Part shown: positions 1 to 64,000 of the stretch, in pieces
Layout: every line of letters begins with the position of its first letter
Position numbering within the stretch: the first letter of the stretch is position 1
NCBI RefSeq assembly: GCF_011386835.1
Contig: NC_088810.1
Location: 1,612,001 to 1,676,000, forward strand
DNA length: 64,000 nt
Source of the DNA: Chrysemys picta bellii
Lineage: Eukaryota
Direction: 5' to 3'
Translations under genes and position numbers: made by a program
The notes under the pieces: generated by a model
The model's input: only the letters and a program-made list of their open reading frames with translations
Told to the model about the DNA's origin: nothing
Databases searched by the model: none

Positions 1-78
1 TCTTCCACCAGCCCCCCAAATCACCCACCCCCTGCACCAGCCCCGTCTCTGTTCCCACCCACCCAGCCCAGCGCTTAC

Positions 79-3000
79 CCTCCGCAGCCCCCTCGGCTCC
101 CGCCTGCCGCCGGCCTCTCCTGAGCAGGTAACAAGCCCCCACATTAACGAGGATGACAAGGAGCAGAATGGCAACCACAACGCCGGCCATGAGGCCAGGG
201 CTTAGACACTGGCACGGGCCAGAGCCTGAGGGAAGACAGGGGCTGGTGTCACCGGTGAGTAGGGTTACCATACGTCCTCTTTTTCCCGGACATGTCCGGC
301 TTTTAGGCAGTCAAACCCCCGTCCGGGGGGAATTGCCAAAAAGCGGAATATGTCCGGGAAAATGGCGGCTCTGTTTAAGAGCCCGGCTGCCTGAACGCTA
401 CCAGCTTCGGGCAGCCCCGTGCCTGGAGACCCTGCGCCGCCGGAGCCCGGGAGGGGAAGTGCCCGGCTGGGGGCGCAGGGTCTGGAGGCAGGGAGGCTGC
501 CCGAAGCCGGTAGCGTTTGGGCAGCCCGGTTCTTAAACAGAGCCTCCAGCGGCTGCGGCTCTGTGTAACTGACACTGTGTCAGTTACACACAGCCCCGGC
601 GGCTGGAGGCTCCAGCTCTTAGAGCCTAAGAGGAGCAGAGCCTCCAGCTGCGGGGGCTCTGCTCCTCTTCGGCTCTGTGTAACTTATACAGTGCAAGTTA
701 CGCAGAGCCGCCGGAGCCCCGGAGGGGAAGTGCCCGGCTGGGGGCGTAGGGTCCGGAGGCATAGGGGCTGCCCAAAGCCCGAGCGCTACCGGCTTCACGG
801 TTTGCTGGGCAGCCTCCAGACCCTGCGCCCCCGGCTGGGCGCTTCCCCTCCCGGGCTCCAGCTGCGCTGGGGAAGCGCCGGCTGGGGGCGCAGGGTCTGG
901 GGGCTGCCCGGCAAACCGTGAAGCTGGTAGCGCTCGGGCAGCCCTTTCCCCCTGGCTGGGAGTGGGAGGGAGGAGGGGGCGGAGTTAGGGTGGGGGAAGG
1001 GGCGGAGTTGGGGCGGGGCTGGGGTGGGGAAATGGGCGGGGCCATGGCCCGTGGAGGGTCCTCTTTTTTTATTTATGAGATATGGTAACCCTATCGGTGA
1101 GGGGCGCTGACAGCCCGGCCCAGCATGGCCTGACACGGGCAGCATGGAGCCCGGCGGGATCAGAACCCACAGCCCAAGGGTTTGCCAGCCTGTGTGTTGG
1201 GTGTCCCCAGCCAGGGACTCTCAGGACCTTGAGGGGATGGTGATGGTGCCAGGGGGCGAGCGAGTCGGGTTCTGAACCTCTCAGTGATATTCCCCAGCAT
1301 GAGTCGCTGTGACGCCTTGAAGCGCCAGCTCCAGCTATGACCCCCCAAGCCTGGCGTTATCCTTGTCCCAGGTGAGGTGGCGTCGGTGGGGACACGGCTA
1401 CTGAACGGCAGGTTACATTCACCGGGTCCCTTTTGTGCAGGTCAGCGCCGGGTGTGGCCGTGATGTTCGCGCCTTTAGGGGCGTCTGGAAACGGAGGAGT
1501 AAGGAGCGGGGAAAGGACGAGAAAAATGGGGTTGTGTGTCCCAGGCTGGTGTCACTTTAACTAGGCGGTGAGCCTCTGGGGCGCTCACCATGTTCACGCT
1601 TTCGGAGGCAGCCGTGCGTGCGGGTAGCTCGGCCTGGCTGCCGCGTGTGGTTAACAGACACGCGTATGGGAACCCTGCCGGCTGGTGGGGTCCCTCCCCT
1701 GATCATCGCCACTGGAAAGGCAAACGACACTCGGACGAGTGGGAGGGGCTCTGGGGAGACAGAGTGGGGGGACCTGTCCCAGAGCGGGGAAGGGATTCAG
1801 GGCAGGGGGTGAGGGGCAGGGCCTGGCCCATGTGACTCCAGGGGGCCAGAACAGGCAGGGTGGCGGAGGGATAAGGGGCAGGGGGACCCCCAGAAGGGTC
1901 TGGGGGCTCAAGGTATGTGGGCGCCGGGGAGGGTGGGTAGGGCCTGGCCCAGACAGGAATGAGGCCCCAGGTCAGGTGGGGGGATGGGCAGGGGCCCGGA
2001 GGGGGCTGGGGGCCCTGGGCAGGTGTGGGAAGGGGTCCAGCCTGGAGCCAGCAGCACTGGAGTTGACCAAATGTGGTGATTAGGAGGCGGGGGAGGAATT
2101 TGACACCAGGGCCCCCGAGGTGGGAGGGGCGAAGCAGAGGGGACGAGGGGGGCTGGATGAAGCAGGGGGGACGAGCTGGGAGGGGGCGAACCAGGGGGGA
2201 CGAGGGGGGTGGGGATGAGGTGGGAGGGGCGAACCACGGGGAGGAGGTCGGAGGGGATGAGGCAGGTGGGGTGAAACAGGGTGTACGAGGGGAGCGGGGA
2301 CGAAGCAGGGGGGACAAGGCGGGACGGGGCGAAGCAAGGGGGGTAAGGGGGACTGGACGAAGCAGGGGGGACGAGACGGGCGGGGCGAAGCAGGGGGGAC
2401 GAGGTGCGCGGGGTGAAGCAGGGGGGACGAGGCGGGTGGGGCGAAGCAGGTGGGCCGAGGTGGGTGGGGATGAAGCAGGGGGGACGAGGCGGGTGGGGAC
2501 GAGGCGGGAGGGGACGAAGCAGAGCGGACGAGGTGGGGGCACACGGGGCTGCTCCAGGAGGCCATGTGGGGAGGATCGGGGGCTGCGAGGGAGGAGGCTC
2601 TCGCCAGCCCTCACCACTTACGCTGAACTTCGACCGATTCCCTCGCAGAGAGGCTCAGATACCCCCAGCCGGGGCCGGAGACCCAGACCCCGCAGGCGTA
2701 ACTCCCTCCATCAGAGCCGGCTGCCTTGTCAACACGTAAATCCTGCCTGGCTTCTGGCAGCCACACGTCCCCGTGGGACCAGACGTACCCGGGAGGCCGC
2801 GGCGCAGCACCCTGGCAGCGCAGGGTAAAACCGTCGCCTTCCCTTAGCGCTGCCTTCCCTGCCGGCCACGAAACCTCGACCCTGGGCACGTTGGGGGTGA
2901 CTGAGGGCGAGAGTCGGTGAGAGTTCGTCAGCGGGCCCCGGGACTGAACGAAGGGGCAGGTCCCTCCCCGTCCAGTCCCATGGGGCAAGAATATTTGCTA

Positions 3001-6000
3001 GAGCCAAATGAGAGTTTTTTTTCAGACAATAAAACCCAGGAGTCCTGATTCCCACCCTTCCTGCATTCACCCATTAGACCCCACTGCCCTCCCCGTCTCA
3101 GCGACAAAACCCAGGAGTCCTGATCACCAGCTCCGCCCCCACTCTAACCATATCCCTGCTCCACTCCCCGTGTCAGGGAGAGAACCCAGGCGTCCTGGTT
3201 CCCAGCCCCCCCGCTCTACCCATGCCATGTCTAGCAGCAGAGCTCACCTGTCCCCAGGGGCTGGAATTGGTCAGAGTCACACTCATCCCGGTATCCATCC
3301 ACCTGGCATCTCAGCGCAGCGCCGGGGCCCAGCTGGGACGGGGATATTCGCAGCTCGGTCACCCCAGCCCCGCCCGGGGTTTGCCCTGGGCTTCGCCGCG
3401 CGCCATCTTGGTCGTACCAGGAGGGGCGATGGGGGCAGGCGGCCCCCACGGAGCAGGTGAGGGAGGGTCCCGGTTCCCTTCGGCGCCCCAGGGAGGGCTG
3501 GCACCGATCGTCTGTGAGGAGAGGAGGGGTCAGGAACCATTGATCCCTGCTGGGGCCCTGGGGCTGGCAGTGCTCCCAGGGGCCGTGGCCTGGCTGCAGA
3601 GCGGGGAGCAGCCCCAGGGGGTGGGCGCGGCCCAGCCTGGGAGCTCGGCTCACCGGGGCAATGAGGGGTCGTGGCAATGGGGGAGAGCAGCAAACGTTGG
3701 CCTGAGACACGGGGAGCGCTGGGTCTGCCCGGGGGGCGCAGCCGCCAGTGGGGGGCACCACACATCGGGCCTCAGACCAGAGCCCTAAGCGGGGATGGTT
3801 TTAATTCTGTCCAAGGGCCCGGCTTTGCTTTTTGCATTTTCATCCCCCTTCCAACCACAAAAACCTTCGATCCCACAAACCCCGCAAGACAGACAGATTC
3901 CCCCATGCTGCTAAAAGCCAGCCAAGAGCCAGACCCGGTGGGTGACGATACGATCGATACCAACGGAATTCAGAGACGACTGTTACCACGAAAAGAATCA
4001 AACAAATCTGGCTTGAACCAGGTACAAACACTCTCTAGCTCCTGGTGTCACAGACCGCGGCTCTGAGCTGACTTGGGCCGGGGCATTACCCCAGATTTGG
4101 AGCGAGGGAGAGAAACGTGCAGAGGAAAGAGAAGCTCACACAAAATATTTCGCAATTTCCTCACTAGGCGACTCTTGGTACATTTATGAGATTTAGTGTT
4201 TTTCCCGCATATTACCTCAGCCTGTTTTATTGCCGCCCCGAAACCATGCACAACAAAGTACATTTTACCCCCTCCCGCTGTTCTGGGGGGTGGGGTCCTG
4301 CAGGGTCCCAGACCCACTGTCGGGCTCCACCTGAGAGCCCCTCACGCCTGCTGCATTACGCTGGCTGCAGGGTCAGTCTCAGCGGCTCTTCAGGGTTAGA
4401 CAGAATGATGGGGACTCAGATCTGACAACACAGCCTAGGAGTTCTGACCCACAAGTCCCCCCTGCTCTAACCGCTACACCCCACTTCCCCTAGAGCCGGG
4501 GAGAGAACCCAGGAGTCCTGGTCCCCCGCCCACCCTGCTCTAACCCACCAGCCCCCACTCCCCTCCCAGAGCCGGGGAGAGAACCCAGGCGTCCTGGCTC
4601 CCAGCCCCCCCTGCTCTAACCCACCAGCCCCCCTCCCTTCCCAGAGCCGGGGAGAGAACCCAGGAGTCCTGGCTCCCAGCCCCCCCTGCTCTAACCACTA
4701 CACCCCACTTCCCCTAGAGCCGGGGAGAGAACCCAGGAGTCCTGGCTCCCAGCCCCCCCCCGCTCTAACCCACCAGCCCCCACTCTCCTCCCAGAGTCAG
4801 GCAGAGAACCCAGGAGTCCTGGCTCCCAGCTCTAACTTCTTGGATTTCAGAGCCCTGCCCTGTGTGTGCACACGCGCGTGTGGCGAGAGTGAGCGACCCA
4901 GGGGTGCTGGACGGAAGTTGGTTACCGGAGACATTGAGCCGCTGTCCTGGCATACCCGTCCATCCGTCACTGCTGCCGTTGCGCACGGCTTCGAACCGGA
5001 AGCGGTAGGTGCCCTGATCACTGGGGCGCAGCCCCGCCACCCGCAGGGAGCAGTTGTGCAGCAGGTCCCCCAGATAGCGGGCGCGCCCCTTGAAGGCAGC
5101 GTGGACACGAGCCTCGTCCGAGTGATACACGGTTTGATCCCAGTCCCGTGTCCAGCTCACGGCACTGACCGACCACCCTGCGGGGTAGGTGAAGGAGCAG
5201 GGGATGGTGACGCAGGCGCCGGCCCCTCTAGCCACGTGCCCTGGAGCGACTGTCACATCCCACTTCTGGGCGTAGGCACCTGCAGGGGACAGGAATCGGG
5301 GATCAGACCGGCGCCCGGCCCCAGCGAGTTGGGGAACCCGGCCCGCAGGCTGGGCTGCCGCACAGATCCCGCCGGGAGAGGCCAGTGTCAGCTCAGCCTC
5401 CAACCCAGGGGCTTTAAACACAATCGGGGATGTTGTGTTGTGGGGCTGTCTGAGCCCCCCGCCCTCCCGTGGCCTGGGGGTGACAGTGAGCCCAGGCAGC
5501 GCTCCCCTGTGAATTGGGGAAGGGGAGTTTGGAGATTCATAGATTCATAGATTCTAGGACTGGAAGGGACCTCGAGAGGTCATCGAGTCCAGTCCCCTGC
5601 CCGCATGGCAGGACCAAATACTGTCTAGACCATCCCTGATAGACATTTATCTAACCTACTCTTAAATATCTCCAGAGACAGAGATTCCACAACCTCCCTA
5701 GGCAATTTGTTCCAGTGTTTAACCACCCTGACAGTTAGGAACTTTTTCCTAATGTCCAACCTAGTCCTCCCTTGCTGCAGTTTAAACCCATTGCTTCTTG
5801 TTCTATCCTTAGAGGCTAAGGTGAACAAGTTTTCTCCCTCCTCCTTATGACACCCTTTTAAATACCTGAAAACTGCTATTATGTCAGATGCCCCCCAACA
5901 TCATCCCATTGCCTGCAATTAATCACCCCAGCCCCCGAATCACTCCTGTCCCCCCGAGTTCTCCCATCAGTCCAGGCCGACCCCCTCCCCCACATCTGCC

Positions 6001-7688
6001 CAGCCCCCCTTCAGTCTACTCTGTCCTCTGCATCCCACTTCAGTCCCCCTAAATCTCTGCTCCGGCCACCCCCTTCAGTCCAGCCCCCCCCAGTTCACCT
6101 CCGCAACCCCCCTCAATTCAGCCCCCCATATTGCCCCTCAGGGCACCCCTCGTCCCCCCTCGACTCAGACCCCACATCGTCCCTCAGGGCACCCCTCGTC
6201 CCCCCTCGACTCAGCCCCCCACATCGCCCCTCAGGGCACCCCTTGTCCCCCCTCGACTCAGCCCCCATATTGCCCCTCAGGGCACCCCTCGTCCCCCCTC
6301 GACTCAGCCCCCCATATCGCCCCTCAGGGCACCCCTCCTCCCCCCTCGACTCAGCCCCCCATATCGCCCCTCAGGGCACCCCTCCTCCCCCCCACAGCTG
6401 GGTGTTTGGCCCTTGGGCCAGAGGCCCTGACTGCAGGACGAGCCCCACTGGCGAGGGGTCAGGTTACAGTTGCCAACTTTGGTTGGACAAATTCCTGGAG
6501 GTTTCATAACATAACAATTTGTAATTAAAGATTAATCTTTCAATCCTGGAGGGTTGGCAACCAGAGTTCAGGCACTTCCCGTGCACAAGGAGCTGGGTGC
6601 GGCTGTGGGCAGGGGCCAGCCGGGCCCGAGCTGGGCGGACGGGCAGGGCAGGGAGCAGAGCTCTCCAGGCCGGCCCAGGAGACGCCCCGACTTGCCGGGG
6701 CAGCGAGATGCCCGGAGGCAGGATGTGGGCAGGGCCAGCCGGGCCCGAGCTGGGCGGACGGGCAGGGCAGGGAGCAGAGCTCTCCAGGCCGGCCCAGGAG
6801 ACGCCCCGACTCGCCGGGGCAGCGAGACGCTCAGAGGCAGGACGTGGGCAGGGGCCAGCCGGGCCCGAGGTGGGTGGACGGGCAGGGCAGGGAGCAGAGC
6901 TCTCCAGGCCAGCCCAGGAGACGCCCCGACTCGCCGGGGCAGCGAGATGCCCGGAGGCAGGACGTGGGCAGGGGTAGCCGGGCCGGAACTGGGTGGACGG
7001 GCAGGGCAGGGAGCAGAGCTCTCCAGGCCAGCCCAGGAGACGCCCCGACTCACCGGGGCAGCGAGATGCCCGGAGGCAGGACATGGGCAGGGGTAGCCGG
7101 GCCGGAGCTGGGTGGACGGGCAGGGCAGGGAGCAGAGCTCTCCAGGCCAGCCCAGGAGACGCCCCGACTCGCCGGGGCAGCGAGATGCCCAGAGACAGGA
7201 CGTGGGCAGGGGCCAGCCGGGCCCGAGGTGGGCGGACGGGCAGGGCAGGGAGCAGAGCTCTCCAGGCCGGCCCAGGAGATGCCCCGACTCACCGGGGCAG
7301 CGAGATGCCCGGAGGCAGGACGTGGCGCAGGGAAAACGGCAGCCTGGGGGAAGAGAGCGGCTGAGCCCAGGGTGACTGGGGCTAGACCAGGCTGACTCTG
7401 CCCTGAGGACCAGACGTGTTCTCCACTGCAGGAATCCAGCAGCGAGGACCCGGCCACTCGGGGTCAGGTTCAAGGCCAGACACCCCCTAGGCTTGACCTG
7501 GAGCCGCTGGCGTGAGTGGCTGGGATGTCCCTGCGATGAACCCGGTTCCGAGCCCCCTCCTGGCAGTGTAGACGCACTCCCAGGGCTGGGAAACGGTCCC
7601 CACCGGTCCCCTGGGCGGCAGCGCGTCGCGTCTGTGCGAATTACTCACCGCTCAGAAGGCAAAAGGCAGGGACCAGCACCAAGGCCAT
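79..7688 (-). CDS. Siglec-like (sialoadhesin/CD22-type) sialic-acid-binding Ig lectin; cytoplasmic exons lie beyond the left edge of the window
   Basis: Exons with AG/GT boundaries, all junctions phase 1: signal peptide 7688-7649 (MALVLVPAFCLLSG + AYA); V-set 5279-4926 (GACVTIPCSFTYP...FKGRARYLGDLLHNCSL...DQGTYRFRFE, three Siglec cysteines and the sialic-acid-binding Arg); C2 3511-3248 (LTCSVGAACP...LRCQV); C2 2900-2622 (FTLRCQ...YVW...DGGSYAC); 41-codon exon 1711-1589; TM exon 225-79 (LMAGVVVAILLLVILVNVGACYLL then RRGRR). Confidence 0.8.
260..1093. mobile_element. Non-autonomous hAT DNA transposon (MITE)
   Basis: TIRs TAGGGTTACCATA (260-272) and TATGGTAACCCTA (1081-1093); 8-bp TSD ccggtgag / tcggtgag with one mismatch; internal sub-repeats. 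Confidence 0.8.
1228..1484 (-). pseudogene. Decayed Ig C2 exon of the Siglec-like gene
   Basis: Acceptor TTTCCAG, then APKGANITATPGADLHKRDPVNVTC, a frameshift, then WDKDNARLGGS*LELALQGVTATHAGEYH*EVQNP. TAG at 1337-1335; TGA at 1283-1281 replaces the second conserved Cys. Confidence 0.75.
2110..2535. repeat. G-rich degenerate minisatellite (ggggcgaagcagggggacga-like)
   Basis: Repeated gcgaagcaggggg(g)acga units visible in the Siglec intron. Confidence 0.7.
4440..4835 (-). repeat. Array of the ~70-bp GGAGCCAGGACTCCTGGGTTCT minisatellite
   Basis: Tandem agaacccaggagtcctggctcccagccccc...ctctaacc units. Confidence 0.85.
5531..5885 (-). mobile_element. CR1 LINE 3' end
   Basis: Minus-strand ORF SKDRTRSNGFKLQQGRTRLDIRKKFLTVRVVKHWNKLPREVVES is the CR1 ORF2 C-terminus; (GAATCTAT)n tail appears as atagattc repeats at 5540-5553. 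Confidence 0.9.
6125..6392. repeat. ~46-bp minisatellite, about 6 copies
   Basis: Unit cccccatatcgcccctcagggcacccctcgtcccccctcgactcag. Confidence 0.85.
6604..7325. repeat. 119-120-bp tandem repeat, 6 copies, in Siglec intron 1
   Basis: The ctctccagg motif recurs at 6661, 6780, 6900, 7019, 7138 and 7258. Confidence 0.9.
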
Positions 7689-8949
7689 CTCCGTCCAGGA
7701 CAGAGCGCTCAGCCGGCCTGGGAGGGGAAAGGGGCCGGGAATGAGTCACCTGCAGCATGTCTGGGTGACAGCTCGTCTGCGCCGGGCAATGGCGCCTGGC
7801 CGCGGGATAGGCTGCACGACCAGGTATTTTACACCTAGGGCCCTTCGTAAAAGAATTTCCTAACCAGAAGGGAGTAAAGCTCGGAGATTGGCCTGACAGA
7901 ACAAGGACTGGTGGCATTTCTATCCCCGTGTGCCTAGCGGGCCGTGTGTGCAGGGCTCATGGCCTCGGGTGAAATGCAGCCACCTCTGGGGAGAGACGCG
8001 CAGCTGTTTGGCAGCTCACAGAAACGCAGAGGGCAGTTTCAGGGCAGGACCGGAGGACAGTTCCTATGTGGAGCTGACATGTGCAGGGAGAATCAGGGAG
8101 GGGGAAGGGAACAAACCGTTTTGGGATGTGGCAGGGACCCCAGGGAGACGTCCTGACCCCTTGGGAGACAGCCAGGTGGGGAAAGGGTATCACAGGCACA
8201 AGGGGGCAGGGTCTCAGCCGGGAACAGCAAAGCCCCAGAAGCAGAGATTAGCCCTGACTGCGAGGGGAGAGACCCCTACAGAGCCCCCCTCCTTTCAGCA
8301 CAGCCCCCCCCCAGCGTCACCCTGGGGCATTGGGGCCAGCCCTGACTGTGAGAGGAGAGCGCCCCCTGCTGAACCCTCCTGGCCCATCCTGCAGCTCCGC
8401 ACCCCCAGCGCTTCCTCTGCTCCTTCCTCTCCGATAGATGGATTGTTTATCGGGGGCCCGTCTCTGTGTCTCTGTGACCAGGGCCTGGGCAGAGCCAGTG
8501 TCTGATGTTACCAGACCGCTCTGAGAACGTTCTCTCTGGGTAATGGGGCAACTGGCCAGCAAGGGTCTGAGTACCCGGGTGTGTCTGAAAATAAATTTCC
8601 CTTTGCAGAGCTGAGATAGAACCCAGGAGTCCTGGCTCCCAGCCCCCAATTCTCCCCCAAACACCAGGCTCCGTCTCTGAACAGTTGATCAGTCTCGTGT
8701 GGTCTCCCCCTTATGATCTCAGACACCTTCGCAGCCTGCCCAGTTGTTGATCTTTTCAACCCGCAGTGAAATGCAGCCTGCTCTGGGGTGGGGCACGGCA
8801 GCAGTTTAACGGCGCAGGGCAATGTTGCCCTGCCGTGTTCAGTCCCCAGATCTTACACCGTGAGCTCGTCAGGCAGAGACTGGCTCTCACGCCGGGTTTG
8901 GGGAGCCCCCGGTGTATTTTCAATGCTACCCCCAGTTACAGTGTGACAG

Positions 8950-9145
8950 TGTGGCCCAGGCTAGAGCTCTGTCATGGACCCACCATACAACAGCGGGTCA
9001 GTCACTGCTCCTCTCTGTGCCTCAGTTTTCTCTCCCACCTATTGTCTATTTTAAGTGTAATTTCTTTGTGGCAGGGACTGTCTCTGGCTTTGTCTGGGCT
9101 GTGCCTGGCACGGCGGGCCCTGATCTTAGCTGCGGCCCCTCCCAT
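8950..9145 (+). mobile_element. CORE-SINE (MIR-like) fragment
   Basis: tctgtgcctcagtttt core followed by a gcagggactgtct...gtgcctggcac...ggccctgatct tail. Confidence 0.55.
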
Positions 9146-9967
9146 AAGAAACTCTCACCGTTTAATTTCCTTTCAGACATTTAGAGATGCAAAGAATCAT
9201 TCTTCCCAACTCTGCTTTTTGCCCCAAAACAAGGGAAAGTGGCTCTTACCTGGGCCCTGGGCCTGGGTTAGCAGCTGGGACTCTGGTCTGATCCCACCGC
9301 TGACACTAACGGGTGAGCAGGGAGGTTGTGGGCAGGTAATGAGGAATCATATTCATCTACATCTGTGGCAATAGCCCCGGGCGCCGTGAGTGGTTGGTGG
9401 CTCAGGAGAGGAAAGGGAACCATGGCAGTTTGTTCCTGGGCTTTAAAGGCAACATACTTCCTGGTTTGGTAGCAATAAGGTCTAGTGGTTACAGTGATTG
9501 GGAATCAGGACTTCTGGTTTTTATCCCCAGCTGGGGGAGGGGCGTGGGGTCTAGTGGTTAGAGTAGGGGGCTGAGAGTCAGGACTCCGGAGTTCTGGCTC
9601 CACGCACCATTTTTCCTGTGGGAGCCTTTCACTTTGTTGTCTGGCTGCAGCAGAGAAACTTCCCCTTTCTCTGGAAATTGCGAAAGCTCAGCCCCAGCGC
9701 TGGTTACACGGGGTGTGTGTGTGGTGGTGCCTGTTCCTTTTAACCCCATCCAGCCCCAGAGACTCCCCAACCACAGGCCAAATGGGGCTGCTGGGTCAGA
9801 GTTCGAAGGACCACGACCCCCGTGCTCTGAGAGACCCTGGAGAAGGGATGAGGCTTGGTCCTGTTCTAGTGCTGGCCAGCTGGGATCTCAAAGCGTCTGA
9901 GGAGCCGCTCAGCCCTCGGAGTGAGAGGAGGGTCCCCATCCCCCATGGGCAAAGGGGCAGAACCAAG

Positions 9968-10395
9968 AATAGAACCCAGGAGTCCGGACTCCCAGCCCCA
10001 CTGCTCCAACCCCTCTCCCATCCCATAGCTGGGGACAGAACCCAGGAGTCCTGACTCCCAGCCCCACTGCTCCAACCCCTCTCCCATCCCATAGCTGGGG
10101 ATAGAACCCAGGAGTCCGGACTCCCAGCCCCACTGCTCCAACCCCTCTCCCATCCCATAGCTGGGGATAGAACCCAGGAGTCCGGACTCCCAGCCCCACT
10201 ACTCCAACCCCTCTTCCATCCCATAGCTGGGGATAGAACCCAGGAGTCCTGACTCCCAGCCCCACTGCTCCAACCCCTCTCCCATCCCATAGCTGGGGAT
10301 AGAACCCAGGAGTCTGGACTCCCAGCCCCACTGCTCCAACCCCTCTCCCATCCCATAGCTGGGGACAGAAGCCAGGAGTCCGGACTCCCACCCAC
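9968..10395 (-). repeat. 66-bp minisatellite variant, about 6 copies
   Basis: Tandem agaacccaggagtccggactcccagccccactgctccaacccctctcccatcccatagctgggg; 22-aa periodicity in the ORF track. Confidence 0.9.
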
Positions 10396-10396
10396 T

Positions 10397-10770
10397 GTGA
10401 CGGGTTCCCTGGGGTGCAACCTGGAACTGGGGTACGGCTGCGCCCTTTGGCTTCCCAACCTGGGCTCCCTCTCACACTGTGATGCTGTGACAAGCTACAA
10501 ACCTCAGGGTTCTGCCCCACCCATCCCAGGAAAGGAGCAGTGGAGAGATCCTCCAAGCAGACTAGAGTGGCTGCAGGGGAAGCAGCCAATCAGGGCCCAG
10601 GAGGGCCATATAAAAGAAGCTGCAGACCAGCGCAGTAGTTAGTTTCTGTATGGAGCAGGAGAAGAAGGGGCTGCAGGCTTGGCTGCCTGGAAGAGCAGCG
10701 GGACGACGGGCAGCTAAGTCTGCTGGCAGGGACCAGGGGCGTGAGAGGTTAGGACCGGAGCGATATCTCA
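10397..10770 (+). mobile_element. LTR-like fragments
   Basis: Begins TGTGACGGG; contains CCAAT (10586) and TATAAAA (10609) in the arrangement typical of LTR promoters. Confidence 0.45.
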
Positions 10771-10773
10771 CAG

Positions 10774-11004
10774 GAGTGGTGGGGGAGGATCTGACTCTGG
10801 GACGTGTTGTCCAAGCCCACAAGCTTGAGGCCGATACAGTTTTCTGGGACTGGTTTTGAGCAGGGGACACTGATTAGTTACTTCAATGGAATTGTAAAAA
10901 CAGGCGGGGATTGGACAAGCCGGGTAGAGTTCACTGACCTGCAGGGTAGATGGAGCGCGTCGATTCGCATTCAGAACATTCAATTAAGAGATACAGGAAC
11001 ATAC
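10774..11004 (+). pseudogene. Degenerate Ig V-set domain fragment
   Basis: After CAG: GVVGEDLTLGR...VFWDWF, frameshift, then EQGTLISYFNG...SRVEFTDLQGRWSASIRIQNIQLRDTGTY; both canonical Cys are absent. Confidence 0.45.
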
Positions 11005-11034
11005 CCGGGAACTTGGTCTATAACCCCAGGTATC

Positions 11035-11440
11035 AAACTTCAAAAACAGACTCCAAAGAGAGACTGCTGAGCTAGAATTGATATGCAAACTAGACACAAT
11101 CAACTCCGGTTTGAATAAGGACTGGGAATGGCTGAGCCATTACAAACATTGACTCTATCTCCCCTTGTAAGTACTCTCACACCTATTATCAAACTATCTG
11201 TACTGGGCTAGCTTGATTATCACTTCAAAAGTTTTTTTCTCTTACTTAATTGGCCTCTCAGAGTTGGTAAGACAACTCCCACCTGTTCATGCTCTCTGTA
11301 TGTGTGTATATATATCTCCTCAATATATGTTCCATTCTATATGCATCCGAAGAAGTGGGCTGTAGTCCACGAAAGCTTATGCTCTAATAAATTTGTTAGT
11401 CTCTAAGGTGCCACAAGTACTCCTGTTCTTCTTTTTGCAT
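11035..11440 (+). mobile_element. Penelope-like element terminal fragment
   Basis: Ends gaaagcttatgctctaataaatttgttagtctctaaggtgccacaagtactcctgttctt, a characteristic reptile PLE terminus. Confidence 0.75.
11343..11382 (+). ncRNA. Minimal type-I hammerhead ribozyme motif (PLE-associated, U4C variant)
   Basis: GCAT-CCGAAGA-A GTGGGC TGTA GTCCAC-GAAA-GCTT-ATGC: stem I GCAT/ATGC, stem II, palindromic AAGCTT stem III. Confidence 0.6.
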
Positions 11441-11604
11441 CTACCATGTGCCGGTATGTGAGGACGCCTGCCCAACAACAGCCCCAACTTCGCCTCCTTC
11501 ACTCTTCCACATACCGACGTTACCCCAAGGAGGGCGTGTCCCACTGCACAACCAGGGCCTACCCTGGAATTTTCCTACACCCCCCTCCAGAGTATATGGT
11601 AGAG

Positions 11605-14070
11605 CAGGGGTCAGCAACCTATGGTACGCGTGCCACAGGCAGCATGCAAGATGATTTTGAGTGGCACTCACACTGCCCGGGTCCCGGCCACCGGTCCCGG
11701 GGGCTCTGTTGCCATCCTGGGGTCCCGGCCAGTGGCCCGGGACTCTGCAGCCGCCCCCAGCTGTGGCTCACTGGGGTGCAGACAGGGGCAAGAGGGGGCA
11801 CAGCTCAGCACCCCCACCTTAAAAGTCGTTCCAGCGCCACTGTACTGGGATATTTTTAAGTCCTGATTTGCTACTTACATCACTGTCACGTCACGTGGAA
11901 CAGCGCATTGCGTTTGACGTTGTGTGTGCCGTCAGTCACGATTTTTTTCCCCACTGTAAGTTGAGGGGTACATTTGACAAAATGTCAGCTCGTAAAAAAG
12001 CAAAGTTAGATGTCCATTCATTTCAGCCTTCTTGGACAGACACATTTGGATTTATTCAAAAGAAGGACTGAGCTGGTTGTGCTTTCGGTTGTGAAAGTGT
12101 TGTTTGTCGCACAGCAAGTGTTTGACAACATTTTCAAACGAAGCACGAGAAGAACCTTTCTTGATGAAGCAGACAAGATTGAATCGATCACAAAGGCAGT
12201 AGCAGGATATGAGAAGCAAAGCAGTGCTTTCACATGCTGAAGTGTAAGTGAAAATCAAGCCACAGAAGGAAGTGACAAGATTGTACAGTGCATTGCAAAA
12301 AACCGGAAAGCTGTTGGGGAATATATATGTAAGCGGAGTCAGGATGAGCTCTACCCTGACATCTGGTGGGGAATTATGGCGAGTGTGGAAAGAACTCCAG
12401 GGGCTGATCTTGTTTGCATAGGCACACCCACCCGCCTGGCATGAAACAACAGCAACTCAAAGTGGTTACTTTCGCTGGTGTGGGATCCCCAGTTTCTCTG
12501 TTACTGGGGCAGGAAGAATAAAGTTTTGTTACCCTGATTCTGTGAATCAAGGCCAGTAGAACTGTTGTATGACAGAGACTCACCAGTAATTAAGTAGCAC
12601 TTGTTAGACAAAGGGCATGGGTTACAAAACCCAGTGAATGGAGAGAGGTATTTGTATCTGGGCTTTGTTTGAGGGCTGGACACACCAATTGCATCATCTC
12701 CTCTCTCCACGGTTGAATGTCAGAGCTAACTTTGATTCCATTAGGAGTCTAGTTACAGGCTGCTGAGCTGAATTCACTTTGGGCCAATGGTGCACCAGCA
12801 CTGGGGCTCCCTGAGCTGAAATTGCTAAGAGCTGAAATCACAAAAGAGCTAAAGTTATTAAGAGCTGAGATCACTGAGGCTGTGTTAACTAGTGGGGGAG
12901 CCTGAAGCTATATTGCTAAGCGGCTGGTGGAGCAGTGAGCGGCCCAAGGAATGGCGAGGGGAGCTGTTAGTGGGGACGGCTGGAGCGGCTCACAGGTCGG
13001 GGAGCGGAGCGGAGCAGTTTGTGGGATGGCAGGAAGTGGACTGGCTCGTGATGAAGGCTGTGGCGGAACCCCATGGAGAGACGGCCAGACGGCCTCGGAT
13101 CACGTAAGGTGCCCCTTAACACCCTGCGTGCCCCCCCCCTTTTACTCTGGGGCTGCACTGACCAGGGACAGAGACTTTGGGGGTGTTGGACTTTGGGGAC
13201 TCTGGGTGATTTTTGGGTTGCTGGATTCAAGAACCAAAGGGAAAGGACACAGCCCAATTTGCTGGGGTGGGTTTTTTGCTCCTGGTTTGTGTTATGAATC
13301 CTGTTTGTGGTGTTTTTCCAATTTAATGCTGATGTCGTTTACCTCATGTTATTAAACATTTTCTGTTACACTCAGACTCCGTGCTTGCGAGAGGGGAAGT
13401 ATTGCCTCTTTGAGGCGCCTGGGGGGGTGGTATGTAATTGTCCCAGGTCACTGGGTGGGGGCTCGAGCCGGTTTTGCATTGCGTTATTGAAACGGAACCC
13501 CTAGATACAGAACCCGGCCCTTGTTGCTGCCAACTTAGATGGGCAGAAGGGTTACATATAAAAGAAGTTTTTCTCAGCAGTTCAGAGGTTTTGTTCAATG
13601 ATTTGCCAGATAAAGATGCATATCTAGAATAAAAGAACTGCCTGTCTCTGAGAGACGCGTAAGTGAAATGGCAGAAAACGTTAACGAAAAGCAGACGACT
13701 GCATTAAAAGACACAGCAGTGTTTAGCATTCCAATTGATGAGAGTGTGGATATAAACAACGTTCCACGTTTGACAGTTGCTGCAAGATATTGTGCTTCCG
13801 ATGAAATCCAAGAGGAACTTTGTTGCCTAAAACCCCTGCATGGCACAACAAAGGGGGGAAGATATAGCGGAAACTTTTGTAAACCATTTTGAAGAACGAG
13901 GAGTTGACATCAGAAAAATATTTTCTCTGACAACAGATGGTGCTCGTGCCATGGTCGGAAACCAGAAGGGATTTGTAAAGTTACTTGAAGATCAAATTGG
14001 CTGCCCGACAGTCAAATGTCACTGTTTCATCCATCAAGAAAACCTGTGTGCTAAAATTTCTAATTTTAGC
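11605..14070 (+). mobile_element. Decayed hAT (Charlie/Buster, GTF2IRD2-like) transposase fossil, split by a solo LTR
   Basis: 5' TIR-like CAGGGGTCAGCAACC; fragments GEYIKEVFLS, SIPIDESVDINNVPRL, LTTDGARAMVG and HCFIHQENLCAK lie in different frames. Confidence 0.85.
12328..13556. mobile_element. Solo LTR (1229 bp) inserted in the hAT transposase
   Basis: TGTAA...TTACA termini; 4-bp TSD TATA (12324-27 and 13557-60); the transposase reading GEY|IKEVFLS resumes across it. Confidence 0.85.
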
Positions 14071-14271
14071 ACAGACTCTACCGGACACACTGTGCCCCCG
14101 ACAATGGACCAGCTCAGTCCGGGGAGGGATTCTCCACTGCCCCCCAGGCCAGACCACGATGATGCTTTGGGGGTGCAAGTCTATGCACAGGTACTGCAAG
14201 CCCCCTGAGTGCATTGCCTCCTTGCTCCTGGGACATGTGGGTTTGAACAAAACATAGAATTGTAGACTGTC

Positions 14272-14438
14272 AGGGATAGCTCAGTGCTTTGAGCATTGGC
14301 CTGCTAAACCCAGGGTTGTGAGCCCAATCCTTGGGGGGGGGGGGCACTTGGGGATCTGGGGCAAAATTGGTACTTGGTCCTGCTAGTGAAGGCAGGGGAC
14401 TGGACTTGATGACCTTTTGGGGTCCCTTCCAATTCTAG
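14272..14438 (+). mobile_element. tRNA-derived SINE with CR1-type 3' tail (turtle polIII/SINE-like)
   Basis: gggatagctcagtg...gagcattggcctgctaaacccagggttgtgag head; ggactggacttgatgacc...ggtcccttcc tail. Confidence 0.75.
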
Positions 14439-14470
14439 CAGATAGGATATTTCTATTCATTTCTTAATTT

Positions 14471-14633
14471 CTAGAAGGGACCTCAGGAGGTCTCTAGTCC
14501 AACCCCCTGCTCAAAGCAGGACCAATCCCCAGACAGATTTTTGCCTTGATCCCTAAGTGGCCCCCCCTAGGATTGAACTCCCAACCCTGGGTTCAGCGGG
14601 CCAATGCTCAAACCCCTGAGCTATCCCTCTCCC
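14471..14633 (-). mobile_element. tRNA-derived SINE with CR1-type tail, tail-to-tail with the previous copy
   Basis: Reverse complement reads gggagagggatagctcag...gagttcaatcct...ggttggactag...gaggtcccttctag. Confidence 0.8.
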
Positions 14634-14689
14634 TGCACCATGTGATCTGCTCTGATGTGACTTCACCTCTGCGCCACCAGGGGGAGGAA

Positions 14690-14996
14690 CAGGGCAAGGC
14701 GCATGCGCACTAACAGGAGCCGCAAGCAGCAGCCGGGGCGCATGCGCCACGATCGAGCGGGGACCAGGCGAAAGAGGCGCGAAGGAAGCACGCACGCGCG
14801 CCGCGTCTCGGGCTGGATCGGGCGCTGCGCACGCGCACAATCCCTCGCCGGGCAATGGCGCCTGCGCAGACCGGCTCGGAGGACCGAGCGAACATAGAGC
14901 GGGCGGCGCAGAGCGGTTCCACTTCCGGCGGGCACCAGAGTTTTGTTTCCGGGGGGGCGGGCGGGCAGCGGTGGCGCCCGGCGGCGGAGCGCGGGG
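14690..14996 (+). promoter_or_regulatory. XRCC1 CpG-island promoter
   Basis: CpG dense; two NRF1-type GCGCATGCGC motifs (14699 and 14738); ETS ACTTCCGG at 14921; no TATA box. Confidence 0.7.
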
Positions 14997-17900
14997 ATGC
15001 CGGAGATCGGGATCCGCCATGTGGTGTCCGCGAGCAGCGCCGACCCGGTGCGGGGCAGACCATTCCCGAGGGGGGCGGGCTGGGAGAGACCATTCCCCGG
15101 GCGGGGCGGGAGACGCCATTCCGGGGGGTCAGCTCTGGGTCGGCGAGACTACGACGGGACGGGAGAGACCATTCCCCATGGGGGTGCGGGAGGACTGAGT
15201 GGGGGAGACCATTCGGGGCGGGGGGGGGGAGAGACCATTCCCCATGGGGGTGCGGGAGGACTGAGTGGGGGAGACCATTCCCTGCGGGGGGGGGCGGAAG
15301 AGACCATCCCCGGGGGTGTCCCGCCCCCCTGACGATCTGCCCCACCCCCCAGACTCACTGCGCCGAGAACCTGCTCAAGGCCGACACCTACCGCAAGTGG
15401 AAGGCGGCGCAGGCGGGCGAAAAGCAGCTGTCGGTCATCCTGCAGGTGAGGGCCCCCTCCCCCCGCCGTGGAGCCAGGACTCCTGGGTTCTCTCCCTGGA
15501 GGAGGGGGGGGCAAGGGGGAGCCAGGACTCCTGGGTTCTCTCCCTGGAGGAGGAGGGGGGGGCAAGGGGGAGCCAGGACTCCTGGGTTCTCTTCCTGGAG
15601 GAGGAGGGGGGGGCAAGGGGGAGCCAGGACTCCTGGGTTCTCTTCCTGGAGGAGGAGGGGGGGGCAAGGGGGAGCCAGGACTCCTGGGTTCTCTTCCTGG
15701 AGGAGGAGGGGGGGGCAAGGGGGAGCCAGGACTCCTGGGTTCTCTTCCTGGAGGAGGAGGGGGGGGCAAGGGGGAGCCAGGACTCCTGGGTTCTCTTCCT
15801 GGAGGAGGAGGGGGGGGGCAAGGGGGAGCCAGGACTCCTGGGTTCTCTCCCTGGAGGAGGGGGGGGCAAGGGGGAGCCAGGACTCCTGGGTTCTCTCCCT
15901 GGAGGAGGGGGGGGGCAAGGGGGAGCCAGGACTCCTGGGTTCTCTCCCTGGAGGAGGGGGGGGGCAAGGGGGAGCCAGGACTCCTGGGTTCTCTCCCTGG
16001 AGGGTGGGGGGGTGTAGTGGTTAGAGCAGCAGGAGGACAGGGGGGCCTGAACTCCTGGGTTCCCGGAGTGGGTTGGAAGTGGGCCCTGGGTGGGCACCGC
16101 ATCCCCGGCCCCTGACTCTCCCCCCTACCGCCCGCGGCAGTTCGAGAAGGAGGAGCGGATCCACAGCATCGATGTGGGCAACGAGGGCTCGGCCTTCGTG
16201 GAGGTGCTGGCCGGCAGCTCCGCCTCGCCCAGCGAGCAGGACTATGAGGTGAGGGGGAGGAAGTCGCGCGTGCTGGGCTTTGGGGAGCTCCCGGGTCTCA
16301 GGTGGGGGGCAGAAGGGTGGCCCTGGTTCAGTGAGCCCTGTGGGGTGGGGCCCAGCCTAGCAACCCCAGGGGGCTTAACCCCTTAAGACTGAGGCAGCGA
16401 CAGGATTGGGGTGGGAGGGTGTCAAGGGTTTACGGAGGCTTCTCTAACCCCAGGCTTCCTGCCCCCACACCCCCACCAAGGTGCTGCTGGTCACCTCGTC
16501 CTTCATGTCGCCCTCGGAGAGCAAGGCCGGCACCAACCTCAACCGAGTCCGGATGTTCGGCCCGGACAAGCTGGTGAAGGCAGCAGCCGAGAAGAAATGG
16601 GACCGGGTGAAAATTGTCTGCACCCAGCCCTACACCAAGGTGGGACCCCTCCCGACCCTGGGACCCTCCTCCGCAGTGCAGCCTGGTCTGGGGACCCCTC
16701 GCATACTGGCCGGGCAGGGGTGGAAGGGATTACACGTGGGTGAGTGAAAGCGGGCAATGCAGACCAGTGGTGAGTGTGTGATCTGCTGGCAGTGCCCCCT
16801 GCTCAAGTCAGGTGGGTGCGACGTTCCCCAGGGTACAGCTGCGTCCTCTTGGTAAAGTCACCCCGCGCTGAGTGACAGGAATGTTCTCCTAGCCACTCCT
16901 GAATGACACCCAGGGCAGCATCCGCAAATCCTTAGTCTTGGCCTTGTCCCCCAGAAATGTGCGTCTTGTACTGCTCAGCCCCCTCCCGGCCAGCCCGAGC
17001 ACGTAGAAATCCCATCAAAGGAAAGGTATTGGGCACCAGCCAAGGGGAGGGTCCCGAACACTCAGTCCAAACACACTGCTTTGGATGGAACCAGCAGAGA
17101 CGTTTATTAACTGCAGAAATCTCGATTCTCATTGATTGCAAGTGATAAGGCATAAAAGTCAGAATGGGTTGCAAGGAAAAAGAATAGAAGATAAACACGG
17201 AAGTGAATCCCTAATTTACCCAACTAAGTGAAGTGAAAAGCAAAAAGGATTTTTCTCACCAAAAGCTTGTAGTAGATTTCACAGGCTGGATTTCCTTTCA
17301 GCCTGGGACACCCCCACCCCCACCCCCCCTTGGTTCAGTGTCCTTCCAGTGAATATACTGGTGGCATGAGCAAAGAGGTGAGATAGGAGCCACTGTTTTT
17401 CATTCCTTTACCCCTCTCTCCCTGACTATTACCCCTCACTTTGCGTACGTGATGCTTGAACTGTCCCTGGGGTGAAATGTACATTTCTTCATTCCTTCCC
17501 CCTGCCAGAGAATGCCTGCCTACATAGCTAAGAGTTTCTTAACACCTGGTGGGGTATAGGTCTGTCCTTTGTTGTCTCTGAAAAGCTAGTCTGTGGGCGT
17601 TCCCCAGAATCATAACATATTTTAGTAACATCATATAGTAAAAGCCCATAGCTTTACACACAGTGTTGTTACACACATTTTAGCAGGATAATGATGTTCA
17701 GCGGATTATGAGTTTTCAAGTGATATCTCACAAGGCAGACTTTGTATCAAATGTGTCATAACCTTATAAAAGTGGTGAACATGGGGTGCAGGGTGTGTCA
17801 GTGGGGGGAGTGAGGTCTAATGGTTAGACCAGGGGAGGGGGTGCTGGGAGCCAGGATTCCTGGCTTCTCTCCGCAGCGCTGCCAATGGGTCACTTTCTTT

Positions 17901-20900
17901 CTGGCTGATCTCCCCGTAGACCCTGGCATATGGGCTGTCCTTTGTGAAGTTCCACTCGCCACCCGAAAACAACGAAACCCAATCAAAATCTGCCTCCCCG
18001 GTGAGTAACAGCTTTGCCGGTGCCCCTCAATCCCGACCCACAACCCCTGCTAGCCCAGCCATGGGCTCCCCCTTTCCCCCCTCAGCTCTGCCAGTGCCCC
18101 TCACTCCTGATCCGCAGCCCCTGTTAGCCCAGCCCTGTGCATCTCTCTCCGTACAGAAGGTGACCAAGCTGGGCCAGTTTAAGGTGAAGGACGAGGACAG
18201 CAGTTCTGCCTCAATGAGGCCCGGGGCCCTGTTCTTCAGCCGAGCTAGCAAACCGCTTCTCACGCCGCCCAGAGGTACCACGAACCCGGGGGTGGGGGGG
18301 GGGCAGGACTCCTGGGTTCTCTGCCCGGCTCTGGGAGGGGAGTGGGGCCTGGTGGGTTAAAGCAAAGGAGGCTGGGCGCCAGGACTCCTGGGTTCTCTGC
18401 CTGGCTCTGGGAGGGGAGTGGGGCCTGGTGGGTTAAAGCAGGGGGGGCTGGGCGCCAGGACTCCTGGGTTCTCTGCTCGGCTCTGGGAGGGGAGTGGGGT
18501 CTAGTGGTGAGTCTGTCTAGGTTACCCAGAGATGCCGGTTTCCAGACGCTGTCCCATGCCCTCTGTGGTGCGTCCGGTTAGCTCTAGCTCCACGTGCTGC
18601 TGCGATTTGTGGCTGCGACATCTCTTGTCTGCTCTCCCATGCAGCCCCGCAGACGGAGGAACCATCCCCCAGCTACGCCGTGGCCACCCTCCAGGCCAGC
18701 ACACCCGGCGCCTCCTCCCCCTCCGCCACAGAGAAACCCGCTGCCAGGACCTCCCCCAGCCGCGCTGCGGCCTCCCCCAAGGTACAGTCCTCTCGGCTGG
18801 GCGCGGCCGCTCCCTCGCAGTGGCGGGGGCTGTCGGAACCCGGGGGCCAGGTCCGGTGGCAAAGAGGGTGGGGGCAGGTTAGTAAGAGCCGTGAAAACAA
18901 GGAACGGCTTGATAATCCCGCCGCAGAGCAAGTGACGCCTGGTGCTCGACCCGTTTGGTTTAACCCAGGAACGGCTCCGGGGAGCCGCGATCCTCGTCTG
19001 TCTATTCACCGGGGAGGGGGATGAACCGCTGGAACACGTCCCCGAGGGGCGCAGGGGGTTCTCGGTCCTAGGAATGATTCAGGGGCCGGTCTCTGGCCTG
19101 GGCTGTCAGGGGGTCAGGAGCAGGCTGACGGGCATAGCTTGCTTTGCTGGACTGGGAATGACATTGTCTATATGAACCCCGGTATCCGGGCCAGAGCCCA
19201 TCGCTGGGGACTGCATTCTGGTACCCACAATCTGCTGCATTGCAGATGTGCTTGGGTACGGGGTTCAACTTTTCGTCTTAAAGCACCTGCATCTCAGCCC
19301 CAGTGAGGGAACTCTGAGAAACAGCCCCCCCAGAGGTGGCGGCGTTCAGGAATCCAGTGCACATCATACCGGATATTTACCTTTCGCTTCTGACCCACTT
19401 TTCTTCCCCCTCAGGATCCAGCTCCCACCAAGAGGAAGTTTGAGTTCAGCAAGGAGAACTCGGCACCCCCCTCTGCTCGGAAACCTGACGCCGAGGCCCC
19501 CCACCCCCCGCAGCCAGCCCCCAAGAAGCCCAAAGGTGAGAGGGGACTCCTGGGTTCTCTCCCCGGCTCTGTGCATATTACACAGTGTGACTGATCAAGG
19601 TCTGTCGCTACCTTACGGGCCAGAGAAAGGTGGGGGGGTACAGTGTAAGGAGGGGAGGTTGGATCTGTCACTCATTCGGCCGGGCATTCTAGTTGGCTCA
19701 GGTGTCCCAGTAGGCGGGTATTATCGCTAACCCCCCATTGTCCTCCCCCAGCCCCAGAGCCGCCCCCCCGCAGACCGCCAGCCCCCAAGAAGCAGCCGAA
19801 GGAGCCGTCGCCGGAGGGGGCGGGGGAGGATTTTCATCGCCTCCTGCAGGGGACGGTCTTCGTGCTGAGCGGCTTCCAGAACCCCTTCCGCTCCGAGCTG
19901 CGGGACAAGGCGCTGGAGATGGGCGCCAAGTACCGGCCCGACTGGACCCCCGACAGCACCCACCTCATGTAGGTACCGCCGGCTCCCTGCCCCCGCCCGG
20001 CTGGTACCACCCAACAGCACCCGCCTCACGTAGGTACCGCCGGCTCCCTGCCCCCGCCCGGCTGGTACCACCCAACAGCACCCGCCTCACATAGGTACCG
20101 CCGGCTCCCTGCCCCCGCCCGGTACCTCCCAACAGCACCCACCTCATGTAGGTACCGCCGGCTCCCTGCCCCCGCCTGGCTGGTACCACCCGGCCAGCCC
20201 GACTGGACCCCTGACAGCACCCGCCTCACGTAGGTACCGCTGGCTCCCTGCCCCCACCCGGCCAGCCCGACTGGACCCCTGACAGCACCCGCCTCACGTA
20301 GGTACCGCCAGCTCCCTGCCCGGCTGGTACCACACAACAGCACCTGCCTCAAGTAGGTACCGCCGGCTCCCTGCCCCCGCCTGGCTGGTACCACCCGGCC
20401 AGCCCGACTGGACTCCTGACAGCACCCGCCTCGCGTAGGTACCGCTGGCTCCCTGCCCCCAACCGGCCAGCCCGACTGGACCCCTGACAGCACCTGCCTC
20501 ACTTAGGTACTGCCGGCTCCCCGCCCTCGCCCGGCTGGTATTGCCCAGCCAGCCCGACTGGACCCCTGACAGCACCTGCCTCACTTAGGTACACCCCCAG
20601 CAGCCGGCCCCAATTCCCTACCCAGCTGGCCCCCAGCCACCCCCGCCCACCTGCTGCCACCCAGCCAGCCAAACTGGACTCCCGACAGCACCCACCTTAT
20701 GTGGGCCCCGACCTTCTGCCAGTGCAGCCGGTACTTCCCAGCCTGATTAACCCTGCCTAATTCTGACCCAGTGCATCCTGGGAAACCCGAGGCGCACTGA
20801 GACACCAGGAGGAGAGCATGGGTGGACCTTCCCAACTGTGTGTTGTGCAAGGAACCCAGGAGTCCTGGCGCCCAGCCCTCCCCCACCCCCATCTAACCAC

Positions 20901-23900
20901 TAGACCCAACTCCCCTCCCAGGAGTCCTGATGCCTTGACCTACCCCTCCTGTCTCCAAACGGCTGTGTGTGGGGGCGGTGCTTGGCCCTCTCTGATCTCC
21001 CTTCTGCTTCTCTCCCCCTAGCTGCGCCTTCGCCAACACCCCCAAGTACAGCCAGGTGAAGGGGCGCGGGGGCACCATCGTGCGCAAAGAGTGGGTGTTG
21101 GACTGCCACCGGGCCCGGCGGCGCCTGCCCTGCAAACGGTGAGGGCGGGGGGCACCCCACGTCCAGTGGGGTTGGGGGGGCCATCCAGGAGGTATCAGCA
21201 ATGGCTGAGGCTCAGGGGGGTTATATGCTATCAGAGGTCAGATGGGGAGCTAGACCGGTAGAGAGGGTGCTGGGGGTCATTCATGGGGGGCAATCAGTGA
21301 TGGCTGGAGGCCAGGGGGTTCAGTCCTGTTGTGGGAGTCTGGTGGGGGGACTGCGGGGGGATGGGGGGCTCCAGGGGGTTCACTCAGTTCGGGGGTAACC
21401 GAGGGGGTGTACCCTGGCAGGTACCTAATGGACGGGCCACCCGCCTCGGGCAGCGAGGAAGAGGAGAGCGAGGAAGAGCCGCCTGCCCGGACCCGCAAGA
21501 CCCCCTCCCCCCGACAGGTAGGGGGCGTCAGGTGGGGCGGGGAGTGGGCTGGGGCTGGGAGCCAGGACTCCTGGGTTCTCTCCCAGCTCTGGGAGAGGAG
21601 TGGGGTCTAGTGCTTAGAGCAGGGGGGCTGGGAGCCAGGACTCCTGGGTTCTCTCCCCGGCTCTGGGGGTGGGGTAGGGTCTAGCTCCCCAAGCCCCTGC
21701 CCCCATGACACCACCTCGCCCAGACCCCCCCCTCGGACCTTTCTCTTGCAGAGAGCCGGGCTGCCCAGCTCCAACCACCAGGGCAAGGCACCTGCCAGGG
21801 CCCAGCCGCCTCTGGGTGAGTCCTCAGGGGAGGAGACAGAGCCCGGCACATCCTGGGCCAACGCCGGCAACTCGCAGGCCGGGGGGGAGAGCTCCCCGGC
21901 CTCCACGGACAGCGGGGAGCCCGCAGGTAGGGAGAGAACCCAGGAGTCCTGGCTCCCTGCCCCGGGAGGTATCCCCCAATGCCGTGGGGTGGCTGGGACT
22001 GATTTCCCGTGCTGTTCTCCAGGGGCGAGAGACCGCGGGGAGGGCGACTCCGGCGACACGGACGACGAGCTGAGGAGGTGGGTACAGCAGAGTGTGGCCA
22101 CGGGTGAGTTGGGAGCCATGGGGGCTGATCCAGCGAGGGGGTGGGGACAGGAGGGATGGAAAAAGGGCCCCAGGGGCAGATCCTCCCCCCACGTGTGCTC
22201 ATTCTGGGGAGGGACTCCTGGGTTCTCTCCCTAGCTCAGGGGAGTGGGGTGTAGTGGTTAGAGCAGGGGGGCTGGGAGATAGCACTCCTGGGTTCTATCA
22301 CTGGCTTGGGGGGGGGGAAGGCAGGGAAGAGGAGGGGGAGTTGAGGGAGGGGTGTGCCCCCCGGCTGACCCACACTCCCTGATGCAGGGTGGAGGAGGAG
22401 CACCGCAAGAAGCAGCAAGCGGGTCGGGAGGCAACTCCGGACCCCGACGACGACCCCTACGGCGGCTCCACGGACGAGAACACGGATGTGGAGGAGGAGC
22501 CGGATCAGCCCATCCCGGAGCTGCCTGGTATGTGGAGTGGGACATGGGGACTCTGGCTTCCATCCGGCCCCATGGCAGGAACTGGCTTTCTCAGGGGGTG
22601 AGGAGTGGGGCACGGGGCCTATCTCTCTAGTGGGTGTGATTCTGAGTAGAACACATGAAGATTTTTAATATCCTGTGGCAGAGAGTCCCACAGGTGAACA
22701 CGGTACGAGTCTGACAGGGAGACGCCCAAGCGGTTTTGTAGCATCCAGCCCTTTACGTTAACCTTTTCCTCCTCTGCAGATTTCTTCGTGGGCAAACGCT
22801 TTTTCCTGTATGGAGATTTCCCCTCCCAGGAACGACGCCTCCTGAATCGCTACATCACGGCGTTCAACGGGTGAGGGGCAGGCCACCGGGGCCTCAGGCC
22901 GTCACAGCAGCTGGTCCCTCCACTGGATGCAAACCCAGGAGTCCGGGTCAAATTCCATTGGGTGTGGGTTTAGCTCCCGAACTCCCCTTTGTAGTTATGA
23001 AATTCTCCCTCACTGCTGTCCTAAGCGTGATCTGCTGCTGGGAGGTTGTTAACCAGCCTCCGCGCCCCACCCCAGAGACAGCTGCATCTCTGTGCCAGAC
23101 ACATAGCTGTGTTCAGCGAGCAATTCTTTTATAATCGATGGACGTATGGGCTGGGGTAGCAGGGGCTGTGGTTCAGGAGTGAGGGGCATGGGAAGACCTG
23201 GGGCGGGGGCTGTGGGTCGGGAGCGAGGGGCGCGGGCAGGGCCCGGGGGGGGCGGGAGCAGTGGGTCGGGAGCGAGGGGCGCGGGCAGAACTAGGTGGGG
23301 GGGGGAGGGGCTGTGGGTCGGGAGCGAGGGGCAGGGCCGGGGGGGGGGAGCTGTGGGTCGGAAGCGAGGGGCGCGGGCAGAGCTAGGTGTGGGGGGGGGG
23401 GGAGTTGTGGGTCGGGAGCGAGGGGCGCGGGCAGAGCTAGGTGGGGGGGGGGGGGGGCGCTGTGGGTCGGGAGCGACGGGTTCTCGCTGATGCTGCCGTT
23501 CTGCTCCCAGGGAGGTGGAGGGCTACATGAGCGAGCGGGTGAACTACGTCATCACGGCCCAGGAGTGGGATGACACCTTCGAGGAGGTGAGAGGGCTCCC
23601 CCTGCTCTACCCCTGCCCCCCTGCCCCCCTGCACCACAATAGCGCCCCCTAATGGATGAGGTACATGTGTCCTCCCCTGGAGCAGGCAGGGGGCTGGCTG
23701 GCTCCGTGGGGACAGAGAATGGGACACGGGGCCTTTAAACTGTTTATGGCATTTGGGTGTTTAATGCAGGGCGTAGACTAGAGTCTTTGGAGCCAGGACT
23801 CCTGGGTTCTGTCCCTAATTGGGAGGGGAGTGGGGTCTACTGGCTGGAAGCTGGGAGCCAGGACTCCTGGGGTCTCTCCCCAGCTCCGGGAGGGGAGTGG

Positions 23901-24401
23901 GGTCTAGTGGCTCAGAGCAGGGGGGCTGGGAGCCAGGTCTCCTGGGTTCTCTCCCCGACTCTGGGAGTGGAGTGGGGTCTGGTGGTTAGGACAGTGGGGG
24001 TTGGGAACCAGGACTCCTGGGTTCTCTCCCTGGCTCTGGGAGGGGAGTGGGGTCTAATGGCTCCAAGCAGGGGGGTTGGGAGCCAGGACTCCTGGGTTCT
24101 CTCCCTGGCTCTGAGAGGGGGAGTGGGGGTCTAGGGGCTCAGAACAGGGGGGCTGGGAGCCAGGACTCCTGGGTTCTCTCCCTGGCTCTGAGAGGGGGAG
24201 TGGGGGTCTAGGGGCTCAGAACAGGGGGGGCTGATCAGATGCCGTCCTGGTGCTCTGTTCTCACTGCCCTGCCTTCGCCCCCCGCAGGCTCTGAACGACA
24301 ACGCCAACCTCTCCTTCGTCCGCCCTCGCTGGATCTACACCTGCAACGAGCGTCAGCGACTCATCCCGCACCAGCCGTACGTGGTGGTGCCGCGAGCGTA
24401 G
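14997..24401 (+). CDS. XRCC1: DNA repair protein XRCC1, 17 coding exons, 649 aa
   Basis: Exons 14997-15047, 15353-15445, 16141-16248, 16481-16639, 17920-18000, 18157-18274, 18645-18781, 19415-19535, 19752-19968, 21022-21138, 21421-21517, 21752-21926, 22023-22077, 22388-22527, 22780-22870, 23511-23586, 24288-24401. All introns are GT-AG and the frame is open. N-terminal domain MPEIGIRHVVS/THCAENLLKADTYRKW; BRCT1 VFVLSGFQNPFRSELRDKALEMGAKYRPDW...CAFANTPKY; BRCT2 RPRWIYTC. Confidence 0.97.
15470..16002 (+). repeat. ~50-bp minisatellite, about 11 copies, XRCC1 intron 2
   Basis: Unit ggagccaggactcctgggttctcttcctggaggaggagggggggcaaggg. Confidence 0.9.
16777..17800 (-). mobile_element. Probable solo LTR in XRCC1 intron 4
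   Basis: TG...CA termini, abrupt drop in GC content, antisense AATAAA (tttatt at ~17104); the TSD is imperfect. Confidence 0.5.
19935..20700 (+). repeat. Tandem repeat built from the XRCC1 exon 9 3' end and its splice donor
   Basis: About 10 units of 55-80 bp containing cccgactggacccc(t)gacagcacccgcctcac-GTAGGTACC. Confidence 0.85.
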
Positions 24402-24787
24402 GGCGGCGCTCGGGGATCCCGCTGGCGCAGGGTGGCATAGACTCAGTGGGGCTCGCAGCTCTCCTGTGTACAGACGAGACGCTGGGCGGCTGTTCTCGGT
24501 CCCTGCCTCGGCCTCCTGTTCGCGTCAATGTCAACAACGGGCTGAGCTGGGCTGTGCCGGGGCAGGGCCGCCCTGGATGTACCCACCTCCCCTGGCCAGA
24601 CTCCCTGTTCCCCTCGATGTACCCCCCCAATCTTCCCTCCTGGCTCCTCTACCCCCTTTTCCGCCAGCGCTGTCATTTCGACCTGTCGGGTTAAGCCTGG
24701 ATTGAGTCTGTGTGCGGACGCCCCCAAAGGGATTTGAACCCAGCTTCTCGCTGTTCGCCCGCCCTACGAATACATCTCTTCGAACCG

Positions 24788-25127
24788 GTGTCCAGTCCCC
24801 TTTGCCCGCGCGGGCTTCCCCCCCCCTGTGTCCAGTCCCCTTTGCCCGCGCGGGCTTCCCCCCCCCCCCCCCCCCTGTGTCCAGTCCCCTTTGCCCGCGC
24901 GGGCTCTTCCCCCCCCCCCCCCGTGTCCAGTCCCCTTTGCCCGCGCGGGCTCTTCACCCCCCCCCCCCCTGTGTCCAGTCCCCTTTGCCCGCGCGGGCTC
25001 TTCCCCCCCCCCCCCCGGTGTCCAGTCCCCTTTGCCCGCGCGGGCTCTTCCCCCCCCCCCCCCGTGTCCAGTCCCCTTTGCCCGCGTGGGCTCTTCCCCC
25101 CCCGTGTCCAGTCCCCTTTGCCCGCGT
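24788..25127 (+). repeat. C-rich ~47-bp VNTR in the XRCC1 3' UTR
   Basis: About 7 copies of gtgtccagtcccctttgcccgcgcgggctctt(c)n. Confidence 0.85.
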
Positions 25128-25536
25128 CAGTTCCCTTTTCAGTTAAACCCACCTGGCGTCTGCGGGCCGGAGTCTGTGACTGGAGGTGGAGAGCCCAAGG
25201 GGCTGGGTTAGATGCTAAACTCCAGAGCATTTACAAACCCAAAGCAAATGCAGGAAACCTTCCGTCCCTGCCTGACCGCCCCGGGGACGGTGCAGCCGGG
25301 GGCCGCTTTGCACCGTGAATTTCCACCGAGCCGCAGGGCGGGTGAGTTCAGGTCTTCGCATTTGCTCTGGGCAAGGAAATTAAGCTGGTTAGTTTCCTTC
25401 CCTCTCCCCCCTGGTCAGTTTCAGTCCTGTCTGGATGGTTTCCCTTTCTCCTGCCCTAGAGCCTGGACTGCTGTTTGTATTTGTGGGGGGCGGGGGCAGG
25501 TGGGAAGCTCTTTTATACAGAATTTTCTTTGAGCGA

Positions 25537-25542
25537 AATAAA
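25537..25542 (+). terminator. Probable XRCC1 polyadenylation signal
   Basis: First AATAAA downstream of the stop codon, followed by a GT/T-rich stretch. Confidence 0.6.
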
Positions 25543-28199
25543 CCGCTTTCGGGTGAAGCTTGGTTTAAAAACCCCCTTTAAGGGGGGTGGGTCTGGTCTC
25601 GCTGCACCCCTGGCCTGGGCCCCACATGGAGGCTACAAGTCCTGAGCCCCCTACCTCCCACTGCAGCTGAGGAGTGGCCCCCCCCAGGTTTCTTTGAAAG
25701 GGCCCCACATTGTCCTTCGAAAGGAGACGTGCTGCTGCTGAGCCCCCCAGCTCTGTGCCCCCATGAACCCACAGCCCCCAGAGCTGCGTGGGGAGCGGGA
25801 GTGGCCCTGCTGCCATGAAATTGAACGCTGCCCCCGTCTGTGGTTCTGGGAGCAGCCTCTGCATGGAAGCTCTGGGCACTTCAGGCGTGTGATCAACGGC
25901 GGCATCGCGCTCTCTGGGCCTGAACGGGGCTGGAGCGACTGCTGCCCCCCAGGCACGCTCCATCCCCTCGGCGGCCCCGGGTCTGCGCAACCCCCATCTC
26001 CAGCCGTGGAGTCCTAACCCGTCCGTCCCCCTCTGAGCTCTAGCTAGGGATGGGGGTCTCTGCACGTTCGGATCTGGCCTGGGCAGGGAATCCAGCCGGG
26101 GAACTTTCTTCCCGGCTCTGGTCTGTGCCCGCGGTGCTTTCCTGACTCAGGCCAGCCAGGGGGAGAAGAGATGTGCGCGGGGGTCCTGAGCCGGAGCCCA
26201 GCTCAGCTGCTCCCCACACCACCTGGGGGGGCCTGTCCTTTGCTGCAGTGTGTCTCTTTCCTACTTAAACCTGTTAACGAGCCCAGGCGTGGCCCCCTTG
26301 TGTTGATCTGACCCCACACCTGCCAGCGAGCGGCAGAGATGAAGCAGGGGAGCTGAGAGAGACCAGGAGGTGGGTCCAGGGACAGAGGCGGGAGGGGCAC
26401 TGGAAGAGCTTGGGAGGAAGGGAGCCCAGCGCTGGGATAGCAGAGGGCTGCCGGTTGGAATTGAGGGGCACTCGGACCTGGGTGGGGGGCTGTTCATCTG
26501 GAGTCTGGAACCTTGAGGAGGGGTTGGGGGAGTTCAAGACTCCCCGGGGGGTGATGTGTGTAAGATTTGGGGGGGGGGCAGTCAGCCCCTCCAGCGGAGG
26601 ATGGACGGACGGGGACAGTCGTTATTACTTTTGTTTAGATTTCAGGTACCAAGGTACCATTTGTACCAAGAAAATAAAATGAGTGAATTTCTCCCCCCCC
26701 CCCCGCCCTGTCCTCCCCATGGGGTGTATGTGGGGAGGGTTCCACACACAAGACACTGGAAGAAGCTTCTATAAATGGAGTAAGCCTGCCTGTGCCCGGG
26801 GGGGGGGCTGGGTCCCTCAGAACAAAGGGCACCTGAGCCTTGCATCCCCAGCTCCACGGGGATGGAAATCCGGGCCAGGAGGGAGGCTGATGCTTAGATG
26901 GTGAGCGCTGGGGGGCCAGGAGTGTCTCAGTGTTTGTGCAGTGCCTGGCACGGTGGGGTCCTCAGTCCTACCCTGATACACCAATAATAGACCGGGCTGA
27001 GCGCAATGGGGTCCTGGGCTGGGGCCATAGAAGTAACAGAGGTCAGAAGTGCTGCCCAGGTCTCCTTGGTCCCGCCTCCCCCCATCAATCTGCCTCTTTC
27101 ACCACAAGATGTGGGGGGAAATATGTCTTGATCCAAAGAAGCGTCCAGGTGTGGGAGTGGGGCGCTAGCTCTGAGGGGCCCTTTCCCCTCTAGGGTTTGG
27201 GCTGGATCACAGTCCCGTACCAGTGATTTACCCCCCCTCAAGGCTCATTTAGTTTTGACTCTGTTGTTTAGTATTTTCTCGCTCTCAATTCTTGTAGCAA
27301 ATTGGTTAAATTTCACCTACAACGTTTTAAAAATTAAAATCTGGGTAAAGTTATTTTTGTTACTTAACTTTTTTTTGTAACCTGCTACAGAAATTTCCCA
27401 GTCCACAATTTATCTTTGTTACTTTTGTTGTTTCTTTTCCGTCACATTCTTTCATCTGATTAATTTTACTGAGCAACTATCGATTTGTACCCAACACATT
27501 GTCACCTGGTTATAATAATCGGTAACTGATCATTGATAATCTATCATCCAAGATCTGTTGAGAGTATAGCAATAATTAATACTTATTAATAATTAACTAA
27601 TGGTTAAAGGCTTGACAATTTGAGTTTTAGAATTTTTGACATCAATTTTTTATTTAAAGCATTTTACATTTCCCCCCCTGATTTAAATGTTCACTGCTGC
27701 GGGAAGTTACGGGGCAGTCACACAACAGGGCGGGTCGGACAATAATTATTTGATGACTAAACGTGAAAGCTTTCTACCCGTTCCAACACTCCTTGTTGAC
27801 ATGGACAAGGCAAATACCCTGAACTCCAGCTCCGCTCTGTGCCCCAGCAGCGCTGGTCTCACGTCGCCCATCTGGACATTTCGATGCTCATCGATAGGAA
27901 GCTTTTTCCATCGGTTTGCGTGGGTGAAATTAACTTTTATCGATGTTTACTGAGAAAAACTGACCCCTTCCAAGGCGAGGTGTAACAAGACTCGTCACTG
28001 TTCATTAAACGTGCAATCTGGGCTTTACAACAAAATATTAATAATTAACACAACCAATCAGTCATTTATGTCTTTGCAAAGGCTTACGGCCAGCGGCCAA
28101 CCTGACGCCAGCCCCCGCAGCAGGAAAATGGGGAACTCCGCAAGGAACTTAGAAGCAGAGCAGGAAAGGGGCCGAGTACATAAAGAAAGGTGAGGCGTG

Positions 28200-28560
28200 A
28201 TCCGTGGGAGGAGGCTCGCCCGCACAGTGCCAAGTCAGAACTAGGAGTCGGTAATCGGGCCTGCAGCGGGTATGGCTCCGAACGCTGGGGACGGAGGAAG
28301 CGACTGGGGTAGATCGTGCAGAGAGTGGGGATAAACCCATTCAACTGGACCCTGGGAGTAACAAGGCCGAACCGTGCTCGGAACGAACGAATTCGGGGAA
28401 GGATGAAGCTGGCACCGATTCTAGAACAGTGGAGGAGATCCAGCTTGGATGGTTTGACCAGGGGGGAAGAAGATTGGAAGAACAGCCAGGAAACGGGGGA
28501 TTTACGTTAGCTGTGGCGGGTAAAAGCCGGGTTAGAAGAGACCCAACGCTAGCTGGGGTT
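28200..28560 (+). mobile_element. RTE-clade LINE fragment (degenerate)
   Basis: Translates to GYGSERW and LGVTRPNRARNERIRGRMKLAPILEQWRRSSLDGLTRGEED, resembling the post-RT C-terminus of RTE LINEs. Confidence 0.5.
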
Positions 28561-28750
28561 TGGTGAACAGCAGCGTCTCAGGAGCTGCTCCTAGACAGAT
28601 GGGAATGGAGACCAGCTAGCCGCAGAGAGACAGGCTGAAGGCGAGGAGAAGAATCAAGCGTTTATCATCTAATAGAAAGTACGATTGGTGGTTAATACAG
28701 AGTGAGTATACCAGTGCTAATTTACAATTAACAATCGATAATTACTAATC

Positions 28751-29120
28751 ATTAAGACTGATTTAGTCATGGAATCCGTGACTTCCAGCCACCTCTGTGA
28801 CTTCAGCTTGCGGTGGTCGGAAGCTGTGGGGTCCCCCGCTGCCCGTGGGGCCAGAGAGCTGTGGGGTACCTCCACTGCCTCTGGCGGCCCCTGCAGCTCC
28901 CGGCTGCAGCGGGGAAACCCCTGAGCCGTGGGTGGCAGGGGTACCCCGCAGCCCTGGTGCAGCTGCCCCGCATCGGGCGGTGTGGGCCACACCGATCCCC
29001 ATTTTGTTTGGGATATTTTTAGTAAAAGTCAGGGACAGGTCACGGGCAAAAAAGGAAAATTCACGGAAGCCGTGACCTGTCCCTGACTTTTACTAAAAAT
29101 AGTAACAAAAGCTTACCTTA
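28751..29120. mobile_element. MITE-like element with an internal hairpin
   Basis: Inverted arms ttttagtaaaagtcagggacaggtcacgg / ccgtgacctgtccctgacttttactaaaa (29018-29099); ATTAA / TTAAT ends. Confidence 0.6.
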
Positions 29121-29486
29121 ATAGTACGGCTATCATTTAGAACATACAGTATTTTAATATATAATATATAGTCCCGAATTTCTAATACTTAATAAATAAT
29201 GACGAATTTCTCATTTATAATATAAAGTGTTACTATATAGTCCCTAATTTATCATACTAATTTATCATTTATGATATAAAGTGTTATACATGATAAATAG
29301 TAGTTATCATTTAGTTATGCTTATTTGTTAATTATTATAAAAATTGTATATTAACATATGATATACAATCTTTAATTTATAATAAATAATTACTAATAAT
29401 GTATTTATAATATACATTATTGTTCAATCTCTCATTTGATATAATTAATTATTAATATTTGATTTGTAAGTATTACCATATTGTTG

Positions 29487-29721
29487 AGTATCAGAGGGGT
29501 AGCCGTGTTAGTCTGAATCTGTAAAAAGCAACAGAGGGTCCTGTGGCACCTTTAAGACTAACAGAAGTATTGGGAGCATAAGCTTTCCTGGGTAAGAACC
29601 TCACTTCTTCAGATGCAAGTAATGGTCCATTACTTAAGTGAGGTTCTTACCCACGAAGGCTTATGCTCCCAATACTTCTGTTAGTCTTAAAGGTGCCACA
29701 GGACGCTCTGTGGCTTTTTAC
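29487..29721. mobile_element. Penelope-like inverted terminal pair with target-site duplication
   Basis: ~86-bp inverted repeat (29521-29606 / 29636-29721, 4 mismatches); 13-bp direct repeat TACCATATTGTTG at 29474-29486 and 29719-29731. Confidence 0.8.
29576..29616 (-). ncRNA. Minimal hammerhead ribozyme motif (PLE-associated)
   Basis: Reverse complement GCAT-CTGAAGA-AGTGAGGTTCTTACCCAG-GAAA-GCTT-ATGC; the core is intact and the closing pair of stem II is mismatched. Confidence 0.6.
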
Positions 29722-30384
29722 CATATTGTTGGTTAACATAATATTATAAATTAGAGATTGTATAACAATAAACACAGACCCGATTGAGATCAGGGCCCCT
29801 TCGCGCCGGGCGCTGCCCAGACCCCAACCGAGATTGGGGCCCTGTTGGGCCAGGCTCTGCCCAGACCTGACCAAGCTCGGGGCCCCATCGCGCCGGGTGC
29901 TGCACAGACGCACGGTGATACCTGGGCCTTGCAGTGAATGATGGCATTTGATGATTATCGATGGTCTCCCATTCCCCCCAATCCACATGGTGCTGGCGCT
30001 CGGGCGTCTCGCTGGTGTCACCTCACTGTCATGCACCAATAATCCAGCCTGCCTGCATCTCACCAGCAGCGGCTGGAATTTTGTCCTCTGGGCGGGATTT
30101 GGGCCCAACAAGCAGAAATCCAGTCTCGGGGGCTGGATTCAGGCCAAGATCGGGGCGATGGGATTTACACAGGGGAAAGGCCCTGGTGTGAATGAGATGG
30201 GGAACGTCCACAGAGCGACAGCCAGTTCCTGCCCGCTGGGGCTCTGGCCCCATTGACACCCCGCCCAAAATACAAACGGGGCCAAAACCGACCCTTGTGT
30301 TACACTCGGCCATCGTCCCTCTGGGACCAACCCCCCTTCCAGCCCCCCAGCCCCCTATACCTCCAGCCATCCCCCTATACCCCA

Positions 30385-30815
30385 TCCCCTGCTCACCTGT
30401 CCCCATCTCCTGCCCACTTGTCTCCCAATCCCTGACTCACCTGTTCCCCATCCCATGTGCTCACCTGTCCCCCATCCCCCATCTGTCCCTATCCCCTGGG
30501 CTCACCTGTCCCCCATCCCCTGGGCTCACCTGTCCCCATCCCCCATTCACCTGTCCCTATCCCCTCCGCTCACCTGTCCCCATCCCCCCACTCGCCTGTC
30601 CCCATCTCCTGCCCACCTGTCTCCCAACCCCTGACTCACCTGTCCCTATCCCCTGTGCTCACCTGTCCCCATCCCCCGCTCACTTGTCCCAATCTCCCAC
30701 CCACTTGTCCCCATCCTCTGTGCTCACCTGTCCCCATCTCCTGCCCACCTGTCTCCCAACCCCTCGCTCACCTGTCCCAATCCCCCTGCTTACCTGTCCC
30801 GTCCCCCCCATCCCT
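30385..30815. repeat. C-rich ~20-bp minisatellite
   Basis: Repeated gctcacctgtccccatccc units. Confidence 0.85.
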
Positions 30816-33800
30816 GGCCTGCCCCAGCCGCTGGTCTCTGCCCTTCTCCAGCTGGTCCCTGGGCCTCGCCTCAGACCCCCCGGCCCGGGGTGATGGGCGC
30901 AGCACAGGCAGCTGCAGGGTGCGGGGCCGTGTCAGGGCAGTGCACGGGGCCAGAGTCAGGGGGACCCGGCTAGAGACCCCCCCTGGGTGCCTGGGGGAGC
31001 CCCCAGCCCCTGTTCCAGCCCCACAGAACTCCCACAGATCCAGCCCCACGTACGGACCCTATATACCAGGGGCCCTGATCTCGGTTGGGGTCTGGGCAGC
31101 GCCCGGCGTAGTGGGAGCCTTGATCTCGTTTCCTATCTTGAACAGCACCTGTAGGTGCTATCGTCAAACACCCAATATCTGCTCCTCCCAATTCAGGACC
31201 CTCTCCTTCACTCTCCAACAGCCCGGCCTGGCCGATGGAATATTTGCTGCTTCCCTCCGGAGACCTGGTACCGACCTGGTCCCTGAATTTTCTCTCATCC
31301 AGAGAGGCCGGAAAAGAATACTGGGGCAGACAGCAAAAGAGGGAGAGAAACCAGCCCACTGGCCGGAGATGGGAGGTATTAACCCTTTAATTCTGAGAAA
31401 TGAGGGTAAGGAAGATGGGACAGACGTATGTAGATGGGCAGCTTTCTCCGCGGGGATCCCACTCTAAAGGGCGCAGGACCAGTGGGCCATCAAGAGCCCT
31501 GGCTCTGGTTGGTTTGAGACGTGCAGAGGGGCGAAGGGAAAATCCCGTGTCTGAGGCTTTCAGGGCAGAGCTGGTGGCAGCGGTGGGATAAGCTGAGGGG
31601 CGTTGAATAGCCCAGCTCTGTAAGGAAGCGCTAACTGGAGTCTTTTGCATTTAATTTCCCCAGGGTTTTCTATTTGTCAGCCGGGCGTGCAGGCTCCCAG
31701 CTCCCCGACAAGGTGGCTGAGCCCTGTTTCATAAGAGGGGAGGTTCACCCTTATACAGGCCTGTGTCCCCCTTAGTTCGCCTGGGTTCTATTTCCAGCAG
31801 CAGAAGGGGAGGGTGGCCTGTGGGTAATTGCCAAGGAGTCAGGACTTCTAGGTTCCATTCCTGCCTCTGGGACTTGATTCCCAACCCCGCCGCCGCCAGT
31901 GGCTCTAACCACTAGATCCCACTCCCTTCCCCGTGCCAGGGAGAGAACCCAAGCGTCCTGGTTCCCAGCCCCACTCCCTTCCCGGTGCCAGGGAGAGAAC
32001 CCAGGCGTCCTGGCTCCCAGCCTCTCCCACCCCCCACCCAGAGCCAGAGAAAGAACCCAGGAGTCCTGGCTCCCAGACCCCTAGTTCCCACTCCCCTCGC
32101 AGAGCCAGGGAGAGAACCCAGGCGTCCTGACACAGCATGGGGAGGGGACAATGCAGGAGGCTCAGTGGGGGGGGGGGGAATCCCCAGGGGGCGGACGCAG
32201 CCGAATCCACCATGAAGGGAGGGGGAGGAGGGAGGAGCCGCTGCCGGACGCGACCGAATCAACCTAGCCGCTGGGAGGGGCCAGGAGCAGGGAGCGAGCA
32301 CTCGGCTGTACCAAGTGCTCGCACGGGGCCGCGTCATGACTCCCCTGAGCGCGCTCACTTGGTTTCTCTCAGCAGCTCGGGCTGATGTCTATGGCGCGGG
32401 GTGAGGGAAAAAATTCATCGGGCAAACGCGCTGTGGCTGTTCTCTCTATGCGTCTCCCCCCCCCCCCCCCCCGCCGCAGCTCTCAGCAGCAGGCAGTTCC
32501 AGGCTTGGTCTCCCCTCCCAGGCACACGGGGTTGGTTTATTAGGGTCTCTGGGTTGTTTATTGTAGGGTCTCCTGTGAGCTCTGGTGCTGCACTGGCATG
32601 TTTGTTTACTGTAGGGTCCCTCATGTGCACTGGGGCTACAGACACTAATGCATTGTTGGCTCTCTCCGGAGTTCTGGGGCTACACACACTCGTTTGTTTA
32701 TTGTAGGGTCTCTCTGGAGATCTTGGACTGCATAGCCTAGGGTTATTACTGTTGGGTTGCTTATGAGCTCTGGGTGAGTGTGCATGCTGTTCGTTATAGG
32801 GTCTGCCCTGAGTACTCGCACTACACCCGCTGGCTTATTATTGTAGGGTCTCCCTGAGCTCAGTGGCTTTGCCTCTATATTTTATTTTAATTTCTGTAGA
32901 AAAAAATCATCGATGGAGCAGATAAATACGGAAAACATCCTGTGGCAAGGGGAGAAGAGAAGGGTTAACTCCCTGCACCCCACCCCTGCTCAACCCCATT
33001 AGATTCTGCTCCCCTCCCAGAGCCAGGGAGAGAACCCAGGAGTCCTGGCCCCCGGCTCTAACCCATTAGAGCTACCCAGCCACTCAACAAACCACTCGGC
33101 TGCTTCTTGAAAAGCAAAAAACCGCAGGATTGGAAGCAGGGGAGCGATTAGGTGAAATCCTAGAGATCAGGCCGAGGCTGGAGGAGCAGTACTTCCTTAG
33201 TGAGATGGGGGGGACTCCATTGGGGGGAGGGGGTCCCCGAGAGGGCAGGGGGGTGATAATTCTGCCTGCGGTAACTGTCACCGCCCACAACAGCCGAAAA
33301 GAGGGCAGAGTTCAGCGCTACTGTAACTACACCGCGAGGGCAAAGGCGGGGATGGGGACCCAGGACGCCTGGGTTCTCTCCCTGGCTCTGGGAGGGGAGT
33401 GGTGTCTAGTGGTTAGAACAGATGTAGCTGAGAGCCAGGACTCCTTGGCTCTGTTCCTTTCCCTCCCCCTCTCCATCATGGCATCAGTTGCCGGTTGGTA
33501 AATCTCTCCCTCCCAGATACAATCACCTCCGACAGCTTCACACCCAGCGGCTCCGTCTCCCCAGCCCTGCACCCAGATGGCACATTCCCAGCCTGTTCCC
33601 GGGGGCCCAAAATCATCCCCGGGCCCAAGCCAGCACAGGCCTGGTAACCACAGCGCAGCCAGAAGGGAATGATTGTGTCACACCCCCGGGGACCCAACAG
33701 GCAGCCGGACTGCACAGTATGTGCTCATCTCTAGAGAACCCAGGAGTCCTGGCTCCCAGCCCTGCCACACCCCTTTAATGACTGGAGCTCACACCCAGTA

Positions 33801-34739
33801 CTTCTATCTAGGGGCTGGGCTGGGAGTCCTGACTTGTGCCCTGGGGACGAAGTCCATATGGCCAAGACTATAAACAATGACGTCACTTCTTCCCACCCAC
33901 CCCCTTCTTTAACCCCTTGTATCCGCATCTGGGGCGCTGAACTGCTCCCTGGGTTTCTAACCCTCTCCCACCTGGGCTGCCTGGCAGGGGCACATGTCCA
34001 GAGGAAAGGGCAGGCAGGTGAAGGGTTAATCTCAGCTGCTTCTTTGGCAAAGGGCAGAGACCAGCCCGACAGTCAAAGTCCTTGTGGACTGCGCCCGCCC
34101 TGCTCTAACCACTAGATCTCACTCCCCTCCCAGAGCCGGGGACAGAACCCAGGTGTCCTGGCTCCCAGCCCCCTCTGCTCTAATCCACCAGCCCCCGCTC
34201 CCCGGGGATAGAACCCAGGAGTCCTGGCTCCCAGCCCCCCTGCTCTAACCACTAGATCCCACTCCCCTCCCAGAGCTGGGGAGAGAACCCAGGTGTCCTG
34301 GCTCCCAGCCCCCCCTGCTCTAACCACTAGATCTCACTCCCCTCCCAGAGCCGGGGACAGAACCCAGGAGTCCTGGCTCCCAGCCCCCTCTGCTCTAATC
34401 CACCAACTCCCGCTCCCCTCCCAGAGCCGGGGAGAGAACCCAGGAGTCCTGGCTCCAACACCCTCTCCCCCCCGCTCTCTTTCCACTAGGTGATGCGGCC
34501 TCCCCTATAGTTGGTATTTGGAGGGTTAATAAGATGAACGGGAAATGAAACTACCAGGCCGGGAGCTGTCCTGCAGAATGGACCAATCAGGATAGGATGT
34601 GTATGGGGGATTGTGGCCTTCATTTGCATATTTAAAGGGGTCTTGATCTGTGGGTGTGGGCCCAGCGTTATACCCTCTTCCATGTGTTTGCTAATGTTCT
34701 TGGAAGACCCTTCAATAACAAACCAGTGCAACTAACAGG

Positions 34740-35270
34740 TTGCAGGGGGTAACTCTTTACTGTGTGTGAGTGTGTGTTTCCAAAGAGGCTGGCCTGTGAG
34801 TGCTTGTGTCTTGTTCTTGGTGCACCTGGGGTATGCCAGCGTGACTGTAGCCCAGAGTGGCTGTGTGTGTAAGTGTAACCCTGTGTGCATTGTGAGACAG
34901 AGGGGGGGACTCTGGGTATGTGTGTAACCCAGTGTGTGTTGAATTGTATATCTGTGTGTGTGTGTGCATGTGCCAGGGCTGCTGTGTGTATAATTGTATT
35001 CCAGGGAGTGTGTGCGTGTCTGTGAGAGGGACGTGTGTGTATATCTGGAACCCTGTGTGCAGTTATATCGCCGCGTGTACATGTGTGGCACTCCATATCT
35101 CTATGCAGGTGTCTCTCTGTGTGGGTGTTACACACACGAGGGAAGGGTATCCGCTTGTATTAACCTTCCCTAGTGGGTGTATCGGTTACCCTTCCCTAGT
35201 GTGTGTGTATTGGTGTGTATCTGTTTGTGTTCATCTTCCCTAGTGTGTGTTGTGTCTGTGTGGGTGTTAC
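34740..35270. repeat. (TG)-rich low-complexity tract upstream of ETHE1 copy A
   Basis: Interrupted tgtg runs plus repeated ccttccctagtg. Confidence 0.7.
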
Positions 35271-35451
35271 CCTTCCTCCCTAGTATGTCAGAGGCAGCTC
35301 TGTGTCCCCGGCCCCAGCTCCCCCCTATGTGCAGCTGTCCCTTTAAGGGCTCCGGGCTCCCTGTCCCCGCCCCCTCCCGTCCTCCCCAACCCCTGGCATT
35401 TAAAGGGTCCGTCCCCGCCGCGGGCACCAGCGCAGCCCCCGCGATCCCGGC

Positions 35452-38400
35452 ATGTGGCTGTCCCGGAGCTGCGCGGCCGCGGCCGCTGCCCGGCGGGCCC
35501 TGCCCCTGCGACCCTACTGCACCCGCCGCGCCCAGCGCCAGGGGCTGCTCTTCCGGCAGGTGAGCCGGGCCCGGACTCCTGGGTTCTCTCCCCGGCTCGG
35601 GGAGGGGAGTGGGGTCTAGGGGCTCAGAGCAGGGGGGGCTGGGAGTCAGGACTCCTGGGTTCTCGCCCCTGCTCTGGGAGGGGAGTGGGGGCTGGTGGTT
35701 AGAGCAGGGGGGGCTGGGAGCCAGGACTCCTGGGTTCTCTCCCCGGCTCGGGGAGGGGAGTGGGGGCTGGTGGTTAGAGCAGGGGGGGCTGGGAGCCAGG
35801 ACTCCTGGGTTCTCTCCCCGGCTCGGGGAGGGGAGTGGGGGCTGGTGGTTAGAGCAGGGGGGGCTGGGAGCCAGGACTCCTGGGTTCTCTCCCCGGCTCG
35901 GGGAGGGGAGTGGGGGCTGGTGGTTAGAGCAGGGGGGGCTGGGAGCCAGGACTCCTGGGTTCTCTCCCCGGCTCGGGGAGGGGAGTGGGGGCTGGTGGTT
36001 AGAGCAGGGGGGGCTGGGAGCCAGGACTCCTGGGTTCTCTCCCCGGCTCGGGGAGGGGAGTGGGGGCTGGTGGTTAGAGCAGGGGGGGCTGGGAGCCAGG
36101 ACTCCTGGGTTCTCTCCCCGGCTCTGGGAGGGGAGTGGCGGCTGGTGGTGAGAGCAGGGGGGCTGTGAGCCAGGACTCCTGGGTTCTCTCCCCAGAAGGA
36201 CATGCTCTGGCAGTCAGGAAAGTCCAGCCCTCCTTATTGCTGGTCTGATCTGATCCTGGTGCTGTAACTTCCCCGCCCTCCTACAGGACTTCTGGCTTCC
36301 TGTCCGCTCCCAGGCCAGCTGATCGCTGGTTTCCCATCCCAGGCCAGGCGGGTGGCAGGCCTGTCACCTGGCTGCCTTGGCATCGAGCCCTCAAACGGCA
36401 GCCCTTGGCGGGGAGCCTGGAGCTGGGAATGACTGATGGGGAAGGAGGGGCAGGAGGGATAGCACCCGAACCATGGGTAGAACCCAGGAGTCCTGGCTCC
36501 CTCCTCCCCCGCCGGTGCTCACTGGATCTCCCCTCCACAGCTCTTTGAGCCCGTGAGCTGCACCTACACCTACCTGCTCGCGGACCTGAAGACCAAGGAG
36601 GCGGTTCTGATCGACCCGGTTCTGGAGACGGCCAAGCGGGACGCGGAGCTGGTGAGGGAGCTGGGCCTCAACTTACTGTATGCAGGTGAGAGCAGCTCCC
36701 AGGGGGTCGGGATGGGGACAGTCTCGTTGTGGAAGGGAATGGGGTCACTCAGGGCCTTTCCCCTGTAGGGGGCACCGGCCCCGATCCGGCCCCAGAGCAG
36801 GGACTGGCTGGCTCGGCGGGTGGAGAACGGGGCCTTTCCCCTCTAGGGGGCACCAGCCCCGATCCAGCCCCAGAGCAGGGACTGACTGGCGCGGGGGATG
36901 GAGAACGGGGCCTTTCCCCTCTAGGGGCACTGGCCCCGATCCGGCCCCAGAGCAGGGACTGGCTGGCTTGGCAGGGCGGGAACAGGTCGGGTTCCCGTCT
37001 GTAAATCCCTGGTTCTGCTCCTCGCAGCCAACACCCACTGCCACGCCGACCACATCACGGGCACCGGGCTGCTGAAGAAGATGCTGCCCGGCTGCCACAG
37101 CGTGATCTCCCGGGACAGCGGGGCCTTGGCCGACATCCTCATCCGCGAGGGCCACGCCCTGGAATTCGGGGCCTTCGTAAGTCACCTGGGCACTGGGGCT
37201 GGGACCCCGGACTCCTGGGTTCTCTCCCGGCTCTGGGAGGGCTGGGGGAGGGGGGGGTGTCTCGTGATTAGAGCGTGTGAGTGAGGGGGAGGGGTGTATT
37301 GGGAGCTCAGACTCCTGGGTTTCTCCCCAGCCCTGGGAGCTGAGTGGGGTCAGAACAAGGGAGTTGTGAGCCAGGACTCCTGGGTTCTCTCCCCGGCTCT
37401 GGGAGGGGAGTGGGGTCTAGTGGGTCAGAGCAGGGTGGGTGGGGAGCCAGGACTCCTGGGTTCTCTCCCCGGCTCTGGGAGGGGAGTGGGGTCTAGTGGT
37501 TAGAACAGGGGGGATCCTGGGAGCCAGGATTCCTGGATCCCATGGAGGGTCATGTCGCTGACTCCCCCTGTCTGTAGGCCCTGGAAGCCCGCTCCACCCC
37601 CGGACACACGGACGGCTGCCTGACCTACGTGCTCAGGGACAGGACCATGGCCTTCACCGGGGACGCCCTGCTGATCCGGGGCTGCGGCCGCACCGACTTC
37701 CAGCAGGGTGAGGGCGAGCTGGGGTGGGGTGGGGGGTTTCTTGGAGGGGTAGTGAATGGTTACCCTGGGGACAGGAGGGTGCATCCCTTGGATATGATGG
37801 TGGCTGCCATGGCGATGGTGACAACCGCTGGGCATGACCTGGAAGTGCCATGGTGAGGTGTGTGTGTGTTTGGGGGGGTGTTATCTGTAGGACATGCATG
37901 GTGATTGCCATGGGGATGGAGGGAGCATCTCTGGGTTCACCTCCTAGTCGCCATCGCCCTGGGGAACATGGCTGCTGGTTGCCATGGTGACGGCAGTGGG
38001 TGCTGGGGCGATGATGGGGGTGCCATGCCAGGGAGCTTTGGCCAGGCAGTTGCAGGGGATGCTGGGGTACCATGCCAGGGGATTGGCTGCATCTCCCACT
38101 GTGTGGTAACCAGGCCCCACTTCTCTCCACCCCCCAGGCTCCCCGGAGACCCTGTACCGCTCCGTGCACGAGAAAATCTTCACGCTCCCCGGAGAGTGTC
38201 TGATCTACCCCGCCCACGACTACACGGGTGAGTCCGAGCGCGGCGCTAGGGGGCGCTGTGCTCCAGGGAGCTGGGTGGGGGCTCCCTCTGCTGGTGCTGT
38301 ATCTCACCCGCCCCCTGGCGCCCCCTGCAGGCCAGACGGTGTCGACAGTGGAGGAAGAGAGGACCCTGAACCCCCGACTGACCCAGAGCTGCGAGGTCTT

Positions 38401-38683
38401 TGTCCAGCTGATGAACAACTTGAACCTTCCTCAACCCCAACAAATTGGTGAGGCTGGGAGCCCGGACGCCTGGGTTCTCTCCTGAGGCTGGGAGGGGAGT
38501 GGGGGTCTAGTGGTTAGAGCGGGGGGGTGGGGAGGATAGGTTTTATCCCAGCTGAGGGCCGGCGTGGGGTGTAGCCGAGGCCGGGGCCCCATCGCTCTGA
38601 CTAACGTGTCTGTTTTTTCATCCTCTGCAGATTTTGCTGTCCCAGCGAACCTCAAGTGTGGGATACAGGATGCAGCAACTTAG
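35452..38683 (+). CDS. ETHE1: Persulfide dioxygenase ETHE1, mitochondrial (copy A), 7 exons, 263 aa
   Basis: Exons 35452-35559, 36541-36685, 37028-37176, 37578-37707, 38138-38227, 38331-38447, 38631-38683; open frame, GT-AG introns. Motifs [39 protein letters not shown] and NLKCG. Arg/Ala-rich presequence [29 protein letters not shown] at 35399; AATAAA at 39349. Confidence 0.97.
35570..36195 (+). repeat. 72-bp minisatellite, about 8.5 near-identical copies, ETHE1-A intron 1
   Basis: Unit gtggttagagcagggggggctgggagccaggactcctgggttctctccccggctcggggaggggagtgggggctg. Confidence 0.92.
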
Positions 38684-39401
38684 CCTCGCCCTCTTTCTCC
38701 AATGCCACGCCCCTCGTGTTAAGCCGCACCCACCTCATCATAGGCCACACCCTCTCATTGACCCTTATGATGATGGAAGGTCCTTTGGCCTGGGGCTGGC
38801 TGTCCCTGACTCTCACTTGGGTCCCCCCCCTTAAGCAAAATGTGGGGCCTCCCTCTTTGGGGTCCTGAGTGGGAGGGCGCATCCCTTAAGTGGGGAGGGG
38901 GTTAATGATCTTCAACCATGGCAGCTTCCCTTCCCCCGCTGCAAAGTCCCCATCAATTCCTCTGACCGCCCCCCAGTTTGGCGTTAGGGAGTTTGCACCT
39001 TCCTCTGCATTCACTGTGGGGTGGGAGCATCCCATGAGCCTCCCCAGGGGAGCAAAGCCCCCCCCCCCATTCCCTGAGCCTGGTGTGCAGACAGCGGGGA
39101 ACCCCGGCAGCCGGCATTGGGGTGTGAGAGAGGCCCCAGGCCCCTGTAGCCTGCATTTGAATGACAGGGTACCTGCTTCCTACCCACTCTGTTTGCACTA
39201 GCTGGACTGTCTCCGTCTCTGCTCCGCGGGGCGTCAGCACCTCCCGGCCTAGAGCTGGGAGCGGGGCTCCCACTCTGGGCAGGGAGCCCTGTCTGTGAAT
39301 GTGACTTAATCGTGGGTGGGGGGTTTGGAAATGAACCGCTGCCGAGAGAATAAAGTTGTGTTGGACCTATTGGAATCGAGTGTGCCTCCGAAGGCGGTTA
39401 C

Positions 39402-39416
39402 CCACCAGAGGGCGCT
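39402..39416 (+). promoter_or_regulatory. CTCF-like site downstream of the ETHE1-A poly(A) signal
   Basis: CCACCAGAGGGCGCT matches the CTCF core consensus. Confidence 0.55.
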
Positions 39417-40933
39417 GCTCCCTCACATTTCCCAGCCTGTTCCCTGGATTTGCTCTCCCCCCCATATAGCCCAGGGGGCCCAGACCCCCTCGCCTCCCGC
39501 CCCAGGAACAGCAGCAGGAGCCTGCCCGTGGTCTTGGCCCAGAGAAAGGGCAAGAGGGAAGGAGAATCGGCTTCCATCCCTTTCCCCGACTCTCCAGAGC
39601 TGAACTCGCCCCCCACCCTTCCTCTTGGCGTGATAGTTTCCTTTTCCTTTCCTTCCTCTCCAGGGAGGGGTAAGCCCTGGCCAGAGCCCCCACTGCTTGA
39701 AAAAGGGAACCCCCCACCCCTCAGTCTGTTCCCACCCACCCTGACCCCTGCAAACAGGCCCAGCCAGCCGGACACCACCCCAGAGCCAGGCGCAATGCTG
39801 GCGGGGCTCCGTCCCAGCTGGAGTGGGAAAGGTCTTTCTGCCTGGTGAACTCCATGGGGCTGGGATAGAGCCAGCCCCAGACACCCCCTCCAATAAGGGG
39901 TGCTGCCCCTTTAAGGCTGCAGCCCTGGCAGAAAGGAATTGTGGGAGATGTAGTCCCAGGGTTGATGGGTGTTGTAAGCTGGGCAGCGAGGCATGCTGGG
40001 AAGGAACCAGGCCTATAAAAGAGCTCCCTTCTCAGCTACCAAGAGGGGGGTCTGGGTAAATAAGGGGGGTGGACACCTTAGCCAGCCAGCAGCTGTGAGA
40101 CACTCCTTGGGCAATTGTGCACCATTGCGCATATGCAGAATTTGGGTCCCCCCCAGATTTTTTTTCTTTCCCTGCAGAATATGAGATTCGGCTGGGGAAG
40201 GAACGCGAGGGGCCATGCGCTCTTCCCCGGCAGCAGGCGTGCTGGGAGCAGCCGGGGGGATGTAAATCACCACCGGGGCTGGGCGTGCGTGCCAGACTGT
40301 CCCTCTCGCTCGCTCTTGCAGTGTGCCCGCTGCAGAGAAGCAGGCCCTTCTGCTGTGTCGGGTGCACTGCTGCGTCTGTGTCGGGGGGCTGCAGGGTGAT
40401 CCCCCCAACCTCTGTGCAGCCAGGGGCCTGTGCTCCCCATTGGGAGGCAGCCCCCATGTGCACCCCTTGTCCATGTCACTGCGCCTAACCTGCAGAGGCG
40501 TGGGGCTGACCCAAGCAGCTGTGGGGAAGCCATGGGGAGCCTTGGCCAGGGCTGCCATTTCAGAAGGGTGGGGGGCACCTATTTCCCCCCCCCCCCGAGT
40601 TCCTGTCCCTTTCTGCTCCTGGGGATCATCTGTGTCGTTACAGACAGACTTGCTGACAGGGATTTTGCAATAAATTACCAAAATAGTTGAAAGTGAGGGG
40701 ATGAGATGGGATTATTCTGACAAAATGCACAGTGGGTTACAACGTTGTCCGCAGAACTTTTTGGATTTTTGGCGCAGAATTCCCCCCGGAGTAGGGAGCC
40801 TGGCACCATCTCCCCGAGCTGCCCCAGCAGCGGTCTCTGCGGTTGCGTCCAGCCCTGGATCTCAAAGCAATTAACACAGGTTAATTGTGGACCCTGACAA
40901 ACCTTTCCATCCCTGGGGAAACCTTTCCAACCC

Positions 40934-41370
40934 TGTGATGAACTGGGACTGTTTTTACTGTGGTCTTTGAATGCTGACAGGGGAGTGTGGCTAGGATAGT
41001 CTGCATTGGGGGATGGGAGACTGACCGATGGTGAATACCTGAGCATGTAACATGAGAACTCAGGAAGGGGTTAGAGGCCAGGTGACACCTTGGCCCGGGA
41101 AACTGAACAAAGGCTAGAGGGAGTTTCGGAGCTGGCTGGTGACATGGCTGGGAGGCAGATGGGGCTCTGACCTCCCAAGGGGGCTGGGGCGCCCTGGGAC
41201 CCCAAGATGGACCTAACTGAAGGGATCCTGTTGTCTGTGCCTGCAAGACCTGTCTTGGACTGTATTCCTGTTGTCTAAATAAACCTTCTGCTTTACTGGC
41301 TGGCTGAGAGTCATAGTGAATCGCAGGAAGCCGGGGGGACAGGCCCTTGTGTCCCCCCACACTCGCGACA
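40934..41370 (+). mobile_element. Probable solo LTR in the 3' flank of copy A only
   Basis: TGTGA...GACA termini, internal AATAAA (~41278); absent from the paralogous flank at ~54200-54250. Confidence 0.6.
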
Positions 41371-42089
41371 CCCTATTATACAGGGAGGGAAACTGAGGCA
41401 GAAAGAGGGAAAATCTGTGCAGGACAGCTGGGGATAGAACCCAGTAGCCCTGAGTCCTCCTGCTCTAACTATTAGACTCCTTTCCCCTCCCAGAACTGGG
41501 ATAGAACCCAGGAGTCCTGGCTCCCAGTGGCCCCTGCTCTAACCACTAAACCCCACTCTCCTCCCAGAGCCAGGGATAGACCCCAGGAGTCCTGGCTCCC
41601 AGCCCCACCTGCTCTAACCTACTAGACCCTACTCCCCTCCCAGAGCTGAGGAGAGAACCCAGGAGTTCTTGCTCCCAGGCCCCCCTGCCCTGTGAAATCC
41701 AGGGTGTGGCCAATTCTCCAGTCCCCACCCACCTGCCCCATGGTTATACCAGGCCCACAGGTGTGTTGGGATGAGGGTATATGATGCCAGAACCCCATAT
41801 CCCATAGAAGGACCCTGAGCAGGGGAAGGGGACAGGGCTCTTTGGGTGCAGGGTGGCTGACCTAGTGAAATGGGCTTTAACCACTGTTCAGTGCCCAGAG
41901 GCCAGACATCCCAGTGAATAACCCCAGTTACGACAGAAGGTGCATCACAATGACTTGACAGGTTAAGTCCCATGACTGCAATAGGGGTACAGAAGGGCAC
42001 AGTTTACTCAGGGACAAAGGGCGGAGCGGTTGCCTTGCATAGCAAAGGTGTCTGCACCCGCTCTGAGGCTGAGCTGGGACTAGGAGACA

Positions 42090-44540
42090 GACTTCTTGAA
42101 AGTCTCTGTTAGGGATAAAAGGGGTAAAAACCAGGTGGGGGGCCATGGTAGGGGCGGCTCCAGACCAGCTAACCGGGAAGAAGAGGTGGAGGATGCTTTT
42201 CTTAAACAACTCTCACAATCATCCACAGCCCAGGACGTGGTGATGCCGGGGGATTTCAACCACCCAGGGATCGGTTGGGAAAATATCCCAGCCGGGCACA
42301 GATCTTGGAATGCAGTGGAGACAGCTTTGGCGAAAGCCGCGAGGGGGAGGCGGTTCTGGATTTGGTTGTGCCCCAAAGGGAGGCACTGGTTGAGACGCTG
42401 AAGGTGGAAGGCAGCTTGGGTGAAAGGGATCGGGAAATGACAGCGCTCGCGCTGCTAAGGAAACAGCACGGATCAGCCAATGGATGGGACAGGCCCGTTA
42501 CTCGGTGAGGAGGGAAAGCCAGGAACAGAAAACGAAGCGATGGCTGAAGTGTTAAATGCCTTTTTTGTTTCCGTTTTCATCAGCCGACTACCCTAGTGAA
42601 TGTCAGCGGACACGGGGCAGGACCCAAGGCTACAACAGGCAAAGAGCGAGTTAAGAATGACTTAGCTAAGTTCCATGTCTTCAAGTCGGCAGGGCCTGAT
42701 GCCGTCTCACACGACCGTCTCATACACAAACCAGAGAAATCCAGTGGTTGGAAAACCGCTCCCAGGGAGCAGTGATCAGTGGTTCGCAGTCAGGTTGGAA
42801 GGATCCCTTGAGTGGATCTGGATCCCTTGGAGGGATCTGTCCTGGGTCGGGTTCTGTTCAGTGATTTGGATAATGGCACGGAGAACGCACTCTTAAAGTC
42901 TGAGGACAATACCAAGCTGGGAGGGGTTGCAAGCTGTCACGGACTCCCAGCCCCCAGGCTCTCTCGGCTCCCTACGGCCCCTGGGACGAACCCCCCAGTG
43001 TGACAGCCCTTCTCGGGGTCACGATCTCTCATGGGGGTTAAGCCCTAGGCACCAGCGCCTCCTGGGACCGCACCTCTCTGAGCCCCCAGCAGCCTGGCTC
43101 TGCCGTGGGCCCCCTCAGGGAGTCCCCTCGCTCTGGCCCCCGGGGCCCCCACCCCCAGAGGGAGGAACGCCCCCCGATCTCTAGCTGCAGTGACTACCAG
43201 CATCACACAGGAGGTTTATTGAGCATCTGGACCCAGCCCAGGCAGTTCTCAGGGCCCTCGGGCCTGGCCAGTCTCAGCCCCGGCCAGTTGGGTCTGTCCA
43301 GTCCCCATGGGTCCGGCTGCTCCTTGTCCCCAGCCCAGCCCCACCCAGCCCCCTCCTTCCAGCCCAGCCCCCTAAATCCCCTCCCCCACCTGCCCCTCCT
43401 CCGCCCTTTGTCTTCGGTCCCAGGTGAATAGGCTGCTGGTCCCCTCTCTTCTGTCCTTTGTTCTCCCCAGTCTGGTCAGGTCCCCGGGCCCCTCTCTCCT
43501 CAGCCCAGTGGCTCCCCACTGGCCAGAACCGGCTGGCTCCCAATCTCCAGGCTGGTGTCTGGGGTCCCGGCTGCAAGGCAAGGTCACACCTGGTCCCCTG
43601 CAACCACAAACCCCCTCCTACCCCCGTGTTATGTATGCAGCACAGAGGGAAACTGAGGCACACACCATGTTCATGCAAAACACTAAGAAAACCCCCCACT
43701 TCATCACACTAGTGCTTTGGAGGACAGGAGTAAGATTCAAACTGAACTGGACAAACTGGAGAAATGGTCTGATGTAAATAGGATGAAATTCAATCAGGAC
43801 AAATGCAAAGTGCTTCACTTCGGAAGGAACAATCAGTTGCACACACACAGAATGGGAAATGGCCGCCTAGGAAGGAGAACTGTGGAACGGGAGCTGGGCT
43901 CAGAGTGGATCACAAGCTAAAAGTGAGTCACCAGTGCGATGATGTGGCAAAACCAGAGGCCGTTCTTCTGGGATGTCTCAGCAGGAGTGTTGTAAGCAAA
44001 GCAAGACACCAGAAGTGATTCTTCAGCTCTACTCCGCGCTGATGACGTCTCACCTGGAGTCTCGCGTCCGGTTCTGGGCGCCGCACGCGGGGAAAGATGT
44101 GGGCAAATCGGAGAGAGTCCAGGGAAGCGCAACAAAAACGATTAACGGTCTAGAAACCATGGCCTAGGAGGGCAGATTGAAATTAGTCGGGAGAAGAGAA
44201 GACGGAGGCAGGGGGACGACATAACAGTCTTTAAGTACAAGGTTACGAGGAGGGTGACGGATGGTTCTTGTGCACTGCGGCCAGGACAAGGAGCAATGGG
44301 CTTGAACGTCAGCAAGGGAGGTTTAGGTTTAGGTTGGACGTTAGGAAAAACTTCCTACCTGTCAGGGTGGTGAAGCACTGGGGTAAATCGCCCAGGGAGG
44401 TTGTGGAATCGCCATCACTGGAGGTTTTGAAGAACAGGTGGGACAAACCCCGGCCGGGGGTAATACCTAGCCCTGCCTCGGTGCAGGGGACTGGCCTGGA
44501 CGGCCGAGCAAGGTCCCTTCCAGGCTGACATGTCTATGAG
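42090..44540 (+). mobile_element. Degenerate CR1 LINE (endonuclease, RT fragments and 3' end), interrupted by an LTR-like insert
   Basis: DAFLKQL...GDFNHP, LDLVV, GSVLGRVLFSDLDNG...DNTKLGG, QTELDKLEKWSDVNRMKFNQDKCKVLHFG, RTRSNGL...[10 protein letters not shown]. Confidence 0.9.
42935..43708 (-). mobile_element. Probable solo LTR inserted in the CR1
   Basis: TGTCA...TCACA termini; the CR1 sequence ggttgcaag / tgctttggaggacagg resumes on either side; antisense AATAAA at ~43214. Confidence 0.6.
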
Positions 44541-44776
44541 TGTCTGATTTCGCCCCCCCCCCCCCGAGCCGAACCAGCCAGTCGCCCACCTGGAGGAGGA
44601 TCGGAGCCGGCACCCTCTAGAGGAGAAGGCCCCTGTGCCCAGAGAAAGGCTCCTGGGGGGCAGGTGCCCGGAGTGGGTGGCAAAGGTAGCTTGGGGGCTG
44701 GGGAGGGTTTTGTGGCTCTGCGTGGATCCCCCACCCGCTGCGTGTCTCCCTGAACATCCACCTCCATTGAAATTAA

Positions 44777-44899
44777 TGGCTGACCAGATGTCCCGATTTT
44801 ATAGGGACCGTCTCGATTTTGGGGTCTTGTTCTTATATAGGCTCCTATTAACCCCCAGCCCCCGTCCCGATTTTTCACACTTGCTGTCTGGTCACCCTA
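44777..44899. mobile_element. Short hAT MITE (TAGGGTGACCAGA family)
   Basis: tggctgaccagatgtcccg...gtctggtcacccta, flanked by an aaattaa duplication. Confidence 0.7.
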
Positions 44900-45990
44900 A
44901 AATTAACTGCCCCCCCCCCCCCCGGGGGGTGGGAGCCAACCCATTCCCTGGCTTGCAATGACCAGCCAAGGCAAGGAAACAGACTCAAAGACGGGAAAGG
45001 ACCTGCCTGAACTGGAGATAGAACCCAGGAATCCTGGCTCCGCCCCCACCCCCTTTCCCTTCCCTTCCCAGAGCCAGGGAGAGAACCCAGGAGTCCGGGC
45101 TCCCCCCACCCCAACCCATTACCTCTCCCCAGCCAACTCAGCTGCTTCCTGAGAAGCAAAAACCCCCCCAGGATTAGGACGCAGGGGAGCCTAGAGAGCT
45201 GGCGCGGCTGGAGGGGCCCCTGGCCGGCCGGTGACCAGGGCTTCCTTAGCAAGACAGGGGGACTCTGTTGGGGGACAGGGGGTCCCCGAGAAGGCAGGTG
45301 AGAGAATCCTGCTTCCCACGACTGTCACTACCCAAAAGGGCTGACAGGGCAGAGTTCAGTGGTACTACCCCGCAAGGGAAAAGGAGGGAGCCTGGACACC
45401 TGGGTTCTCTCTCTGGCTCTGGGAGGGGAGAGGGGTTAGAGCAGGGGGGGCTGGGAGCCAGGACGCCTGGGTTCTCTCTCTGGCTCTGGGAGGGGAGAGG
45501 GGTTAGAGCAGGGGGCTGGGAGCCAGGACGCCTGGGTTCTCTCTCTGGCTCTGAGGGGGGAGAGGAGTCAGAGCAGGGGGGGGCTGGGAGCCAGTATGCC
45601 TGGTTCTCTCTCTGGCTCTGAGGGGGGAGAGGGGTCAGAGCAGGGGAGCTGGGAACCAGGACGCCTGGGGTTCTCTCTCTGGCTCTGGGAGGGGAGAGGG
45701 GTCAGAGCAGGGGGCGCTGGGAGCCAGGACGCCTGGGTTCTCTCTCTGGCTCTGGGAGGGGAGAGCGGTCAGAGCAGGGGGGGCTGGGAGCCAGGACGCC
45801 TGGGTTCTCTAGACATGAGCGCATACCATGCAGTTCCATTGCCTGTTGGGTCCTCGGGGGCCAGTCCCGGGGGCGTGACGTGATCTTTCCCTCCTGGCTG
45901 CGCCATGGTTACCAAGCCCGTGAGGGCACCGCGGGGGGTGGGGGGATGATTTTGGGCCCCTGGGAGCAGGCTGGGAATGTGCCGTGGCAA

Positions 45991-46114
45991 TAGGGTGACC
46001 AGATGTCCTGATTTTATAGGGACAGTCCCGATATTTGGGGCTTTTTCTTACATAGGTTCCTATTACCCCCCCCCCCCCGCCCCGATTTTTCACACTTGCT
46101 GTCTGGTCACCCTA
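45991..46114. mobile_element. Short hAT MITE (124 bp)
   Basis: TIRs TAGGGTGACCAGA / TCTGGTCACCCTA; 8-bp TSD cgtggcaa / catggcaa. Confidence 0.85.
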
Positions 46115-46274
46115 CATGGCAATAACACGGCTGGGAGCAGGGTTGGGGAGACAGAGCCCTTGGGTGTGAAGAGATGGTAACGCCTGCTGGGCTGTCAGAG
46201 GTGATTATATCTGGGAGGGAGAGATTTGCCAACTGTCAACTGATGCCAGGGTGGAGGGGGGAGGGAAAGGAATA

Positions 46275-47040
46275 GAACCCAGGAGTCCTGGCTCCCAGCC
46301 CCCTGCTCTAACCACTAGACCCCACTCCCCTCCCAGAGCCAGGGAGAGAACCCAGGAGTCCTGGCTCCCAGCCCCCTGCTCTAACCACTAGACCCCACTC
46401 CCCTCCCAGAGCCAGGGAGAGAACCCAGGAGTCCTGGCTCCCAGCACCCTGCTCTAACCACTAGACCCCACTCCTCTCCCAGAGCCAGGGAGAGAACCCA
46501 GGAGTCCTGGCTCCCAGCCCCCTGCTCTAACCACTAGACCCCACTCCCCTCCCAGAGCCAGGGAGAGAACCCAGGAGTCCTGGCTCCCAGCGCCCCGCTC
46601 TAACCACTAGACCCCACTCCCCTCCCAGAGCCATGGAGAGAACCCAGGAGTCCTGGCTCCCAGCGCCCCGCTCTAACCACTAGACCCCACTCCTCTCCCA
46701 GAGCCATGGAGAGAACCCAGGAGTCCTGGCTCCCAGCGCCCCGCTCTAACCACTAGACCCCACTCCTCTCCCAGAGCCATGGAGAGAACCCAGGAGTCCT
46801 GGCTCCCAGCGCCCCGCTCTAACCACTAGACCCCACTCCTCTCCCAGAGCCATGGAGAGAACCCAGGAGTCCTGGCTCCCAGCGCCCCGCTCTAACCACT
46901 AGACCCCACTCCTCTCCCAGAGCCATGGAGAGAACCCAGGAGTCCTGGCTCCCAGCGCCCTGCTCTAACCACTAGACCCCATTCCTCTCCCAGAGCCAGG
47001 GAGAGAACCCAGGAGTCCTGGCTCCCAGCCCCGCCCCCCA
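46275..47040 (-). repeat. ~69-bp minisatellite, about 11 copies, immediately upstream of ETHE1-B
   Basis: Unit agaacccaggagtcctggctcccagcgccccgctctaaccactagaccccactcctctcccagagccatggag. Confidence 0.92.
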
Positions 47041-47181
47041 GCTCCAACCACTTTAAGATCCAACCTGCCCTGTCCTCCCTGCCTCCGCCTCCTTCCTCCC
47101 TCCCGCCCCCACCGTCTGGCATTTAAAGGACTCACCCCCCGGCCTGGCACCAGTGCATCCAGCCTCCTGCGCGCCCCGGCC

Positions 47182-50100
47182 ATGACCCTGAGACCGTACT
47201 GCACCTGCCGTGGCCAGGGCGAGGGGCTGCTCTTCCGGCAGGTGAGCTCCGGGCACGGGGGCTGCGAGCCAGGACTCCTGGGTTCTATCCCTGGTTCTGG
47301 GAGGGGAGTGGGATCTAGTGGTTAGAGCAGAGAGGGCTGGGAGCCAGGACACCTGGATTATCTCCCTGGCTCGGGGGGGGGGGGAGTGGGGTTTAGGGGT
47401 TAGAGTGAGGCGGGTTGGGAGCCCGGACGCCTGGGTTCTATCCCTGGCTCTGGGAGGAGAGAGGGGTCTGGTGGTGGAAGATGGGTCCCGGACTCCTGAG
47501 TTTTCTCTGTGGGGCTTTGGGAGGGGAGTGGGGTCTAGTGGTGAGAGCTGGGTTCTCTAGACATGAGCGCATACCGTGCAGTTCCATTGCTTGTTGGGTC
47601 CCCAGGGGCCTGACGCGATTATTCCCTCCTGGCTGCGCCGTGGTTACCTGGCCTGTGTGGGCTCCAGGGGGATGCTGGGAGCCCAATAACACAGCTGGGT
47701 GCCGAGCTGGGACGATGGAGCTGCTGGGTAACTCCTGCTGGGCTGATTATATCTGGGAGGGGGAGATTTACCAACCGGCAACTGATGCCATGATGGAGAG
47801 GGGGAGGGAAAGGAATAGAACCCAGGCGTCCTGGCTCCCAGCCTCCCCCCCACTCCAACTACTAGACCCCACTCCCCGCCAGTGCTCACTGGATCTCCCC
47901 TCCACAGCTCTTTGAGCCCGTGAGCTGCACCTACACCTACCTGCTCGCGGACCTGAAGACCAAGGAGGCGGTTCTGATCGACCCGGTTCTGGAGACGGCC
48001 AAGCGGGACGCGGAGCTGGTGAGGGAGCTGGGCCTCAACTTACTGTATGCAGGTGAGAGCAGCTCCCAGGGGGTCTGGATGGGGACAGTCTCGTTGTGGA
48101 AGGGAATGGGGTCAGGGCCTTTCCCCTGTAGGGGGCACAGGCCCCGATCCGGCCCCAGGGCAGGGACTGGCTGGCTAGGCGGGTGGAGAACGGGGAACGG
48201 GGCCTTTCCCCTCTGGGGGGCACCGGCCCCGAATCGGCCCCAGAGCAGGGACTGGCTGGCGCGGGGAATGGGGAACGGGGCCTTTCCGCTCTAGGAGCAC
48301 CGGCCCCGATCCAGCCCCAGGGCAGGGTCTGGCTGACTCAGGGGATGGAGAATGGGGCCTTTCCCCTCTAGGAGCACCGGCCCCGATCCAGCCCCAGGGC
48401 AGGGACTGGCTGGCTCGGCAGGGCGGGAACAGGTCGGGTTCCCGTCTGTAAATCCCTGGTTCTGCTCCGCGCAGCCAACACCCACTGCCACGCCGACCAC
48501 ATCACGGGCACCGGGCTGCTGAAGAAGATGCTGCCCGGCTGCCGCAGCGTGATCTCCCGGGACAGTGGGGCCTTGGCCGACATCCTCATCCACGAGGGCC
48601 ACGCCCTGGAATTCGGGGCCTTCGTAAGTCACCTGGGCACTGGGGCTGGGAGCCCGGACTCCTGGGTTCTCTCCCCGGCTCTGGGAGGGCCGGGGGGGGG
48701 GTCTAGTGATTAGAGCGTGTTTGGCAGGGGAGGGGGCGCTGGGAGCCAGGACTCCTGGGAGGGCAGGGGGTCTAGTGGTTAGAGTGGTGGGGAGGTGGGG
48801 GGAAGGGGAAGTTGGGAGCCCGGACTCCTGGGTTTCTCCCCAGCACTGGGAGCTGAGTGGGGTCAGAACAGGGGAGTTCTCTCCCCGGCTCTGGGAGGGC
48901 AGGTGGGGGGTCTAATGATTAGAGCGTGTTTGGCGGGGGTGGGGGCGCTGAGAGCCAGGACTCCTGGGTCCCATGGAGGGTCATGTCGCTGGCTCCCCGT
49001 GTCTGCAGGCCCTGGAAGCCCGCTCCACCCCCGGACACACGGACGGCTGCCTGACCTACGTGCTCAGTGACAGGACCATGGCCTTCACCGGGGACGCCCT
49101 GCTGATCCGGGGCTGCGGCCGCACCGACTTCCAGCAGGGTGAGGGCGAGCTGGGGTGGGATGGGATGGGGGAGTATGTGTTACCGGGGGGAGGGGTAGTG
49201 AATGGTTACCGTGGAGACAAGATATGGGATATGATGGTGGCCGCCATGGCGATGGGGGACATCTCCAGGTCATGCCCAGCAGTTGCCACAGCGATGAGGA
49301 ACATGGCTGCTGGTTGCCAAGGCGATGGCAGGGTGTGTCTCTGGGGCTCAGCCAGTGGGTGCTGTGGGGATGGTGGGGGTGCCCTGCCAGGGGGTTCGGC
49401 CAGAGGGCGTTGGGGGTGCTGTGCTGGGGGTATGGCAAGAGGGAGCTGGGGTTCCCATGGGGCACTGGGGGGGATGGTGGGGGTGCCCTGCCAGGGGGTT
49501 CGGCCAGAGGGCGTTGGGGGTGCTGTGCTGGGGGGTATGGCAAGAGGGAGCTGGGGTTCCCATGGGGCACTGGAGGGGATGTCGGGGGTGCCATGCCAGG
49601 GGATTGGCTGTGTTCCCCACCCCGTGGTAACCAGGCCCCACTTCTCTCTGCCCCCCAGGCTCCCCGGAGACCCTGTACCGCTCCGTGCACGAGAAAATCT
49701 TCACGCTCCCCGGAGACTGTCTGATCTACCCCGCCCACGACTACACGGGTGAGTCCGAGCGCGGCGCTAGGGGGCGCTGTGCCGCGGGGGGCGGGGGGAG
49801 CTCTCCTGGGCAGGACGGGTGCAAGGATGTTTCGCGCCCTAGGCAAAACTTCCACCTTGCGCCCTCCCCCCTCCCCGAGCCCTCCGGCAGCTCCCTGCTC
49901 CCCCTGCCCTGAGGTGCCCCCCCCCGTGGGAGCTTCCCACCCCCCTCCACCCTGAGGCGCCCCCCCCGTGGCAGCTCCCCATCCCAGCTCACCTCTGCTC
50001 CGCCCCCTCCCCGAGCCCTGCGGCACCTCCCCACCCCCCTCTGCCCTGAGGCGCCCCCCCCCCCGCCCCGCAGCAGCTCCCCCCCACCCCAGGTCACCTC

Positions 50101-51626
50101 TGCTCCGTCCCCTCCCCGAGCCCTGCGTCAGCTCCCCAACCCCCCCTCCACCCTGAGGCACCCCCCCCCGCGGCAGCTCCCGCCCCCGCCCTGAGGCACC
50201 CCGCCTGTGGCAGCTCCCCACCCCCCACTCCACCCAGAGACGCCCCCCCGTGGCTGCTCCCTCCCCCCCGGGGAGCCGTGCGGCAGCTCCCCGCCTCCTC
50301 CCCGAACAGGCCGCCCTCGCTCTAATTCTCCTCCCCTCCCAGGCTCTCGGCGCCAATCAGCTGTTTGGCACCACAAGCCTGGGAGGGAGAGAAGCAGAGC
50401 GGGCGGCGCGCTCAGGGGAGGATGCGGAGCAGAGGTGAGCTGGGGCGGGGAGTTCCCCTGCGTGCCGCCCCCCCCCCCTACTTGCTGCAGGCGGCCCTCC
50501 CCACATCCCCTGCCCCAGCTCCCTCCGCCGAAATGCCGCCGACGACTGGGGTCGCTGCCGAAGAAAATGCCACCCCCCAAATGCTAGCGCCTTAGCCGAC
50601 CGTCTAGGTCGCCTAATGGGTTGCACCGGCCCTGCTCCTGGGGCAGTCAGGGCTGGCCCCGATGCCCCAGCCCGGCGCTAGGGGGCGCTGTGCTCCAGGG
50701 ACCCCCCCCCCCCCCACTGGTGCTGTATCTCACCCGCCCCCTGGCACCCCCTGCAGGCCAGACGGTGTCCACGGTGGAGGAAGAGAGGACCCTGAACCCC
50801 CGACTGACCCAGAGCTGTGAGGCCTTTGTCCAGCTGATGAACAACTTGAACCTGCCTCAGCCCAAGAAAATTGGTGAGGCTGGGAGCCCGGATGCCTGGG
50901 TTATCTCCCAGGGCTGGGAGGGAGGAGGGTTGGTGGGTTAGAGCAGGGGGGGCTGGGAGCCAGGATGCCTGGGTTCTCTCCTGGGGCTGGGAGGAAGGAG
51001 GGTTGGTGGGTTAGAGCAGGGGGGACTGGGAGCCCAGAGACCTGGGTTCTTTCTCTCCTGGGGCTGGGAGGGAGGAGGGTTGGTGGGTTAGAGCAGGGGG
51101 GGCTGGGAGCCAGGATGCCTGGGTTCTCTCCTGGGACTGGGAGGAAGGAGGGTTGGTGGGTTAGAGCAGGGGGGGCTGGGAGCCCAGAGACCTGGGTTCT
51201 CTCCTGGGGCTGGGAGGGAGGAGGGTTGGTGGGTTAGAGCAGCTGGGAGCCAGGAGTCCTGGGTTCTTTCCCTGGGCAAGGAGGGTTGGTGGGTTAGAGC
51301 AGCGGGGGACAGCGAGCCAGGACGCCTGGGTTCTCTCGCCAGCTCTGGGAGGGGAGTGGGGTCTGGTGGGTTACAGTGGGGGGGGGCTGGGAGCCAGGAC
51401 ACCTGGGTTCTCTCCTGGGCTGGAAGGGAGGAGAGTTGGTGTGTTAGAGCAGTGGGGGGCTGGGAGCCAGGACTCCTGGGTTCTGTTCCCAGCTGTGGGC
51501 CGTGGAAGGTGTAGACGAGGCCAGGACCCCTATCACTCTGTCTAACACTTGTCTCTTCTTCTGTCCTTTGCAGATATCGCTGTCCCGGCAAACCTGAAGT
51601 GCGGGATCCAGGATGTGGAGACTTAG
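47182..51626 (+). CDS. ETHE1: Persulfide dioxygenase ETHE1 paralog (copy B), 7 exons, 247 aa, truncated N-terminal presequence
   Basis: Exons 47182-47241, 47908-48052, 48475-48623, 49009-49138, 49659-49748, 50757-50873, 51574-51626; open frame, GT-AG introns, all metal-binding and substrate motifs retained. N-terminus [26 protein letters not shown] at 47122; AATAAA at 52363. Confidence 0.93.
49811..50634. mobile_element. hAT non-autonomous element in ETHE1-B intron 5
   Basis: TIRs CAGGACGGGTGCAA / TTGCACCGGCCCTG; perfect 8-bp TSD CTCCTGGG (49803-10 and 50635-42); absent from copy A. Confidence 0.88.
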
Positions 51627-52404
51627 CCCCACCCTCTTTACTCCAAGGCCACACCCCTCACAACAAGCCCCTCCCACCTCCACATAGGCCATGGCCTCTC
51701 ATTGACCCTTACTAGGATGGAAGGTCCTTTGGCCTGGGGGCTGGGGGGGGGGGCTGTCCCTGACTCTCACTCCAGTCCCCACCTTTAAAGGAAAGCTGGG
51801 ACCTCGGTGGGACTGTGCATCCATTAATGGGGGCAGTTAATGATCATCGACCGTTGCAGGTTCCCTTCCCCCCCCGCCAGCGCCCCCATTCCTCTGACAA
51901 CCCCAGTCTGGCATTAGGGAGTCTGCACCTTCCTCTGCATTGGCTGTCATGTGGGGGTGTCCTGCTGGCCTCCCCTGGGAAGCAAAGCCACCCCCCTCTT
52001 CTCTGAGCTTGGAGTGCGGATAGCAGGGGACCCCAGCCTGCGCTGAGGTCCGAGAGAGACCCTCAACCCCCCATGCCCTGTGTTTGAATAGTGGGGTGCC
52101 CTGTGGGAACCCCACTTGGTTCGGTTAGGTCCCTCCCTCACCCTGCAGCTGAATGGGGGGGAACCCCCACTCCCAGGGGCTCTGGGTTAGTGCTGTTTGC
52201 ACTAGCTAGACTTTCCCCATCTCTGCCCCCGGGTCTCGGGCGAGCCTGGCCCTGGACTCCCCGCTCCGTCGGGGGCCAGGGGAGGGGAAGGGGGCCCTGT
52301 CTGGGAGCGGGGCTGAACCTCAGCGGGGTTTGGAAACGAGCAGCTGCTGCCGCCGCCAAGAAAATAAAATTCTGTTGGACCCATTTGGACTTGATTTCGC
52401 TTCG

Positions 52405-53295
52405 CAAGGCAGGAGGCCGGGGTAGAGGGGCCCGTGGGGCACGGGCAGGGCGGGAGGCTGGGGTAGAGGGGCCCGGGCGGCTCGGGCAGGGCGGGAGGCC
52501 GGGGTAGAGGGGCCCGTTGGGCACGGGCAGGGCGGGAGGCCGGGGTAGAGGGGCCCGGGCGGCTCGGGCAGGGCGGGAGGCCGGGGTAGAGGGCCCGGGC
52601 GGCTCGGGCAGGGCGGGAGGCCGGGGTAGAGGGGCCCGTGGGGCCCGAGTGGCTCGGGCAGGGCGGGAGGCCGGGGTAGAGGGGCCCGGGCGGCCCGGGC
52701 AGGGCGGGAGGCCGGGGTAGAGGGGCCCGTGGGGCACGGGCAGGGCGGGAGGCCGGGGTAGAGGGGCCCGGGCGGCTCGGGCAGGGCGGGAGGCCGGGGT
52801 AGAGGGGCCCGTTGGGCACGGGCAGGGCGGGAGGCCGGGGTAGAGGGGCCCGGGCGGCCCGGGCAGGGCGGGAGGCCGGGGTAGAGGGGCCCGTTGGGCA
52901 CGGGCAGGGCGGGAGGCCGGGGTAGAGGGGCCCGGGCGGCCCGGGCAGGGCGGGAGGCCGGGGTAGAGGGGCCCGGGCGGCCCGGGCAGGGCGGGAGGCC
53001 GGGGTAGAGGGGCCCGTGGGGCACGGGCAGGGCGGGAGGCCGGGGTAGAGGGGCCCGGGCGGCTCGGGCAGGGCGGGAGGCCGGGGTAGAGGGGCCCGGG
53101 CGGCACGGGCAGGGCGGGAGGCCGGGGTAGAGGGGCCCGGGCGGCTCGGGCAGGGCGGGAGGCCGGGGTAGAGGGGCCCGGGCGGCTCGGGCAGGGCGGG
53201 AGGCCGGGGTAGAGGGGCCCGGGCGGCTCGGGCAGGGCGGGAGGCGGGGTAGAGGGGCCCGGGCGGCTCGGGCAGGGCGGGAGGCAGGGGTAGAG
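52405..53295 (+). repeat. 41-bp G-rich VNTR, about 21 copies
   Basis: Unit gggcagggcgggaggccggggtagaggggcccgggcggctc; gtagag recurs at 41-bp spacing (for example 52504 and 52545). Confidence 0.92.
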
Positions 53296-53363
53296 GGGCT
53301 GAGGTTGCAGGGCAGGACCCCAGGCTGGCTGGGGCCATGGGGCCAGCCTCTTACTGTAGTTTC

Positions 53364-53378
53364 CCACCAGGGGGCGCT
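53364..53378 (+). promoter_or_regulatory. CTCF-like site downstream of ETHE1-B
   Basis: CCACCAGGGGGCGCT; paralogous to 39402-39416. Confidence 0.55.
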
Positions 53379-56009
53379 GCTCCCTCACTCTTTCCCCAGC
53401 CTATTCTCCGGCTTTGCAGCTGGGGGGTCGTGGGTGCTCTCCTCACCCACGCCCGCAGGCCCCCTCGACTCCCCCCTAGGAACAGCCGTGGGCGCCTACA
53501 CGTGGCCTTGGCCCAAAGAACGGTGAGAGGGAAGGAAAATCGGCTTCCATCCCTCCCCGCACCCCACAGAGCCAAACTTTTCCCCCATCCTTCCTACTAG
53601 TTCTTCCCTCTTCCCTTCCCTCCTCTGCACAGCCACAGCATCCCGCTTCAAAAAGGGACCCCCACCCCTCGGTCTGTCCCCACCCACCCTGACCACCGCA
53701 AACAGGCCCAGCCAGCCGGACACCACCCCAGAGCCAGGCGCAATGCTGGCGGGGCTCCGTCCCAGCTGGAGTGGGAAAGGTCTTTCTGCCTGGTGAACTC
53801 CATGGGGCTGGGATAGAGCCAGCCCCAGACACCCCCTCCAATAAGGGGTGCTGCCCCTTTAAGGCTACAGCCCTGGCAGAAAGGAATTGTGGGTGATGTA
53901 GTCCCCAGGGTTGTAGGCTGGGCAGTGAGGCATGCTGGGAAGGGGGCAGGGCTATAAAAGGGCTCCTTTTGCTGTTACCTAGCAAGAGGAGGGGTTGTGC
54001 AGAGATTGAGGGAGTTTTCTGGGGCTCCCTGCCTTGCTCTGTGGGGTTCCTCAGGCAGCCAGGGGCTGAGAGGGCAGCACTAGTGACCCCAATGGCTCTG
54101 GCTTGGGGTGGGGAGACAGCTGATTGCAGGATTCTCTGCTGGTGCTTTCAGCCCAGGATCTCAAAGCAATTAATGGGGGTTAATTAGTTGAGCCTCATAA
54201 ACTCTTTTGCCCTGGGGAGTGGAGTCAGGATCCTCATTCCTGTTACACAGTGAGGGAAACTGAGGCATGGAGGTGGGACATCTGGGCAGGACAGCTGCCA
54301 CCATCCCCCACTGCTCAAACCCACTAGATCCCACTCCTCTCCCAGAGATAGGAGAGAACCCAGGAGTCCTCGCTCCCAGGCCCCACTACTCTAGCTACTA
54401 GACCCCACTCCCCTCCCAGAGCCAGGGAGAGAACCCAGAAGTCCTGTCTCCCAGCCTGCTACTGGCCTATGCTGACTGTTCCCACATGAACGCTGGAATC
54501 CCACAGGCCAATGGTGGATTTGAACAAGCCCCTGGGGCCCCCGCTCGTGGGCCTGTCAGCTAGGGAAGGGGTAGGGGGAAGACAGAGGTCTGGGGCCAAT
54601 TAACCCTTCAATGGCTGCCTGCCCTGCCCCCTCTGCTCCCCTGCGCTGACCTCCAGGGAGCAGCTCTCCTTATCAGGGCCTGTGAACTTTGCACCCAGCT
54701 CTGGGGTGTTTTGGGGCCGTTACTTAGGTCCAGCCGGTCTGGTGACAGAGCGGCTGGGGGATGTACGGAGAGAAGGGATAGCCCTGAACAAGGGGGGCTG
54801 GCTGGCTCTGGGGGGTGTGGGACCCTTCCCCTATAGGGGGGTTGGCTCCCATCTGTGCCCAAGGTGAGAACTGGCTGGTTCCAGGGGGGCAGAGCGTGGG
54901 GTCACGGGGCCTTTCGAATTAACCCTTTTTTTTTAAACTGTTTCTGGTTTTCAAACCCGACCTGCTGCAGCGCCCTGCCCGGCTCTCGTGGGAACAAAGT
55001 TCCCAAGGGAAACTCCCGCCAGGTAAATTTGGGTGTCAGCCGGCAGGACTCAGCCTGTCTCAATCTGCCAGGCCCGGGGGAGACAAACTGGTTTCTCTTA
55101 CGGATGTCGGACTCCTCCCTGGGAGCCTTGTCCCAGAGCCAAGGATGGAACCCAGGAGTCCTGGCTCCCAGCCCCCCCTGTAGTTAACTCCTGCCTAGCA
55201 GGGGAAGAGTCACCCCACTCCCTGGGGTGGAGTGATCAACCTGCTCCTAGGCAGGGAAACTGAGGCACAGACTGGTGAAAGAACCTGTCCAGTCTGAGTC
55301 CTGGCTCCCACCCCCCCGCTCTAACCACCAGCCCCCACTTGCCTCCCAGAGCCTCAGAGATGGATGGGTCTGAGTTCTTGGCCCAGGGGTGGTTACATAA
55401 GGGCAGAAAGTCCCAGCCCAGACCTCGTGCAGGGCTCTGGCTCTCGGTTTAACTGCTCAACTTCCCCTGCTTGTGACCCGCACCCGGCCTGCCTCGGAGG
55501 GGGGCTGGGAGCCAGGACGCCTGGGTTCTCTCCCCGGCTCTGGGAGGGGAACGGGGGCTGGTGGTTAGAGCAGGGGGCTGGGAACCAGGACTCCTGGGTT
55601 CTCTCCCTAGCTCTGGGAGGGGAGTGGGGGCTGGTGGTTAGAGCAGGGGGCTGGGAGCCGGGACGCCTGGGTTCTCTCCCCAGCTCTGGGAGGGGAGTGG
55701 GGGCTAGTGGTTAGAGGAGGGGGGCTGGGAGCCAGGACTCCTGGGTTCTCTCCCCGGCTCTGGGAGGGGAGTGGGGGCTGGTGGTTAGAGCAGAGGGGCT
55801 GGGAGCCAGGACTCCTGGGTTCTCTCCCTGGCTCTGGGAGGGGAGTGGGGGCTGGTGGTTAGAGCAGGGGGGCTGGGAGCCAGGACGCCTGGGTTCTCGG
55901 GCTGTGGCTGGCCCTGACGTGCCCTCCCCTCCCGGGCGCTGATGTCACAGGTGGTGTGTTTCCAAGCTCGGGCTGGAAAACGAGTTTGAGCAGCCGCTGC
56001 CACCCCCCC

Positions 56010-56065
56010 CCCCCCACGCCGGGACCGGAGCCGGACGCGCGGGCAGGGGAGCCCCGGGGCGGCCG
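56010..56065 (+). other. Probable non-coding first exon and CpG promoter of PHLDB3
   Basis: CpG-rich patch ending in CCG|GTGAGC; the start coordinate is approximate. Confidence 0.45.
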
Positions 56066-56477
56066 GTGAGCGGGGCTGGGGCGGGGGTCCCGGAGCGCAG
56101 CGGCCGTCACCTGGCCGGGGGGGGGGGGGCGGAGTTGGGGGGGGGTGGGAAAAAACCGAGGGAGAAAGAGAGAAAGAGAAACAGAAAGAGGCCGGGGGGA
56201 GGTTTGGCTCGTGACCTTCCCCCCATGGCTCGCCTGACCCTGCTTCTCTTCCCCAGTTCCCACAGCAACTCCCGGACACCTGGGTTCTGCCTGCGTCCTG
56301 GGAGCAGAGGGAGGAGGGGCCTGGAGAAATCCAGGGATCGCCCCCCCCCCCACGGATTGCGGGGTGAGTGGTGCCGGGCCCGGGGCTGTGGCCCTCATTG
56401 GGGGGGGGGTGTTCATGAAGGGAGAGCCCCTCGATTGATTGCTGGGCTGATTAATGGAAAGAATGGGGGCCCGGGAG

Positions 56478-57062
56478 CCAGGACTCCTGGGTTCTCTCCC
56501 CGGCTCTGGGAGGGGAGTGGGATCTAGTGGTTAGAGTGGGGGGGCTGGGAGCCAGGACTCCTGGGTTCTCTCCCCGGCTCTGGGAGGGGAGTGGGGGCTG
56601 GTGGGTTAGAGCAGGGGGCCCGGGAGCCAGGACTCCTGGGTTCTCTCCCCGGCTCTGGGAGGGGAGTGGGATCTAGTGGTTAGAGTGGGGGGGGGGGCTG
56701 GAAGCCAGGACTCCTGGGTTCTCTCCCCGGCTCTGGGAGGGGAGTGGGATCTAGTGGTTAGAGTGGGGGGGGCTGGAAGCCAGGACTCCTGGGTTCTCTC
56801 CCCGGCTCTGGGAGGGGAGTGGGATCTAGTGGTTAGAGTGGGGCGGGGGGCTGGAAGCCAGGACTCCTGGGTTCTCTCCCCGGCTCTGGGAGGGGAGTGG
56901 GATCTAGTGGTTAGAGTGGGGGGGCTGGAAGCCAGGACTCCTGGGTTCTCTCCCCGGCTCTGGGAGGGGAGTGGGATCTAGTGGTTAGAGTGGGGGGGGG
57001 GCTGGAAGCCAGGACTCCTGGGTTCTCTCCCTGGCTCTGGGAGGGGAGTGGGATCTAGTGGT
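56478..57062 (+). repeat. ~72-bp minisatellite, about 8 copies, PHLDB3 5' intron
   Basis: Tandem ggagccaggactcctgggttctctccccggctctgggaggggagtgggatctagtggttagagt. Confidence 0.9.
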
Positions 57063-58742
57063 TAGGGGGCGGTGGAAGTGCTGTCAGAACAGATCAATCA
57101 ATATTGAAGTGCTTTGAGATCCTCACACAGACCGGCTGGAGCATCCTCCCCCCGAAGCTGAAATACAAACATCCCCGGGGTCTGTGTCCCGTTCTCCCTC
57201 TCCCCCCCCCCCTCGTGGGACCAGGATCGTCCCAGCCCCCACATCAGCAGTTTGCCCCGGCCATGGAAAATTCTGACCCCTTTTGCTATTCACAGCACCG
57301 GGCCGGGCAGTGCCAGTCCCTGGTGCCGGTTCAAGTGGGGACAATCTAGCGCTGGAGATAAAGCGGAAGGTGCCAATGCCGGGGTGAACCAGGGTCAAGG
57401 TGATTTTTCCCTGCTACAGAGCCTGTCCAATTCACACAGCATGGAGATGCGGCCACCTCTGGGGTGAGGCACTGGGGCTGGTTATACAGGGATGCTCACT
57501 CAGTGCTGAGATGTGGCCACCTCTGGGGTGGGGCCCGGGGGCTGTTTATACAGGGACCTCTCGCGCAGCCCTGAGATGCGGCCACCTCTGGGGAGAAACA
57601 TGGCATCTCCTTCACTTCCTGTTCCTGTTGGGACAGGAAGTGAAGGAGAATTTCTGTGTCCTGTTTGACAGCAGGGGGAATCATTTTGGCATGCGGTGGT
57701 TGCTAATTTGGAGCTGCTGGGTAAGTGACTTCTTTATTAACAGCCCCCACGTCCCGCCCCAGAGGTGGCTGCATCTCCGCACCGGGCGAGGGGTTCCTGT
57801 ATAACCAGCCCCCGCCACCCCCCCAGAGGTGTCTGCATCTCAGCGCCTTGGAAGGGTCCCTGCATAACAAACCCCATGCCCCGCCCCAGAGGTGGCTGCA
57901 TCCCAAGCTTGGCAAGGGGCCGAGAGCCCCGGGCGGGGGGGGGAGGTCCGTGAGGAAGTGGGGACAGCTGGCAGGCAGGGAGGGACTGGCTGGCTCGGGG
58001 GGCAGGGGCTGATCATTTCCTTTTGTCCTGTTGGAGCAAACAGACCCCTCTTCTCACCTGCCCAGCGGAAAATTCCCCTCCCTGCTCCGGGCTTGGCCCA
58101 CTCTTGGGACTCGCCCAGGCTGGGCGTCTCTTCCCTGGTCCCCCCGCCCCAGAGATCCAGGGAGGTGCCACCTCTGGGGCAGGAATGGCGCATTGAGGAC
58201 GGGGCCGCCTGCCTGCTGCAGGGCGGCCCCACACCCATGGGGACAGTTCGGCTTTTTATCAGTAGAGCTGTTCTGAGTGCCGGAGGGTCGCTTTTGGGCT
58301 GCGTTCGGCTTCATCCCAGGGGCAGGACTTGGGGAAATGACAAGGGCAGGACCTCTGTGAGGGACACTGTCTGTAATATCCAGTGGCAGGGAGTCCCTGG
58401 GATTAACACTTATAATGGGGGCTGTTTATGCAGGGGTCCCTTGCCCGGTGCTGAGATGCGGCCACCTCTGGGGTGGGGCTATTGATACAGGGACCCCTCG
58501 CCTGGCGTTGAGATGCGGCCAGCTCTGGGGTGGGACTATTGATACAGGGACCCCTCGCCCAGCGCTGAGATGCAGCCACCTCTGGGGTGGGGTGTGGGGG
58601 CTGGTTATACGGGGAGATTTAGGGAACCAGAAAGGAGTCACTTGAGCTGAGGCATCGGGGCCAGGGCAGAGCCCCCCACCCGGCCCCCTGCAGCCCAGCA
58701 CCCCCAGCGCCTCCTCTCCCTTGCTGTTGCAGATCTCTGGCC

Positions 58743-61700
58743 ATGGTTCTCCCGGAGAATGAGCCCTTGGCGGGGCTGAGCCAGACCTCGCGATGCCCTG
58801 TCCTGGCCCCCGTTGGGCAGGACAGGCGGAGGGGGCCGTTTCCAGCCCAGGGCCCCGAGCCGGCCCGGGCCCAGCCGGTGGGTGGTGCCGATTGTCTCTC
58901 CTCCGGCCCCGGGGGAGCCATGAGCGACAGCCCTGAGGAGGACGAGGCCAGCAGCACGGAGAGTGCCCAGAACGGGGTGAGTGGCGCGGGGCCTGTCCCC
59001 TCTAGGCCCCAGGGCGGGGGACCCGCTGGCTCAGGGGTCAGGGAATGGGACATGGGGCCTGTCCCCTCTAGGGGGCTCCAGCTCCCATCCGGCCCCACGG
59101 CAGGCTCAGGGGAGCAGGGAATGGGGCCCTGGGTCTGTCCCCTCAAGGGGGCGCCAGTTCCCATCCGGCCCCAGGGCAGGGGACTGGCTGGCTCAGGGGC
59201 TGGGGAATGGGGCCCTGGGTCGTCCCCTTGAGGGGACACTGGCTCCCATCCGGCCCCCAGGGTGGGGACTGGCTGGCTCAGGGGGCAGGGAATGGGACAT
59301 GGGGCCTGTCCCCTCGAGGGGGCGCTGGTTCCCATCCGGCCCCAGGGCAGGGACTGGCTGGCTCGGGGGGGCAGGGAATGGGGCCCTGGGTCTGTCCCCT
59401 CGAGGGGGTGCCGGTTCCCATCCGGCCCCAGGGCAGGCTCAGGGGGGCAGGGAATGGGACATGGGGCCTGTCCCCTCAAGGGGGCACTGGTTCCCATCCG
59501 GCCCCAGGGCAGGGACTGGCTGGCTCGGGGGGGCAGGGCATAGGGTCCCCTTGTCGACAGGGCTGGTTCACTCCCACTCTCCCCTGCCCAGGACGAGAGC
59601 CCCCAGGCAGGCGCGGAGGGGTCCCGGCTGCGGGGGGAGCAGGACGAGGCGCTGGGCCGGGTAGCGGAGCTGGAGAGTTGTATCAAGGAGCTTCAGCACC
59701 AGCAGAAGGAGATGAACATCGAGGTGCGCCCGTCCCCGGGCTCCCCTCCCTGAGTCACGGGGATGTCTGGGGGGTGGGGGTGGGGGGCGTTCCCCGCTGC
59801 CGGCACCTGGCAAACCTGTCTCGCCGGGGCACCGCGCCCAGCCAGGTGGGGAGGGGCTGGGTGGGTCGCTGCTACAATCGCAGCAGGAGAGCTGGGTTTG
59901 GAGAGAGGGAAAACACTGAGCTGTGCAGACAGGACGCCTGGGTCCTCTCCGGCTCTGGGAGGGGAGTGGGGTCTCGCGGGTTAGAGTGGGAGGGGCTGGG
60001 AGCCAGGACGCCTGGGTTCCATTCCTGGCCGTGGGAGAGGAGTGGGGTCTGGTGGGCTATCGTGGGCGGGAGCTGCCCGCTGTCGGCTCTGTGCTGTGGG
60101 CCCCGATCCCTGTGGCGCCGGGTCTAACCCCCGCCGCTCCCAGCAGATGAAGCTGGAGGGGGCGCTGCTGGAGGGGGAGCTGGCGGCCGAGTGGCGGGAG
60201 GTTCAGCGCGAGGAGCAGCTGGTCCTGCAGCTGCAGAGGAGGTTCGCGGAGACGGTGCACCGGTGCCACGTCGAGAGAGAGAAGGTCAGGCCCCTGCCCA
60301 GTCTCCGTGCCTCCCAGCGGCCTTTGCGGGGCTCCTCTTTTCCCAGAATCCTTTGTGCTTCCTCCCCATTGCCCGCTTCTTCCCAGAATCCTTTGTGTTC
60401 CCTCCCTCCTTGGCCCATTTTCCCCAGAATCCTTTGCCACTCTCCCCGTTGCCCACTCAATCCCAGAATCCTTTGCTCCTGTCCAGGTGTGCCCACGTTT
60501 CCCAGCACCCTTTGCTGTGGGATGGCCCTGTCCTCAGCATTCTTTGCTTCCTCTCCCGCCAAGCTGGCCCCATTCCCCAGCCTGTCAGGGACCGTGTCTG
60601 GCCAGGGGACGGGGGGAGTATGTCCATGGAACCCAGGTGTCCTGGCTCCTGACCCCGCCCTTCTCCGGCAGGAGAAGGCTCGGCTGGGGAAGGAGCGGCT
60701 CAAGGTGGAGGAGCTCCAGAGGCAACACGCCGAGTCCCAGACCCACCTGGAGACCCAGCCCGAGAGCATGCGGGAGCGAATGCAAAGCCAGCTGCAGCAG
60801 GTAGGGGCACGGGACGGCCCAGCAGGTCCCACCCTGTGTCGAGCTGGGCAGGCTGCTACGGCCCAGAGGAAGAGACCCCGGGGTGGCCCACATACGCTGA
60901 TATGGCCCAGAGGGGACATGCACAGAGGGGGGCCGGGTTCCATTAGCGCTCTTTGAGGGGTCAGCAAACCTGGCCGTGGGGGATCCAGGGGACATGGTGC
61001 ACTTAGATTTCCAGAAAGCCTTTGACAAGGTCTCTCCCCAAAGGGTCTTAAGCAAAGTGAGCTGTCATGGGATAAGAGGGAAGGTTCTCTCATGGGTCGG
61101 TAACTAGTTAAAAGATAGGGAACAAAGGGTAGGAATTAAATGGTCAGTTTTCAGAATGGAGAGAGGTAAATAGTGGTGTCCCCCACGGGTCTGTACTGGG
61201 CCCAGTCCTATTCAACATATTCATAAATGATCTGGAAAAAGGGGTAAACAGTGCGGTGGCAAAATTTGCCGATGATACAAAACTACTCAAGAGAGTTAAG
61301 TCCCAGGCAGACTGCGAAGAGCTACAAAAGGATCTCACAAAAATGGGTGACTGGGGAACAAAATGGCAGATGAAATTCAATGTTGATAAATGCAAAGTAA
61401 TGCACATTGGAAACCATAATCCCAACTCTACATATACAATGATGAGATCTAAATTAGCTGTTACCACTCAAGAAAGATCTTGGAGTCAGTGTGGATAGTT
61501 CTCTGAAAACATCCACTCCATGTGCAGCGTCAGTCAAAAAAGCAAACAGAATGTTGGGAATCATTAAGAAAGGGATAGATAATAAGACCGAAAATATCAT
61601 ATTGCCTCTATATAAATCCATGGTACACCTACACCTTGAACACTGTGTGCAGATGTGGTTGCCCCATCTCAAAAAAAGATCTGTTAGAATTGGAAAATTT

Positions 61701-63877
61701 GCAGAGAAAGGCAACAAAAATGATTAGGGATATAAAACGGCTGCGATATGAGGAGAGGTTAAGAAGACTGGGACTGTTCATCGTAGAAAAGAGACGACTA
61801 AGGGGAGATAGTGAATAAGGAAGTGTTATTTGCTCCTTCTCGTAACACAAGAACCAGGCATCACCCAATGAAATTACTAGGCAGCAGGTTTAAAACAAAC
61901 AAAAGGAAGTATTTCTTCACACAACACACAGTCAACCTGTGGAACTCCTTGCTGGGGGATGTTGTGAAAGCCAAAACTATAACTGGGTTAAAAAAAGAAT
62001 TAAGTAAGTACCTGGAGGATAGGTCCATCAACGGCTAGTGGTCAGGGCCATGACCCCCTGCTCTGGATGTCCCTAAACCTCTGACTGCCCAGAGCTGGGA
62101 GTGGATGACGGGATGGATCACTCAGTAACTGCCCTCTGAAGCACCGAGCATCAGCCCCTGTTGGAAGACAGGATACTGGGCTAGATGGACCGTTGGGCTG
62201 GCCCAGTATGGCCATTTTTATATATAGCCCAGACGTAACAGCCCCCTCCCCTGCTGTAACCCACTAGACCCCCCCTCCCCTTCCAGAGCTGGGTAAGAAC
62301 CCAGGAGTCCTGACGGGATCTCCCTCCCTGCAGACGTCGGAGATGCTGGAGGGGGCACTGAAGAGCTACGAGGACCTGGAGTTCCAGCAGCTGGAGCGCG
62401 AGAGCCGCTTGGAAGAGGAGAAGGAGGAGGCCTGCCAGGCCTTGGCCCGCCAGGTGGCCCAGGTGCAGGAGAGGCTCAAGGAGAGGAAGGTGAGTGGGGC
62501 CAATCCTCAGAGATCCACTCTGGGTCTTACCCTCCTCCTGCAACTCCATTCTGGGGCACCGGGGATCTGGTTCTGTATCTTACCCTCCTCCCAGGGTGGA
62601 ACCTGCTACTCCATTCCAGGGGCACCTGGATCTGGCTCCATATCTTACCCTCCTCCCGGGGTAGAACCTGCAACTCCATTCCAGGGGCACCGGGATCTGG
62701 CTCCAGGTTGTGACCGGAAAGTCCTGTTCCAGGTCTTCCGGCAACCAGAGTGCGATCCAGAGTGGGAGGGGACCCAGAGACAGGGATCCAGGTCTTACCT
62801 TCCTCCAGGGCAATGGCACCCGGAATCCATTCCAGGGGTGCCAGGATCCGGGTCCTGAGCAGTGAGTCCATTCCAGAGGGCATGGGGGATCCTGCTCCAC
62901 CCAGAGCCCATTCCAGGGGGGCAGGATGATCCAGCACCGGGTCTTACCCTGCTCCTGGATGGCACCTGGGAGAACTGGGGCATTGGGATCCGGTGCCAGG
63001 TCTTACCCACCTCCTGGGTGGGGGGCTGTCCCCACAGTTCAGTGCAGGGGGGACCCCAGGGGTGGGGTTCCCCCTTGCTAGGTCCCGGGCTCTTGAGGTG
63101 AGGGGGTGTCCCCTCCCCCGCAGGACTCTCACCCTCCCCCGTTCCCCCCCAGAGGAAGGTGCGCAGGCTGGAGGCCCAGGTGCGCTCGGTGCAGGAGCAC
63201 ATGGCGGGCGAGTGCAGCAAGCTGGCGCAGGAGAAGGGAGAGGCCGTCCAGAGCCTCAACTTGGTGAGGAAACCCTTCCCCCCCTCCCCCCAGAAAGAAC
63301 CCAGGAGTCCTGGCTCCCAGCCCCCAATCCCCATCTAACCCCCATTCTCCTCCCAAACCTGGGATAGAACCCAGGAGTCCTGGCTCCCAGCCCCCAATCC
63401 CCATCTAATCCCCATTCTCCTCCCAAACCTGGGATAGAACCCAGGAGTCCTGGCTCCCAGCCTCCTGCTCTAACCATGAGACCCCACTGCCCTCCCAGAG
63501 TGGGGGGGAGGGGGGTTGCCGGGCCGGCTGGGCCCATGGGTCTAAGTAGGGGGCAGGGCAGGACCCTATGGGGTGGATCAGGAGATGGGGCAGGACCCAG
63601 TGGGTGAGAGCAGGGGACAGCGCAGGACCCCGTGGATCTGAGTTGGGGGCAGGGCAAGACCCCGGGTCGGGGCAGGACTCAGTGGTTGAGAGCAGGGGAT
63701 GGGGCAGGACCCCGTGGAGCTGAGTGGGGGGCGAAGTAGGGGTGGGGCAGGACCCCACGAGGTGACCCCTGCCCCGGCCTGTGTCCCCAGGAGAGGCGTC
63801 GGCTGGAGGAGCTGGGCAAAGTCTGTGAAGACGAGAGCAGAGATGACTCGCCCGTCAGTAACCAGGAGCTCACCAAG
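58743..63877 (+). CDS. PHLDB3: Pleckstrin homology-like domain family B member 3, N-terminal coiled-coil exons; continues past the window
   Basis: Exons 58743-58976, 59592-59723, 60147-60284, 60672-60800, 62334-62489, 63153-63263, 63791-63877, all phase 0 and GT-AG. Motifs SSTES, IKELQHQQKEMNIEM, ETQPESMRER and YEDLEFQQLERESRLEEE; syntenic with ETHE1 and XRCC1. Confidence 0.9.
58985..59540 (+). repeat. ~80-bp degenerate minisatellite in a PHLDB3 intron
   Basis: Units ggggcctgtcccct...cccatccggccccagggcagggactggctggctc. Confidence 0.8.
60990..62220 (+). mobile_element. CR1 LINE 3' part (RT domain to 3' end) in a PHLDB3 intron
   Basis: LDFQKAFDKV, VPHGSVLGPVLFNIFINDL, AKFADDTKLL, WQMKFNVDKCKVMHIG, KYFFTQHTVNLWNSL. 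Confidence 0.93.
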
Positions 63878-64000
63878 GTAACCCCCATCTGCCGGGGTCC
63901 CCCCGGCACACCCATCCTGTGCCCCCACCTACCTGTCTCCCACCTGCCAGGTTCTCTCCCCCCCCACCCCTGTGTCCCCCACCTCTCCCTTCCCCACCCG

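Follow-up and report, generated by a model that had tools for sequence, protein, structure and literature searches.

The window that we analyzed, a 64,000-nt stretch of Chrysemys picta bellii DNA, carries two ETHE1 genes in tandem on the plus strand, ETHE1-A and ETHE1-B, which are spaced 11.4 kb from each other and lie downstream of XRCC1 (Table 1). Both genes are intact, with seven exons and AG/GT internal splice sites throughout, and the two complete exon sets yield open frames of 263 aa and 247 aa, respectively. Similarity searches were performed with exon 4 inside its open frame and with the RefSeq protein P0125 of C. picta bellii, which is identical to the ETHE1-B model; the A model was analyzed in local scripts. 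P0125 matched the human ETHE1 structure 4CHL with an E value of 1.5e-119 (residues 16-244), PF00753 (Lactamase_B) was present on matches 100% identical to exon 4, and the translations of A and B both carry the HCHADH, TPGHT, FTGDALL, and PAHDY motifs, which we take from the human enzyme to be metal ligands. Judged by full-length similarity, the product is a predicted ETHE1/persulfide dioxygenase of the metallo-beta-lactamase fold, and ETHE1-A and ETHE1-B are both functional-looking, predicted persulfide dioxygenase genes. The same TATA-like 12-mer, GGCATTTAAAGG, stands at a matching position ahead of both start codons and may have promoter function. An Rfam scan of 31-58 kb gave no match.

Table 1. 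Features of the tandem ETHE1 locus (positions within the 64,000-nt window)
Feature	Positions	Strand	Remarks
TATA-like 12-mer GGCATTTAAAGG before ETHE1-A ATG	35395-35406	+	putative promoter element
ETHE1-A gene	35452-38683	+	seven exons
ETHE1-A exon 1	35452-35559	+	36 codons; from ATG and GT donor read, and tblastn
ETHE1-A exon 2	36541-36685	+	
ETHE1-A exon 3	37028-37176	+	
ETHE1-A exon 4	37578-37707	+	
ETHE1-A exon 5	38138-38227	+	
ETHE1-A exon 6	38331-38447	+	
ETHE1-A exon 7	38631-38683	+	stop included
Island 1 in A	36507-37234	+	~730 bp; pairs with B 47874-48682
Island 2 in A, around exon 4	37525-37728	+	pairs with B 48956-49159
Island 3 in A, around exon 5	38130-38261	+	pairs with B 49651-49782
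Island 4 in A	38291-38425	+	pairs with B 50717-50851; intermediate identity
Paralog-specific 3' end of A	38426-38683	+	last ~22 nt of exon 6, intron 6, exon 7
Unconverted 3'-flank homology block	39397-40050	+	79% identical to B 53359-53993; background divergence
TATA-like 12-mer GGCATTTAAAGG before ETHE1-B ATG	47118-47129	+	putative promoter element
ETHE1-B gene	47182-51626	+	seven exons
ETHE1-B exon 1	47182-47241	+	20 codons
ETHE1-B exon 2	47908-48052	+	identical to A exon 2
ETHE1-B exon 3	48475-48623	+	3 differences from A (48544, 48566, 48592)
ETHE1-B exon 4	49009-49138	+	1 difference from A (49068)
ETHE1-B exon 5	49659-49748	+	1 difference from A (49717)
High-copy insertion in B intron 5	49783-50672	+	890 bp; flanked by a 21-bp direct duplication
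ETHE1-B exon 6	50757-50873	+	
73-bp tandem array	50878-51484	+	8.4 copies; enlarges B intron 6
ETHE1-B exon 7	51574-51626	+	stop codon included; encodes B-type tail

The similarity between the two copies is a mosaic. The original prediction gave 0/145, 3/149, 1/130, and 1/90 differences for exons 2 to 5 and 9/117 and 11/53 for exons 6 and 7, and all of these counts were reproduced exactly. The contrast between the core (exons 2 to 5) and the 3' end had a Fisher p value of 5e-9 over all bases, with five of the exon 6 differences falling at offsets 98-111. Coding sequence free of differences extends over at most 214 nt, a length that 361/200000 permutations of the two sequences, A and B, attained. 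The flanks, described earlier as diverged and carrying independent insertions, are indeed so: blocks of the 3' flank are 74-79% identical, and B has insertions of its own.

Since an unfiltered blastn dot plot was swamped by a 73-78-bp repeat, we relied on colinear filtering and exon-anchored MAFFT alignment. High identity begins near the end of intron 1, as had been proposed, at the start of island 1, and the 26-mer previously pointed out there adjoins exon 2 in both copies (36515-36540 and 47882-47907). Its proposed fading after exon 5 was not borne out. Identity instead forms a set of short exon-centered islands (Table 1), and the divergence of introns 3 and 4 between these islands led us to reject one continuous tract spanning exons 2 to 5. 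Island 1 begins 34 nt before the end of intron 1, runs through exon 2, intron 2, and exon 3, and ends ∼58 nt into intron 3; its BLAST block is 93% identical including indels, its 50-column windows reach 90-100%, and it contains an identical run of 194 nt. Intron 2 in its interior is 95% identical between A and B (321 matches, 17 mismatches, and three indels). Island 2 extends ∼50 nt 5' and 21 nt 3' of exon 4, with windows of 92-100% identity, stretches of complete identity of 61 and 91 nt, and zero synonymous differences. Island 3, with one difference in 132 nt, reaches ∼8 nt 5' and 34 nt 3' of exon 5, and its end coincides with the insertion point in B intron 5. Island 4 spans the 3' end of intron 5 together with ∼95 nt at the start of exon 6 (windows of 98% and 96%). 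The maximum chi-square break at third codon positions lies at coding nt 609, that is, at exon 6 offset 95, and the 3' border of conversion was placed about 20-22 nt before the end of exon 6.

Outside the islands, the alignable parts of introns 1, 4, and 6 are 66-68% identical between A and B, and the central parts of introns 3 and 4 show 44-88% identity where alignable. In global alignment the middles of introns 4 and 6 are near unalignable, at 44-66%, values which we take to mean only that they are not homogenized. Tandem arrays in introns 3, 4, and 6 make alignment of their middles unreliable, and the borders of the islands are thus approximate. The two copies of the direct duplication around the B intron 5 insertion lie at 49762-49782 and 50673-50693, and the insertion itself reaches a depth of 1e4-1e5 in public contigs.

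An exon-centered pattern of this kind could also arise by repair templated by RNA or cDNA from a spliced transcript, which would be restricted to exons. Exons 4 and 5 do form islands in diverged introns: they are 99% identical, and mismatches occur as close as 3 and 8-9 nt upstream of them. Nevertheless, intron 2 has been homogenized together with exons 2 and 3, identity runs past the donors of exons 4 and 5 by 21 and 34 nt, respectively, and it starts 34 nt upstream of exon 2. Such islands can be generated by ordinary, short tracts of conversion that were seeded where conservation is highest, and we regard a spliced template as improbable.

Silent sites show the same contrast between the core and the 3' end. 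Synonymous divergence (dS) is 0.008 in exons 2 to 5 (1/130 sites) and 0.49 in exons 6 and 7 (14/39; Fisher p = 1.9e-9 for synonymous sites), with exon 7 saturated at 1.65. We could thus dismiss strong purifying selection on the enzyme core, with the ends left free to change and no conversion, as a very improbable cause of the pattern. The core is certainly highly conserved among vertebrates, with exon 4 being 86-100% identical among the matches listed, from fishes to mammals. However, silent sites are beyond the reach of selection on the protein, which cannot explain a contrast that they share: exons 4 and 5 have 0/56 synonymous differences, compared to 69/400 mismatches (17%) in the adjoining intron flanks (p = 8.6e-5). 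Moreover, 4/5 of the core differences are replacements, intron 2 is 95% identical, and lineage-specific replacements are common to both copies at 23 protein columns (see below). The dN/dS ratio between A and B in exons 6 and 7 is 0.10. Two marks of interlocus gene conversion, an abrupt change at silent sites and homogenization of noncoding sequence (intron 2 and, over 34 and ∼58 nt, respectively, introns 1 and 3), are thus both present. GC3 is 0.93 and 0.92 in exons 2 to 5 of the two copies and 0.64 and 0.79 in exons 6 and 7, as GC-biased conversion would give.

For seven further turtle species, we compared paired A and B proteins, at the protein level throughout. Several of these proteins are automatic gene models, and some models in the set (P0016 and P0148) are clearly chimeric, so individual alignment rows could mix A and B. 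Counted over five independent turtle lineages, exons 2 to 5 showed 23 columns with a concerted pattern and 1 with an orthologous pattern (7/1 in exon 2, 11/0 in exon 3, 4/0 in exon 4, and 1/0 in exon 5), compared to 3/3 in exon 6 and 0/3 in exon 7. The expectation that exons 2 to 5 would group by lineage was upheld in these proteins, with an AU test rejecting a B clade (p = 3.5e-5) and the core tree joining A with B in Carettochelys (98/94) and in sea turtles (91/88). The ends were likewise expected to group by paralog, and exons 6 and 7, a partition taken over from the original prediction, split A from B with 94/95 support; support rose to 100/100 in an "ends" partition of exons 6 and 7 plus the exon 1 tail, which was picked after the alignment had been inspected. 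The protein columns, the core tree, and the split at exons 6 and 7 together support the proposal of an old duplication with a homogenized core and distinct ends, and this grouping of the proteins is as expected of interlocus gene conversion.

Grouping of the core by lineage would also be expected if ETHE1 had been duplicated independently and recently in each turtle lineage, or recently in this one, and the differing ends acquired secondarily. We consider this scarcely credible. The A-type and B-type ends are each conserved across turtles and form two groups with 94-100% support. The B-type exon 1 and B-type tail are common to emydids, geoemydids, sea turtles, softshells, and Carettochelys, the B-type exon 1 being present in sea turtles, Mauremys, softshells, Carettochelys, and Emydura. 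Since Emydura is a side-necked turtle (pleurodire), the duplication would predate crown turtles. Saturation of exon 7 and the divergence of the flanks also speak against a recent origin. Two B-specific Lys residues of exon 2 (RDA-K-LV-K) are kept in B of sea turtles and Emydura, and the first of them is kept in B of softshells and Carettochelys. Both have been lost from ETHE1-B here, which suggests at least one conversion event in the emydid lineage, probably in the direction from A to B.

Finally, exons 2 to 5 of one copy could be a collapsed or mis-polished assembly consensus, with the true copies differing more. The available public contigs leave some room for this. Our check of four runs used short Logan contigs (130-390 nt), which break at paralog differences, pop variant bubbles, and collapse near-identical exons, so that they report presence only and give no phasing of the copies. 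The contigs merge exons 2 to 5 of both copies, and the B letters at 48566 and 48592 in exon 3 were not seen in the four runs of bubble-popping contigs. On the other hand, contigs of runs X1 and X4, two samples labeled as the same species, include intron-exon junctions specific to B. Both runs contain B exon 4 with B-specific intron flanks and no other letters, and in an X4 contig, B-specific intron 4 sequence continues into an exon 5 that has the B letter. For 3/5 of the core differences, both the A and the B letter were found across runs. Intron 2, inside the homogenized stretch, retains its mismatches and indels, and the same pattern of like core and unlike ends recurs in the separately assembled genomes of the seven other turtle species. 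An assembly artifact is thus very unlikely. One X1 contig combining the B letter at 48469 with A letters in exon 3 was considered as a converted allele, but independent popping of bubbles fits it. In the one RNA run, X15, the spliced contigs look A-derived, with nine other letters in the exon 1 part, and nothing was found on B exon 7.

We thus favor, with a probability of roughly 85%, the interpretation that a tandem ETHE1 pair, duplicated before the pleurodire/cryptodire split, has been repeatedly homogenized by interlocus gene conversion, with its ends spared. The duplication would then be older than the split between side-necked and hidden-necked turtles, and A and B would have exchanged sequence repeatedly in a nonreciprocal manner, presumably when DNA breaks in one copy were repaired from the other. 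Tracts would have been short (∼130-800 bp) and placed on exons 2 to 5 and the 5' four-fifths of exon 6, carrying intron 2 along. Repeated conversion would leave the metallo-beta-lactamase core, at silent and replacement sites alike, near-identical within a species and different between lineages. It would not have reached exon 1, the final ∼7 codons of exon 6, exon 7, or the flanks, which keep their A and B types. The sparing of the ends may be due to selection against swapped ends, to insertions in introns 1, 5, and 6 that removed homology, or to both.

The process is of a known kind, and we found no description of it for the ETHE1 family; literature searches combining ETHE1 with duplication, gene conversion, turtle, or anoxia returned nothing relevant. 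Classic concerted tandem paralogs with protected segments are the primate alpha- and gamma-globin pairs, the red/green opsins, and RHD/RHCE. The turtle pair resembles them in its tandem direct duplication, in its short nonreciprocal tracts, in the partial homogenization of silent sites, in the raised GC of the converted part, and in trees that follow species in the converted part and paralogs elsewhere. In contrast to them, it has apparently persisted since before crown turtles, and the segments protected in it lie at the N and C termini of the protein, the presequence exon among them. Human ETHE1 (persulfide dioxygenase; PDB 4CHL) is a single-copy mitochondrial matrix enzyme with a seven-exon layout. 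Both turtle copies share this layout, but turtles have two genes, of which B has a shorter N terminus and its own C-terminal tail.

The earlier report of an indel-rearranged exon 1 was confirmed: this exon measures 108 nt in A compared to 60 nt in B, which lacks the first 16 codons, and the start ATG of B aligns with the Leu17 codon of A. The 36 aa encoded by A exon 1 are presequence-like, with 8 Arg, no acidic residue, and a net charge of +8; those of B number 20, with 3 Arg, 1 Glu, and a net charge of +2. The distinct ends might reflect selection for two localizations, as originally proposed. A short N terminus can still be imported. The C-terminal tails differ as well, beginning with KK in B and QQ in A. 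Conceivably, B might be a distinct persulfide dioxygenase that lacks a full mitochondrial presequence, has a C-terminal tail of its own, and acts outside the matrix, with conversion borders held by selection since before turtle divergence and the core free to homogenize, but we regard this as rather unlikely. If true, it would represent a turtle-specific extension of sulfide/persulfide handling, possibly tied to the anoxia tolerance for which turtles are known. Two ETHE1 genes with differing termini, conserved in an anoxia-tolerant group, in any case suggest a hypothesis on the site of persulfide oxidation in turtle cells.

Conversion can make a very old duplication look young. Whole-gene identity between A and B is ∼96%, which suggests a recent copy, yet the ends and the species distribution would date the duplication before crown turtles. 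Ortholog calls, dN/dS scans, and dating of turtle ETHE1 would be wrong unless converted and unconverted parts are separated, and annotation pipelines already yield chimeric A/B models in turtles.

The forward strand of the window carries two complete tandem ETHE1 genes, ETHE1-A (263 codons) and ETHE1-B (247 codons), both with open frames and AG/GT at all internal junctions. The B model is identical, letter by letter, to the Chrysemys picta bellii RefSeq protein P0125 ("persulfide dioxygenase ETHE1 isoform X1"), which matches the human ETHE1 structure 4CHL with an E value of 1.5e-119. Exon 4 and P0125 served as queries for the database searches, and the A model was compared locally only. No third ETHE1 copy was found by tblastn in the whole window, and our literature search found no paper describing the turtle ETHE1 pair. 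XRCC1-like exons upstream of ETHE1-A were located by tblastn via P0004, a Platysternon XRCC1-ETHE1 fusion model that is probably an annotation artefact.

Features of the ETHE1 pair, all genes and exons on the + strand (window positions). Concerted, protein columns in which both copies of a lineage are alike; orthologous, columns in which each copy type is alike across lineages.
Feature	Position, A or other	Position, B	A/B differences	Concerted	Orthologous	Extent
Exon 1	35452-35559	47182-47241				
Exon 2	36541-36685	47908-48052	0/145	7	1	
Exon 3	37028-37176	48475-48623	3/149	11	0	
Exon 4	37578-37707	49009-49138	1/130	4	0	
Exon 5	38138-38227	49659-49748	1/90	1	0	
Exon 6	38331-38447	50757-50873	9/117	3	3	
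Exon 7	38631-38683	51574-51626	11/53	0	3	
Island 1	36507-37234					34 nt upstream of exon 2 to ∼58 nt inside intron 3; intron 2 included
Island 2						exon 4, ∼50 nt 5' and 21 nt 3'
Island 3						exon 5, ∼8 nt 5' and 34 nt 3'; ends at the exact site of the 890-bp insertion in B
Island 4						3' end of intron 5 plus ∼95 nt at the start of exon 6; 96-98% identity
Intron 2 repeat	36752-36972	48102-48415				2.8 copies in A, 4.0 in B
890-bp insertion with flanking duplication	38241-38261 (site present once)	49762-50693				
41-bp minisatellite		52404-53299				21.7 copies
XRCC1-like exons	14997-21139 (+)					
Putative LINE fragment	43783-43970					
73-78-bp arrays	34202-34456, 35569-36193, 37301-37536, 41459-41688, 45386-45810, 46274-47029, 47259-47459, 50878-51484, 55498-55898, 56465-57069					

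The original prediction had read the pair as an old duplication in which gene conversion homogenises the core (exons 2 to 5) and leaves the ends (exon 1 and exons 6 and 7) distinct. This interpretation is supported, with a tract structure finer than described. All its hand counts of differences in exons 2 to 7 were reproduced exactly, and exon 1 is indeed rearranged by indels, with 108 nt in A versus 60 nt in B. A deletion of ∼48 nt takes out A's own start, and the B ATG lies at the position of Leu17 of A; 8 positions differ within the 60 nt common to both. Exon 1 of B is shorter by 16 residues, and its net charge is +2, versus +8 in A. The element GGCATTTAAAGG, 46 to 53 nt upstream of the ATG, is identical in both genes.

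The contrast between core and ends is not accounted for by protein-level selection. Only one of the five differences in exons 2 to 5 is synonymous (dS = 0.008 over 130 synonymous sites), whereas exons 6 and 7 hold 14 synonymous differences in 39 sites (dS = 0.49; Fisher p = 1.9e-9 for the contrast), and dN/dS at this 3' end is 0.10. Exons 4 and 5 have no synonymous differences in 56 sites, compared with 69 mismatches in 400 columns of their intron flanks, taken as 100 aligned intron columns per side (p = 8.6e-5). A 214-nt coding run without differences was matched in 361 of 200,000 permutations, and third codon positions place the best breakpoint at offset 95 of exon 6. GC3 in A and B is 0.93 and 0.92 in exons 2 to 5 versus 0.64 and 0.79 in exons 6 and 7, which fits GC-biased conversion but falls short of proof. 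Four of the five core differences (at 37097, 37637 and 38196 in A and 48592 in B) are replacements (H/R, R/H, R/S and E/D), giving a core dN/dS of 1.36, a value that rests on very few events; judged against the A copies of Emys and Terrapene, the derived state appears to lie in A for three of them and in B for the fourth.

Exon-anchored alignments and an identity profile in 50-column windows were used to map the mosaic. The predicted start of high identity near the end of intron 1 held, but a single tract fading after exon 5 gave way to four separate islands, the last of them reaching the exon 6 breakpoint. Identity is 44 to 88% between islands, in the middle parts of introns 3 and 4, and the divergence described for the flanks was borne out in the unconverted 3' flank (74 to 79% identity). 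Intron 2 is 95% identical; the copies differ there by 17 mismatches and by three indels, which include a 77-nt repeat unit. Copy number of the 77- to 78-bp tandem repeat in this intron is the only notable length difference within the converted tract. A spliced-RNA template for homogenisation is unlikely, because identity passes splice sites and spans a whole intron; the islands are more simply read as short tracts that were seeded where conservation is highest.

The ETHE1 pair is ancient and turtle-wide. Annotated turtle A (∼263 aa) and B (247 aa) proteins were collected by an exon-4 word search and then from the clusters that it returned; full pairs came from Chelonia, Lepidochelys, Natator, Caretta, Mauremys, Pelodiscus and Carettochelys, and partial pairs from Pangshura, Eretmochelys and the pleurodire Emydura. 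Since the B-type exon 1 (MTLRP.CTCR.QGQ.LLFRQ) and B-type tail are present in every sampled cryptodire lineage, and the B-type exon 1 and exon-2 Lys residues are both present in Emydura, the duplication is, judged by these proteins, older than crown turtles. The B-type start was confined to turtles in a word-based search with B's first 40 residues.

Within each lineage, A and B have the lineage's own core replacements in common. Examples are, for Carettochelys, DRQTKEAIL, KASGALADVHIHEG, NDQSM and CLVYP; for sea turtles, LLKT and ILLREG; and for Pelodiscus, AKDSGASADIHIQEG. Concerted and orthologous protein columns, counted over five lineages, are listed by exon in the table. Trees of the core and of exons 6 and 7, built at the protein level, came out as predicted, with the core grouping by lineage (Carettochelys A+B, 98/94; sea turtles A+B, 91/88, a group that contains A and B subclades) and exons 6 and 7 by paralog. 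Forcing the B copies together in the core cost 73.5 log-likelihood units (AU p = 3.5e-5). Exons 6 and 7, the partition originally proposed, separated the two paralogs with 94/95 support and one label change, and adding the alignable exon-1 tail raised support for the split up to 100/100. The process is textbook concerted evolution via interlocus conversion.

The Lys of RDA-K-LV is kept in B of sea turtles, softshells, Carettochelys and Emydura, but B in the window and Chrysemys B have A's Glu at this position, and exon 2 of B in the window has the same DNA sequence as that of A. The shared Glu and identical exon 2 therefore suggest that at least one A-to-B conversion took place in the emydid line. 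In island 1, silent exon sites have diverged by ∼1% and intron 2 by 5%, compared with ∼21 to 26% mismatches in the unconverted flank; the age of the last conversion events would thus be a small fraction of that of the pair.

Each type of end is conserved across turtles. Within-genome silent sites and cross-species columns agree on the place of the exon 6 border. This border fits selection against swapped tails; alternatively, the insertions in introns 5 and 6 of B could block tracts mechanically. That the ends are held apart to maintain two localisations, as originally proposed, is an idea drawn from sequence: the charge and length of exon 1, the conservation of the end types and the 3'-end dN/dS.

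Read evidence came from Logan contigs on B in four runs, one of them RNA. In two samples labelled as the same species, contigs carried B-specific intron sequence running into exons 4 and 5, and all their letters agreed with B. Both letters were present among the runs at three of the five core differences; the B letters at 48566 and 48592 were absent, but contigs collapse near-identical exons and so neither confirm nor refute them. In the RNA run, spliced contigs covered exons 1-2-3 and exons 4-5 and appeared to derive from A. In exon 3, three of the four runs (one from another sample under the same species label, one from a second species, and the RNA run, from a third) had G-C-G at 48544, 48566 and 48592, unlike A (A-C-G) or B (G-T-A) of the window; this combination codes for the Arg…Arg form, as in Emys and Terrapene.

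Introns and flanks of both genes contain tandem arrays, on both strands, of a 73- to 78-bp unit (…GCCAGGACTCCTGGGTTCTCTCCCC…GGTTAGAGC…). Its depth in public contigs is 1e4 to 3e5, which makes it a very high-copy element; it had no match in Rfam, and its GGTTAGAGC and GGGTTC stretches give the impression of tRNA promoter boxes. The 890-bp insertion in intron 5 of B is GC-rich and high-copy, with a 21-bp direct duplication on both sides; the 5' copy and the preceding 12 nt equal A exactly, whereas the 3' copy is preceded by 12 nt that do not match A. The minisatellite (92% match), found only in the 3' flank of B, accounts for most of its extra length relative to A 39162-39397. An intergenic stretch matching the odd first exon (MKFNQDKCQVLHFGRN…) of the Mauremys proteins P0006 and P0009 looks like a LINE reverse-transcriptase fragment annotated as an exon. 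The Ensembl models P0016/P0154 (Chrysemys) and P0148 (Gopherus) combine A-type 5' exons with B-type 3' exons or B intron 4 read-through, and are either annotation chimeras due to the near-identical core or real A-to-B read-through transcripts. In Mauremys mutica, P0145 and P0146 are distinct B-type proteins that each have their own RefSeq accession and lie on one 29.9-Mb contig, and Mauremys may have a third ETHE1 copy.

Follow-up and report, generated by a model that had tools for sequence, protein, structure and literature searches.

The genome of Chrysemys picta bellii carries two ETHE1 genes in tandem, and the downstream one (copy B) is probably best understood, from sequence comparison, as an old, turtle-wide paralogue which has had its presequence deleted and which would act outside mitochondria; we assign this reading a probability of about one half. 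ETHE1 is generally regarded as a mitochondrial matrix enzyme encoded by one gene, and its loss leads to ethylmalonic encephalopathy. Copy B is a genuine gene, intact and under purifying selection, and not a young or decaying duplicate; the deletion of most of its presequence goes back more than 200 million years. All positions refer to the window, i.e., the whole stretch of 64,000 nucleotides analysed.

Exon-by-exon reconstruction recovered both genes, each with seven exons and in the places where an earlier note on this DNA had reported two complete tandem ETHE1 genes (Table 1). The pair is located between XRCC1 and PHLDB3. All introns of copies A and B are bounded by GT..AG, neither frame contains an internal stop, and the intact splice sites and poly(A) signal previously ascribed to copy B are present; the AATAAA of copy A is at 39349. 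The coding sequences differ at 34 of 744 positions, which are spread unevenly over exons 1 (9/60), 2 (0/145), 3 (3/149), 4 (1/130), 5 (1/90), 6 (9/117) and 7 (11/53). Intron 5 measures 103 nt in copy A versus 1008 nt in copy B. That copy B might be a young duplicate or an assembly artefact was ruled out, given terminal exons that differ by 12–21%, unequal intron sizes, and orthologues of each copy in other turtle families. The tandem array upstream of copy B is homologous to positions 34096–34477 upstream of copy A.

Table 1. Features of the tandem ETHE1 locus and its surroundings in the window
Feature	Position	Strand	Remarks
TATA-like TTTAAA box of copy A	35399..35404	+	promoter alignment
Copy A, conventional ETHE1 with 31-aa basic leader	35452-38683	+	seven exons, 263 aa
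Copy A exons	35452-35559, 36541-36685, 37028-37176, 37578-37707, 38138-38227, 38331-38447, 38631-38683	+	792 nt
ORF fragment between copies A and B	43783..44268	+	tblastn
SINE-derived tandem array, 73-bp unit, 10.4 copies, 98% matches	46274..47029		adjoins copy B promoter, upstream
TATA-like TTTAAA box of copy B, within GGCATTTAAAGG motif	47122..47127	+	60 nt upstream of copy B ATG
Copy B ETHE1	47182-51626	+	seven exons, 744 nt, 247 aa
Copy B exon 1, coding part (20 codons)	47182..47241	+	new ATG at copy A codon 17 position
Copy B exon 2	47908..48052	+	identical to copy A exon 2
Copy B exon 3	48475..48623	+	HCHADH motif; His72 = counterpart of human iron ligand His79
Copy B exon 4	49009..49138	+	iron ligands His128, Asp147; GRTD motif
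Copy B exon 5	49659..49748	+	PAHDY motif
Copy B exon 6, paralogue-specific	50757..50873	+	9/117 nt differ from copy A
Copy B exon 7 and stop codon, paralogue-specific	51574..51626	+	C-terminus ...DVET vs ...DAAT in copy A
Copy B 3'UTR	51627..52385	+	AATAAA at 52363-52368

The copy B gene is already contained in public annotation and is not newly discovered; its protein is identical to RefSeq XP_065430096.1 (247 aa, named "mitochondrial"), a label that stems from automatic naming. Both genes are "mitochondrial" in public annotation, and several Ensembl and UniProt models join exons from both genes into one; turtle expression studies probably confuse copy A with copy B. Searches of the literature turned up no description of an ETHE1 duplicate in turtles, and a study of the anoxia transcriptome of the painted turtle does not mention ETHE1 in its supplements.

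Judged from its sequence, copy B comprises a complete persulfide dioxygenase domain. Searches with phmmer against PDB matched residues 16–244 to human ETHE1 (4CHL, E=1.5e-119) and also returned the Arabidopsis ETHE1-like protein 2GCU (E=2.8e-89), and PF00753 (MBL fold) is precomputed for the orthologues, in keeping with membership of the family. The HCHADH, PGHT, GDALL, GRTD and HDY motifs and the C-terminal Cys, all said earlier to be retained in copy B, were found. The iron triad His72, His128 and Asp147, within the motifs THCHADH, PGHTDG and TGDALL, corresponds to human His79, His135 and Asp154, while Tyr190, Cys240 and Arg156 correspond to Tyr197, Cys247 and Arg163 of the human substrate groove; the roles of the iron-ligand and key residues of human ETHE1 are as given in PMC4383860. 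Human ETHE1 deprived of its 20-residue targeting sequence still folds and binds iron (PMC4383860).

The N-terminus of copy B is altered. The TTTAAA box is unchanged in all seven of the aligned turtle copy A and copy B promoters, and its distance to the shared codon, which had been put at 41 nt less in copy B, was measured as 101 nt in copy A and 60 nt in copy B. The alignment agrees with the earlier proposal that the original ATG is gone and that the start of copy B now falls where copy A has codon 17 (L17M). As claimed, the stretch from the box to 47182 is free of ATG in all frames; in addition, the open frame, followed back to 46969, holds no in-frame ATG upstream of the start. The sole option for an upstream in-frame start would be a CTG at 47167, adding five residues, and it was discarded. 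The copy A leader does contain eight Arg and no acidic residue, and the described substitutions R25C, R29G and Q30E, with their loss of charge, are all present in copy B, accompanied by P18T and A27G. According to crude scores rather than a trained predictor, the 15-aa leader of copy B carries a net charge of +1 to +2 (Pelodiscus, +4) and has a maximum hydrophobic moment of 0.25–0.33 (0.46–0.52 in trionychians), as compared to +3 to +8 and about 0.43–0.65, on the same scores, for the leaders of copy A and all outgroups. Copy B does not have the N-terminal amphipathic, Arg-rich presequence of canonical matrix ETHE1. The central claim of the earlier note, a copy B without the mitochondrial presequence, is thus borne out, in that the Ala/Arg-rich amphipathic core was removed by a deletion common to all turtle copy B orthologues.

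Orthologues were sought using the open frame 48952–49749 as seed, limited to exon 4, and then using the protein ids so returned. Proteins of 247 aa with identical start were found in Chelonia, two Lepidochelys species, Caretta, Natator, Eretmochelys, Mauremys, Pelodiscus and Carettochelys; the truncated 247-aa form is present in at least ten cryptodiran turtles. All turtle copy Bs have in common the lost ATG, a 31-nt deletion, and the CTG-to-ATG change, and copy B of Chelonia, Carettochelys and the pleurodire Emydura shows the ATG, the deletion and the GT donor as in Chrysemys. Emydura copy B has the same first exon and N-terminus as the cryptodires, its leader being identical to that of several sea turtles. 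Exact look-ups for the Pelodiscus copy B and Emydura copy A loci returned no record. The tandem order copy A, copy B, PH-domain gene is the same in Carettochelys and Chelonia, and other tetrapods in the retrieved set have one ETHE1 gene. For exons 6–7, dS between copies A and B was 0.32–0.50, versus 0.8–1.7 towards Alligator. Since the founding changes are common to cryptodires and the pleurodire Emydura, comparison of these genes dates the duplication to the turtle stem and makes the paralogue older than crown turtles. The link to a hypoxia-tolerant lineage suggested in the earlier note is weakened accordingly: the paralogue predates crown turtles and occurs in sea turtles, softshells and tortoises alike.

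We propose that a segment of at least 6 kb, comprising promoter, seven exons and 3' flank, was tandemly duplicated between XRCC1 and PHLDB3 on the turtle stem. The downstream copy would then have lost the original ATG and, through the 31-nt deletion, the codons of an Ala/Arg-rich amphipathic helix; codon 17 would have changed from CTG to ATG, and two more leader Arg would have been replaced by Cys and Gly. The predicted product has just 15 residues ahead of a complete persulfide dioxygenase domain and is roughly equivalent to copy A after presequence cleavage, and both copies would have been retained under similar purifying selection. Because the core of the presequence is missing, we infer that most of the copy B protein is not imported and forms an extramitochondrial glutathione-persulfide dioxygenase, cytosolic and perhaps nuclear; a cytosolic localisation is plausible.

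Several observations count against such a location. Sulfite produced by a cytosolic enzyme would arise at a distance from the mitochondrial sulfite oxidase. The residual leader is still net positive, with two to four Arg, has retained the LRPY/H-C motif of copy A and, in most species, lacks acidic residues. Short presequences exist, and copy B could still be mitochondrial if its 15-residue basic leader and the first residues of the fold sufficed for import, in which case the two isozymes would differ in tissue, timing or regulation. The leader is also fairly conserved (dN/dS 0.16–0.65), as its identity between Emydura and several sea turtles illustrates, and the RefSeq name, though automatic, agrees with import. 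However, we consider continued import less likely, as the deleted part is exactly the Ala/Arg-rich amphipathic segment, the codons of which are absent from all copy B orthologues and retained by every other vertebrate ETHE1 in the set. Moreover, net charge and hydrophobic moment are, by the crude scores, well under those of all outgroups, and two further Arg were replaced early in the history of copy B and then fixed.

Copy B gives rise to spliced transcripts, at least as far as exons 4–7 are concerned. B-specific spliced contigs spanning exons 4–7 and the 3'UTR were present in four RNA-like runs from four studies and two organisms, so that the absence of copy B transcripts, which the earlier note had named as evidence against its proposal, does not apply. 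These contigs include the joints 49137>49658 and 49747>50756 flanking exon 5, and the exon 6–7 joint 50872>51573, which was seen in four of four runs (without mismatch in X1); a spliced, B-specific contig of run X2 has the copy B letter at 49068 in exon 4, and 3'UTR contigs cover 51573–51950 and continue past that end. A-type spliced contigs occurred in runs X1, X17 and X4, and the exon 2 splice joint was found in contigs unable to separate the paralogues. An exon 1–exon 2 joint was discarded as evidence for copy B, its 758-nt contig carrying copy A letters elsewhere. No contig over exon 1 (47182–47241) was listed in RNA-like runs, and words from 47129–47241 occurred in genome-sized runs only, a result that is uninformative either way because just nine words were sampled and the region is very rich in GC. 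Because exon 1 was unseen in RNA-like runs, the evidence for the copy B start site and first exon comes from the RefSeq model and from conservation.

The unseen exon 1, and annotation models that attach upstream exons to copy B in Mauremys, Pelodiscus, Eretmochelys and Natator, likewise count against an extramitochondrial copy B. They would fit a gene that is dual-localised or has alternative first exons, with a minor isoform bearing another N-terminus and the 247-aa form as one of several products. One such exon maps to the ORF fragment between copies A and B, which we take to be retrotransposon (LINE)-like; in tblastn, this fragment matched the upstream first exon of copy B in Mauremys isoforms X1/X2 and in 354-aa sea-turtle models. 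The other N-termini, however, are acid-rich or repeat-derived, unlike presequences, and they vary by species, whereas the 247-aa start is common to all; the exon 1 frame, donor site and TATA-like box are conserved as well. Such an origin of the product is therefore improbable.

The two ends of the gene and its core have had different histories. Exons 1, 6 and 7 cluster by paralogue, and exons 2–5, which are 99% identical between paralogues within a species, cluster by species. The A/B split was present in 100% of the bootstrap trees for exons 1+6+7, for which a painted-turtle A+B clade was rejected (AU test, p=8e-13); for exons 2–5, a copy B clade was rejected (AU test, p=1e-58). Recurrent gene conversion would have homogenised exons 2–5, the catalytic core, within each species, and exons 1, 6 and 7, lying outside the conversion, would have kept their paralogue identity. 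A survey of dN/dS, proposed in the earlier note, yielded 0.16–0.28 overall for copy B orthologues, the same as for copy A and indicative of purifying selection, and 0.10–0.31 in the unconverted exons 6–7. Frame disruptions in related species, which the note had also held to speak against it, occur in one lineage, Emydura macquarii, where exon 5 of copy B is disrupted; copy B can therefore be lost, and this too counts against the extramitochondrial reading, while at least ten cryptodirans are intact. With Emydura as the exception, copy B shows what is expected of a retained paralogue, namely transcription, a frame and splice sites that are intact in several species, and, away from the converted tracts, a dN/dS clearly under 1. 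That copy B is a redundant or decaying duplicate, apparently intact only through repair from copy A by gene conversion, would suit the near-identity of exons 2–5 and the Emydura lesion, but is very improbable in view of dN/dS values of 0.10–0.31 for the unconverted exons 1, 6 and 7 along copy B lineages, of a frame, splice sites and start codon that are sound in no fewer than ten species spread over crown Cryptodira, and of its spliced transcripts.

Copy B shares with vertebrate ETHE1 the seven exons, the XRCC1–PHLDB3 position, the iron triad and the equivalents of Tyr197 and Cys247, but lacks the Ala/Arg-rich amphipathic N-terminal segment, has a leader of 15 aa instead of about 20–35 aa, and is a second gene more than 200 My old, whereas other tetrapods in the retrieved set have one. 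It resembles the bacterial cytoplasmic persulfide dioxygenases (4YSB; rhodanese-fused BpPRF, 5VE3) in fold, active-site motifs and absence of a targeting peptide, and the N-terminus of the bacterial enzymes lies at the LLFRQLF-equivalent position, i.e., residue 16 of copy B. However, copy B is a recent derivative of an animal mitochondrial enzyme, without rhodanese fusion and with a conserved 15-aa N-terminal extension. The forms of HAGH (glyoxalase II) inside and outside mitochondria both come from one gene via alternative starts, whereas turtles would divide the two forms between two tandem genes. HAGH is a related glutathione-dependent MBL enzyme present in both locations, according to PMC9686547. 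Duplication followed by loss or change of the targeting signal of one copy is common in the human mitochondrial proteome, as described in PMC2790464, and copy B fits this pattern; in the turtles, however, gene conversion keeps the cores near-identical and divergence is confined to the terminal exons, and the relocalisation of copy B is itself putative.

The locus is a clean case of region-limited gene conversion, with a concerted core and diverging terminal exons over a very long time. Tentatively, an extramitochondrial persulfide dioxygenase, derived from a presequence-deleted tandem ETHE1 the core of which is kept in step by gene conversion, may have been present in turtles for over 200 million years. 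If so, turtles would have two compartments for glutathione persulfide clearance and hence for the control of persulfide signalling, which might have made it easier for some of their lineages to evolve, later on, an extreme tolerance of anoxia and reoxygenation. A vertebrate order that keeps a presequence-free and, as predicted, catalytically complete copy under purifying selection represents a natural experiment, which could reveal the role of persulfide dioxygenase outside mitochondria and the handling of cytosolic persulfide and sulfite.

Exon-by-exon reconstruction yielded two complete ETHE1 genes in tandem, copy A being the conventional gene and copy B the one with the shortened leader, with GT..AG boundaries at all introns, no internal stop codons and an AATAAA signal for each, as the earlier note had read them. 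The copy B protein is identical letter for letter to XP_065430096.1 (RefSeq, Chrysemys picta bellii); a 247-aa model with the same start codon is thus already public, under the name "mitochondrial". Homology between the A and B units spans at least the extent listed in the table, hence the duplicated segment took in promoter and 3' flank. The stretch 3' of copy B is colinear with a Chelonia segment bearing a PH-domain gene, which we take to be PHLDB3. The XRCC1-ETHE1 neighbourhood is also seen in Alligator and has been described for mammals (PMC6337849).

Features of the ETHE1 region in the window
Feature	Position	Strand	Remarks
XRCC1	~14997-24400	+	upstream neighbour of the ETHE1 pair
A/B homology	34096-40050 (A), 46270-53990 (B)		minimum extent
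GGCATTTAAAGG motif	35399-35410 (A), 47122-47133 (B)		also in other turtle loci L001, L002, L003, L004
Copy A	35452-38683		seven exons, 792 nt, 263 aa
Copy B	47182-51626		seven exons, 744 nt, 247 aa
Intron 5	38228-38330 (A), 49749-50756 (B)		103 nt (A), 1008 nt (B)
105-bp repeat	49977-50169		in copy B intron 5
AATAAA	39349 (A), 52363 (B)
ORF fragment	43783-44268		between the ETHE1 genes
Tandem arrays	35569-36193, 45386-45810, 46274-47029, 50878-51484		67-78-bp unit
Minisatellite	52404-53000		41-bp unit, 14.4 copies, 89% matches

Intron 5 is longer in copy B, the surplus sequence being C-rich and containing the 105-bp repeat. GGGAGCCAGGACTCCTGGGTTCT, the common turtle SINE core, forms part of the unit of the very regular tandem arrays. 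An array of 10.4 copies (98% matches) lies directly 5' of the copy B promoter, another of 8.3 copies (96% matches) inside copy A intron 1, and the GC-rich minisatellite begins just 3' of the copy B poly(A) signal.

The distance from the TTTAAA box is 101 nt to codon 17 of copy A and 60 nt to the ATG of copy B, a difference of 41 nt. Between this box and 47182 no ATG occurs in any frame, nor is there an in-frame ATG upstream of the start in the open frame followed back to 46969. Comparison of the leaders (copy A to copy B) gives L17M, P18T, R25C, A27G, R29G and Q30E; the shorter spacing, the lack of another ATG, and the start at codon 17 with R25C, R29G and Q30E had all been described previously and stand. 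In an alignment of seven turtle promoter and exon 1 sequences comprising both paralogues, GGCATTTAAAGG was invariant (7/7), which suggests a conserved core promoter element common to copies A and B.

Orthologues were sought with the open frame spanning copy B exon 4, limited to that exon, then with the returned protein, and among the members of its cluster. Nine other turtle species (Chelonia, Lepidochelys olivacea, L. kempii, Caretta, Natator, Eretmochelys, Mauremys, Pelodiscus, Carettochelys) have annotated 247-aa proteins that start with the consensus MTLRPHCTCRAQGQG, followed by LLFRQ, and end in ...DVET; the copy B N-terminus also occurs in the pleurodire Emydura. A copy A-type protein, mostly of 263 aa and ending in ...DAAT, is present as well in every species with the copy B form, and the order of the tandem genes, followed by the PH-domain gene, is the same in Carettochelys and Chelonia. 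All copy B orthologues in the alignment of seven promoter/exon 1 regions share the loss of the old ATG, the CTG-to-ATG change and a 31-nt deletion that takes out codons of the Ala/Arg-rich segment. Among the full-length vertebrate models retrieved, the short-leader form was confined to turtles, and Alligator, ostrich, crane, kiwi and squamates have one ETHE1 gene each among the best 120 matches listed. Judged by sequence comparison, copy B is an old paralogue found across turtles.

Mauremys mutica has two nearly identical copy B-type sets of 247 aa and 273 aa (proteins P0150, P0151, P0006, P0152) with differing accessions on a single chromosome-scale record; either copy B was duplicated once more in Mauremys, or a stretch of this assembly is doubled. 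In Ensembl/UniProt models of Chrysemys and Gopherus (P0016, P0154, P0155, P0153), copy A exon 1 is fused to downstream exons of copy B type, or introns are read through. An extra PL repeat lengthens the leader of the Chrysemys models by four residues relative to copy A in the window, which suggests that the repeat length differs from one assembly or individual to another.

Per-region distances and ML trees grouped exon 1 and exons 6-7 by paralogue, and exons 2-5 by species. The A|B split of the terminal exons was recovered in 100% of bootstrap trees, a painted-turtle A+B clade being rejected (AU test, p=8e-13); for exons 2-5, a copy B clade was rejected (AU test, p=1e-58), and here the two copies differ by 1.0% (Chrysemys), 1.2% (Chelonia) and 4.5% (Carettochelys). 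This pattern reflects gene conversion restricted to the catalytic core, with diverging terminal exons. In exons 6-7, copies A and B show a synonymous divergence of 0.32-0.50, which resembles that of the deepest turtle orthologue pairs and lies far below that to Alligator (0.8-1.7); the duplication is therefore placed on the stem lineage of turtles or at the crown's base. The dN/dS of copy B orthologues (Nei-Gojobori) is 0.16-0.28 for the whole CDS and 0.10-0.31 for exons 6-7, where conversion is unable to explain the conservation; copy A shows the same range. The 20-codon leader, with very few sites, gave 0.16-0.65. Disruption of the kind considered in the earlier note occurs in one exon of one species: exon 5 of Emydura macquarii copy B (L003:11800-11960) lacks both the AG acceptor and the GT donor and bears a 1-nt deletion as well as several indels. 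The other six exons (1-4, 6 and 7) are still open, and the RefSeq model is a 196-aa read-through product only. Unless that assembly is wrong there, the broken exon indicates loss of copy B, completed or under way, in one lineage or more.

Four small RNA-like runs, from four studies and two organisms, provided contigs for comparison with 46600-51950; the contigs omit each predicted intron at GT..AG boundaries and thus come from spliced RNA. In record 13 of run X2, exons 4-5-6-7 are linked to one another and to the 3'UTR, with the copy B letter at each of 49068, 50818 and 50823, and a B-specific exon 6-exon 7 joint with 3'UTR occurs in 4/4 runs, in X1 without mismatch over 140 nt. Transcription and correct splicing are thus established for the 3' half of copy B; expression is documented for exons 4-7, and exon 1 is covered by no piece among those listed from these runs. 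Nine words sampled from 47129-47241, a very GC-rich stretch, were found in genome-sized runs only. A 758-nt contig of X1 and X17 was rejected as evidence for copy B, as it has copy A letters at 48566, 48592, 49068, 50818 and 50823 and is a copy A transcript matching near-identical copy B exons.

Residues 16-244 of copy B align with human ETHE1 (structure 4CHL; E=1.5e-119). The iron ligands His79, His135 and Asp154 (human numbering) are kept, as are His81, Asp83, His84, His195, Arg163, Tyr197 and Cys247 (residue roles from PMC4383860), in agreement with the motifs recognized before. Since human ETHE1 made without the targeting sequence of 20 residues folds and binds iron (PMC4383860), and bacterial homologues start exactly where the turtle ETHE1 fold starts, a leaderless copy B protein should, by analogy, be an active enzyme.

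The segment deleted in copy B is exactly the Ala/Arg-rich stretch that all other vertebrate ETHE1 sequences in the comparison have kept. By a crude score, the 15-aa copy B leader has a net charge of +1 to +2 (Pelodiscus +4); its best hydrophobic moment over 11 residues is 0.25-0.33, or 0.46-0.52 in the two trionychians. Copy A and all outgroups have +3 to +8 and about 0.43-0.65. To an extramitochondrial location of copy B, as put forward in the earlier note, we assign a probability of about one in two; if the R-x-Y|C processing site proposed there for copy A is real, copy B would equal processed copy A plus six residues. A still-mitochondrial isozyme, which we consider rather unlikely, would fit a leader that is still basic, fairly conserved, devoid of acidic residues in most species and in possession of the LRPY/H-C motif, but the deletion and the lowered charge and moment argue against it. 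Dual or alternative-exon forms are improbable: some annotation models of other turtles do give copy B differing first exons, in some Mauremys, Eretmochelys and Natator models the positionally conserved ORF fragment, which by its look is presumably LINE-like, but these N-termini vary between species and bear no likeness to presequences.

No paper on a turtle ETHE1 duplicate, or on a vertebrate ETHE1 without presequence, was found in the literature; the gene itself is in RefSeq. Duplicated mitochondrial proteins are known to relocalise (PMC2790464), and glyoxalase II, a related MBL enzyme, is known in both compartments (PMC9686547). The suggested tie to hypoxia tolerance is not upheld: copy B appears to be older than crown turtles, and marine, softshell and terrestrial lineages all retain it.
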